Shown one piece after another: positions 1 through 64,000 of a stretch of DNA of 64,000 bases. This DNA is from Cycas panzhihuaensis (lineage: Eukaryota; Plantae; Cycadophyta). The position numbers and the translations under genes were made by a program. The notes beneath the pieces are model-generated. The model was not told the origin of the DNA and did not search any database. It saw only the letters and a list, made by a program, of their open reading frames with translations. The stretch is taken from NCBI GenBank assembly GCA_023213395.1, contig CM041465.1, forward strand, positions 175,219,741-175,283,740, in the 5' to 3' direction. Each line of letters begins with the position of its first letter. Position 1 is the first letter of the stretch.

Positions 1-3000
1 ACCATCTCTATTACACCTTTTTGAATCAACTCACAAATGAAGTGATGGTTCATCCCGATATGTTTGGTGCAAAGAGTGGAACACATGATTTTTGGCAATC
101 TTTATCGTACTCTAATTATCATAGTACTAGATGGTTGGTTATGATGGTTGTAGTCCCATGTCCTCCAGAATCTAACGTAACCAAATGCTTTTGTAGCTAC
201 TACAATTGCAGTCTTGTACTCTGCTTCAGTAGAGGATAAAGTAACATTTGATTGTTTTTTTGTTGCTCTATGTGATTGTAGCTGAACCCATACTAAAATA
301 ATATCTAGAAGTTGGCCTTTTGTTGTCTACACATCTAGCCCAATCAAAATCTGTGAATCTTGTCAACTTGAAATTATTGTTATGCTTGAATCTAAGTCCA
401 TAGTGTATTGTCCCTTTCAAGTATTTAAGGATTCTTTTCGCAGCTTTCCAATGTCCCTACTTTGGTGATGCCATAAATTTAGACACTATTCCAATTGCAT
501 AAAATATGTCAAGTCTAGTGGTGATCAAATATATCAGACTTCCCACTAGTTGCCTATACAATGTAGCATCTACATTTGTTCCACCATCTTCTGCTATCAA
601 ACTAGAACATGTTTCCATGGGGGTAGGTGCAAGTTTACAATTTTCCATTATGAATTTCTTTATAATTTTCTAGGCATACTTAGCCTGCGAGATGAAGACA
701 TGTTCAAGGCTATGCCATACTTTCACTCCAAGGAAGTAATATAAGATTCCCAGATCAGTCATTTCAAAGTAATGACTAAGATCTGCCTTCAAGCATGATA
801 TCATATCGATATCATTACCTATGATCAATAAGTCATCAACATACAACACCACAAATATGATTTTATCATTTTCTACCTTGATGTATAGGTTTGGGTCAAC
901 TAGAGATCTCTCAAATCCATTTTTTTGAAAGTATTGATCAATTTTCTCATACCAGACCCTAGGAGCCCACTTCAGGCCATATAAGACCTTCTAAGTTAGA
1001 ATACCAGCTGCTTGTGGCCTTTTTCAATAAAGCAAGGTGATTGCTCCATGTAGACTTCTTCATTCAACGCCCCATTCAAAAATGCACTCTTAACATCCAT
1101 CTGGTATAGTTGCTAATTGAATTGTGCATCTATTGCCATAATGAGTCGAATAGTATTCATCCTTGCAACAAGAGTGAATGTCTCTTGGTAGTCGATCCCT
1201 TCTTGTTGCTTGAAGCCCTTAGTAACAAGTCGTACTTTATACTTGTCTAAGATCCATCAGATTTGAACTTGATTCTGCAAATCCAATTGTTTGCTTACCA
1301 ATAGGCAATTCTACTAAATTCCATGTGTGGTTTTTCTTGACTGCATGGATTTCAGATTCCATAGGGTCATACCACTTTTTCTCTTTCAATGCTTTTTTAA
1401 TTGTGGATGATTCATCAACACTCAAGACAATTGCCATAAGTGCCATATTTACATGATCAGAAGGTCACATTTTTTATTTTCACTTTCCCTCAAATTTTGG
1501 TAACATTTGCTCAGCATCCTCCATGGTTTTCGAATAGTATTTTGGAAGCTTCTTCGATGATGAAGGTGAATGCTTTACATCCAACTGTTTCTTTGGCTCA
1601 GGCTTCTTCAATTCTATCTTTGGCTTAAAATCAACTTATGAAAATTGGAATGATTCCATGTCAACTACTTCACCAATGTCGAAAGGTTCAAACTCTGGCT
1701 GGACAATATCATGTGAAGAACTGCACTCAGGCGGCTCCTCAACTTGGTCTTCAACAATTGTTCGACTAACATCCTGAGTCTAATCTTCTTGGACGATCAC
1801 ATCATGAGTTGCATGAACTTTTCGATTTGATAACTCGTATACCTTATGTGCTATACTCTCCTTAGAATACCCAACAAGGATGCATTTTGTGCTTTTGTCA
1901 TACAACTCTCGGCATTTATCCTTGGGAATATGCATATATGTTGTAAACCCAAAAATTCTGAGATGACTTATAGTTGACTTCCTTCCTGACTAAGCTTCCT
2001 TATGTGTCATATTCCTAATAGCCTTGATAGAGCTTTTGTTAGCCAAATATGTTATAGTATTTACAACTTCTGCCCATAAGTAATCAGCTACATCCTTGCC
2101 TCACATTAGGGCTTTTTCCTTTTCAACTAGAGTTCTATTCATTTTCTCAGCAACTCCATTTTGCTAAGATGTGTAGGCAGTAACAAATTGCCTCTTAATC
2201 CCATGATTCTTGTAAAACTCTGTAAATTCATTTGAGGTGCATTCTCCCCCATCATCAGTTCGTAGTACCTTAATTTTCAAACGGATTTCATTTTCCATCA
2301 TTTCTTTAAACTGTTCAAAATAGGTGAATGCTTGTGACTTTTCCTTTAGCGGAAAGACCCAAACTTTCTGTGAAAAGTCATTGATGAATGTAATGAAATA
2401 TCTCGCTCCACCTAGCAAGACGACATGCATTGATCCTCAAATGTCTAAGTGAACCAATCCTTGCTTCTCTTTTGCTCCCCATGCCCTTTTCTTTGGAAAG
2501 GGCTCTCTATGTTGTTTCCCAAATATACATGGTTCACACAAGCAACCTTTACTATCTATCATGTAGAGACCATGCACCATTTTTCACCTTATACATTAGT
2601 TGGAGACTGGTGTACTTCAGATGACCCATGCATTCATGCTACAACTTCTATTTTGGAGACACTAATAGGAACACTCTTTGCACATAAGAGTGTCCTTCCA
2701 ATTTGTACAAGTTGTTTTCCCTGACACACTTTATTACAACATTGTTTTATTTGTTCCAGACTGTGCATTATCTTCGAGCAAATGTTACAGTCATATCTTG
2801 TTCTTCCGTCCCCCATATAGAAACAAGGTTGGCCTTAAGATTTACTACATATAAAGCATTGTCCAGATATTATAGTTCTCCATTCAACATAACTATTGGC
2901 ACTTTTCCTACTCCTATGGCCTCTAAATCTGTGTCATCACCAATGGTGATCTTTTGATTTGCTTTCCACATCTGAAAGAACCATTCTATCCTTTCAATCA

Positions 3001-3356
3001 TGTGTCATGATGCACCAAAGTCAATGAACCAAACATCTTGTGCATCCAAGCCCATTTTGTACCAAGCAACTATTTTGATATCTCAGTAGGTGACTTGTTT
3101 GTTGCATTCAAAACTTGACCACATTGCCTAGGTGGTCATTATTGTTGCTACTACCTCTACAGTTGAGGTTGTTGATGTTGTTGTTGCTATCGTTGAGGTA
3201 AATTCTGAGATTGTTGTGAATGTTGTTGCCATTTCCAACAATACTTTTTAATGTGTTCTAATTTTCCACAGTGATAACATTTTAGTCTATGTTTCCAAAC
3301 AATATAATTTTGGGATTTATGGGTTTTTGTATGACTATACCACCTCTACTGGCCAT
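1..3356 (-). mobile_element. Decayed Ty1/Copia retrotransposon fragment (zinc knuckle-PR-INT-RT-RNaseH), running off the window start
   Basis: Minus-strand motifs in Copia order: CYHCGKLEHIKKYC (~3237-3280), protease WFIDFGAS*H (~3003-3035), integrase YFITFINDFSQKVWVF...LRTDDGGE (2164-2430), RT LYVDDLLI (670-852), YRQLVGSLIYL (457-648). Many stops and frameshifts. No LTR identified. Confidence 0.9.
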
Positions 3357-4405
3357 TTTTAAGCAGTAATAAAAAACAACTAGAAAACAAGAAGAACAAG
3401 CACAAAAATGAAGGAAACAACTGTAAGAGTCCTCAATCTACACACAAGTAGCTGGTATGACGTTTATTTGCCTTAGTCTACTTGTAGGTAGCCATAATAC
3501 CACTAAAAATCTAAAAAACTTGCTTTTTCTCTAAAATTTGTACAAAAATGCAGTGTGTGACCATTGCCAAATCGAAGCTCTCAAAAAACCGGTCACTGTG
3601 ATATATTTATTTTTAAAAAAACAGACTCTTAGTGGTCAAGAAAAGGCTCTAGCACCCAAATAACCATGTGACTGGTGGCTAGCAAGCAAGGGGCTAACTC
3701 GTGACCTTTAAATTACATTACAATCCAATTTAATATCACTAAACTTTATAAAAAGGTTAATAATTTTTAACCCAAAGTTAATTTAATAATATTCTAAGAG
3801 AATATTCCCCAAGGATGCGTGGGCAACAGATGGACCCCTCCACAAAATCAGCTGCATCTACTACTAGAAGTCGTTTCTTGTGAAATTTCTTGTACCACTG
3901 CATAGTTAGACTAACAACGGTTAGTATGAAAGGTTACACTCAATAGTTTCATGGTATTTTGCGACAATGAGCATGCAAATATCAGTGCTCTTCTTCCCTC
4001 ATCCAAGTTTGGCCTCCTCCATCTCAATTTGGCTTTGATCGACCTTCCTCACAGAGTAATTTTTCTCCCTTGAACATCTTTCCTCATCTAGCTCGTCTCC
4101 TCTACATGTTAGTGATTTGCTCGACCGTTTTCTTCACATGCATCTTCCTTCACCAAATCGTTCATTCCAAAACAAATCATAATAGGTTAATACATTGTAA
4201 GATCAAACCCCATAAAAGCCCATATACATATTGCACGAACTTGTGCTCACAATGAAGGAACCGTTAACAATAGCAGTTAGTGGACCATTTTTTATTGGTT
4301 TGATCGTTGTCTCCATGTCTTTGTGCTATTGGGTGACTCAGAATGGCTTGTGCCCTTTGTTGTTGGCGATCCGTTGGCAAGGTTGTGTCTTCTACTTTGT
4401 CTCTA

Positions 4406-4718
4406 TTCATGATGTGTGTTTGGCGTGTAGATGTCTCTTCTCCTCATGTGTTTACAGCCCTACATGAGGGGCGTGAGCATCCAACTCTACTATCTTCTTT
4501 GGCATGCTCTGTCTTTGCTTGATGACTAGCCTCTTCTGCATTCGGCTCTTAGATTATGGCCTTTGTTTAGCTTTCCTCATCTCTAATATCAGTCTCTTTT
4601 TGTGTTTGACGCTTGGTTCTTCTTCTGTTATATGTGTCGTTTCTTCAATCGTGAGCACCTTTGCTTTGGTAGCTCTATGTCTTATGCATTGGCTCTGATT
4701 TTCATGGTTGGGAAATTA
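4406..4718 (+). repeat. Left copy of ~312-bp direct repeat flanking the Copia at 4719-9920
   Basis: ttcatgatgtgtg...ttcatggttgggaaatta aligns end-to-end with 9917-10225 (roughly 40 differences by eye). Confidence 0.9.
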
Positions 4719-7700
4719 TGTTAAGATAAAGTTTTATCTAGGACATTAAGTTGTTAGTTAATGAGGGTTATTTGTCATTCCCTCTTCTTTGTAATAGTGA
4801 CAAGTGGCTTACATGTAGTAAGCAGTTACAAATTATTTCATGTATTTATAGAGAGATCATCTCTCATATAATTAATGAACATTTTTCATTACATACAATT
4901 TTCTTTCATGGTATCAGAGTAGGGCATGTTGCTTTCCTAGTTGAATTTTTGAAGAGGAGTACGTTAAATTTTCTGAGAGAAATTGAAGGAAGCTCAGTCC
5001 AAATTTTTCGCTCAAAAGGTTCAAAGGAGACTATTAGTACTTAAACTAATAATTGAAACGAGATCTGTGCCAAGATTAGTCAAGTATGGACATAACAAAT
5101 CAACATACGAACTGTACAAACCACGAATTTTCAAAGTTCTTAGAATCACTCGAAATTTTGCTAGGTGTGTCTCATCAAGGTCGTTGTCTCTCCCTAAAGG
5201 GTCGACTCAAGATCAACAAGTTTTAAGGCACTTTTGCCTCATTTTTTTAGGGCATAGGTTTAGAACTTCAACTGCAAATTTTCTTCATTCTGCTCTAGAT
5301 TTCCAAGTAATACCTATCACAAAGTCTTTGTCTAATTAATATGCTTCTTTTAAGTCTAGCCTCAGAGATTTTGAATAAGTTTTTGGCTAGATACGAGCAT
5401 TGTTCTCTCATAAACCCTAGTCGTACGCCCCTCATTTCGAGTCATTTTCTTAGTAGATCTGAGCAAGTTTCTTAAATTTTTTTGCATGTTTGAGGTCTTC
5501 TATTCAATATCTTTCTTTTGTACCCCTTTTTATATCAGTTCGTATAACTATCCTTTTGTACGAAATTCTGTACAATTATATAGCCAACTTGATAAAAGCC
5601 CTACAAAACCTTTTGATACCTCCAATCTTATTTTCTGAAATGGGTTCCTCCATTCTTGCTCTGAATGATCAAGACAAATTGACTCAAACAAACTATTTTG
5701 TATGGAAAATCAAGGTTGAAACCTTACTAAGGGCAAAAAATGCCTAAAATATAACCATAGGAAGAGGAAAATGGCCAACTAATGCCCCTGATCAACCAAA
5801 CTAGGATGACAAAAATAATTAAGGTGTAATAGTTCTGAAATTGTCCATCTCAAATCCTCTTTTGGTAACTCTTGTGAAGTTATTTAGAAGGTATTTGCCA
5901 ATCTCTATAGTCAAAGAAATGACACTAAGATTGTAGCTAGAAAGGAGGAACTATATAAATTGCACATGAGGGAAAAAGAAAATGTTTTAGAAATCATTCA
6001 TAGAGTCACATCAATCAAGAATGATTTAGTTAGTGTTGGAGCTAATCTTCATGTACAGAAACTTGTACAAATGATTGCAAACAAGTTTCTGAAGTTATTC
6101 GATAACATGATAAATTCCATAACCAATAATAATCAAATTGCAACTATGTCTCTTGAAACATTAACAAGTCTTCTGCTGAGGCAAGAACAAAGAAATAGGA
6201 GATACAAAGAAGAGACAGAGATTGAAGAGGCCTTCTTGTCCAAACTCAATTTCGGTCCCAAAGGACAAGGACAGTCTTCTTCAAGAGGTCGCGACAAGGC
6301 TCCCGACACTAGAAGCCAATCCAGAGGAAGGTGGCAAGAAAACAGAGGCAAAGGACAATCAATTCCACCAAGAGACTCTGGAGTCTATTTCAACTATGGG
6401 AAACCTGGGCACTTCTCCAACAATTGCAGAGCATTCGATGTATGCTACCATTGTGGGCAAGGAAGTCACTTTCCCTATCAGTGCTTTTACAGGAGAGCTA
6501 ATATTTAGAGAGGCAAAAGACCTACTGGGAATTACAACAAAGAACAAAACAATTTTGAGGGAGATGAAGAAGAAGAAACTGCATTCATAGTTGCACTTAT
6601 TGCCTACACCAAAGATGAAGATGTCTGGTATATTGATTCGAGAGCATCTAGTCACATGCCAGGCCATAGAGAATGGTTCGAATCCCCGAAGCCCTACTCT
6701 TTCAATAAATCAGTAGAGTTAGGGAACAAATATCCACTTAACATTCAAGGCATTGGAACAATAGCCGTTGAGATGAAAGGAAAAGTGTAGAAAATTGGTA
6801 ATGTTCTCTTTGTCCCGAGACTGAGGAAAAATCTCCTCTTAATCTCTCAACTCCAGAAGAAAAGGCTGAGGACCATGTTTGATGAGAATGGGTTCTATCA
6901 TAATCTAGACATGAAAAAAGAAGGAATTGTAATTGCTAAAGGTATAGAAAGCAATGATCTCTATATATTGCTTTCTCATCCTATCATTATAAAAAGTGAT
7001 GTAAAATCTTTTGCTATTACAAACATTGATAATAACAAACTCTGGCATTTGAAGTATGGGCATATCTTCTTTGATAGATTAGAATTATTGAAAAATTCAA
7101 ATATGGTTGATGGACTTCCATACAAGACATTTCATTCCTTTGTCTGTAAAGGTTGTTTGCTTGGTAAACAACATCATTTTCCTTTTCAAAGAAGTGAATG
7201 ACATGCGCAAAGCAAACTAGAATTAGTACATTCTTATCTTTGTGGGCCCATTACCCCAAGCTCAATCAATGGAGCTAAGTATTTTCTTACATTCATTGAT
7301 GACTTTTCCAGAAAAGTCTGGATATACTTCCTCTATAGTAAATCAGAAACATTTGATAAATCTAAAGAATTCAACGCTAAAGTAGAACTGGAACACAAAA
7401 ATAAATTAAAGTGCATCAGGTTCGATAGCAGAGGCAATGTACTTCAAAAGAATTTTAGTTCTTCTGCAAGACTCATGGGATGCATCAACAAATAACAACT
7501 CTCTACACTCCTTAATCAAATAATATAGTTGAATGGATGAACAAAACCATTATGGAAATGGCTCAAAGTCTAATTCAGGACAGACATATTTCAAAGACTT
7601 ATTGGGCAAAAGTTGTAAATACAACAGTTTATCTGATAAAATGAAGTCCAACTCAAGCCTTGAATAAAGTAACTCTAGAAGAAGTGTGGACGACGTACAA

Positions 7701-9920
7701 ACCTGATGTAAGTAATCTAAAATCTTTGGTTGCCAAGATTTTGTTCATATTCCTAATAAGAAGATATCAAAACTTGATTGTAAAAGTATAAAATGCATAA
7801 TGATATGCTACAATAAAAATTCAAAAGCATACAAAAGCATAGACCCAAAGACAAACGAAGCCTATGTAAGTAGGGATATTGTTTTTAGTGAGCAAGGCAT
7901 TATTGCAAGTCTAGTAATACATTAGGAAATTGAAATGGTTATAAGGGAATCTCCCACAGAAGTCCCTCCACCTGAAGACATATCTGGAATCACATCTAAA
8001 AATATGGAAACAAAAGAAGAGGAACAATTAGAAAATGTTCCTTCACCCATTAGAGAAATAAGTCCTAAAGAAGAAGAAAGCAGGACATCTTTCAAGAAGA
8101 TACCTAAATGGTATCTCAAAACAGTTGAAGAAGCAAAAGGTGATGTATTTCAGCACAAGACCAAGTCCTAGAAACATCAAGCTCTATTTTGTTAAGTTGA
8201 AACTTAGTCATGTGAAAGGCAAGTCAGCATGTTGAGTGGAAATCAACAATGGATACAAAAATGGCATCCATCTCCAAAAACAAAACTTGGGAACTATTTG
8301 AACCACCTACAAACAAACCAATTGTCAATTGCAAGTGGGTGTATAAAATAAAAGAGAACTCTGATGGAAAAATAGAAATATACAAAGCGAGATTAGTAGC
8401 TAAAGGCTACACTCAAACTGCATGGATAGGCTATGACAAAACCTTCTCTCCAGTAGCAAAGCTAAATATTGTGAGGATGGTAATCGTCTTAGATGCACAA
8501 TAGAATTGGAAAGTCTATCAACTGGATGTAAAAAGTGCCTTCCTGAATGAAGACCTTGAGGAAGAAGTATACATGCAACAACTAGAAGCATATGTTTAGA
8601 ATAGGAAAGAACATCTTGTACGTAGGCTAAAGAAAGCCCTATACGGGCTAAAACAAGTTTCAAGGACTTGGTATGCCAAGTTGGATAAGTATCTCATACA
8701 CAATCTTTTTCAAAGATGTGAATCAAATCCTAGTTTGTATGTGAAAAGAAGCCAAGGATTGATCACAAGAATCGTTGTATATATATATCATATACTTCTC
8801 ACAAACAGTGACATAGAATCCATCACAGCTATAAAAGTCTAGCTGGAAAAGGGCTTTGAAATGACTGATTTGGGACTTTTAAGTCATTACCTTGGTATAG
8901 AGGTGAAACAAAAGGAGGACTCAATCACCTTGTCATAGAACAAATATACCAAGAATTTGTTGAATAAATTCAAAATGGAAGATTGCAATAGTTATGAAAC
9001 TCCAATGAAAATAGTGTGTGATTTGACTCCAAACATAGGAAGAGCATTAGTCAATGCAACTCTATACAGGTAATTAATTGGAAGCCCGATCCATCTTACT
9101 ACCACCAGACCTAACATCTCATATTCAGTCAAAGTAATTTCTAGGTACATATAGGACCTAAAATTACTGTATTGGAGAGCAATTAAAAGGATACTCAGAT
9201 ATTTAAAAGGTACCTCAGATCTAGAACTTACATATACAAGAAATGAATAAGAAAAATTGACTAGATACAACGATTTTGATTGGGCTAGAGACAAAGAAAA
9301 AAGTAAATCAACAACTGGATATTACTTTCTTCTTAGATCGGCAACAGTAGCTTGGAGCAGTAAACGACAACCAACTGTTGCCTTCTTATCTACAGAAGCA
9401 GAATACAAATCAACAGTCAACGCATCTTGTGAAGCAATATGGCTAAGGTAGTTGCTGACAGATCTAAATCAATGGCAAAATGGTCCAACAACACACTATT
9501 GTGATAACCAAAGAATAATAAAGATGATAAAGAATCCAGTCTTCCATACACAAACCAAACACATTGAAGCGCATCATCATTTCATTCGAGAGGTGGTCCA
9601 GAACAAGGAAATAGATCTAATACATTGTACAAGAAGTGAACTTGCAGACATTCTAACTAAACCTCTTAGCAAAGACAAGTTTCAATTTTTCAGAAATAGG
9701 CTTGGATTAAGATAGATAGAACATTAAGAGAGGGTGTTAGGATAATGTTTTATCTAGGACATTAAGTTGTTAGTAAATGAGGGTTATGTGTCGTTCCCTC
9801 TTCTTTGTAATAGTGACAAGTGGCTTACATGTAGTAAGCGATTACGAATTATTTCATGTATTTATAGAGAGATCATCTCTCACATAATCAATGAACATTC
9901 TTCATTACATACAATGTTCA
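4719..9920 (+). mobile_element. Full-length decayed Ty1/Copia element, ~5.2 kb, ~190-bp LTRs
   Basis: 5' LTR 4719-4908 (TG..CA), PBS TGGTATCAGAG (tRNA-iMet type) 4909-4919, Gag from ~5640 with two CCHC knuckles, PR WYIDSRASSH (~6625), INT ~7200-7900, RT WVYKIKENSDG/ARLVAKGY, RNaseH STEAEYK/TKHIEAHHHFIRE, PPT AAGAGAGGG 9726-9734, 3' LTR 9735-~9920. About 11 mismatches between LTRs. No 5-bp TSD. Confidence 0.95.
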
Positions 9921-10225
9921 TGATGTGTGCCCGGCATGTAGATGTCTCTTCTCATTGTGTTTACAGCCCAACAAGAGGGGCGTAAGCGTCCAACTCTACT
10001 ATTTTCTTTAGCATTCTCTATCTTTGCTTGATGACAATCCTCTTCTACATTTGGCTCTTAAATTATGGCCTCTGTTTAGCTTTCATCATCTTTGATACCA
10101 GTCTCTTTTTGTGTTGACACCTAGCTCTTCTTCAGTTGTATCTATCATTTCTTCAAGCATGGGCACCTTTGCTTTGGTAGCTCTGCGTCTTATACATTGG
10201 CTCTGATTTCATGGTTGGGTAGTTA
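9917..10225 (+). repeat. Right copy of ~312-bp direct repeat flanking the Copia
   Basis: Homologous to 4406-4718 and begins exactly at the 3' LTR end. Confidence 0.9.
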
Positions 10226-10466
10226 TGGACATCCCATTATGCTTCGTTCCTCTCTTTATGGCGTATTCCTTTGACTATGAGGCTATTTGTCTCTCCTATT
10301 CAGTTGATGTCGTCTTAATATAGTTTTGCATTGAGTGTTGACATCTCAATGAGTTTGACAGTCATTCTTGTTCGTTCGTTCGTTCTTAGTCCAGCGTCGA
10401 CCAAAAAATGATCGATATAGTTGCAGGTCACCACCATGTGATGATCATGAAAGTTGCTCAGCCATG

Positions 10467-10467
<1 letters not shown>

Positions 10468-10511
<44 letters not shown>

Positions 10512-10512
10512 G
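10468..10512. repeat. Compound microsatellite (CA)n(TA)n
   Basis: acacacac...cacatatatatatata seen directly. Confidence 0.95.
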
Positions 10513-10956
10513 TATGTATTTACGTATAATTTAAAAACTATAGATTATGAAATTAGGAATATTCTTAATAAATATTTCCTTTTTAATAAAGGGACCCTTC
10601 TAAAGGTTTATAAAACATAGTATTTTGATATCTTCTTAATATTTCATCATAGCCCTATAGTCCTATAATCAGAGACTAGAGAATATAATAGTCTAGATTA
10701 AATTTTCAAATTTTCAGCAAAGATCAACAGTCTTCATCATTAGAGATCATAGCCTGATGATAAACAAATATCAGTTTCCATGCCCTCTTTTTATTTACTG
10801 GAGACTAGCCTTCATGCAAAGATGTTTTTCACCAATAGTAGAGACCTTCAAACACAATGTTTAGCAAAACAGCCCAATAATCATTAGTCACTATTCAACT
10901 ATTTTAATGGTTTCAAGGAGAGTACACAACATCATAGTGTCTTCACAGACTATCTC

Positions 10957-11106
10957 CTAGCTTACATGTTAGTTTTTTAGCCTACATGTGAGATCTGTTA
11001 GCTTGCATGTGAAATATATTAGCCTGCATGTCACATATGTTAATTTGCCTGCCTAACAAGCTTGCATGTCATCCTACATGTAAAATATGTTAGCCTACTG
11101 CATGTG
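10957..11106. repeat. Degenerate ~21-bp minisatellite (ttagcctRcatgtgaaatatg-like)
   Basis: Recurrent tagcttacatgt / tagcctacatgtg / tagcttgcatgtg / tagcctgcatgtc at ~21-bp spacing. Confidence 0.65.
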
Positions 11107-11940
11107 TTCATTCAAGCCTACAATTAATGTTCAATTGCCTGCATTCTAAACTCAACAACATGCATGTTAAAAAATGCTTTAAAAAATTAAATAACTTAGC
11201 CAAAAGGATAATTTAATGCATGTCCAATATGATAGTCTTCATCAACAAACAAAGCAAGTGCATAATCAACAATTACAGTTGAAAAAAGCACCATAAAACT
11301 AGCTTTGATGCCATGAATGTTGCAGGAAGGCATGCAATGAGGGACATTAATTGAAAGGATTAGCTATCAAAACCTTAGAAATTAATTCTAAAAATTTTGA
11401 TAAATCTTTATTCAATAATAATCACATATTGCATTAATTCAATGATCCTTACTTCACTTTTGAATTTCGACTATTACAACGGACCTATATCAACTTTAAC
11501 TAATAATTACAAGAATAATATTCCTACCTAAGTTGATTGATATGAAGTGAGAGTCGTGACCCCCCATTGACTCATCACTTTCACATAATTATAATCCTAA
11601 TATATTATAATATAAAAAATTAAGGGGGGAGGGATCCATGAACCCTCAAAATAAATATTAAAGTCTAACAAGAGCATAGTTTTTAGTTTTTTGGGGTTTT
11701 TGGAATGGAAAATTAGAAATTTGCAAAAGAAGTGTTCTTGTGTCGAGAGCTTGGTTCTATTTTCTTTGAGATATATTATTCTACTTTCATGCTTGTGTTA
11801 CAGAAGAGATCATCGCCCCGTCATCAAGACAATTGAAACAAAGTCCAATGCAATGTTTTCCCTAAGTCATCCATCAAAGCACATTGCCTTAACAATATCA
11901 TTGGACCATTCTACTTAGTTAATTCAAGTAGCTTAGTATT

Positions 11941-14900
11941 TGTTAGAGAGGGTTATATTTAAACATATAACATATTAATTATCAAATATTATCAATAAAA
12001 TTATCACAGATTTGCATAGTATACAACAAACACAATTACACCAAATATGACAGGTGGAAAACCCCCCAGTGGGAATTAAAAACCACCTCCTAAATATAAT
12101 ATTTTATAATAATAATAAAGAAAACTTTACAAAATGATGATGGTGAGGATCTCAGGATCTCATCCTCTCTCTACACATCCAGCCAGCCTATCCTACATTA
12201 TCTGGTCAACCCAACCCACAGGAATGTAGGAAGGAATCTTTTAAGGATGATAGGGGTTCATTGAAATGGGTGGTTGTCCATTTCAACGAACAATATAATA
12301 TATTAATAATACATTATTATTATAAAGTGAACTTTATAAAAAGAACATTATAAAAGAAACATTATAACATTAATTATTTCTAACATACCCCTTTAATGTT
12401 ATCTTTTGTACAATAGATGATATAAAAGATAGAAGGAGATGATGAAGATTTCAGCATGGTAATCCCCCTTTGATGAAGACTTCATTAATCTTTAACAATT
12501 CTCGCAGCTTTACAAACTTGACTTCAATCAATGGCTTGGTTAGGATATCTGCAATCTACAAATCTGTAGGGAAATAAATTAGATTAATAGTATTATCATT
12601 TACAAGATTACGTATAAAATGCTAATGTAATTCTATATGTTTTCTCCTAAAATGTGCAACAGGATTAATAGCTATAGATATCGCACCTTGATTATCAACA
12701 TTAATTTTAATGGACGAGTTAGGAAACAAACCAAGATTGATTAATAGAGCTTTAATACAGAGTGATTCTTTACTAGCTTCAAAGGGTGCTTGATATTCAG
12801 CTTCAGTCGTGGATAAGGCCAATGCTTGCATCTTTTTACTAGACCAAGTAATTGGTGAGAAATCTAGAAAAAAGATGTAACCGACTACAAATTTACGATC
12901 ATCAGAGTCTCTTACCCAATTAAAATTTGTGTAACCTATCAACTGCAGGTTAGAATTGCAATAATTATATGTTAGACCATAGAATATTGTACCTTGTAAA
13001 TACCGTAAGATGCGTTTGGCTGCTTTCCAATGCGATCTTTGAGGCTTTTGCATGTATCTGGAACACAAGGCAACAGCATAGGATATGTCTAGGCGTGTGT
13101 GGGTTAGGTAAATAAGACGACCTATGAGTTGATGATAAGTTGTAGGATCACACAGTGGTGTTTGACAATCAGTGATTAACTTTACACCTGATTGTAAAGG
13201 GTTTGGAGTTGGCTTAGGATTTTCCATATTAAATCTTTTTATTAGGTCAAGAATATATTTGGGTTGTGAAATAGTGATTTTAGACTTAGATTGACAAATT
13301 TGCAAACCTAGAAAGTGGTGTAATAGACCTAAATCTGCCATTTCAAACTTATTCATTAAAATAGATTTTAATTATTGAATATTGAAGGTTAAAGATCCAG
13401 TGATGATTATATCATCTACATAAAGAATTAGGATGGTAATGATATCATCTTATCTTAGAAAATAGAGATTAGGATCACTAATACACTTAGTGTATCCATT
13501 CTGTAAAAGATAGTCATTAATTTTGGTGTACCAAGCTCGAGGAGCTTTTTAAGACCATACCATGATTTTTTTCAACTTGCAGACAAGATTAGGATTGCAA
13601 ACATAACCAGGAGGTTGTTTCATATAAATTTCTTCTTTAAGATCACCATTTAGGAAGGCACCTTAACATCCATCTGATGAATCTGCCAGCCAAATTTGGC
13701 TGCTAAAACAATGATGGTATTGATTGTGTTCATCTTAGCTACAAGAGCAAAAAGTTTCGGTATAATTGATACCGTCAACTTGAGAGAAACCTTTGGCTAC
13801 TAAACGAGCCTTATGTTTTTCAATTGCTCCTTCTAAGTTATATTTTGTTCGGTAAACCCATTTGCACTCTACCAAGTTCTTTCTAGAAGGAAGTGTAACT
13901 AGATCCCAGGTTGAATTCTTTTTAAGAGCATCGAATTCAACTTCCATGGCTTACTGCCATATGGTATTGTTGCTTGCTTCCTTAAATGTTTTTGGATTAT
14001 CATTGGCCATGATTTTAGCCATTAGAGAAAAATTAGCTTGAAGTTTCTGGGAACAAGTTCTTTTGGTATCTGATGGGTCACTAGCATCAGAACCGGCAAC
14101 GAAAAGGGTTTTTTGAGCCCAAACTGGTTGTTTGTTTCTTGAAGCATCAGAAGTTGAAGGTTGATCAGTAGAATTTGATTGATTTGAAATAGATGTTTGA
14201 TTGGATGGTTTAGATATACTAGATTCACTTAAGGTCTAGTTCTGAACTTGTGAAGACAAGCTATCAATTGCTTCACTGTCTGCTTGTATATTTGAAGGAT
14301 CTTTTAGATAAGCATCAGTTAATAAGTTCTTGATAGGAAATTCTATATAAGAGGTTTTTTATGAAGATCCTTCTTCATCAAATATAACATCACGCAAGAT
14401 CAAAATCTTGTGTGTGATTAGATCAAGTAACCTGTAGGCTTTACTTTCTTCGCTATAACCAACGAAGATAAATTTAGAACTTTTGGGGTCGAGTTTCTGT
14501 CATTTCTCCTTTGGAACATGCCCCTAAGCAATACTTCCAAAGATTCTAAGGTGTTTTACAGAAAGTTTACGACCAGACCACTTCTGTTCTAGCATAACGC
14601 TCTGTAAAGATTTACAGGGTAAACGATTTGAAAGGTAGTTAGAGCAAGCTATTGCTTCAGCCCATAGCGTTAGATCAAGACCTTTTGCATGTATCATGCA
14701 TCTAGTCATCTCTACAAGGGTATGCTTCTTGCGTTCAACAACACCATTCTGTTGAGGGGTATAGGCAACGGAATGCTGGAATCATATTCCGTGCTTTTTA
14801 CAATATGAAGTAAACTTGTTACTTAAGTATTCTTTAGCATTATCAAACCTGAAAATTTTTATTTTAGAGTTAATTTGGTTTTCAACTAACGTTTTAAACT

Positions 14901-17900
14901 CAATAAAGATGTCAAATACCTGACTTCTTGTTTTGAGCATATAAACCCAACATTTCCTAGAAAAATCATCGATAAAAGTGATAAAGTATTGACTTCCAGA
15001 GTACGAAGGTACTTGGAAGGGATCACAAATGTCAAAATGAATGAGGTTGAGTGACACTTTTGCTCTAAATGAGGTCTGATGTGACAAATGGTTCATGCGT
15101 TGCTTGCCTATTATGCAAGCTTCGCAAACACCCTATACAATGGTTAGGGAGGGAAGCCCATGCACCATATCATGCTTGTTTAGATACTTAAGTTTGCCAT
15201 AGCATGTATGACCAAACCAAGCATGCCATAGCTTACTAACTGGTCAGATTTAGCTATAAAGGCACTGAAAGATTTTGTTTTCGAATGTTGTAGGTTTGTT
15301 AGGTTATAGAGACCTGTTTTATGATCGACAGGTCCTGAAGCGATTGATTTAAACTCTTTTAAATATTGTTTAATGACAAATCTGTCTTTCTAGAATTCAA
15401 CAATGAGGTCGTTCTGGTAGATTTGATAGACTGAAAAAAGATTCGATAATAATCCAGGAATGCAAAACACGTTGTTGATAGAACTATCTTTCAAAGAAAC
15501 ATCTCCTATTCCTTTGACTTTTAGTTGAGAGCCGATTCAGAAAGAAATTTCTTCTTCGGAGTTAAGATCAGAATGGTATGTTGACAAGTATTCTTGGTGT
15601 CCCGTCATATGATGGGATGCACCAGAATCAAAAATCCACTTAGGTGGTTGAGCAGTTGGCGCTGAAAAAGCTAATGTGGTAGCAGTTAGGGAATGGTTAG
15701 GATTATGGAATCGTTATTGGATCCCCTTAGAAGCTTTCCAAGCTTCAAAAGCAATTCTATTCCTACTGACATCAATGGTGTGCCCCTTTTTGTGGCAGTA
15801 AACACAACTGACGTTTTGGTTAGGATTAGAGTTTATAATATTTCGTTTTTGGAATGACTGTTTAGAGGTATTATAGTTTTTCGATGGTTTAGAATACTTA
15901 GCATTATGATAAAAATTATTTGAAGAAGAAGAACTTCTATGAGGTTTTTGGAACTTAGGATTGTTGTTATGATTATTTTGATAGTTGTTATGCTGTTTAA
16001 ACTTGTTTAGTGATTTTGACTTGGAAAAAAGAGCCTGTGAAGGATCTTGTAACTTTCCAGTTTGAACCAACATTGTTTGGTATTCAACTAGCTGATTTGT
16101 TAGTTGATTGAATGTAATTGGAGGATAACCAGCCTGCTGCCTAGCAGTTTTGAATTAGTTAAATTGTTTGGGTAGTTTATTGATGGCGAGATTGACGAGT
16201 GTATCGTTGTCTTTGGCATGAATGATAGTTTCAACTTTATCACCTACTTTGGTTCAAGATTTGATGCAATTTCCTAGGTCTTTGTTAATAAATTGAAGTT
16301 TTGATAAGAATTCTTCAACTTTTGAGAAATCTTCATAATTTAAGTCATACATTTGTTATTCTAAAACGGTTAACTGTTGTTTATCAACCTTGTCATATTT
16401 TTCTTTGAGTGAATTCCAGACTGTGGCAAGATCATCTGTTTCAGAGAATTACCTACTAATATCGGGCAAGAGAGAGGTTAGGATGGTGCCTAGGGCTCCA
16501 TCATAATTCATCAGATAAACCATATAGGCTTCTGATTTTGTGTCTCTGGGTTTTGCAAATTCTCTTGTAACATATCATCATACCTTTTGTTGTTTTAGAT
16601 GATGGGATATGCGTGCTTTCCAACTGGCATAATTTGAGCCATTTAAAACTAGAATCGGTGCACAAGAGGTTGTCCCTGGCATGAGTGCCATTATGGGTAC
16701 AAAACCTATGACTAGAGATCCTCTTTGATGGAAAAAGAAGGAAACAAGAAGGAGAACAACTACATTAAGCCAGATTCAAAGTGATCACAACATTTGATTT
16801 TAATGAAATGTAATTATCATTGATTTAGTTCAAAGTAAATATTCATGCATAAATGTAAATGTATTATTAAATTTTGTAAATAATACATAAATAAACCCTT
16901 TAACACTTAAGACATTGATTGCCAATAATCAAAATGTGTAAATTTTAATCATAGACTTGAGAATTTAAGTCAAACATATAAGAATCTGCTTGTTTATATC
17001 TCCATTTGCATCAATGATAATGATTTAATTGTGTGTTTAAAAAATTGTAAGAAATAATTAATAATTATATAAAAAATGATGTAGTTAAGCAATGAATTTG
17101 TCAAATAATTGAATGTATATTGAATTAAAGCAATAAACTTAAAATATTGTGAACAAAATTCTGGATTGAAATCATGTACCTTGACCTACCTAGTCATGAT
17201 TAGAAGCTTGACTTCATGCGAGATTTTGCAGGTCAAAATGGCATCCAAAGGGTTCAAGTGACCAGTCAAAATGTCTGTGTCTGAACCAGGAATTTGATTC
17301 ATCTTCCAGAACTAGATTTTGACTCTGGATGAAGAAGTTATGGTTAAAAAAGTGTAGGTACCTCCTTTGTAAAATAAAGGGGGCTGGGTAATAGGGGTTA
17401 AGCCCCTTTTAGTATTTGAATGAGGTCATAGGGGGGTTGATGTGACTAGGGAGTTGGCGGAAAAAAAGGGCTAGCAAATGGCAGACCCGAAAAAACTATT
17501 CAATTTAATTTAATTAAGTTAAAACATTAGAAAAGAATAAATAAAAGAAAAAGTGACATATTTGAAATTTTAATAAGTCGGATTTAACAATTTTGCGCTA
17601 TTAAAAAAAAATGATTAAATGGGATTTGAATAAAGTTTCATATCCACAAGCTTATATAACCTAAAATTTAGGGTTTCACCTTATTTTCACTTGGCAGGGC
17701 AGCAGATTTTCTCTCTACTGTAGGTTTATGGCGAATTCTTCTCCCTTGCATGCCTCTACATCTTTGATAGAAGGATGGCATTTTCGCGTTGGCTTCAGCC
17801 TATGCATTTACATGAAGAGTTTAGCTCTTCATCTTCGTATTCCTCTACGAGCATGAAATCTCTGAGGGCATCTCTGTGGGCTTGAGATCTCTACATTTTG

Positions 17901-20900
17901 CATGGCTTCTTTCTGAAGACCTCTGTTCTATCTTCGTTCTGTCTTCTGGCGTTAGAAAACTGGCGTTTGTGATGAGGATTTTAAGAGAGAGGGTTTCACC
18001 TTATTTCTCCCAAAATTCTTGGGATTACAAGGCTGCGAAACTTGGACTTCGATGGCGTCTTCATTATCTGCGTTCGAGTGCCATATGTTGGAGAGTTTGT
18101 CTCTGCATCCAGGCGTCTGCCTGCCGTTTTCGTCTATTTCTTTGAAGTCTAATTACAGTTTATTATTTTGCCTCTGCTTTCTTTTATTCTATTTTCTTCT
18201 CCATAGATTTAGCCTTTGATTCCACTCTTTTGTTTTGTTTTTCAGGCATGCTTGTGACAAAAACTTCGAAATGGAGCGAGGTTTTGCGTGCAAAATAAAG
18301 TTTCCCTGGTGCTCTATCAAATATCTTGTACAATCAGAGAATTCCTTGTTATGCTTTGTTAGAGCCACTTAGGGTTTTAATTTACACTCTGGCTACAACT
18401 GCAACAGTTGTTGTAATTTTCATTCTCTTCTTTCATTGTTATTCTGGCCTCCATTGATGGGACATTCTTCATTTTTGTCTCATGTTCTGATGTTATCTAG
18501 ATCCTGAAAATTGTATGTTTTTCATATGCTAGTCTTATGCAAACCCTGAAAACTATACTTATTGTTTACATAATAATAAAACTTTTGAGTACTTTTTATT
18601 TTCAACAAAATATGTGTTCTAGTTCTATTTGTTTCAATTTTTTTTTTTTTTAAATTACACGAGAAGGTTTAATAGCAGAACCTGTTATGATTTTCTTTGA
18701 GCAAACTTGTGATACCCTCCTCTGATACTATGTTAGAGAGAGGGTTATATTTAAACATATAACATATTAATTGTTAAAGATGGCATTTAGCTTACATTAA
18801 CTAGATCTAGAAAGATGTTCTAATCTAGTTCTAGAATAAAGAAGATTAACATGAATAATAAAAGTTACTCAAAATAAGCAAGACAAAAGACGAAAACATA
18901 AAAGAGCATGAGTAAGATGATACCAAAATGTTGAGGAGATGGAATTGGTCCAATCTCCAAATGAATAGCAGTTTGATTAGCAAACTGGTAACATAACAAT
19001 ACAACTCACACTCTATATGAGATACATGAGAAGTGGTTTCAATATATAGAGTTATAGAAGAGACCTAACGTGTTGGATGTTTGACAAGTGTCAAACATCC
19101 AAACTACATCCTTTGCACGTAGAACATGTGTCCTTTTGGGCTCTCAAGAGAGCAAAAATGCATAAGGGTGATGTTAACCCTTAAGTCATAACGTTATGTC
19201 ACTAGGAAAGAATGTGGTTGTGCACTTTATCACTTAAGTGATAAGTCACCCCATAAAATACAAATATACATGAAAACATAAGGTTTAACACCCCCCCTTA
19301 CTGTTTACAATATTCAGTCAGACCCCTAAACCCTCTCTAAATTTTACAAACTTTTCTCTACCAAGGGGCTTGGTAAAGATATCTGTTGTCTACTGCTTTG
19401 TAGGTCTGTAATAGAGGTTGATCTCACCATTCTGCACATGCTCTCTGATGAAGTGGTGATGAACCCCTATATGTTTGGTCTGTGCATGAAAAACAAGATT
19501 CTTGGTTAACTTGAGCACACTCTGACTGTCGCAATATAGCTTGGTGGGGTGATTCTACTCAAGTCCAAGCTCTCCAAGAATTCGTCGAAGCCAAATAGCC
19601 TCGCAAGTTGCATTGACTGTAGCTTTGTACTCTACTTCCGTGGAGGACAAGGTAACATTGGGTTGCTTCTTGCAACTTCACGAAACGACTCTAAAACCAA
19701 GGGTAAAACAGTATCCCGAGGTTGATTTCCAATTATCCTGGCATCCTGCCCAATTAGAATCTAAGAACCCTTCCAAGATGAAGTTCTCATGGTGTACATA
19801 CTGAAGGCCATGCTGTAATGTGCCTTTAATGTGTTTTAGTATGCATTTTGCTACATTCCAATGTTTCTGATTAGGTTGAGACATGTACCTTGTATGACCG
19901 TCTAAAAGAAAAAAAATTAGATTTGAAATAGACCTGCTCCAGCCTGCAAGTAGCTTGAAAAATGTTGAATCTGCTGGAAAAAAAAAAGAACAAACAAGCT
20001 TTAGATCACCTCCAGAGAGAGATGGTCATCACCAAGGGTTTGAAACCCTAACTAGATCTCTTAAAAACAAGAAATCAGAACAGAGAGGAACACCTTTCTA
20101 CTACTCTGATACCAAATGTTAAAGATGGCATTTAGCCTACATTAACCAGGATCTAGAAAGATGTTCTAATCTAGTTCTAGAATAAAGAAGATTAACATGA
20201 ATAATGAAAACTACTCAAAATAAGCAAGACAAAAGAACAAAACATGAAAGAGCATGAGCAAAATGATACCACAATATGGAGAAGATGGAATTGGTCCAAT
20301 CTCCATATGAATAGCAGTTTGATTAGCAAACTGGCAACATAACAATACAACTCACACTCAATATGAGATACATGATAAGTGGTCTTAATATATAGAGTTA
20401 CAGAAGAGACCTTAGGTGCTAGATGTTTGACAAGTTTGCATGTAGGACATGTCCTTCTGGGCTCTCAAGTAAGCAAAAGTGTATAAGGGTCATGTTAACC
20501 CTCAAGTCAAAATGTTATGTCACTAGAAAAGAATGTGGTTGTGCACTTTATCACTTAAGTGATAAGTCACCCCATAAAGTACAAATATACATGAAAAATA
20601 AAGTATATATACTTAACATGTAAACATAAGGTTTAGCATTAATCATAAAATATTATCAGTAAAATTATCACAGATTTGCATAGTATACATCAAACACAAT
20701 TACACCAGAGATGACAGATGGAGCCCCTAGTGGGGATAAAAAACCACCTCCTAAATATAATATTTTATAATAATAATAATAATAAAGAAAACTTTACAAA
20801 ATGATGATGGTGAAGATCTCAGGATCTCATCCTCTCTCTGCACATCTAGCCAGCCTATCCTACATTACCTGGTCAACCCAACCTACATGAATGTAGGAAG

Positions 20901-21057
20901 GAATCTTTTAAGGATGACAGAGGTTCGTTGAAATGAGCGATTGTCCATTTCAACAAACCATACAATTAATTAATAATATATTAATATTATAAAGTTAACT
21001 TTATAAAAAGAACATTATAAAAGAAACATTACAAGATAACATTAATTATTTCTAACA
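11941..21057 (-). mobile_element. Full-length decayed Ty1/Copia element with GTATT TSD; its 5' LTR is interrupted by a nested element
   Basis: TSD GTATT at 11936-11940 and 21058-21062. 3' LTR 11941-12385; 5' LTR 18731-21057 (split by 18772-20638). PBS (TaGTATCAGAG) 18720-18730. About 2-kb 5' UTR; Gag ATG ~16691 (LNGSNYASWKA), knuckle CVYCHKKGHT, PR WIFDSGASHHM (~15605-15640), INT 14782-15096, RT 13735-13947, RT/RNaseH ORF 12622-13356, PPT at ~12386-12396. Confidence 0.95.
18772..20638 (-). mobile_element. Nested 1.87-kb non-autonomous Copia derivative (LTR-PBS-leader-RNaseH remnant-PPT-LTR), TTAAT TSD
   Basis: LTRs 18772-19290 and 20117-20638 (~520 bp). TSD TTAAT 18767-18771 and 20639-20643. 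PBS TGGTATCAGAG ~20104-20114. PPT (G-run on minus strand) 19291-19299. The internal 826 bp encodes only the RT C-terminus and RNaseH (HWNVAKCILKHIKGT...KSTSGYCF...STEVEYK...TKHIGVHHHFIRE). Confidence 0.92.
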
Positions 21058-21188
21058 GTATTCATCACCCATTTTGCTTAGATTTGGTGCTACGTTTGTG
21101 TGATGCTACAAATGAGTCCACTGAAAAGTATGAATTAACAGCATATAATGCAATCCAATTTCTTGAAAGATCTCTTTATAATAGATAC

Positions 21189-21329
21189 CTGATTGATGTA
21201 GCTTAGCTTTGAGACACCAGCAACAAGGCTTGCAACGTCATCACCGAATTCCTTTTCTATGTTTCTTAGGTTTTCCCCAGCATCATCTATGACATCATGT
21301 AGTATGCCTGCAACCACAGTGTTTACAGC
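21189..21329 (-). CDS. RSH: RelA/SpoT homolog (RSH) coding exon, HD hydrolase domain (AVNTVVAGILHDVIDDAGENLRNIEKEFGDDVASLVAGVSKLSYINQ)
   Basis: 141-nt phase-0 exon bounded by ttttgtAG and GTatct. Carries the HD motif and the FGxxVAxLVxGVSKL signature of RelA/SpoT. Joins the upstream exon in frame across a 127-bp GT-AG intron. Confidence 0.9.
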
Positions 21330-21456
21330 CTACAAAACATCCAAGGCAATGTCACAAAAGACAAAAGATCAAATGGGATTCCAAGGTTTGTAATTTACAG
21401 ATGTAAGTTCAAAAGAAATACACTAACATACTAATCTCAAAAAACCAATGGATTAC

Positions 21457-21588
21457 CCTTTGCCCACTTGATGGGACCAATGCAGAAAGAATTTTGCCTG
21501 TGTTGATACAATGAGTCAAATATGGATCCCCTGTCTTTCTCATCTGACCATTATGCGCTTTTCTTGCAAACATAACCGCTTTTTGCAC
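21457..21588 (-). CDS. RSH: RelA/SpoT homolog (RSH) coding exon (VQKAVMFARKAHNGQMRKTGDPYLTHCINTGKILSALVPSSGQR)
   Basis: 132-nt phase-0 exon bounded by ttgcAG and GTaatc. AHxGQxRKxGxPYxxH is the canonical N-terminal RSH motif. No stops, unlike the surrounding TE ORFs. Confidence 0.9.
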
Positions 21589-22506
21589 CTGCAATATGGG
21601 AGTAATTGAATTAAAATTCAACACAAGCACGTTAAAAAGAGAACCTTCTTCAAAAAAGGATATAAACTCAAATAATTATTACCTTGGGATCATTGAAAAT
21701 TGTGTAGCCAGTTATATCCACTCCCTCCAATATGACAGAATCTGCCAATTAGAATATGATCAACAAAATGCTCTAACCAACAAGAGAAGCTAGCATACAA
21801 GGCATTCCACCATCATACGGGCAACCTTATAACCATCAAATTTTCTTTTTTTAAGAATCATAAATTCCATGACAATTTTACATACTAATATTTTAACTTT
21901 AAAATGTATGAGGTTTCATTAAGGGGAAACTTCCTCTCAAAAAAATTAATCATTTCTTGTGGTATATCCAATCATCCTTCTTCCTTAATGTCCAATTTTG
22001 TATTTCCTTTTCTGCAACTATTTGACAAATTTCATTGTTTGGAATTTAGCACTATTTTTAGATTTTGTCTTGGTCTAAACACTATTGTAAAGTAGAGGGA
22101 CTTGGAAAATATGGAATGTTTCTTTTCAAGGGAAAGATGCTTGGCATAATAGTTAGTGTTAACCAGGAAATGCATAGGTTGAAATGACTAAATGGAGGTT
22201 AGCAAACTCTACATGGTTGAGAAAGTGATACTTCACAAGACAGGGTAAATAGAGTATTATGTGAGTATTGGAAGTACAAAGGATGGAAGAATATAACTAC
22301 AAAACAAAAAAGAACCCAAAAAAAAAAAGAGAAGAAACTAAGGAAAGAATACCTGCAAATAGTTACTATGTGGGTCATTCTTAGAACTGTTCATCTACCA
22401 TAATAACCTATATAGCCAGAGATGGGGGAGTAGGTGCGGATATGGATATGGCAATTTGCGAAATTCAGGATACAGAGATACGAAAAGTAGGGTACGAGTT
22501 AGAGTT

Positions 22507-25500
22507 TGTTAGAATATAATGTTTAATGTGCAAGTGTCCAAAGTGTTTAGGTGAATGTTATGTCTAGGAGTCAATATTATAATGTTGATGTAATGCACAT
22601 TTGTGCAAGTAAATGGTCATCAGGTTATTGGTCAATAAGTAGGTGATATGTCATTGGTTGAGTTAGAGGTCATTTGCCCCACATGTAAAGCAGGTCATCC
22701 TACACCCTCTCACTTATGATCTATAAATAAGTGGTTGAGGTAGTGTAGTGAACATTGAATCAAGATGGAGTCCATTATGATATTATTATTGTGGAGTCAT
22801 TGTGATGTAATCATTTTCATATTGAGTTAATGTTATCACATTATTATCATGATATTTCTTATATTATTCTTAAATATTGAATGATCTCTTTAAATATTTC
22901 AGCATGGTATCAGAGCAGGTTGCTTGTCAAGCTCATCGTTGTGTAGGTTCACCATCTTGTGTGTGGAGATGGCTCCGTAGAGCCATTTGACAGACTGAGG
23001 GTCCAAATTTTCGAAAGTGAAACCCTAAGGCCGTTGTTGTTGCAAGTTGTTCCAAGCCAGTGATTGTGATTGATGCAAGACAGAATCTTTACCTAGTAAT
23101 GTTGTTCCTTTACCTTGTTATATGAAGAAAGCTATGCGCCATAGTTTACTTGTAATGAAATTGGTTGGTGTGAATTTATGAAATTGAAATTGATGATGAC
23201 ATATGAATGAATATGAAATTGCTAGTCATTGAATTCTATTTGTACGGTGAAAGTGAAAGTTTTGTACCTATAAATACCTGTTAGGGTTTGTGTTGGAAAA
23301 TATTGAGGATTTGGTTGGCGAAAATTGAAGTCAATTATCAAGTTTATGCAAAAATTGGTTCTCTGAAGAAATTCTGTCATAAACCCTACATGATAAGAAA
23401 TTTCAGTAGAAATAACAGAAAGAAGCTCATCATTAGTGGCTACCCAATTCTGTAAGGAAGTTACCTAAGGAAGAAAACCTGTAGAGGAACTAGAGTTGTC
23501 CATAGCTTGTAAAGGGAAGCACCCAAGAGAGTAGTCGTATGAAGTGCCCGGCCATGGATATGTAGCCACCTCTGTAGCCATGGGAATAAATGAGAGATTC
23601 CAGTCCTTGAAGGAAACCTTGTAGCATAAGCTTCGCGGAAGACTACAGGTGAAAGAAGATCTTATATAACTGTCCCACTAAGATCATGAACTAGCCAATC
23701 GCTAGGGTTAATTGTTGTAGACACAGTGGGAGTCGTTGTGACGCCATTTAATGCTCAGCAAGTGATTTCCAGCGGGAGACAAAGTCGTAACAACATTATT
23801 GCAGAGACGTCATAGAAGCCGTAGTGAAGCTAACCTAGAAGGCACAATGTATTTGTAGCTGGATATGGATGAAGCAGTAGTAGTGACGTCATATTTGCAG
23901 TTGCCAGAGATTTTACAGCATTGTAGCCATCCTCATGAAATTACCCTAGATGAGGAGATGAGAAACAATGCATAAACGTACCAACCATAGAGATACAGTT
24001 TGTAGAAGTTGAGTCGCGGAATCTGTCCATAGGGTTACAATTGAAAAGATACCCAAAGAAAGTGACAGCCCTGTGCAGATGCGGAAACACTAAACTTCGA
24101 CAATAACAACCTGACTAGAAAGAGAGGGAATCTCGATGCCAAAATTAGAGATTACTTTAATAGCGCCACTAGAATGAGCATGGGTGAAACTCTGACGGTA
24201 ATGTTATTCACCAATAACAATGACAATAATATGCTCTGTAGAGCCGAAGGCACTTAGAAAGTAATAATCATCAAGGGGAAGAAGATATTTAGGAAGGTCA
24301 CTTGGGGCAAATGAAGCACAACTGTGTGAATTGTCTATAGCTCTGTCGATCAGTTGTCGCCGCGTCACACATATAAATTGAGAGTCCTCTCGCTTGAAGA
24401 TATTGGTGCATAAATTTCAAACTTCGCAAGTGAAAATTGCAACCCTATTCCGTTTCATCGTTGCGCCATTGCTCCAAGTTTACAGGCCAGATTTACAATG
24501 AGATGCAGAGGTAATTTCTAGTTGATATTTCTTTAGAGTCACGAATTGAATTTAAATAGATTGGAATCCATCTAAAATCCATGGACACCAAGGTGAATAG
24601 AGGAGATTTAATAATTTTTTTCAAAGTCATGAATGAAATTAAATCAGATTGAAAGATTTTTTCCAGATCTGCGAACATGAAAATTTATTTGGCAGATTTA
24701 ATTGTTTTTGCATGGTCAAAATTAAAAAAAGGTAAATTGGAATATGTTTTGAAATCTGCTAGACCCCTAATGATTAAGCCCCCGGTCATATGGAGTACTA
24801 ATGTGACCTACTACCAATTCTCTAAAGGGGCTTAATCCCTAATGTCAACAATTTAGTTTTTAAAAGGGGGTTCTTGCACATTTTGCTTTATATCTCTACA
24901 TCCAGGTATCCGTTTTGCAAACCGTACAAGGCATTGAAACCGAATTTCAAAGACGCTCATTTTAGCACATGATTTAAAAGTATTTGTTACTGTTTTGATG
25001 GAGTTATTTCTATTTGAAGTTGATGCATAAATCTTGAGTAATGTGTCTATAATAAACTTAGTCGCACATCATGGAGTTAGAAGATATCATTGTCTTTGTG
25101 CCAGAAAAGAATAATTTTGGTTAATAGATTTTCCCCAAGCCTTATCCGAATACATCAGAACAAATTTTCGATTTTGGGCAACTAAAATGGAATGTATATT
25201 TATGGCTAAAAGGTTATGAAAAGTTGTCCATAATGGTACTACAATAATTAATGAAAAAGGGGAGGAAAGTTTTAAGAAAAAGAACCAATTAACAATTGAT
25301 GTTATGCTAGCAGCTTTTGACAAAGAAAACATTTCGTCTTCTTAACAATTTCTCACTCATGCAATTCAAAATACTGATACTGCTAATAAAGCCTGAAATC
25401 TTCTAAAGGACGTGTATGAAAAGAGCCCTCAAGAGGTGCAAGAGGATCTTGAAAAGGCAAATAGAGTTGTTGATGACTACAATACAAATAAGGAAGATGA

Positions 25501-26758
25501 TGAAGATAGTACTAGTGATGCAAATAAAAAGGTATGTCAAGAAATTGAAAAGATTACCAATGAAGGTGATGGAACTACTCTTGAATGTATTGTTGAGAAT
25601 GACGAGGTTGATGATTTGGCCACTAATGAAAATAATCAAGCGATAGAAATTTTCCTAAATGAATCTATTGCTTTAGGAGAGGATGAAGTCAAGTCTGTTT
25701 GTTCTTTTGAAGATGTTGTTGATTCGGTTATTGGTTCTAATCCAAATTGCTCACAAGTTGATGAAGATTTTCCACCAAAAGTTGAAGGAATTGTTGTTGA
25801 AAGTACTAATCAAGAGGAAGAACACATGCAGGATGTTGAAGCTCATATTTCAAGCGATGTTTATTCTTCTTTTGTTGACTTATCTTCAAATTTTGACATT
25901 GGATCAATAGATCCTGATCATGCTATTACTGAAGAAAATGAAGACAAATAGGTGATGATTGAACCATTGACTGAAGACATGCTTGACATATATCACAAAC
26001 TTCAAGATGTTTTTGATGAATACATACAAGATCACCTGACAGATCTACACCAAGCTCAAGTTGATATGACCATGTTCTCCTGTACCCTCTACATGATGAA
26101 GGATTCATTCTTGCATATGAAGATGAAGAAAGTTAAGCTCAAGGGCCATCAATCTGGAAGACTACTTCAAGGACGACACTGCAGGAATCAAGATGAAGAT
26201 CAAAGTGAAAATATTGTCTTCAAGACCATTCCAAGATCAAAGCGTTGTAAATTCAAAACAATGCCTCAAGTCGAGTCATATGTTAATCAGTCCATGGTAC
26301 CTAGTGTCCTGATGTCTTTAGTATTCAGTTTTTGTTGTCTTGACATTAAACATTAAGGGGGAGTGTTAGAAGATAATGTTTAATGTGTGAGTGTCCAAAG
26401 TGTTTAGGTGAATGTCATGTCTAGGAGTCAATATTATAATGTTAATGTAATGCACATTTGTGTAAGTGGTCATCAGGTTATTAGTCAATAAGTAGTTGAT
26501 ATGTCATTGGTTGAGTTAAGAGGTCATTTGTCCCACATGTAAAGCAAGTCATGCTACGCTTTCTCACTTATGATCTATAAATAAGTGTTTGAGGTAGTGT
26601 AGTGAACATTGAGTCAAGATGGAGTCCATTATGATATTATTGTTGTGGAGTCATTGTGATGTAATCATTTTCATATTGAGTTAATGTTATCACATTATGA
26701 TCATGATATTTGTTATATTATTCTTGAATATTGAATGATCTCTTTGAATATTTCAACA
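22507..26758 (+). mobile_element. Non-autonomous Copia-type LTR element (TR-GAG-like): LTR-PBS-long leader-Gag/acidic ORF-PPT-LTR, no pol
   Basis: LTRs 22507-22904 and 26364-26758 (~396 bp, TG..CA). PBS TGGTATCAGAGC 22905-22916. PPT AAGGGGGAG 26355-26363. Flanks GAGTT / AAGGT (imperfect TSD). No PR/INT/RT/RH motif in the 3.4-kb interior. Confidence 0.88.
25145..26356 (+). pseudogene. Copia Gag N-terminus fused in frame to an Asp/Glu-rich region
   Basis: TNFRFWATKMECIFMAKRL*KVVHNG...AIQNTDTANKA*NLLKDVYEK continues in frame into ORFs 25412-25951 and 25952-26356. Interrupted only by a few in-frame stops. Confidence 0.7.
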
Positions 26759-26944
26759 AAGGTTTCAATAAATATATATACAAAATTTTAAAAATATAGA
26801 TGAAGCAAAAGAAACAATCTGCAACAAATATGAAGCTAAGAACATTTATGTCACACAATATTCATACACCATAATTAAAAAAACATCCCTTTTGTTTTAA
26901 TTTTAACATTTAGTGTTTGTTTTAATTTTGACATTTAGTGTTCG

Positions 26945-29900
26945 ACTACAATGGCGACTTCATAAGGAGCAAGTGGTTGGAATTCATGGCAAACTTCAAA
27001 TGGGGAGTGACCAATTGTGATGTGAGTAGCACAATTGTAACTATGTTGGACACGACGTAAGTGTTAGTTCTGATATTTTGAGTCGAGACAATTGATGCGA
27101 AGAGGATGGACTAGGGTTTTGTTGACCACTTCAATTTGGCCATTAGTTTGTGGATGGAAAGAGGTGGAGAAATTTAATATATGGTCAAGCATTTGCTAGA
27201 GTCACCGCCAAAAATGGCTAAGGAAACAACTATCTCTATCAAAGACAATGGAGAGAGGCAAGCCATACTGAGTCCATATGTGTTGAAAGAAGAGGTCAGT
27301 GGCTTGGGGTGTAGTAATGTTCTTCCTGTAGGGAATGAAAATAGTCATTTTGGAGAAGTGACAGACCACAAAAAAAAATATAATCATGCATGTACAGAGT
27401 GGTGGGAAGGTCGCTAACAAAGTCCATGAAAATGGATCCCCATAGCCCACTGGGTACAAGGAGTGGTTGGTATAGTCCTAACTTCTGGTTGGAAGGTTTG
27501 GAATAATTGCACAGAGAGTAGTGCCAAAAGGAATCCTCCATTGAATTCTACATGGATGGCCAATAAAAATAGTGTTAAACGTGCTAAAGAGTCTTGCATG
27601 TGCCAAAATGTCTGCCTGAAGTGGGTGGGTGAGCTTCCTTAAGTAGTTGGTGACATGGATTTTCAACTAGGACACAAAAGTGGTTGAGTTTCAAAAGTAG
27701 CCAATCGTAAAGATGATAATCTCGAAAGGTTTCCAAATTGGTTGTTGTGGGATGTTGTAGGGCAGCAAAGTAGGCCCATAATGGGGATCGAGTCGGTAAA
27801 GTGCCTTCCATTTAGTCTAGGTGCTACATCCAACATAGTGGTGAGGGAACAAATGGGTGGGCGGCCTAGGAAGCCCGCGACTTTGTTAATGGTCCCCTTC
27901 TTGTATCTGATTATAAGCCAAAATTGTTGCATGTAAGAGGCCCACTCATATGTCGATGCTCCTATATTTTGGATTGGGAGTTAAGAAATTGTAGATTGTA
28001 GGGGCTAATGGTTGGTGTGGACAATTGTCTCTTTCCTAAGTAGGAAGTGTCGCTAATACTTAGAGGGCCTTGACTAGTGCATAGAATTATTTGTCATATA
28101 TGTTGTAATTAAGATTAGCTTGAGAAAAGGTTTCAAAGTGGTTAGCGATTGGGTGTCCTCTCTACTTAAGAACAACACTAAGGGCAAATTGGGAAGCATC
28201 AATTTCAACTTCAAAAGGTTGTTGGAGATTTGGTAATCAAAGAACGAGAATTGTAGGCAAGGCAATCTTGAGTTTGTGGAAAGCTACTTCTATCTCAGGG
28301 CTCCAAAGGAAATCCTTGGTACTCTTAATGAGTAGGTGAAGTGGGTGGGCTATGCTAGAGAAATGATGAATGAACTTCAAATAAAAATTGACACTCCTTA
28401 AGAAACTTTTGAGTTCAGTGAGGCTAATGGGGGTTGGCCAATATTAAATGATTCAAACCTTCTTGGAATAGACATGGATTCCTACAACAGCAATAAGAAA
28501 ACCTAGATAGGAGATAAATTCTTGCTTGAAGAAGCATTTTTTGAGTTTGGATTTGAACTGGTGCCGTCGGAGGATGTCTCGGACTATGTTGACATGCTTT
28601 AGGTGCTCCTCCATTATGCTACCAAAAACCAAGATGTCATCAAGGTAGGCAATGACAAACTTGCCTAAGCAAGGATGGAGAATGTAGTTGATGAGCCACA
28701 TGAAAGTGGCGGGGGCATTGGTTAGGCCAAAGGGCATAACTAACCATTCATAGAAGCCACTTTGGTTTTAAAAGTTAATTTCCTTGTGTAACAAGATTCC
28801 ATGCAGACTTGGTGATAATTGGATGCCAAGTCGATCTCAATAAAGTATTTTGCTCCATGGAGTTGGTCAAACAGATCGTCAATGTGTAGAAGAGGATACT
28901 TGTTCTTGATAGTGATTTTGTTGAGGGCTCAATAGTTGATGCATAGTCACCATTCATTGTCCTTTTTTGGAACCAAGAGAATTGGAGAGCCACGTGGAGA
29001 GAAAATGAATTGGATCTTGCCGTTGTCAATCAACCAAGCAAGTTGTCATTCAAACTCAAGACTTTCAATGTACATGGTCCAATAGGCTAATTGATCTAAT
29101 AATGGTGACACTAGAATGATATCTATAGTGTGTTGTGCAAACCCAACCAAAGGAGTCCTCTTGGTTCCTCGAAGACATCAAAATATGCATCCATAAGTGC
29201 ACGCATGGTTGGAGGGGGAAGTTGTCACAATTGGCCTTTTTTGCTTGTCGTATCACACAAAGTGCCAGCTTTTTGGAGGAATTGAGCAATTTGATGGCTT
29301 GATTCCCTATAAGAAGGGGTATGGAAGGAGGAAAGGTGGTGCTTGTGGATGTAAATTTGTAAGCCTTTCCATTCTTGTGCAATGCAGGTGTTATGAAACA
29401 GTCATACAAGACTTTGTGTGCATGTTGGTAGGGTTGCCCAAATATGAGATTGTTACATTACAAAGAGGTGATATCACAATCTACTATAACAATGAACAAT
29501 AGAATAGCAAGAGGGATGTTGCAAATTCTATCTATTGTGGTCGTTGGGTCATTTGCAACCCACCCAAGAGTGTCAGAATTTGGGTGTGGTTTGGTGGGTA
29601 GCTATAAGGAGGTCACCAATGAGTGGGAAACTAGATTTTCATGCTACCATTGTTAAAAATACAAAGGGCCAATTGACCTTGGGTTTGGCAATTTTAGGTG
29701 AAGAGTGCTTCCTTCTTTGCAAAGGAGTGTTCTGCAATCATGAGAACTAGTGGTGGAGCTAGGGTTGTTTGTGGTGCCTTATTGTTCGAGTGTCTAGAGC
29801 AAAACCTCGATGATCCTATGAGTGGAGGCTGTTGAAGTGTTGTAGGGATGACTTGACATTGTAAGAGGTGTATGAACATGATCATCAAAGTAGTGACTAA

Positions 29901-30120
29901 GTGTTGTTGAAAATCTTGGATATGTTGTTGCTAATATTATAGTGCTTGCGTAAGCATGCAAGTGATTTCCAAGAGTGCTTGAGGGGAATTCCCACCTATT
30001 CCTAGAGCCATGGTGTGCAAAAACAAAAGGGGGTATGCCTACCTTGTGATAGGGCTTACAAATATATGTCCACTGACAATATACAAGGTTTGCCTGTGAT
30101 TGAGAGCTTATGGCCATATG
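26945..30120 (-). mobile_element. Decayed Ty3/Gypsy internal fragment (PR-RT-RH-INT), CRM-like by protease context
   Basis: RT MPFGLTNAPATF...AYLDDILVF (28453-28737), RH/INT YKKGTINKVA (27663-27932), INT GLYQPLLVPSGLWGSIFMDFV and GLPLSIVFDRDSCFLSHFW, protease-like CIFNNGSMK (~29640). LTRs not found. Confidence 0.85.
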
Positions 30121-33005
30121 CTCGTAGTTGGAAGTAAAAAGCTTTTTTTTTTTTTTTTTTTTGGTTTACGAGAACACAGAGGAGACAATGGAGGGGGCCT
30201 CGAGAACAAAGGTGAGGAGTCCCAATGTTTGAATAACCTATGAAAAAAGAAAATGGAAACTTAGAAGCAAAAAGAAGAAGTGACTTTGGAAAATGAACTT
30301 AGGTCATTAGAAAATCAAAAAAAGCATATGCTGAGAATATGCTTATTTAATATGGAATTCCAATTATAGACATGATTTTAGACAAGAAAATATATCAAAT
30401 TTTGATGGTGCATTTGTGCGAATAAAAATTCGTCTCCTGCAATCAAACATAATTTGGCAAAAAGATTTGAATGGCGAATGCAATTGGTGATCTAGAATTG
30501 CTTGAACTAGAGGGCTAACAAGAGAAATCATTAGTCATTACTTAGGCATCTGCATTTAATGCATCACAATAGCATGAATGTAGCATGGTGTGCTTCAATA
30601 ACACAAACCTGCAACCAACTGCGAATGCCCAAAAAATCAATTTTATGCCAAAATCCATAGATTTTTTTAACCAAGAAAAAAATAATCATAATTTGGAGTT
30701 TGTTGCCTTTTTGAAAGAAATCGAAAAGATTTCTAAGAGAAAATCAAAGGCAAGATGAATAAGAGTGTCACATCTATCAACTATATGATTAAAAATTCAA
30801 TGCAAAAGAAATACCAATCAGCAATACGACTTCTGACTTTTGAATGATCACAAACTGAATGCCCGCGATTCGTATGCCAAGAGCTCAGATGATAAGGACT
30901 ATGATTCACATGTTTTTTTTTTTTTTGTGAAGGTTATGGTTCAGCATAGACAGGAACGGATGCCCTACAAAGGTTGCCTCTTTTTTTTTTGGCCACAAAA
31001 GAAAGACAAACAAAAAACGTTGATATAAACGCAAATTGATGAAAGGTTTGCCACTTGGCAAGACACCCTAGCTCATCTACAATTCACATGCGTGTTGGGG
31101 ATGCCTTAAAGTGACACTACCTTTAGCAAGAGGAGCAATGAAGATCATGTAAAGGAAGAAAATAATTCTTCGATGCAAAGAGCCAAACTTGGCTTTGAAA
31201 CCAAAACTAATATGCCGCCAAGCATGAAAGAGAGAAAACATGAGCTTGCAACAAGAAGAACTAAAGAAAGGGGACTGTGAGAAAAGACTTAAGATCTTAT
31301 TCATGTTTTGAGAATGATACAAAGCCCTCTTTATAAGAGGTGATCCTCCTGAGTTATTATGTCCTCAGGATCAATGTCAAATAAAGTATAGTGTAGTACA
31401 AAAAAATAAATCATGATTACTCATCAAGTATCCCTATACCCAGGACATGTCCAACACAGGCACAATAGCCCTATAGGGCATATCAAGTATTAGAGATCAT
31501 AACCGTTCCTCTTTTGTCACAATCATTCCTTGAGCCATTCTAGGACAAAATTTTTGTAAGTGTCCTTCTAGGCATTCCTGGATTCATTCCCCTTGGTGAT
31601 GTTATTCCTTACAAGCATTCCTCGAGCATCAATGTGACATGTAACACTCTTGATGTAATCTATAGAGTAGTACGAAGGTTCTTCAATCCTTGGAGTGTGA
31701 GTTCTTTCTTCTAAGAGCTTAAAACACACAGTGTGGAAGTGAAAGTGAGTCTTATGGAGTTCAAGAATTGCCACAACCTAGACAAGCATATAAAAATAAA
31801 ATGGAAGGGACTTGAGGAGATGATATGTGGAAAATTTACTTTTATAGTCAACCCCAAAAGAATCGTAATGTACAATAGGAGGCTCCCTCTATTTTTTTTA
31901 GGATGTTCAGTGCATCATTAGATGAGGGGCAATTCCATGAAACTAGAAAAGTATCTATTTGAATATGAAATTAAAATGCCAATCCCTTTAGTACCTGACA
32001 TGCACTAACTCCGCTATGGACTAACTAGACTCAAGTCATTTTTTAATGTTAAGTGAACTCAACATCAACATAGAAATAATGTATATAGGCTACATTTATG
32101 TTAATTGGATAACTAGTAAACATGCACATCAATTCCTCATTGTTAAGAGGAAATTGACTCCAAGTTCATTAGCTATTATAGATGTGAAAAGTATTGCTCG
32201 AGTGTTGCCTATAAAATCTACTTGGCTTGTGTAGGCAAGCTACTACAATCTTCCCCACTAAATATGTGGTAGTCTGTTGATGTTGTGCGTTGCACATGTT
32301 GGTGTCAAGAAGAATGTCAACTAGAAGTGAAGGTTGGACATTTGCTATCATGTCCTCAAAGTATGTATGTCCTCAAAGTATGTTAGCTCAACCTCTTCCT
32401 TCAATAAATATTACAACCCACAACAATGAACGATATGAAAGTCTTATATTGTTGAAATTTCTTGCTAATTAAAATCCAAACTTTACAAAATGTAATTGCC
32501 AAATCCTCAAGTTGATAGATAACTATAATTCTCCATTCAATATTCCATATTACATAAGAAATATACTTTTAATTAAGAAGAGATTAGAATAGAAAACAAT
32601 GCAAAAGAATCTCAACAAGAGTATCTAAGAGTTAACAGGCAAGAAACCAAACACCAATGAGAACCAAATAATACCGCTATTAAGGGAAGGAACAAGATCG
32701 CTTCCACCACAAGCCACCCTGCGCCCAAATTGCAAGTTGATGTTAACCCATCCCACTAATCATCTCACCCTATTAGCAAGAAATTTCAAAAGTGGATCTA
32801 TTAGACATACCTATTCCACTATTGAGCCTCTATGGGCATACTAATGCTAAACAATAATATTGCACGTAACAACTTTCATAATAAAGCTATGCACAATAGC
32901 CTCACTACATGCAAAAGATTTCATAATAGAGCTACACGCAAACAACCTTCTCAATTATGCTAAATGTAGTAGCCTTCTCTAGGTAGAATCCTTGGCTTAC
33001 TTTGG

Positions 33006-36000
33006 TGTAGCTCTCCTCATAGGTTAACCTGCAGAACCAAATAAAAAAGAACTCACGGACAACAATTGCCCTCTGCCCAAATTCACTTCTCCTTAAATAT
33101 TACATGGAATGGCTACATGAAAGGTCATTGAAAACAAAGTGAAAAGTCTTTAATGAGATGAAGAGTCAAGAATCACCCCTTGAGGATCTTGTAAATACTC
33201 TTTTCATAAGTGATGACTTCCTCCACTAGATATAGTCTCTTTTACACACTTAAGTCCCCCTTAGGGTGACAATAATAATGCGTCATCTCACTTAAGGTTA
33301 TAATACATGGCCCCTCAAAGGGTTATAATAAAAATATATAAACTTTCTTAGCATTTTACATTATCCCCCCCTAAGGGAGATCATTACCCTCAATGATCCA
33401 TGGGCAACAAATCATTTGCCTTTATAAAGACCTTAGACTTTCAAGTAGCATCTTCTATAGGTTGACCTGTCCATTGAATAACTACTCGACAATATCTTTG
33501 CTTCGCAACTTTTAAGTATGTATATCTAGAACCCTTTATCGTTCATGCATTATAAAATCAACATCTTGGACATCTATGATAATGGAAATCTTTTGTCAAA
33601 ATGCAATAAAGCTTATTTTAATCAATTGACATGAAAAACTTTGTGTATCTTTACATAGGATGGTAATTGCAAATGATAAGCCACATAACCAACCTTTTGC
33701 AATGCCTCAAATAGTCCATAATATTGTGCAAATAACATGTAACACTTCCCTATAAATAATGAATTATATCTGTTAACTTGAATTCAGGAGACAAAAGGAT
33801 GATAAGAGAACTCAACAATCTTTATTGAGAGGACGAACTTCTTAAATACATGATTGTGCTTGTAACTGTTATAACCTGATGTGTAACCAACCTCTCAGGA
33901 TATGACACGTCACAGTTACATGTATAGGTTACATAATTAATGACTCTTTAGATAAAACATTACCTCCTAACACCCTCTCTTAATGTTTTATCTCTCTCAA
34001 ACCTATCTAGTCTCTCATGGACTGAATTTTTTCTTTTCCTAGTGACTTTGCCAACAGATATGTAATTTGTTCTGCAGTAGAACAATATTCTAGTTTGATT
34101 TCTTTATCATGAACCTTTTCCCTTATAAAATGACGGTGAACTTCAATGTGCTTAGTTCTGGCATGAAGAATAGGATTCTTGGTTAGCTTGATGGCACTTT
34201 GATTGTCACAGTACAAGGTTGTTGCATTCTTTTGAGGTCGATTCAAATCGATCAAAAACTGTCGAAGCCATACTGCTTCACAGGTTGTAGTTACTGCTAC
34301 TTTATATTCTGCTTCAGTTGAGGAGAGTGCAACAGTTGATTGTTTTTTGTTGCACCATGAAATTTCAACTGATCCTAGGAAAAAACAATAGCCACCAGTG
34401 GACTTTCTTTGGTCTTTATCACCTGCCCAATCCGAATCACAATATCCTGTGAGTTCTACCAATACTTTTCTTGAGTAGATTAGTTTCAATTCTATTGTTC
34501 CTCGCAAATATCTCAGTATTCTCCAAGTTGCCTTTCAATGGCTCACTCTAGGTTCTTGCATGTACCTAGAGAATACTCCGAGAGAATAGGATATGTTGGG
34601 TCTAGTGGTTGTAAGGTAAATCAAACTACCAACTAGTTGTCTATATAGAGTGACATCAATTGTCTATTTCTTTTCACCCGATACCAAGTTGCAGTTGATC
34701 TCCATGGATGTAGCACATGGATTGCAATTTGTGATCTTGAATTTTTCCAACAAATCCTTTATGTATTTATTTTGTGAGAGAGAAATGTATTCTTGATGTT
34801 GACTTACTTCCAATCCCAAATAATAATTAAGAAGACCAAGGTCTATCATTTCGAATTTCTTTTCTAATTGACCTTTTATTTCTATAATTGACTTGTCATC
34901 ATTTCCTGTTAATATCATATCATCTACATAAACAACAATTATAGTGATTTGATCATCCTTTTTCTTTGTGTACAGACTGGAACCTGAACTACAATGCTAA
35001 AAATCGTTATTACTTAAGTGTTGATCTAATTTGGCGTACCTGGCATGCGGAGCTTGCTTCAGTCTGTATGGGGCCTTTTTTAACTTGCATGCTAATTGTT
35101 CTTGTCCTTTTCTAACATAACCCTCAGGTTGTATCATGTACACATCTTCTTCAAGATCATCGTTCAAGAATGCACTTTTTATATCTAGTTGGAAAATTTT
35201 CCAGTTGTGTAATGTTGCAGGAGCTATCACAGTTCTTACTATGTCCAACTTTGCTATAGGTGAGAAGGTCTCTTCAAACTCGATTCTAGTTGTTTGGGTA
35301 TATCCTTTAGCAACAAGACGAGCTTTATGTTTTTCGATCTTTCCATTTGCACCTTCCTTGATCTTATATACCCATCTATAATTAACTACAGGTTTGTCTA
35401 GAGGAAGTTCTACTAGTTCTCATGTCTGCTTTTTATCAATTGAGTTCATTTCGGCATCCATTGTTGTCTTCCATTTTGGTTGACCTTGGGCCTTCTGGAA
35501 TGATTGAGGTTCAACTCTGCTAAGCAGAGCTTTTGGTCTTTGACCTCTTAGTTTTTGATGAAGTATGCTTCCCCCTTCTTCAACGGTCTTAATGAACCAT
35601 TTGGGCAGTTTCTTTTCCCTTTTTGAGTCTTCTCTTATTTCTAAAGGTTCTGAATGAGATTTTGCCTCCTGTGTTGTATTTCCTTCTTCACCTGAATCCT
35701 CGTGAAACGAGCAAGATGAGATTTCTTCAGTAGTGATGTCTGAGATTTCTTCTGTGAAGACTTCTTTATTTGAATTCTCTGTTTCTCCTTCAATTATTCT
35801 GATTTGAGGTTGGGGATCCAAGCTTTCTTCATTAAAGATTACATCTCTGCTAATATATATCTTACTTGTTTTTGGATCAATGCATTTATAAGCTTTTGAA
35901 TTCTTACTATATCCTATCATAATACACTCTATGCTCTTTGCATCAATTTTTGATCTCCTTTTGTCTGGCATGTGCACATAAGCCTGGCTACTAAACACTT

Positions 36001-39000
36001 TAAGGGAATTGACATTAGGTTTTTTACCTGTCCATGCTTCCTCCAGTGTGATATTCTCTGGAACTTTAGTTGGACTTCTGTTTATAAGGTAGCAGGATGT
36101 ATTCACAGCTTCTACCCAATATAATTTCAGAACCTGTCTTTCATGTACCATGCTACGAGCCATTTCCATCAGAGTTCTATTTTTTCTTTCAGCAATGCCG
36201 TTGGATTGTGGAGTATAGGGCGTGGTGATTTGTCTTCGAATTCCATTCCTCTTGCACTAGGTTAGAAACTCATTAGATATATATTCTCCTCCTCCATCTG
36301 ATCCAATGCACTTTATTTTGGATTCTGACTCAAGTTCTATCTCTGCTTTAAATTCTTTAAAGGTTTCAAAGACCTCTGATTTATTATGCAGAAAGCATAC
36401 CCAGACTTTTCTAGTGAGATCATCAATGAAAGTTAAAAGGTACCTACAACCATTTGTTGAAAGTGGTGTAAGTGGTCCACAGAGATCTGTGTGAACCAAT
36501 TCCAATTTGTTTTATGATCTCCATTTATTCTCTTTGAAAGGTAATCTGTGATTTTTCCCAAATTGGCATCCTTTACACACAAAGCTTTCTGAAGAAATGT
36601 AAGGCAATCCATGCCCTATATCATGTTTTTTCATTTTCTTTAATGTTTCTACTAGTAGATGCCCGCACTTCAAATGCCACATTTTATTATCAGGATTCAC
36701 AACAGTACAAGCTTTTGGACCTAGACTGGGTATTACAGGATCTGAAATCAGTTTATACAGATCATTACTCCTAACGCCTTTGGCAACTATTTCCCCATTA
36801 TTTCTCATATCCAGTATCAGACAGAGACCATCTTCATCAAACACAGTTCTTAGCCCTCTTTTGCTAAGTTGTGAGACAGATAAAAGATTCATTCTGAGGT
36901 CAGGGACCAACAAAACATTTCCAAGTTTCTTTACACTACCTTGTACACAGACAGAAACAGTACCCACTCCCTTAACTTCTAGTGGATACTTATCACCTAA
37001 TTCTACTAATTTGTTGATGTCACAGGGTTACAAAATTTCAAACCATTCTTGACGATTCATCATGTGTCGTGAAGCTCCAAAGTCGATGAACCGCGTGTCA
37101 GTTTCCTTTAATCCTGCTGACAAGGCAACTACGAATGTTGTTTCTTCTTCTTCTTCTTCAATTTGTTCTTTACTGTAGTTGCCCACTCGTCTTTTCCCTC
37201 TTTGAATGTCTGCTCTCCTATGGGGACATTGATAGGGATAATGTCCCAACTGTCCACAATGATAACATGCATCGAATGCTTTGCAAGTACTGGCGAAGCG
37301 TCTAGATCTGCCACAATTAAAACATATCTTGGAGTCTCGACTTCATTCGCATCCTCTGTTGTCTAAATAACGACCACGAGCAAAACTCCTAGAATCTGGA
37401 GTCCATCCCCTTCCACATGTCTGGCTTCGTCCTCGTGATCCTAGATTTAATCTGGAAGCAAATGTATCTTCCAGTTCTGCTAAGTCTTCATATCGCTTGT
37501 TTCTTTGTTCTTGTATAAGCAGTATTCCAGTCAACTCGTCAAGGGTCATTTTGTCAATTTGATTATTATTTGTAATGGTGTTGATGGTTACATCAAAAGT
37601 CTTTGGTAATTTGCTGGCTGCTATCTGAACAAGTTCTGGTTTAGGCAAAACTTCTCTAGCACTCAAAATTCCATTTCTAAACGAAGTGACTTTGTGTATG
37701 AACTCAGTCACTGTTTCATGCTCTTTTATGTGTAACTTGCACAATTCTTCCTTCAGAGCAAATAACAAGGCCTTATTTTTTTGACCAAACAAATTTTCGA
37801 AACATTTCCAAATAGTTGAGGTTGAAGTCAATTTTTCCACGTATACCAAGAGAGAGTTGGATACTGACAATTTAAGGATAATTACACCTGCATTATCTCT
37901 TTCCAACCAACTAAATAGGGTTGCACTGGCATTATCAGGCTTGGTCTTAGTTCCAAGAGCAATATTCCAAGCGTTGCGGGCCCTAAGCAGAGTTTTGATC
38001 TTTATTTTCCAGATATGATAGTTACTATCAGTGAGTTTATCTTGTTCGGAGAGACCATAAAGTGGAGCAACCATCATTAATGAAGAGAGAGAAAATTAGA
38101 CTGGGCTGGCCGTACAATTGTACAGATTTCCGTACAAAACCCTAAGCGTATGGACAAGGACAAAAGATACCTCAAAAGAGAGGTTTTCTCACCGTCTACT
38201 CAGATTTGAAGTCGGTTTTGCAAAAGAACTTTTCAATTGAAAGAAAACAACCTCGAAAGATTGGACGGGCGCCTAGGGTTTTGATTTGTTTTGGCCAAAA
38301 TCCACCAAATTGCTTCGAGAAATCAGACGAAATTGATTCCAAAAACAAATTTTAGAACCATTATTACCCAGATTCAGGCCCAATTTTGACATGATTCAAA
38401 TTTTTTTGCTTCAATCTTGCGTGGAGTGGTCTATGGCTAATTTGACCCCTGAAACGGCTTCAAACGTCTTCGACAAAGAAAAGAAAAGTGACAAGCGTCC
38501 TTCGATCTACTTGCCCACCAAATTTCATCTCATTCTGAGGACTTCAAAAAATTGTCGACCGTATGGTTCTGTACAGTTCCGTACAAATCATTTAATGCTC
38601 TTTTTCCGTACTGGAGAGCCTTCCAAACTCGTCTCCCTTCTTGAACCCTTGACTTGTCTTCAGGAACTAGAATTTCTTCTTTCAGACGAGCAGTTACACT
38701 TGGGCCTGCTCTGATACCATGTTAACTTGAATTTAGGATACAGAAAGCTGATAAGAGAACTCAACAATCTTTATTGAGTGGACAAACTTCTTAAATACAT
38801 GATTGTGCTTGTAACCATTATAACTTGATGTGTAACCAACCTCTGAGGATATGACACATATCATAGTTACATGTATATGTCACATAATTAATGACTCTTT
38901 AGATAAAACATTACCTCCTAATAATATCTTGGTTTTACTTATAGAAAAATAAATTAAAACACTTCAAAAGCTCAATGTTTGGAGTTAGTTTACACAAACC

Positions 39001-41310
39001 TTATCTCTATCTTGAGCCTTTCTCAAATTTTCCTTACAACTAGTTATTATAGCTTCCATGTCTTCAAACATTTCATTAGTTGAATGCACCTTAATTTAAA
39101 TAGTACTCAAAGAAAGAGGAGTCCTTAGAGCATAACCCAACATTGCCTTGAATGGAGACATTTTCAAGGATGGTTGCACGCTATTGCTGTAGGAGAATTC
39201 CACTAAAGGAACCTTTCCTTCTAAGCAGTCTAACATTCTACAACATGTGCCTTTAACACGTCCTCTAATACTTGATTAAAGCACTCTATTTGGCCATCAC
39301 TTTGAGGGTGACCCCCATTGCTAAAACATAATTGAGTTCCTACAGCTTTAAAGAATTCTACCTAAAATATTGTATTGAACTTGAGATCATAGCCACTAAC
39401 AATCTCCTTTGGCACACCAAAATAGAAAAAGACTTCAATCAACACAATTAAAGCAATATCAAAAGCAAAGTATGTCATACAACAAGGAATAAACCTTGCC
39501 AACTTTGTGAGTGCTACTCTTGAATTCTAGGTAAATGGGTTATAAAGTTCATAGAAATACTATTCCATTTGCCTTCAGGTATTGGCAAAGATTATAGTAA
39601 ATCTGCAAACTTTTCATACTTCCCCTTGTTGACTTGACATTATAAATAAGTGTCGACATAATCCACAATGTCTTTTTTCATATCTTTTCAATACACCGAC
39701 TTCTTAACTATCTAGTAGGTCTTTTCACCACCAACATGGCATGCATATGGACTATAATGTACCTCATACAAAACAAGTTGATGTAGTTTGGGAACATTAG
39801 GTATCACCCCCTTGTCTTTATAACATAGAGAATAATTTTTCATGCAAAAATTTCCATGATTCATAGGTGGTTGTTTTAGCAACAACAAAATATTCTTACA
39901 ATAAAGGCCAGAGTGTGGTGTCTGTTGAACTTGTCCTACAAAGGTTCCCTAAAAGACAAATATGGTATCAACAAAGTGAACCCGAGACAAAGCATTAACA
40001 ACCACATTATACTTCCATGTCTTGTACACAATCTTCGGATAGAATTCTTAGAACAATACCTTCCATTTGTATTACCAAGAATTTAACTCCCCTTTTAGAG
40101 AAAAGTGAACCAAGGGTTTGTGATCTATATAAACCTAAAACTTGTCGTCCTTCAAATAGTGTTTCCAAGTTTTAACTGCCAATAGTTCTTGGTTGAAAAT
40201 GGAATACTTCTATTGAATTGGGTTCATTTTTCGAATTTCATAAGACACCATATGACCTTCCTATACATCAACATAATGTTGATAGCCTACCCACTAGCAT
40301 CAATATGCAAAACACATGGTTTCGATGGATAAGAAATCTATAGAACCAACATAGTCATAATCTTTTCTTTAACAAATCAAAATTCAATTTATGAACATCT
40401 AACCAAATATATTTAGAATGTTTTGTGAACAAGTCAATTAAAAAAGTTGTAAGTCAAGAATAACCTTAAACAAACTTCTCATAGAAATTTATGAGACCAA
40501 AGAAACTCCACAATTGATATATCTCTCTGGGAATTGGCCACTCCTTTATGGGTTGGATTTTCTTTGGATCTAGTGTCACTCCATTTTTAGAGACAATGTG
40601 ACTCAAATACTCTACTTGCTCCTAGAAGAAATGACACTAATAACTTTGCATATAATTATTGCACCCCTAAGATTTGTAACACCTTTGTCAGATGTTCATA
40701 ATGTTCTTGATTTTTGCTAAAAACAAGTATATCATCAACAAAAACAAGTTTATCCAAATCCGGATGGAGTATTCATTTCATCAGCCTCATGACTATAGCA
40801 AGAGCATTGGCCCATCTAAATGGCATGATAAAAAATCCACAATACTTATCCTTTATGGTGGATTTATTTAGGGCACTATAGTCTATACACATTTTCATGG
40901 ACCCATCTTTCTTCTTTACCAAGTTAGGACTCCAATGGTGACTTACTAGGACAAATGAACCGTTTTTCTAACAATTTTGTAATTTGTTTCTTAACTTTCT
41001 GTTGTTTAGAGAAACTAAGTCGATCTGGTATTCTAGAAATGGGTTTAGTTCTTAGTTCTAGCCTGAGAGCATGATCGATATCTCTTTCAACAAGCAAACC
41101 CTAAGGCAAACCTTTAGGGAATACATTAACAAGCTCACTTAAGAGATTATGCACACTATGGCCAATTTTATCTAAATAACAACATGATTGTTCTTCGACA
41201 AGGATTGCATAACACATGTTATCATGTTGTCAAGATATCTTTGTTAGCTAGGCAAATGTCACCATGGGAATAGTTTGCAATCCGTTATCACCAATTAAGA
41301 AATGTTGGAG
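33006..41310 (-). mobile_element. Heavily decayed chromoviral Gypsy (3' LTR, chromodomain, INT, RH, RT), 5'-truncated and interrupted by the Copia at 33771-38923
   Basis: Probable LTR 33006-33360 followed by a C-run PPT (33365-33371). Chromodomain IQWTGQPIEDAT* (~33450-33480). Integrase remnants 39100-39760. RT LVFVDDILVFS (~40715-40748). Confidence 0.75.
33771..38923 (-). mobile_element. Full-length Ty1/Copia element, 5.15 kb, ~203-bp LTRs, ATATC TSD; same family as 4719-9920
   Basis: TSD ATATC 33766-33770 and 38924-38928. LTRs 33771-33972 and 38720-38923. PBS TGGTATCAGAGC 38708-38719. Gag ORF 37343-38077, two knuckles, PR FIDFGASRHM, INT 35420-36505, RT 34664-35248, RNaseH 34007-34507. Confidence 0.96.
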
Positions 41311-43001
41311 ACCACCCCCCCCCACCCTCTCTCTCATATATATCGAACCTTGCGTTGATGAAATAGGAGGATTGAGTGGTAATTATTTTAGATTTTAAGT
41401 GTGAAAAGGTTGAATGTGACTATCTTTTCGAGAGACTCTGAGTGAAATAGGGTTGGAGATGACTCTTTTGAAATTTTGAAGACTTGTTTTGCTTTGAGCT
41501 TTGAGTAGAATGAGACAAGTAGGAGAGAGGATGTTTTCACTAAATCGTGTTGTTTGCAAGTGCATGCTTTACTCCACTATTTAAAAGAAGCATTTGTTAA
41601 TGAATATCTATTTATTCAATATTATTGTTATTTGCATATGATCAATGATCACAAAGTATTTGCAGAGATATTTAAGCATTGAATCTTTCCTTTATGTCTA
41701 AGAGTATTCTAGTTTCTAAATTTATGGTTGCATGCTCAAATGTTAAATCATTTGTCTATCAACATCATTAATTCATCATGCTTAACGCAGTCAATGCCTT
41801 CTTCAATGAATTGTTCTACACACCTACTTTAATATTCAAAGTTTTGATTCATTAAGTTAGGTGCTTGATGATTATCAATGACCAACAATACACTATGCAT
41901 AAATTTGTCTTTGATCTACCTCCCAAATATGTGAATGAAGTCATTCTCTGACTTCCTATTTATCATTGTTTCTATGCCTTGATTTTTTTGAGATTATACT
42001 TACCTTCCATATCGTTTTTGTTTTTATATATTTTCCAAAGATCTGCAGCAAGAACAAATGTTATCGACTGAAACTCCTTATCCACACAGTAATTTGCTTT
42101 GAGTCATTGCTTTTAGCCCATTCATAGCCATTAATATAGATAGTGATTTGGTATTCAACGCCTTCACAAATGTCTTATCAAATGTTCTTAAGTAATTAGG
42201 GATTCAGAATCATTGTTTTATCATATTATATCTAATTGTTAGTAATTATCTATTGTGTGCTGATTGACAACATTATTTGCTTGCAAACTAGATTCCCAAT
42301 TGCCTCCTTTACAATCTGATTTAATTTTTCTCCATCCTCAATCCTTAAAGCATTCCATTCTGGTTTATGCAGTCGTCCAACTCAAAATTAATTGCCCATG
42401 GCCTATATTCACTTTTTATGCAGTGGCCCAATAAAATACAGTCACTCATTCTATTGCAATCTCATACAATAAGTTGGATCATATCTAAGATTTTTTTTTT
42501 TTTCTTCATTTCTCATAAACTATTACGTTTCTAGAGCCACTTTGCAACACCCAAATAATGTTATGATTTTTTAAAAAATGAATGACGGTAAGCTACTATA
42601 AACAAATTTTATTATCCCATAAACATTACATATAATAGTCTTTTAAATGCGCCCAATACATGATAAGTAGAATCGCTCAGTTGCAATCCCAACACATTCA
42701 TGAAAAAGTGGATATAATTGCCCTTTCGAACAAAATAAATAGCGCATATGTTGTTGAAAACGACACTATCAAACATGTGAATACATAATAAAACACATAT
42801 ACATGAGATGATCAAAGATGTAAACAATAAATGAATGAAAGAATGAAATATGTACAAACACATAAGACAATAAGGCTTGTGAGAAATGATCATCTCCAGT
42901 TATTGCACTAGGTATGAATACATAATTATAGTACACAGTCACCTCACAGTTGTCCAATCTCATGTCAAAACCATTATAACCATCACTAAGATGATGCATG
43001 A

Positions 43002-46000
43002 TGTTGACTCGACATACCGGACTGGATCACATTCCGGTATCAAGGTGGTTTGATTCGCCTCAATTTCACGCAACACGTTATGATACAACCAGCTAATCCG
43101 GCTAGTAATTGCTCCATCTTAGCTGGTGTATGGTTTCAATCAGCTACCATTCACTCAGGTTTGTAGCAATGGTCTATTGATTTCTCAAAGTTGTACTGAC
43201 CCGTTTTCAAAGATCTGCTCTACGTTATAGGGTCCCAGCCATCTCATCTTGAATTTCATTGGGTGTGTTTTGAATTTGTTGTCATAAAGGAGAACTTAGT
43301 CGCCTTTTTTGAACTATGGTCTGCGTAGGTGCCAATTGTGCCACGCTTTTTGTCATCATTTTTCTATGCTTTGTAACCATTTGGCCATATAACCTTTTTC
43401 TTCTAGTCTCACTAATTCTTATAATCTCTGTCGTAAGGAGTGCAAGTTGTCCAATCGACACTGCATAGCGGTTCTTAGACTTGGTATCTCAAATTCAGTC
43501 AGAATGATGGCCTCGGTTCCATAAACCAACTGAAATGGTATTTGCCCTGCCGATATTTTATATGTCATTTTGAAGGCCCACAGTATTGACGGTAGTTTCT
43601 CAGCCCAGTCTGACCTTCCCACATCGCAAATCTTTCGTAGGCAATTCTCAATAATCTTATTCGAGCTTCCTGCTTGCCCGTTAGCCCTTGGGTAATATGG
43701 CGTGGATTTTCGATGGCTAATCATGAAGGTTGATGTTAATATCTCTATTGTCTGATTGAGAAAATGGACCCCTTGATCACTCACGATTTCCAATGGGCAT
43801 CCAAATCGTGTAATGATCACTTCGTATAGAAATCGTGCCATACTTTCTGAATCTGCTTTTCTTAATGCTCAAGCTTCCGCCCATTTGGTCATGTGGTTGG
43901 TTGCCACTAGAATAAATCAAGCTAGAGATTGTTGGGCGGCCGGTTTGATTGGTCTGACGAAATCGAGTCCCCATTTCTCGAATGGTGCCAAAGGTAAGAT
44001 TGGGTGGAAGGGTTGGAAACTCTACCGATTAGGTTTTCCCATTCTTTGACAATAATCACATGCATGAGTCCATTTCCTCACATCTTCAAGCATTGATGGC
44101 TAACAAAATCCCAGTATTAGGATTTCTCTCCAAGTTGCCAATTTTCCCATATGTCCTCCTGCTACGCCTTCATGTGCTTGGGCCATAATTTGATTAACTT
44201 CATGTGGCCTTATGCATCGACCTAGTACTTCATCTAGTCCCAATTTGTATAATTCACCCTTAATCAATTGGTATGGTTCCGCTTTTCTCACAAAATTCAA
44301 TTGTTTCGTTCGATCCAATTATGGCAGCAATTCCCCTGTTGTTAAGTATTCTGGTATCCCATCATACCAATCTATCGGCACTACCTCTACGCTGAATAAT
44401 GTTGCATTGGGGAAGTCATCCGGTATCCCTGTAGGGTTTTCTCCATTTACAGTTCTTGATAATTGATCAGGAATGATGTGGGCTTTTTCCAGTTTCGCAA
44501 TAATTTTAAATGAAAATTCCTGAAATAACATTAGCCACCTACTAATCCGTCCCCTCATTATGGGTTTGTACAGCAGTACTTGGTGGTTGACAAAGAATAA
44601 GAATGGGTTTGACAATAGACAATGTCGGAATTTCTGTAATGCATACACCATTCCAAGTGCTTCTCTCTCTATTGTGGTGTAATTTTGTTCTGCCCTTATA
44701 AGTTTTTGACTTGCAAAGTATATAGGATGGTCCATTTTATCATCACTTGGTTGTGCTAATACACATCCGATGGCATACTGCGAGGCATCGATGTGTACAT
44801 GGAAGATTTTCTTCCAATCAGGGAATCGTAGTATGGGTGTTGAGATTATGGCCTTTTCTAGTGCCTCGAACGCCTATTGTTGCTCTTCACTCCATTCCCA
44901 TTCAACATCTTTTTTCAATAGTTCTTTGAGGGGTCCCGATATGCATGCATACCCCCTAATGAATTTTCTATAATAACCGGTTAATCCCAAGAATCCTTTA
45001 AATTGTTTTCTTGTGAACGGCACCGAAAAATATAGAATTGCAGATACCTTGGCTGGGTCCATTAATAATCCTTCTTTGCTCACTATATGGCCCAACCAGT
45101 TTCCAAATGGTACCAAAAAGGTACACTTCTCCAGGTTTAAACATAATTTATTTTTCACAACATGTTTGTAACATCCCTAAGGTTCTCCATATGGTTTTTC
45201 ATAAATCCATACAACATCCAATCATCCAAGAACACTACCACTTTTTCACCAATCATTTTGCGAAATATGTTAATTACTATCCTCTGAAATGTCGCTGGGG
45301 CGTTTGTAAGACCAAAGGGCATTACCTTGTATGCATATTTTTCCCATTCTATTACAAACGTTGTTTTTGCCTAATCCTCAGGGCGATTTGTACTTGGTTA
45401 TATCTATTGAACCCATCTGTGAAGGAATATATTTCGTTTCCTCCCACGGCTTCCAAAATATCCTCCGTAAAAGGTAATGGAAAGGGATCCTTTTTAGTTA
45501 GCTTGTTCAATTGCCTATAATCCACACAGACACGTATTTTCCCATTCTTTTAATTGACTACAGCAACAAGGCTTACCCAGTTGCTGTAGTCAATTTCATA
45601 AATATATCCCGCTTCCAACATCTTATCTAACTCCACTTTTACATTTTCTTTATATTTGGGATTCATCCGGTATGGTCTCTGCTTTATTGGCTTGGCTCCT
45701 TCGACTAGGTCGATATGGTGCATCCCAATCTCCAAGAGAATGCATTTAAGGTCTTTATATGACCATGCGAACACATCATGAAACTCTTCAAATAATTACT
45801 GAGCTTTAGCTATTGTTTGATCATCCCAATAATCTCTAATCTGAATGGTTTTGGGTTCCTCCTTACTTTCAACATTAATTTCAGTTGTTTTTAGTTTTGT
45901 TATTCCAATATCTTTTTTATCTCCTGTTTTATGGGCAGGGGTGTCTTCTATTTTTCTTTTTCCAAACTTGATCTTGATGAACTCCGTAGGGTAATTAGGA

Positions 46001-49000
46001 ATTTCTTCTTTTCCTTCATCCTCTAATTCTTCTTCCTTCTTCCGTACTGATGACATGGCTTTTTGCTCTAGGTTTATACTTAATTTCCTAATAACCTTGA
46101 GTATTCTATCAATGTTTTTATCTTCTGATGAATGTGAGAAAATTTTTATAAAGGATTTTTTGAGGTTTTCCCATGTTGCATCCAAGTTCCGTTCTTTTCC
46201 TAAGAACCAATCCCTTGCCACCTGACCTAAGGTACGGTAGAAAAGGTTGCTTCACATTTTCTTTGGTAAACTCAAGGATATTCGTTCTTGTTTGCACTTT
46301 TGGATATGTTTATTGGGGCATTCTCCTACATAGAATAATGGGATATTTAATTGCTTCGGGTGGTCAAACCGTATTCTAAATGTTGATTGTAGTTCCTTCC
46401 ACCCTTGGAAGGTAGCTTGGGGGGATAGGTACCAATACCAATGCCATCCTTCGCAAGGTTAGTATCAAGTCTATTTGCCATTGACTTTTGTCCCAATTTC
46501 CCTCTTTTATCCAATACTTTATACAATGAGTAAGATGAGTAGTTCCATATAGTTGATCCCCATAAAAAGGTTTGACATAATTCCCAATGTATGTTTCAAG
46601 GTTTCTTTCCTCGGGGATGGTTATCCTACTACCTAGACCTGAGTCTCTAGGGGTATATTACGTTGGTTCCCTTTCCATTTCCTCAGATTTAGCGCCAACA
46701 TTTGGAAAGGATCGATCGTTGGGTGGGTGTACCTCTAAAGAAGATGAGGAAGGATTGCTAATTCCTTTCTCGGGTTGTAATATGGGTGGGGATGGGTAAT
46801 CTACCTTAGGACCCACACTTAAGGCAAAGGAGGGGTTAGGGTTAGTATTAGATACTATAGAATTATGAAATAAACTAAGTATACTAGGAATAAGGGGGGT
46901 TTAGGTCTAGGGTTGGGGGGTTGTTATTCTCTATACTATTGTTAGTCCCCATATACTCAAAAGATTTTAAATTATTGTCAATGTCATCAGTTACATATTC
47001 AGAAAGCAAATTGCATCTATAAGAAGGAGAATTGACTTTATAAGCATCTTGTAACCAATAATCTACGAATTTCATTCCATTCTCATCATCAGAAGAATTG
47101 TAGATCTCCCCAAAGTAGGTTGGTTCAGTCTCTTGGAAGTTGATCATCTTGGTTGGCTCTTCGGTTGTATGGTATAGGTTTCCTTCATCAAACAAGGATG
47201 TTGTCACTTCACTTGCAATAGTCGTTCTTGAGCCGTCATCTGGTATCACCTCAATAGAACTTTTTCCCAGCATTGGAAGGACTACTTCATTCCCACCATC
47301 CAATAATGTAAAGGTTACATCTTTCTAGTTCTAGAAACACTAGGTTTTGTACAACCATGGTCTTCCCAACAAGGCTAGATAGGGTGTTGCACCTTTTTCT
47401 GTTTTTACAATCGTAAAATCAATTCTTATGGTAATTCCTGCCACATCCACCTTGATGTTGGCAAGTTTCGCCACTGGTCTCACCAATAATTCATTTGCCA
47501 ATTTCAACAAATAAGTTGCCGCTTCTAGTTTAGGGCTTCCCAGCTTCCGCTATGTCGAGGTTGGTAACCTGTTTACAGTAGCTCCTCCATCCACAAATAC
47601 CCTTGAAAATTTCTCTCCTAACACAGTGATTGCTACCATTGGGTCCATGTCAAAGGATGGCAATATCTTCTTTAAACTCTTAGTGACTTCTCGTTGCTGT
47701 AGTGTCCCTACTTTGATCCAATCTATCACTTGGCATAAGGGAATTGTTAATTGCAATTGTTTCACTAGATTTTCCATCAACAACAACATTCGTGGGATAT
47801 CTTCCACCGGTAACCCTTTAAATAGCTCCTCCATTTGCACCAATTGAGGTTGTGCCTTCTGCTCCTCCAATATTTTCTCCTTTTATCTGTTTTTCCTCAC
47901 ATATACATGATTTGTTTTTGGTTTACCCATCGGTAGCATTGTCTCAGTTTGGGCTAACTCCTCTAATACTTATTTCGCTTGTTCGAATTTGCCTATTCCC
48001 ATTTGCGGGTTTGGGTACCCTTCATCCATTCTCTCTTTCTGTTTCTTTTGGAGTTTTACGTTTTCACTGCTTTCTAGGATGATAGTCATTAAGTTAGTTG
48101 CTTTCACTTTTCCCTTACAATCTTCTATTATGTGCTCACTTGGCCCACAATTGTTGCATACGAATGGTTTATGTTCATATTTTTGTTTAGTTGGGCAGTC
48201 TGATTTCCAACGGCCGAATTGTAAACAGATCAAACATCTCCCCATTGGTTGTTTTTTCTTTGAGGATTCTTGTGTACTCCCCGTTGTATATATATTTCGA
48301 GGTGGGTTCCCCTACCTCGTCCTCTATAGGGCCTTCCTCTAGGGTTATAAAAACAATCTTTAGTAGTGTGACTATCCGTGTCATATATATGACACCATTT
48401 ATCTTTTTGGTGCATTGCACTATTTTTTGGATTGATTTCACACTCCTTAGTTGTATGCGAACTTTCCTCGCAAATATGGCACCATTTCTCAATTTTAAAT
48501 TCTCGGTCCTTTCTCTTTTTTACTTCTTCCTCCTCTTTGTTATTTCTCATTTTAAGTCGGGCAACCCCTTTCCTTAGAGCTTCCACTTTGGACTCTTTTT
48601 CTGAGATTCCTACTTGCTAAAAGGGTCGGTTATGTTGATTCTATTTCATTTCCCTTATTTCTTTTTGTAGCCTTAGTAAAAGGGGATCATGTCCTCCTGC
48701 TTGGGCATCCATCTCTGCTTTGAAGTCCAACGCCAACTCTTGAGCATTTTTTAATGATTTTAGTGGATGCGCATGCATCATAGACCTTAATTTTTCATTT
48801 AATCCTCTGACGAAATAATTCATCATGTTGTGGTCTATGACCATCTCGTAAATCATGTTGGCAGCAATGATTTTCATACGACTAATGTTAGTTAACACTG
48901 ATTCACCAGGCCTCTGTTTTATTTCCCTCAGGGCAATCTCCACAACTTCATTACTTTGAAATTTCTGAAATCTTTCCTCGAAGGATTTCTTTATATTTAC

Positions 49001-50905
49001 CCATGTTTCTGTTTTATCCAATTCTTTGTACCATGCCAATGGTACTCCTCTTAATGTACATGCAAATCTCGCTTTTATTTCATCTTTGTCTGTGATTTTC
49101 TTCACATTGACCAAATTCTGGAATAAATACACATGCTCTGCTGCATCTGAGGTGTCGTTGAAGATAAGTTTATACCAAAATCTCTGAAATCGTCCATCCT
49201 TGGTGATTGCACTAGTGTCCCACCCAATGGTGATCCTTCTCTTTTTGCCTCCTCAAAGGATTCTATTCCCTTTTCTCCACCCTTCACTTTAGGTGGTGTA
49301 TGTGGGGTGCTTGGTGCAGCACTATCTCTTCTAAATAGAGGATTCTTGAATGGTGTTTTTAAATGTATTGGCTCCTATACTCCTGGTACTTATACCGTCA
49401 ATGGTGTGACCACTAAATAAGACTACTCCGACCCCTTGTCCTGCGAATCCTCAAATAGTTGCCTTATTAGTTTATTCCCCCAATATGCCAAGGGACCTTC
49501 CTCCGCCTTCTTCTCACTATCACTCAGGTCCTTCAGGGTATCATCCACAGGTGTATTTTCCTCCTTCCTTAGGGTGTCGCTGTGTTCCACATTTCCTTTT
49601 GGTTTTTCCTCCTTTTTTGGGCTTAAAAGGTCATATTTGATTGGAGCAGGTGTTAGTACCATTTGCTCGCCATTATTTTCCTCTCCTTGTTCTTGAGGTG
49701 TCTAGGCTCCACTTGCCTCAGATTCTTCAACGGATTGTTCCTTAGTCTCGTTATTATGTAAACTCAATCTTCTTGCTCTTCTTAATTTTGACTCCTTTGA
49801 CCATCGTAATGCCCTTTGTTTGCTTGTTTCTTTCCACTTTGGTGAAGTATCCTTTTGTGGCTCTCCCGCCCTTGAAGGCCTCTTAGGTGGCATTGGAAGG
49901 TCCCATGGCTGTCGAAGGCTTAGTTACAGCCTGCCATCATGACGACAGCCAGGGTCCTCTGTCCTTTGAACATTCTCCCCTTTTGAAACTCCTAGCCCTA
50001 GTCCCTCCTTAGTGGACGTAGGCAACGGAACTAATGTTGACTCGGTTTCTCACCACACTTGTGAGAAAGTGCACTTGTCAAGGGATCACTAGTAGTCTAG
50101 TCTAAGATGCAGCCAACATGCTTCACGCACCAAATTATCATAGATTTATTAACAATTTCCACATAACTTCATCATAGATTACACACAGCAGTACAATAAT
50201 CAATAACTATCCATTACACAAGCATCATAGTACATATAGAACATAGATTTCCATGTAACTCTTCTTTTCATTAAGCAATAGGTCTCATACAATAAGTTCT
50301 AAAATGTATTCCCTATACATTCCAGCCGTATACACTGAGTTCTGTCATATACATTCCAAAAGGGTATGCATCACGGAATGCATCTATTGTAACTTTGTTC
50401 CGTACTACTAAATATGCGTGTTGGCTACTGTACCACCATGTGGGATGAATGCTCAACTCTCACCGCTGGAATGGTCCTTGCAAGCTTCCTTAAATGTGCC
50501 TCTTTGGTGCCTTTTGATGAAGGGTTATGATTCCCTGTCATAATCTTACCTTTTCAACCTCAATATATCCTTTCACTTAATCACTTGATTAATTACCTTT
50601 AACTAGTGTCTTTTCATCCATACGTTCGTATGTACGTCCCTTGGTGCTAATGTTGTCATCCTTTGGTGTCTTTTGGTCCAGGTCTGTCATGCGTACCTTG
50701 CTATTCATTAGCGTACCACAAACGATACATACCCTGTGTTGCATACCTGTTATGGTACACACCTGTCATACGTACCCAGAATGCTTGTCTTTCCAACTTT
50801 TCTCATCATACGTACCTCCATACGGTCTGTACCTGTATTCCAATGGTCAACACAGCCCTACATCCAGTTTCCACATAGCCTATTGTGCCAAAATGTGTCC
50901 CAACA
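43002..50905 (-). mobile_element. Non-chromoviral Ty3/Gypsy element with tRNA-Glu PBS; 5' LTR present, 3' end deleted
   Basis: 5' LTR 50035-50905 (TG..CA). PBS 50021-50033 (plus strand GGCAACGGAACTA, 12/13 identical to the tRNA-Glu 3' end). Gag 49893-48641, four CCHC-type knuckles 48116-48487, PR VFVDGGATVN (~47575-47605), RT FAWSYKDLK (45550-45774), RH DHPIYFASQKL (44319-44735), INT FGCPLEIVSDQGVHF (43419-43841), ending ~43120. Confidence 0.9.
50021..50033 (-). promoter_or_regulatory. Primer-binding site complementary to the tRNA-Glu 3' end
   Basis: Minus strand TaGTTCCGTTGCC one base after the LTR end. Plant tRNA-Glu ends ...GGCAACGGAACCA. Confidence 0.8.
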
Positions 50906-53575
50906 CTTATACATTAAGTTCGGATGGTAAAGCAGTGCAAAGAGAAAAACTAAAGATAAAGAAAACCAATATTGGGACAGAAGAGCAACCCCAGATGATC
51001 ACTATGGGGGATTACTGAATGAGGAAATGGTGCAACAAGCTACCTCATTATTTTTAGAATATAAGGATGTGTTTGCCTAGTCCTATAAGGATTTAAAAGG
51101 CATTCTATAAGATAGAATTGGTAGAGGGAGCTAAGCCAGTAAGGCAATGACCATACTACATGAACCCAAAATACAAGGTAAAAGCCAAAGCTGAGCTTGA
51201 CAAATTATTAAAAACAGACTATATTTTTGAAGTTGAAAACAGTGAATGGGTAAGTCCTGTCGTAGTCATTTTTAAGAAAAATGGAAAGCTCAAAGTTTGT
51301 GTCGACTACAGAGCCTTAAACAAGGCAACAAGAAAAAGGATCCGTTCCTAATTCCCTTTATAGAGGATATTTTGAAAAAAGTGGCAAGACATGAGGTTTA
51401 CTCATTCATGGATGGATTTAGCAGGTACATTCAGGTTCAAATTGCACCGGAGGACCAATTAAAGATGACCTTTGTAACCGAATAGGGCACATATGCATTC
51501 AGAGTAATGCCATTCAGATTGACGAATGCCTCTGCTACATTCCAAACAGTAATTCTCAATATTTTCAAATAGACAATAGGAAAAAAATTGAGGTATTTCT
51601 TGACGATTGGACATTATTTAATTTATTAAAAGATCATCTTGGTTGTTTGCGTTTGATGCTTGAAACATGTAGAGGGAACAAATTATGTTTAAATCCTGCA
51701 AAATGCACCTTTACGGTACCATTTGGGACCTTATTGGGTCATGTAGTGACGAAGAATGGACTACTCATGGATTCCAACAAGGTAGCGGTAATTTTAAATT
51801 TTCCAGTACCAAAGACAGAGGCAAGTGAAAGGATTTTTAGGAATGACGAGGTACTATAGTAAGTTTATAAAAAATTATGCTAAGACAGTTAATCCCTTAG
51901 AAATCCTGTTAAGAAAGAAAAATGAATGGCAGTGGAAGTTATAGCAACAGTTGGCATTTGAATTATTGAAAAGAAAGATAGCCCAAGCATTAATTCTTAG
52001 ATTTTCGGATTGGGATAAGCCCTTTCACGTGCATGTGGATGCCTCCTTATTTGCTATTGGATGTGTATTGACACAGCCAGAAGATGACAAAACAGACCTA
52101 CCAATTTATTTTATAAGTTGGAAACTAACAGATGCAAAGAAAAACTACTCGGTGATGGAATCAGAAGGCTTGAGCATGGCATATGCTCTCCAAAAATTCA
52201 GACATTATTTACTGGCTAATCCATTTGTCTTTTTTGTGGATCATCAAACCCTTCAGTATTTAATCAATAAGCCTATAGTTCAAGGAAGAATCAACAGGTG
52301 GCCTATGTTGTTCCAAGAATTCAATTTCAAGATTATAGTAAAAAAAGGTGCCAAGCATACTATCCCAGACTTCTTGTCAAGGGAAGTTAATGAGGAACCG
52401 GCAACAGGGATTCATGATGATATTTCAAACGCAGAATTATTCTCCATCAAAGCAGTTCCTAAATGGTACAAGGACATTGCACAGTACCTGGTGACAAGAC
52501 AAACACCACGAGGGATGGAGCGCGTAGAACGACAAAGTTTTATCAAAAAAACTTTTCCCTTCCAATTAATCCAGGGAATGTTATACAGGATGAGACCAGA
52601 TCAAGTCCTGAAAAGATGCATAATGGAGCACAAAGTTGAAGCTGTCATTAGAGAAACCCATGAAGGAGCCGTAGCGAGACATCAAGGTATCAAGTCTGCA
52701 AGTAAGAAAATTCTATTGGCAGGACTCTGGTGACCCACAATTCTTGAAGACGTACAAAAATGGGTCGATAGTTGTGATGCATGTCAGCGAGTGGGGAAGC
52801 CGACAAAGAACCATTTTGTACCCTTGTGCCCTATTGGCCCAAGCTCCATTTGAAAAATGGGGATTGGATTTCTTTGGACCTATCAGTCCACCAGCTAGGC
52901 GTACAAATGCAAAGTATATTCTAGTAGCCACTAATTTTTTAACAAAATGGACCGAAGCAAAAGCAATGAGGACATGTGATGCTCAGAGTACAGCCCGATT
53001 TTTATACAAAATGATAATCATCCAGTTTGGCTACCCGTTAGAAATTGTTTCTGATCAAGGAAGTAGCTTTCTCAATAAAAAAATAAAGCATCTTACACAG
53101 GAATTTTTTATTTAGCATTCAAAATCTTCTCCATATTATCCATAAGCAAACGGGCAAATAGAGAGCACAAACAAAATTTTAAAACTGGCATTATCCAAAA
53201 TTTGCAATCAAGGACGAACGCACTGGGTAGAGCATCTTCATTCTGTTCTATACGCTGATAGGACAACAATAAAAAGACCCCATAAGCAAACTCCGTTTCA
53301 GTTGGTCTATGGATTAGAGGCCATAATTCCTCTAGAATTTCAGAAGGAAAGTTTGTGAGTGGCATCTCAACTACGGCTATCCGAAGATGATTCACGAGAC
53401 CAACGACTCTTAGATTTAATGAAATTCGATGAAAAACTGGCAAGGGCCTTGTGGGAACTGAAAGTAGAAAAGAAGAGACGAAAAGCATGGCATGATCAAC
53501 ACCTCAAAGTCCCACAGTTTCAAGAAGGAGATTTCATACTTCTGTATGATAGTAAATTTTGCATAAAGCCAAGAA

Positions 53576-56500
53576 TGTAACATTCTAAAAAACTAGTTAA
53601 AACTATGCCATGTAACCATTCAAATCCAAGGCCTCTGAATGAGGATTCTAACGGTTCAGATGAAAGTCAATTCCAACATTTGTATCAAATGTTATGACCG
53701 TTTAAAATTAGCCTGCTAATTTTGGAGAAGTTCTGGCCAACTTCTATTTAAATAGTATTAAGGATAATATCACCCAGTCTGGCTGACTTCTAATTGAAGT
53801 AGTTTGATCACTATCTATAGGAAGTTTGGGCTGCATCCCAAACCATCGTCGAAAGTTCTTTTTGCTGCGTATTTTCAATTCTAGGACTGCAATTAGCTTG
53901 CCCATTTTGGGGCTGTAGTTTGGAGGATTCCTCGCCTTGAAGAGGGAAGCTCACTACTTTAGTAAAGACTAGTATTTTGTTGTAATTTCGCTCTATTTTG
54001 GTATTATTTGACAATAAAGATTATTATTTACTTCTGTGGATTCTGTAATTCCTATTCCTTGTTCATTTTCTTGTTGAATAGCATCTAGTTACTGTCTTTT
54101 GTGGATTATTACCTGTATTTTTGAGGAAAATTACTATAAAAATAGAACTAGACCGCTACAAGTGGTATTAGAGCTTCGTTTTGAGGGGAAAGAGCAGAGG
54201 TAAAAGCACAAAAAAGGTCGAAAATCCCCCTCGCCCCCCCAAGGCAAGTAGAAATGGAATTGAGATCAAGGAAAAACCTCATTCCCAGGAAGATGGCAAC
54301 CCAATCCAGAACCTCAAAGGAAAAAATTAAAGGCACATCACAATTAAACCAGAGCATAAAGGCTTTAACAATCTTAATCCAGGAGTTACTAGCAAAAGCG
54401 GATCAAGTAACACAGAATGTGTCGGGTGGAGAAATGGATAACTTCAATGCATCAGGAATAGATCAGATAGATACCTGGAATAATCAAGAAAACCAAGGGA
54501 ATAGATTTGATGGACAAGTTTATGAAAGGAGAACTTCCAACATAGATAAAGGATGGAAAGGAGCAAGATTATCCTTGGAAAAACTTGATCCCGAAGTATC
54601 CAAGAATATCATAAATTGGATCTTATAAATAGAGAACTATTTCAGGGTTTATAACTCAACAACTAAGGAAAAGATGGAAATAGCATCCTTACACTTAAAT
54701 GGAAGGGCATTAAGGTGGTACTATTGGTGGCAAAAGATGAACTTACCAATACAACATACTTGGGAGAATCTAAGAGGAGGATTAGTAGAGCAATATGACA
54801 ATTCTTAGAGCACGAATTACTTCGCTCAGCTAACACGATTACATCAACAAGGAACAATCCAAGAATATACGGAACGATTTCAAATGCTACGATGTATGGT
54901 CTCAGAAAAAATACCGCAGGAATGTTTACTAGAGACTTATATCAGTGGATTGAAAAATCAGATCAAATTTAGAGTTAAAGTAGTAGACCCACCACAACTC
55001 CAAGTAGTAATTCGGATAGCAAGAAATGTGGAGGCATAACTCAAAGACAGTAGACCAACATATACAAGGAGATATGAGGCACCATCATATCAGACCCAGA
55101 ATCCTAATTGGGCAAAATTAGGAACAAAAGTAGATCCTCTTTTAGCTATAAGAAATATAGGAGAAAGCTCAAGAACAACAAAAGAGGAGCATATAAGAAA
55201 AGGGATGTGCTTCAAGTGTGGAGAAAAATGGAATAAAGAACACCAGTGCCTGGCAAAGAAGGTTTTCATGATCAATAATGAGGATGTAGAAATACCAGAA
55301 GAAGTAGAGGAAGAAGTAGAACAAGACCAGAGCATAGAAAGGGAGAAGGATGAACTTCTGGAAGTGGATACAGGGAATGTCCAAATCTCATTACAGGCCA
55401 TTATGGGGCAACAAGTATTCCCGCAAACCCTAAGATTCCAAGGACAAATCAAGGGAACACCAGTATCAATTTTGGTTGACAACGGGAGTACACACAATTT
55501 TATAAACAAGGCATCAGCAGAAAAACTGGGATTACAAGTGAAACCTCTCAACACATTCCAGGTGTCAATAGCAAATGGGAGAACAACACCATGTGGAGGA
55601 TACTGCAAAGATACAACTCTCCAAATCAACGATTACAAGGTCACAACTTGTATGTTTGCCATGCCCATAGACGGAGTGGACGTAGTTCTGGGGATTCGAT
55701 GGCTACAAATGCTGGGAAACATCGTTACCAACTATATGACAAGATTTATGTGTTTCCGACAAAAAGGATGCAAATATCGACTACGAGCCCCAGCCACACC
55801 TCCAGTTCAACTTGTATCATCTCACAGGATGGAAAATTTTCTAAAGAAGAATCCACAAGCGTACATAATATCATGTTACAAAGTAGAAATAGAAGACATT
55901 ACCCCAGAGATTTAGGCAATCTTAATAGAATATTAGAGAGTTTTTGAAGAACCCTAAGGACTGCCATCGAAAAGGGAATTAGAACACGCAATAGACCTTG
56001 TCCCTGGAGCAATACCGGTCAACATTCCTCCATAAAGACATCCTTATCATTTCAGGAAGGAAATTGAAAAAATCACACAAAAACTGTTGCTCCAAGGCAT
56101 AGTGGTGAAAAGCATCAGTCCATTTACCTCTCTCGTGGTGGTCAGTCCAAAGAAGGATGGATCTTACAGAATGTGTGTGGATTATTGTGGCCTGAATAAA
56201 TTGACCATCAAGAATCAATATCCTATCCTAAGAATTGAAGATTTGTTAGATGAGTTACATGGAGCCCGATACTTTTCAAAAATAGATTTGTGCTTAGGAT
56301 ACTACCAAATAAGGGTCAAAGAAGAAGATGTCTACAAAACTGCATTCAAAATGCATGCAGGGTTGTTTGAATTCAGGGTTATGCCTTTCGACTTAACAAA
56401 TGCTCCAACTATTTTCCAAAAAACAATGAATTCAATATTAAAACATGTTCTGAGGAAATTCATACTAGTTTTCTTTGACGATATCCTGATCTATAGCAAA

Positions 56501-59314
56501 ACATGGGAAGAACATATGGAACATATAAAGGCAGTCCTGCTCATACTTGAGAAAGTGCAATTGTTTGCAAATAAAAAAAAGTGTTCTTTCACAAAAGAGG
56601 AATTAGAGTATCTGGGCCACATTATCACAAGCAAAGGAATCAAAATTGATCCAAAAAAGATCCAGGCAATTGTAAACTGGCCAACTCTTAAGAATGTCAT
56701 AGGAGTAAGAAGTTTTTTGGGCGCAGTAGGATTTCTGAGAAAGTTCTATGCACACATAACATCGCCATTAACAGACCTGACCAAAAAAGATGCATTCAGA
56801 TGGAATTCAGGAGTAGAAGGAGCATTTCAAGAATTAAAACAAGCAATGATCACAGCTTCAGTATTGACCTTACCGGATTTTACTCAACCATTCACATTGG
56901 AATGTGATGCTTCAGGTTTTAGAATAGGAGCAATTCTGTTACAAGGAGGAAGACCTATAGTTTATGAAAGCTGGAAGGTGAATAATAGGGAAAAAACAAA
57001 ACCGATATATGACAAAGAGATGCTGGCCATTATGCACACAATACACCAATGGAGGCAATATTTATTACGGAGTAGATTTGTGGTCATAATTGATCACGAC
57101 TGCCTAAAGTACTTTCTGAATCAAAAGGCATTATCCGATGAGCAACAAAAGTGGGTCAGTAAGTTGCAGACTTTCAACTTCACCATAGAATACAAAAAGG
57201 GGAAAGAAAACGTAATAGCGAATGCTCTATCCAAACTGCCAGAGGAAGGAAACATTGAAGCCTCAGCCAATTCAATGACAATAGCAACTCCAAAATGGAC
57301 AACAGAGTTGGCAAAGGAATATGAAGATGACAAGATATCACAAGAAATAAGACAAAAGATTAGAGAAGGAAAAGCAGTGCACTTCACGGAACAAGGAGAA
57401 TTAATTCTAAGGAAAGGAAAAATATATGTTCCAAAGACAAGTAAACTAAAAGAAGCACTACTTCAAGAAGCTCACTCAACTCTAGTTTCAGGACATTCAG
57501 GGATGGATAAGACTTATAGAAGGTTTCGAAGTTCATTTTATTGAAAAGGGTTGAAATCCGACGTCCTCCGGTTTGTATCAGAATGTGATACATGTCAAAA
57601 GAATAAGACTGAATCTGCGAAGACCCCCGGGTCCTTCCCATTCCCCATCAAAAATGGGAAGAAATTTCTATGGATTTTATTACAGGTCTTCCGTATTCAA
57701 AAGGAAGAGACATAATTTTTGTAGTGGTAGACAAATTAACTAAATACACCCATTTCAGGGGAACTCAGATAGGAGCAAAAGCAAGCCAAATAGTAGAATT
57801 ATATATGAAAGGAATTCACAAACTACATGGCTTTCCAAAAGTTATAGTCAGCGACAGGGATTCCAAATTCACAAGTCACTTTTGGAAGGAGCTATTCAAA
57901 TCAGCTGGCACTAGCCTACACATGAGCTCAGCATACCACCTGCAGACAGATGGCCAGATAGAAATAATTAACAAATGTGTGGAGGGATACTTAAGAAACT
58001 TCACATCAAATAAACAGAAGCAATCGCTTCGATGGCTCCATTTGGCAAAATGGTGGTATAACACCACATACCACACAGTGGCAAAAATGTCACCATTTCA
58101 AGCACTATATGGGTATGAACCTCCATCACTCTTGAATTGGCTAAATACGTATAAAGTGCAAGCAGTCCAAGAAAACTTGCAATAGATGCAAGAAACAATG
58201 AAAATACTAAAGGATAATTTGGAGATGGCGAAGAATAGGATGAAGCAACAAGCAGATAGAAAGAGATCTGAACGGAGTTTCAGGATAGGAGAATGGGTAT
58301 TCTTAAGACTCCACCCCTACAAACCGATGTCGATGAAAGAAAATAATCAACATAAATTATCAGCAAGATTCTTTAGACCATATCAGATCGAGGAACGCAT
58401 AGGGGAAGTGGCATATCAGTTAAAACTGCCACCAGAAAGCAAAATCCACAATATATTCCACGTGTCTTGTTTAAAAAAAAAGTTGGGTGAAAAGGAGGCT
58501 CCACAAACAAATTTACCAACACTAGATGAAGAAGAAATGATGATAGTGGAACCTGAGGGGATACTGAAGACCAGGGACAAGAATTTGCAATCCAAGATAA
58601 TAAGAGAATATCTCATCAAATTGAAGGCATTGGAGCTTGAAGATGCAATGTGGGAGTCTGAAGAATAGATGCAGAAAAATGGGCCCTTACCAATGTTTGG
58701 AGGGCAAAGCATGTTTTGAAGGGGAGGGACTTGTAACATTCCAAAAACTAGTCAAAACTATGCCATATAACCATTCAATTCGAAGCCCTCTGAATGTGAA
58801 TTCCAACAGTTCTGATGAAAGTCAATTCCGACATCTATATCAAAAGTTATGACCGTTTAAAATTAACCTGCCAGTTTTGGAGAAGTTCTGGCCAACTTCT
58901 ATTTAAGCAGTACTAAGGATAATATCACCCACCCTGGATGACTTATAATTGAAGCATTTTGATCAATATATATAGGAAGTTTGGGCCACATCCCAAACCA
59001 TCGTCAGAGGTTCTTTTGGTTGCGTATTTTCAATTCTAGGGCTGCAATTAGCTCACCCATTTGGGGGCTGCAGTTTGGAGGGTTCCTCGCTTCGAAGAGG
59101 GGAGCTCACTTCTTCAGGAAAGACTAGTATTTTGTTGTAATTTCGCTCTATTTTGGTATTATTTGATAATAAAGATTATTATTTACTTTTGTAGATTCTG
59201 TAATTCCTATTCCTTGTTCATTTCTTGTTGAATAGCATCTAGTTATTGTTTTTTGTGGATTATTACCTGTATTTTTGAGGAAAATTGCTATAAAAGTAGA
59301 ACCAGATCGCTATA
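53576..59314 (+). mobile_element. Full-length chromoviral Ty3/Gypsy (Reina-like), 5.74 kb, AAGAA TSD
   Basis: TSD AAGAA 53571-53575 and 59315-59319. LTRs 53576-54160 and 58732-59314. PBS TGGTATtAGAGC 54163-54174. Gag knuckle CFKCGEKWNKEHQC, PR ILVDNGSTHNFI, RT/RH ORF 56087-57544 (FFDDILIYS), INT 57670-58668 with chromodomain EYLIK...DAMWESE. PPT GAAGGGGAGGGA 58718-58729. Confidence 0.96.
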
Positions 59315-59550
59315 AAGAAAGTTAAAACTATGATGGCTTGGTCCATACAAGGTGAACCAAATTCGACATAACGGAGCAGTGCGGCTCCAACAACTTGATG
59401 GAACACTAATTGAAAAACCAGTCAACGGAAGTCGACTGAAATGATATATGGCAAGTTTAACAAAAAGTTAAAAAAAAGAAAGACAAAAACCAGGGAAACA
59501 GATTTTCCTCGATGATCTCAAATTATGGAATTTTAAGGAATTGATCAAAG

Positions 59551-60400
59551 ATGCAAAAAGGTTGTAACTCGGGATGCAGAAGGTTGCAATCTATAGAGCA
59601 AAATGGTTGCAACTCGGGACACAAAAGTTTGCAATCGAGAATGAAAACCAGTCACAACCTTGATGCGAAAAGTTGTAACAAGGGGAGCAAAGTGGTTGCA
59701 ACCCAGGACACAGAAGGTTGCAACTCGGAAAGTGAAGTAGTTGTAACTCGGACGCAGAAGATTGCATCCCAAGAAACAAAGTGATTTCAACCCGAGACAC
59801 AGAAGGTTGCAAGCAAGAAGCGAAGCAGTTGCAATCTAGACGCAGAAGGTTACAACTAGGGAAGCAAAGCGATTGCAACCAAGAAGCGAAGCGATTGCAA
59901 CTCGGACATAAAAGGTTACAACCAGAAAAGCAAAGCAGTTACAACCCCAAACGCAGAAGGTTGCAACCGAGGAGGTAAAGAGGTTGCAACCCAAGATGCA
60001 GAAGGTTGCAACGAAGAAGCTAAACGATTGCAACTCGAATGCAGAAGGTTGCAACCAAAAAAGTAAAGTGGTTGCAACTCGAGATACAAAAGGTTGCAAC
60101 CAGAGAAGCAAAGTGGTTGCAACCCAAGACACAGAAGGTTGCAACCAGAGAAGCAAAGCGGTTCCAACCCGAGACGCAAAAGGTTGTAACCAGAGAAGCA
60201 AAGTGGTTGCAACACGGATGGAGAAGGTTACAACGTGGAAAGTAATCTGTTACAACTTGGACACAGAAGGTTGAAACTGAAGAAGTAAAACAGTTGCAAC
60301 CTGAGCGGTAAAGTGATTACAATTGAAGAAATAAAACAATTGCAACCTGAGATGCAGAAAGGGAGTAAAATAGTTGCAATACAGAATGTAGAAGGATACA
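59551..60400 (+). repeat. Tandem array, ~42-bp dimer of ~21-bp subunits each centred on palindromic GGTTGCAACC
   Basis: For example agaaggttgcaaccagagaagcaaagtggttgcaacccaagacac is repeated across 60040-60215. Dozens of degenerate gttgcaac cores. Periodic translations in all frames. Confidence 0.92.
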
Positions 60401-60404
60401 ACTA

Positions 60405-60640
60405 ATAAAGTGAAAGGATGGCAACCAGGTACAACCAAGAAAAGTTAAGGACCGTAACCAAACACAACCGAGGGAAGTAAAGGATTGCAACTAGGTGCAA
60501 CCAAGAAAAGTAAAGGATTGCAAACCGAGAAAAGTAAAGGATCACAACCAGACACAACCAAGGGAAGTAAAGGATTGCAACCAAGCGCAATCTAGAGGAC
60601 TTAAGGATTGCAACCAAGAAGAATAAAAGAATGCAGCCAG
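60405..60640 (+). repeat. Second tandem sub-array, ~33-bp unit (aaggattgcaaccaggcacaaccaagggaagta-like)
   Basis: Repeated aagtaaaggattgcaac...caaccaag units directly after the first array. Confidence 0.8.
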
Positions 60641-60957
60641 GCATAAATTAAAAAGGGAAAGACTATAACTAGATGTAGTCGAGGAAAACATTGTAAGGAA
60701 ACATAACCAGGAATAGCACCAAGTGTAATTAAATAGCAAAAGATTGTTATAAAAAGTTATGCAAAATGGAAGATAATTACATCAATAAAGAAACAGTCAA
60801 ATCAGGAAAATGTAGAAATAAAGCGAGGTACAAGTGGTTAATGATGACGACGACCGTTCGACGAAAATCGTTGGCAATCCGATTGACGCACAAGCCGAGA
60901 TGATTCAAGAAGCAAATATGGTGATAGGTGGACGTCATGCATAGGAGGAGAGAAAAG

Positions 60958-62823
60958 ATGGTACGTTGGGGTGGCAACTTAGTTATTGCAACCATAATTT
61001 GAAATCATAGTGGGTTTTGCATGGTTGAGAGGATACAGGGCAGCAGGGTTGAAGGCAGAAACCAGGAAACTTTGGAAGCAATTACAGAAGATCAAGATGA
61101 AGACTACTAGAGATATTCAGATTAATCTCCGAAGGTAGATAATGAAGGAATTAGGAACGATTGTTGTAATATGCGAAAGGAGGATGCGAGAAAAGTGAAT
61201 CTGACAAAGGCAGAATTTGCACAATATGTGCAAACCGGATTATTTCTAACAGCCATAAAATTTATGTTTGTAATGATTCAACTTAAAGCACACCAACCAG
61301 ATCTTCTAGATACTTCAGCGAAGGCTATTGCACAAGTTTCAGGGTTACTTGATTTAGGTGAAGAGGTGCCTAAGGATAAAAGAATCCCACAGGAGCAAGT
61401 GGCAAAACAATTAGGTGCATAAATATTAGATGTTTCTACATCTGGTATTTGTATCATCGATATTGCAGATAACCTTAGGCATTAGGTAGCTCATTTTCTT
61501 TCTACCCGAGTAATATTAAACCAGAAAAATTTGTATGTACCCATAGAGATGAGATCGACACTTCTACAAGTGGCGAAGGGAGATAAGTTTAACTGGGCTT
61601 CGTTTCTTTCAAGCAAGTTTGCAGAAAAATTGCATAACATCAAAGCAGGTCCATAGTCGGTAGTCTTTTATCATCAAAGCCTACTCCAGGGATTGTTGTA
61701 CTCGCAATGTCCTGATTTGGAACTACCCACAGCAGAATCAGGACAATCGATTATGACTAGATGGATTAATTACTTCAGAAGATGGAGAAAATTTTGACAC
61801 AATGAAATTCAAGATAAAGTGAAGGATTATTTTTTAAGAAAAAGCCAAGTCAGCAACCTTCAACCGACATCAGCAAAAGGAAGAAAGGGAAAATGACAAC
61901 GGGAAGAGGCGACCTTGCTAGCCGACAATCAAAGGGAGAATGATGAACAGAGAACCAGAGAGGAAAAGAACAAAAAGGAGAAGATTAGAAGAGGGAAGTA
62001 GAAGGTAGGTGATGTGTCAGTTAAGAAGGAAGTGGAGGAGGAAGAGCACCAGCCAGCCCCGCAACTTGAGAAACTTGCAAATACTAAAGAAGAAAGAAGA
62101 AAGAAGAGAAAAGTTGCCGCAGAGAAAGCCAAGGGGGAAATTATTGAAATTTTGAATAGTCAGACGACCCAGATGGACTTTGATTACAACAATAAGGAAT
62201 TGACTGAGGAAAGGATTTATCCAATGGAATGCCAGCCCCATAATGTGGCACACTGGAAGATTTCATTCCTAGCTAAAGTCATTTGGCAACTGGTTAGTGA
62301 GCTTGAAGCCTGGAGCAAAAGGCCACCGCCAGACTTGTAGAGGATTCAAAAGACAGAGGATCAGTTGGTCGCTTGTGAGACAAAATTGGAATTTTTGAGC
62401 AAGTTTATTCTGCATTGGGTTGGAGATACTTCTTGAATAGAGCATTTGGTACCAGTTTTCAATGCATTGTTTAATGAGCAAATCCCACAAGGATTGGAGA
62501 AGGTAGTTCGTAAACTGGGAGCCTGGATAATGCATACACAAGAAGATGTTGAATATGCCAATCATTTTTGGTTGATGATTACCTCCTTGCGAAGAGATTT
62601 GTTGTCTGTGGAGACAAGGAAAAGCGAATTGGAAGAGGAAATCGAACAACTGCACTCGAGAGAAAAGGCAACAATGGCCCAACTACAGGCATTACGCAAT
62701 GTTGTCATCTTCTATGATCACTGCAAGAAGTAGGGCATAAACCCACCTTGTACAGTTTATCGGCCTGATCCATAGTGGATTCACACGGAGATGGCAAAGA
62801 TCAGGAAGGACCGAGAAGGCTAA
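60958..62823 (+). pseudogene. Decayed extra ORF downstream of pol (sense): globular region, K/E-rich linker, C-terminal coiled coil
   Basis: ORF pieces 61171-61422, 62014-62340 and 62446-62733 are joined by stop-interrupted coding sequence (e.g. LLQVAKGDKFNWASFLSSKF). Heptad-like LRRDLLSVETRKSELEEEIEQL. Confidence 0.6.
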
Positions 62824-62845
62824 TCTTTTTTGTAGGATGAAGGCT

Positions 62846-62908
62846 AATGACTTTGTAATATTGTTGCTCTTGTGCCTAGTTATACATGTCAATAGGTAGA
62901 ACCACACA
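62846..62908 (+). repeat. 63-bp extra copy of the LTR 3' end (U5), duplicate of 63301-63363
   Basis: aatgactttgtaatattgttgctcttgtgcct...taggtagaaccacaca occurs at both positions with about 5 substitutions. Confidence 0.92.
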
Positions 62909-62909
62909 T

Positions 62910-62985
62910 TGGTTCCATTATTGGGACATGAACCCAGGTCTCTCGGGTGAAAGCTGAGTATCCTAACCAACTAGACTACAACGGA
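62910..62985 (-). tRNA. Full-length tRNA-Glu retrocopy (pseudogene) with genomically encoded CCA
   Basis: Reverse complement TCCGTTGTAGTCTAGTTGGTTAGGATACTCAGCTTTCACCCGAGAGACCTGGGTTCATGTCCCAATAATGGAACCA (76 nt) matches plant cytosolic tRNA-Glu as recalled (TCCGTTGTAGTCTAGCTGGTTAGGATACTCGGCTCTCACCCGAGAGACCCGGGTTCGAGTCCCGGCAACGGAA+CCA). Anticodon reads TTC, possibly decayed from CTC. Confidence 0.9.
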
Positions 62986-62989
62986 GAGA

Positions 62990-63363
62990 TGTGTGCGGTT
63001 GAATTAGTTGCAACCAGATTAATATAATTGAATTGTCAAAGAGTGGTTGCAACCAACTTGAGTTGCAGTTACAAAAGATAAAGTATAAATGTAAAAGGGC
63101 ATTTGGGGGTGTGACAATTTTTGCTACTGGTGTGTGGAACGTAGTTCGTCTATATACTTGTACCTACTGTAAATTGTCCCAATGACTATGTGTACTATTT
63201 CGGGTTATCTCTGGTTGTGAGAGGACCAGAGCAACTCGTCATAATGGAATGAATATGGTTTTTGGCCTCATACAATTGTTGTTTTCAGAATGCTTGAATG
63301 AATGACTTTGTAATATTGTTGCTCTTGTGCCTACTTATGCGTGTTGATAGGTAGAACCACACA
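62990..63363 (+). repeat. 3' LTR (~374 bp) of the Gypsy at 50906-63363
   Basis: Starts TGTGTG after purine run GGAGAGA and ends CCACACA. TATA-like gtataaat at ~63083. An identical end at 62908 is followed by a PBS. No paired 5' LTR in the window. Confidence 0.7.
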
Positions 63364-64000
63364 TAGACAAAAACAAAGACCAGTAAAGCCTCAACTTTCT
63401 TTGCTCATTAAGAACGAGATTGAAAATCTTTTAAGGGCAAAATTCATTTACCTTGTTGATGATCCTAAGTGGGTTTCGAATATTGTTCCTATTATGAAGA
63501 AAAATGGAACTATTCAAGTTTGTGTTGACCTTCGTCAACTTAATAAAGGATGTCCTAAGGACGATTATCCTTTACCATTCATCAACTCAATTGTTGATTC
63601 TACTACTGGTTTGAAGTCATGTCTTTGATGGACGCTTTCTCTAGCTATAACCTAACTTGTCTAATTGAAAAAGACCAAATAAAAACCTCATTCACTACCC
63701 CTTGGGGTAACTATGTTTATTGTGTCATGCCACTTGGCTTTATCAATGTTGGTGTTACTTATCAATGAGCAATGACGATTGCATTTCACGATCTCATTTC
63801 TAATGATTTAGTAAACACCTATGTTGATGATCTAAATGGACAATCACATACACGTCTTAACCATTTACATGACTTAAGATTGATATTTGAAAGGCATATC
63901 AAATATCTAATCTGTTTCCTGCCAAATGTGTATTTGATTTTATAGTCGTTATAGCTAGTGTTCAACGGGATCAACATTGATCCTAATAAAGTTAAAGTTG
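63364..64000 (+). mobile_element. Tat/Ogre-type Gypsy RT fragment (probable host of the preceding element)
   Basis: RQKQRPV...WVSNIVPIMKKNGTIQVCVDLRQLNKGCPKDDYPLPFI, then FTTPWG and YVDD (~63820). Runs off the window end. Confidence 0.88.

Follow-up and report, generated by a model that had tools for sequence, protein, structure and literature searches.

A complete copy of the tRNA-Glu primer, with CCA, beside the 3' LTR of a decayed gypsy element in Cycas panzhihuaensis

Element B and its surroundings

The window analysed here, a stretch of 64,000 nucleotides from the cycad Cycas panzhihuaensis, contains towards its right end a decayed gypsy retrotransposon (element B). Immediately upstream of its 3' LTR we found a short cassette (62826-63363 including the LTR) in which a copy of the LTR end is joined to a reverse-copied tRNA-Glu. 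The host element and its neighbours on this side of the window are arranged as follows.

51121-53575, plus strand: pol remnant of element B (RT fragment, RNase H, integrase), assigned by Pfam
53576-59315, plus strand: nested gypsy element C, which interrupts element B, with RVT_1, RNase H and integrase domains
59316-62845, plus strand: 3' region of element B, comprising a decayed extra ORF in frame 1 (about 61126-62823) and, before it, tandem repeats (59546-60646)
63364-64000, plus strand: flank, RT-coding remnant of a different retroelement and insertion target of element B, read from RT-like stop-to-stop segments

The pol remnant of element B starts abruptly inside the RT at about 51121, with RT-like segments from about 51151 onwards, and carries Pfam matches to RT_RNaseH/RT_RNaseH_2 (51945-52730) and rve (52675-53112). 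Its order of RT, RNase H and integrase is the Ty3/gypsy order. On the DNA level, 51121-53575 is 66% similar to an inverted element at 44590-45705. Best protein matches of the RNase H/integrase ORF showed 40-77% identity, with fern and pine names among them, and the top matches on short Logan contigs reached at most 71-77% identity. A protein search with the 98-aa piece of the extra ORF nearest to the cassette found no homologues. The long region between pol and the LTR, the tandem repeats and the extra ORF suggest a non-chromovirus, Tat/Retand-like placement of element B (compare PMC11963269).

Neither a second full copy of the LTR of element B nor an LTR pair or TSD for this element was found in the 64-kb window, and the element is therefore 5'-truncated. 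It is also decayed and split by the nested element C. The 586-bp LTRs of element C (53576-54161 and 58732-59315) are 89.8% identical, and the element is flanked by an AAGAA duplication and has a tRNA-iMet-like PBS (TGGTATTAGAGC) with one C-to-T change. Lying outside the cassette, element C provides a minimum age.

Next to the truncated start of element B lies a further gypsy element on the minus strand (element A, 43400-51160), which extends from gag to integrase. The tRNA-Glu PBS that had been noted in this neighbour at 50021-50033 was found again as 13 nt reading TAGTTCCGTTGCC (50033-50021 in the orientation of the element). Its putative 5' LTR of about 1.1 kb abuts the start of element B and has no partner in the window; apparently a deletion or rearrangement has deprived both elements, A and B, of one end. 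A 10-nt exact match to part of tRNA-Glu or its complement (50092-50101) lies in the LTR of element A about 60 nt from its PBS, and other exact matches of 10-12 nt to tRNA-Glu or its complement occur at 12536-12547, 15694-15703 and 15816-15826. These short matches are individually near chance (E 0.2-3).

In the 3' region of element B, the stop-to-stop segments of the extra ORF share one frame. The initial annotation had this ORF end at 62823, and a frame-1 stop is indeed present at 62821-62823, but several earlier stops precede it in the same frame. The TRF arrays in 59546-60646 are built on GGTTGCAACC, a palindromic core that occurs about 20 times in these arrays and twice in U3 of the LTR (63007-63054). 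Such repeats could form a candidate binding-site array common to the internal repeats and the promoter region. The motif GTTGCAACC was found 23 times in the window, always in the tandem repeats of element B or in the LTR, with 0.33 occurrences expected by chance. Since this motif is absent elsewhere in the window, the LTR and its 63-bp duplicate belong to element B and not to an unrelated element. The sharing of GTTGCAACC also argues against the origin of 62846-62908 from the LTR of an independent element, which the initial annotation had named as a finding that would overturn its model. An independent mini-element made up of cassette and LTR and inserted by chance was considered as well, and is disfavoured by the same sharing with the interior of element B, which has no other 3' LTR.

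The flank at 63364-64000 has a separate high-copy depth profile and no Pfam match at E<0.01; its identification as an RT remnant comes from reading the translation.

The cassette and its tRNA copy

Between the extra ORF and the end of the LTR, the following features were recognized.

62826-62831, plus strand: T-run read directly from the sequence, putative U-box
62834-62843, plus strand: purine tract AGGATGAAGG, followed by CT; putative 5' part of the PPT and left junction of the insertion
62846-62908, plus strand: U5-end copy, corresponding to the last 63 bp of the LTR
62909, plus strand: single T spacer between LTR end and PBS
62910-62985, minus strand: reverse copy of an entire mature tRNA-Glu including CCA, present anticodon UUC (ARAGORN)
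62986-62989, plus strand: GAGA, putative 3' PPT remnant and right junction
62990-63363, plus strand: 3' LTR of element B, 374 bp, with TGTGTG...CACACA termini as terminal inverted repeat

The 63-bp copy of the LTR end, one of the first features to be noticed here, is identical to 63301-63363 at 58 of 63 positions (92%, E 7e-21), and four of the five differences are transitions. The one-nucleotide spacer, GAGA and the LTR were likewise confirmed at the coordinates first proposed for them. The tRNA-Glu at 62910-62985 is the sole tRNA reported by ARAGORN in the 64-kb window. A match to Rfam RF00005 at 62913-62985 (47.2 bits, E 5.9e-07) spans model positions 1-71 of 71 and, together with ARAGORN, bears out the claim of a whole tRNA-Glu with CCA. 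The plus strand opens at 62910 with TGG, the complement of CCA, and the first 13 nt of the tRNA copy on this strand are the family PBS. The succession of LTR end, T and TGGTTCC is also present in 24 contigs of the LTR family, in element A and in a metagenomic contig (L002, see below), and in a second such contig (L001) the tRNA copy is followed by purines (AAGAG) much like the GAGA at 62986-62989. For further copies of the cassette or the LTR in the 64-kb window, BLAST gave only the 63-bp U5 match. A PBS-pattern search of the window yielded chance-level matches only, and no tRNA-like match of at least 9 nt was found inside the LTR (62990-63363).

With the two metagenomic contigs as reference for canonical tRNA-Glu(CUC), the window copy shows the changes G30A, C34T, C50T, A58T, G64A, G65A, C66T and C69T. 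The tRNA complement, originally described as exact, is thus complete with eight changes. Seven of these are transitions, largely at CG or CHG sites, and the UUC anticodon may be a secondary C-to-T change from CUC. Besides T58, the copy contains C49xA65 and A30xC40 mismatches. It is decayed, as seen from its Rfam score (47.2 bits versus 56-58 bits for L001 and L002), a minimum free energy fold that is not a cloverleaf (z -0.47), the 92% identity of the adjoining U5 copy and the 89.8% identity between the LTRs of the nested element. No run of four or more T was found on the minus strand in the approximately 150 nt downstream of the tRNA copy.

The sole transversion among the eight changes is A58->T at 62928. 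Methylated m1A58 is the required signal for plus-strand strong stop (PMC8599865), and its bypass leads to misincorporation, including that of dATP (PMC4787781). A58->T is the misincorporation expected opposite m1A58 and fits a read-through of a modified, mature tRNA. Because it is the only transversion and recurs in L001 between unrelated flanks, T58 in these two independent copies is best read as an RT footprint on modified mature tRNA. Judged from its letters, namely the encoded CCA and the footprint at position 58, the window copy derives from a mature RNA.

The LTR family and whole-primer copies in metagenomes

Family members were sought in three low-coverage sequencing runs with short contigs, aligned at 80% likeness and comprising 16% of the sampled words of the stretch. 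The contigs break at repeat borders, and a RAD-seq raw-read run contributed 2 reads. The LTR family is highly repeated, with summed depths of 600-6000 in the three runs. At the 5' junction of the family, the 24 contigs (all from one run) read LTR end, T, TGGTTCCATTATT, ATTT and TGAACCAAGG, which confirms the LTR boundary, the T spacer and a tRNA-Glu-type PBS. The family PBS has ATTATT instead of the canonical CGTTGCC; it deviates at 4 of 13 positions and is nevertheless the majority form. A mismatched PBS persists in a high-copy family, and the leader beyond it resembles the T-arm complement.

The cassette region (62760-62927) is a depth trough of 150-550 in the three runs. At position 62951 (anticodon position 34), 440-830 depth units carry G, i.e. 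the CUC anticodon, compared with about 0-7 for the letter of the window among the matches listed. Contigs with G at 62951 end about 33 nt further at the tRNA 5' end, as expected for real tRNA-gene unitigs, and in one contig the canonical TTCCGTTGCC stands in place of the decayed version of the window. From the depth trough and the near-absence of the window's anticodon letter among the matches listed in these low-coverage runs, there is no sign of a family-wide cassette: the family is abundant without a cassette at appreciable copy number, and the window copy appears to be private or low-copy. The difference between the UUC letter (0-7) and CUC-type sequence (440-830) might reflect a different gene body for Glu(UUC) or a great amplification of CUC-type copies.

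We further scanned metagenomes for tRNA-Glu complements with CCA that read past position 58 and obtained two informative contigs; the same scan of a viral collection found none. In L002 (Ga0233343_1005250), an LTR-like end (...ACAACA), a T and a 73-nt tRNA-Glu(CUC) complement including CCA occupy positions 706-798. This copy has the canonical A58, and other letters stand where the complement of tRNA positions 1-3 would be. It is followed by a leader and Pro/His-rich ORFs, so that the primer copy lies at the 5' PBS position of another element. L001 (Ga0315911_1232533) contains a TATA-bearing LTR-like stretch and then, at 372-447, the complement of a full 76-nt tRNA-Glu(CUC) with CCA, followed by AAGAG and a remnant of an hAT transposase dimerisation domain (773-955, minus strand). 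Its only changes from the canonical sequence are A58->T and G64->A, which amounts to two differences from L002 in the shared tRNA body. L001 may represent the right end of an LTR that integrated with the primer copy still attached. No flanks common to the window and these contigs were found.

Repeated captures of this kind would explain the window cassette as well as the two metagenomic contigs if tRNA-Glu-primed gypsy lineages were intrinsically prone to primer read-through, for example through a leaky m1A58 stop on plant tRNA-Glu. We offer this as a tentative idea that is rather less probable than probable. If it holds, extended or multipartite primer-binding regions could be built from such captures, and genomes would keep a record of the RT signature of m1A58. 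Recurrence in tRNA-Glu-primed lineages would also provide a simple origin for tRNA-complementary boxes in LTRs and leaders, and it would give the strong-stop model of how tRNA-SINEs arose, taken up below, a concrete precursor.

Origin of the cassette and comparison with known systems

The cassette could be the fossil of one aberrant reverse-transcription cycle with two template switches at the PPT, a reading for which we see the chances as evenly balanced. The register, which runs from U5 over 1 nt and the PBS on to tRNA position 1 and includes CCA, indicates that the tRNA was a covalently attached and copied primer. A sequence in this register corresponds to plus-strand strong-stop DNA that was not halted or, equivalently, to the complement of the 5' end of a tRNA-primed minus strand. 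Mature tRNA-Glu would have primed minus-strand synthesis at the PBS of the element. Plus-strand strong-stop synthesis would then have passed the PBS and copied the whole primer to its 5' end, with a misincorporation opposite m1A58 that is now seen as A58->T. Two template switches would have placed the last 140 nt of this DNA at the PPT, made up of 63 nt of U5, the T spacer and the complement of the 76-nt tRNA. At one breakpoint, tRNA position 1, the template would simply have ended, and GAGA and U3 follow, possibly with GGA/GA microhomology; the other would lie inside U5, where the copy meets the 5' portion of the purine tract. Element B, or a very low-copy ancestor of it, would be the integrated product, which decayed thereafter.

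Both acceptor points fall where the PPT is expected, with the T-run and purine tract on the left and GAGA and the LTR on the right. The initial annotation had likewise taken the cassette for a copied tRNA-primed strong-stop molecule that switched templates at the PPT. The core of that proposal is supported by the register, the CCA and A58->T; the position at the PPT we infer, as we do which strand changed templates, in what order this happened and how the PPT originally read. Two details count against the two-switch reading. It does not account for the CT that separates the purine tract from the U5 copy, and the 13-nt PBS of the cassette has the ATTATT variant of the family, which speaks against a fresh copy of a canonical tRNA unless parallel decay at CG/CHG sites is assumed.

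Two variants were examined and rejected. The 63 nt do not represent full minus strong-stop DNA (R+U5), as TATA-like boxes at about 63085 and 63152 would place the RNA start well upstream of 63301. The sequences ATGAAGG and ATGAATG at the left junction are similar, but their use as a microhomology would not yield the observed GGCT and AATGAC.

Two alternatives retain the copied primer as the root cause. The family variant in the PBS would be accounted for if the primer had been captured earlier at the 5' PBS of the family and the 3' cassette were a duplicate of the 5' end of genomic RNA, made by a switch from the PPT to the leader of a co-packaged RNA and back. RNA templates alone would suffice for this, and L002 offers a precedent with its LTR end, T, 73-nt tRNA-Glu complement and leader. 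In addition to the 13 nt that follow the family PBS consensus (ATTATT) and not the canonical tRNA, the ATTT TGAACCAAGG of the family leader resembles the T-arm complement of the cassette, TGAACCCAGG, at 9 of 10 positions and shares its G->A change. However, the 24 family contigs show the 13 nt and a short T-arm-like piece and no full tRNA complement, the leader consensus has an agreement of only 0.67, and next to TGAACC the leader keeps the canonical T, whereas the cassette shows the letter corresponding to T58. Most of the shared changes, moreover, fall on CG/CHG sites, which often decay in parallel, and we consider this earlier capture unlikely. A tandem arrangement of LTR, tRNA copy, PPT remnant and LTR may instead have existed first, made from unprocessed cDNA ends in a 2-LTR circle or concatemer or in a read-through transcript. 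A later deletion, in the genome or during reverse transcription, would then have taken away the end of the PPT and 311 bp from the start of the upstream LTR. The succession of U5, tRNA complement, GAGA and U3 is the joint expected from unprocessed right and left ends, the same structure is reported for circular MLV DNA (summarised in PMC12220202), and deletions are common in old plant elements, elements A and B both being truncated. This course of events requires an extra deletion whose left edge fell by coincidence within a few bases of the PPT, and the rest of the upstream LTR has left no trace; it seems to us quite improbable.

Chance might also have brought a normal tRNA gene, a pseudogene or a tRNA-derived SINE to the side of the LTR, and unitigs of tRNA-Glu(CUC) genes are plentiful in the related runs. 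The copy has an encoded CCA, keeps exact register with the spacer and U5, as a primed strong-stop product would, and ends precisely where tRNA position 1 meets the PPT remnant; it lacks a SINE body, a tail and a target duplication, its boundaries are the element's own U5 and PPT/LTR, and no further copy is present in the window. We attach next to no weight to this explanation. A heritable, selected cassette that equips the lineage with a primer tRNA gene or Pol III promoter of its own, plus a second PBS, like the 5S domain of Cassandra, had been proposed in the initial annotation. The A and B box regions are largely present and, going by base pairing, a 76-nt complement would bind tRNA-Glu strongly. 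Against this, there is no sign of the cassette in a family of very high depth among the matches listed in the low-coverage runs, and it is a single antisense copy outside the LTR, which also separates it from TRIMp3/Cassandra elements. A58->T alters the T loop and hits the B box, the seven further substitutions break stems, the minimum free energy fold is no cloverleaf, no T-run terminator follows, and functional tRNA genes do not have the encoded CCA seen here. The host copy is 5'-truncated, interrupted and dead. Nothing points to a working tRNA gene, a Pol III cassette or a second PBS under selection, and selection of this kind is very improbable; the idea of a system carried by a lineage is not supported, and the cassette reveals no new functional system.

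That nothing similar had been described, as first stated, proved too strong, given the MLV circle and HIV-1 tRNA insertions (summarised in PMC12220202) and Helenus/TRIMp3 (PMC10886601). In a circular Moloney MLV DNA clone, a tRNA was copied between the LTRs (Colicelli and Goff 1986, as summarised in PMC12220202). The primer tRNA stayed attached, was copied by plus-strand synthesis and ended up between U5 and the next U3, which is the likeness to the cassette. That clone was an unintegrated laboratory circle of a mutant virus with a spurious tRNA-Gly primer, whereas the window has a germline-fixed plant gypsy element with its normal primer type, in which the upstream LTR is cut to 63 bp inside the PPT. 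In HIV-1 HITME, 63-65 nt of tRNA-Asp or tRNA-Glu were inserted just upstream of the 3' LTR (Konstantinova et al. 2006, likewise summarised in PMC12220202). Here too a cellular tRNA was placed in the retroviral 3' region by RT template switching, but it replaces an engineered hairpin and is in no register with U5 and PBS, in contrast to the window, where the register points to a covalently extended primer.

Helenus, Ajax and Cassandra (TRIMp3) are LTR elements with small-RNA-derived Pol III promoters (PMC10886601) and, like the window element, LTR retrotransposons that hold tRNA- or 5S-derived sequence. Their small-RNA part lies in both LTRs in sense orientation, lacks CCA, is conserved in multi-copy families and is thought to be SINE-derived. 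In the window, by contrast, a lone antisense copy lies outside the LTR; it includes CCA, derives from the primer, is decaying and was not seen in the family. In the early 1990s Ohshima and Okada reportedly proposed that tRNA-derived SINEs arose from strong-stop DNA. In minus-strand orientation, the cassette consists of tRNA, CCA and U5 complement and thus resembles the SINE progenitor postulated there, but it shows no independent insertion, tail or amplification and is embedded in its parent element.

Within an incomplete coverage of the literature, we found no description of a germline plant element that keeps the U5 end, the whole primer and a PPT remnant, or of a position-58 footprint in such primer copies. 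The cassette is probably a clean natural example of whole-primer copying that survived to the germline, otherwise represented mainly by laboratory retrovirus clones, and the A58->T change, present in two independent copies, resembles a fossil trace left by RT at m1A58 of a plant tRNA-Glu. In HIV-1 without a stop at position 58 or 54, plus-strand DNA enters the tRNA body and mismatches the other strand, and the read-through products are dead ends that cannot be integrated (PMC8599865). In the window, by comparison, such a product would have been rescued by template switching and fixed in the genome with its misincorporation footprint, so that a replication intermediate was preserved with its U5 end, spacer, whole primer including CCA, and PPT remnant.
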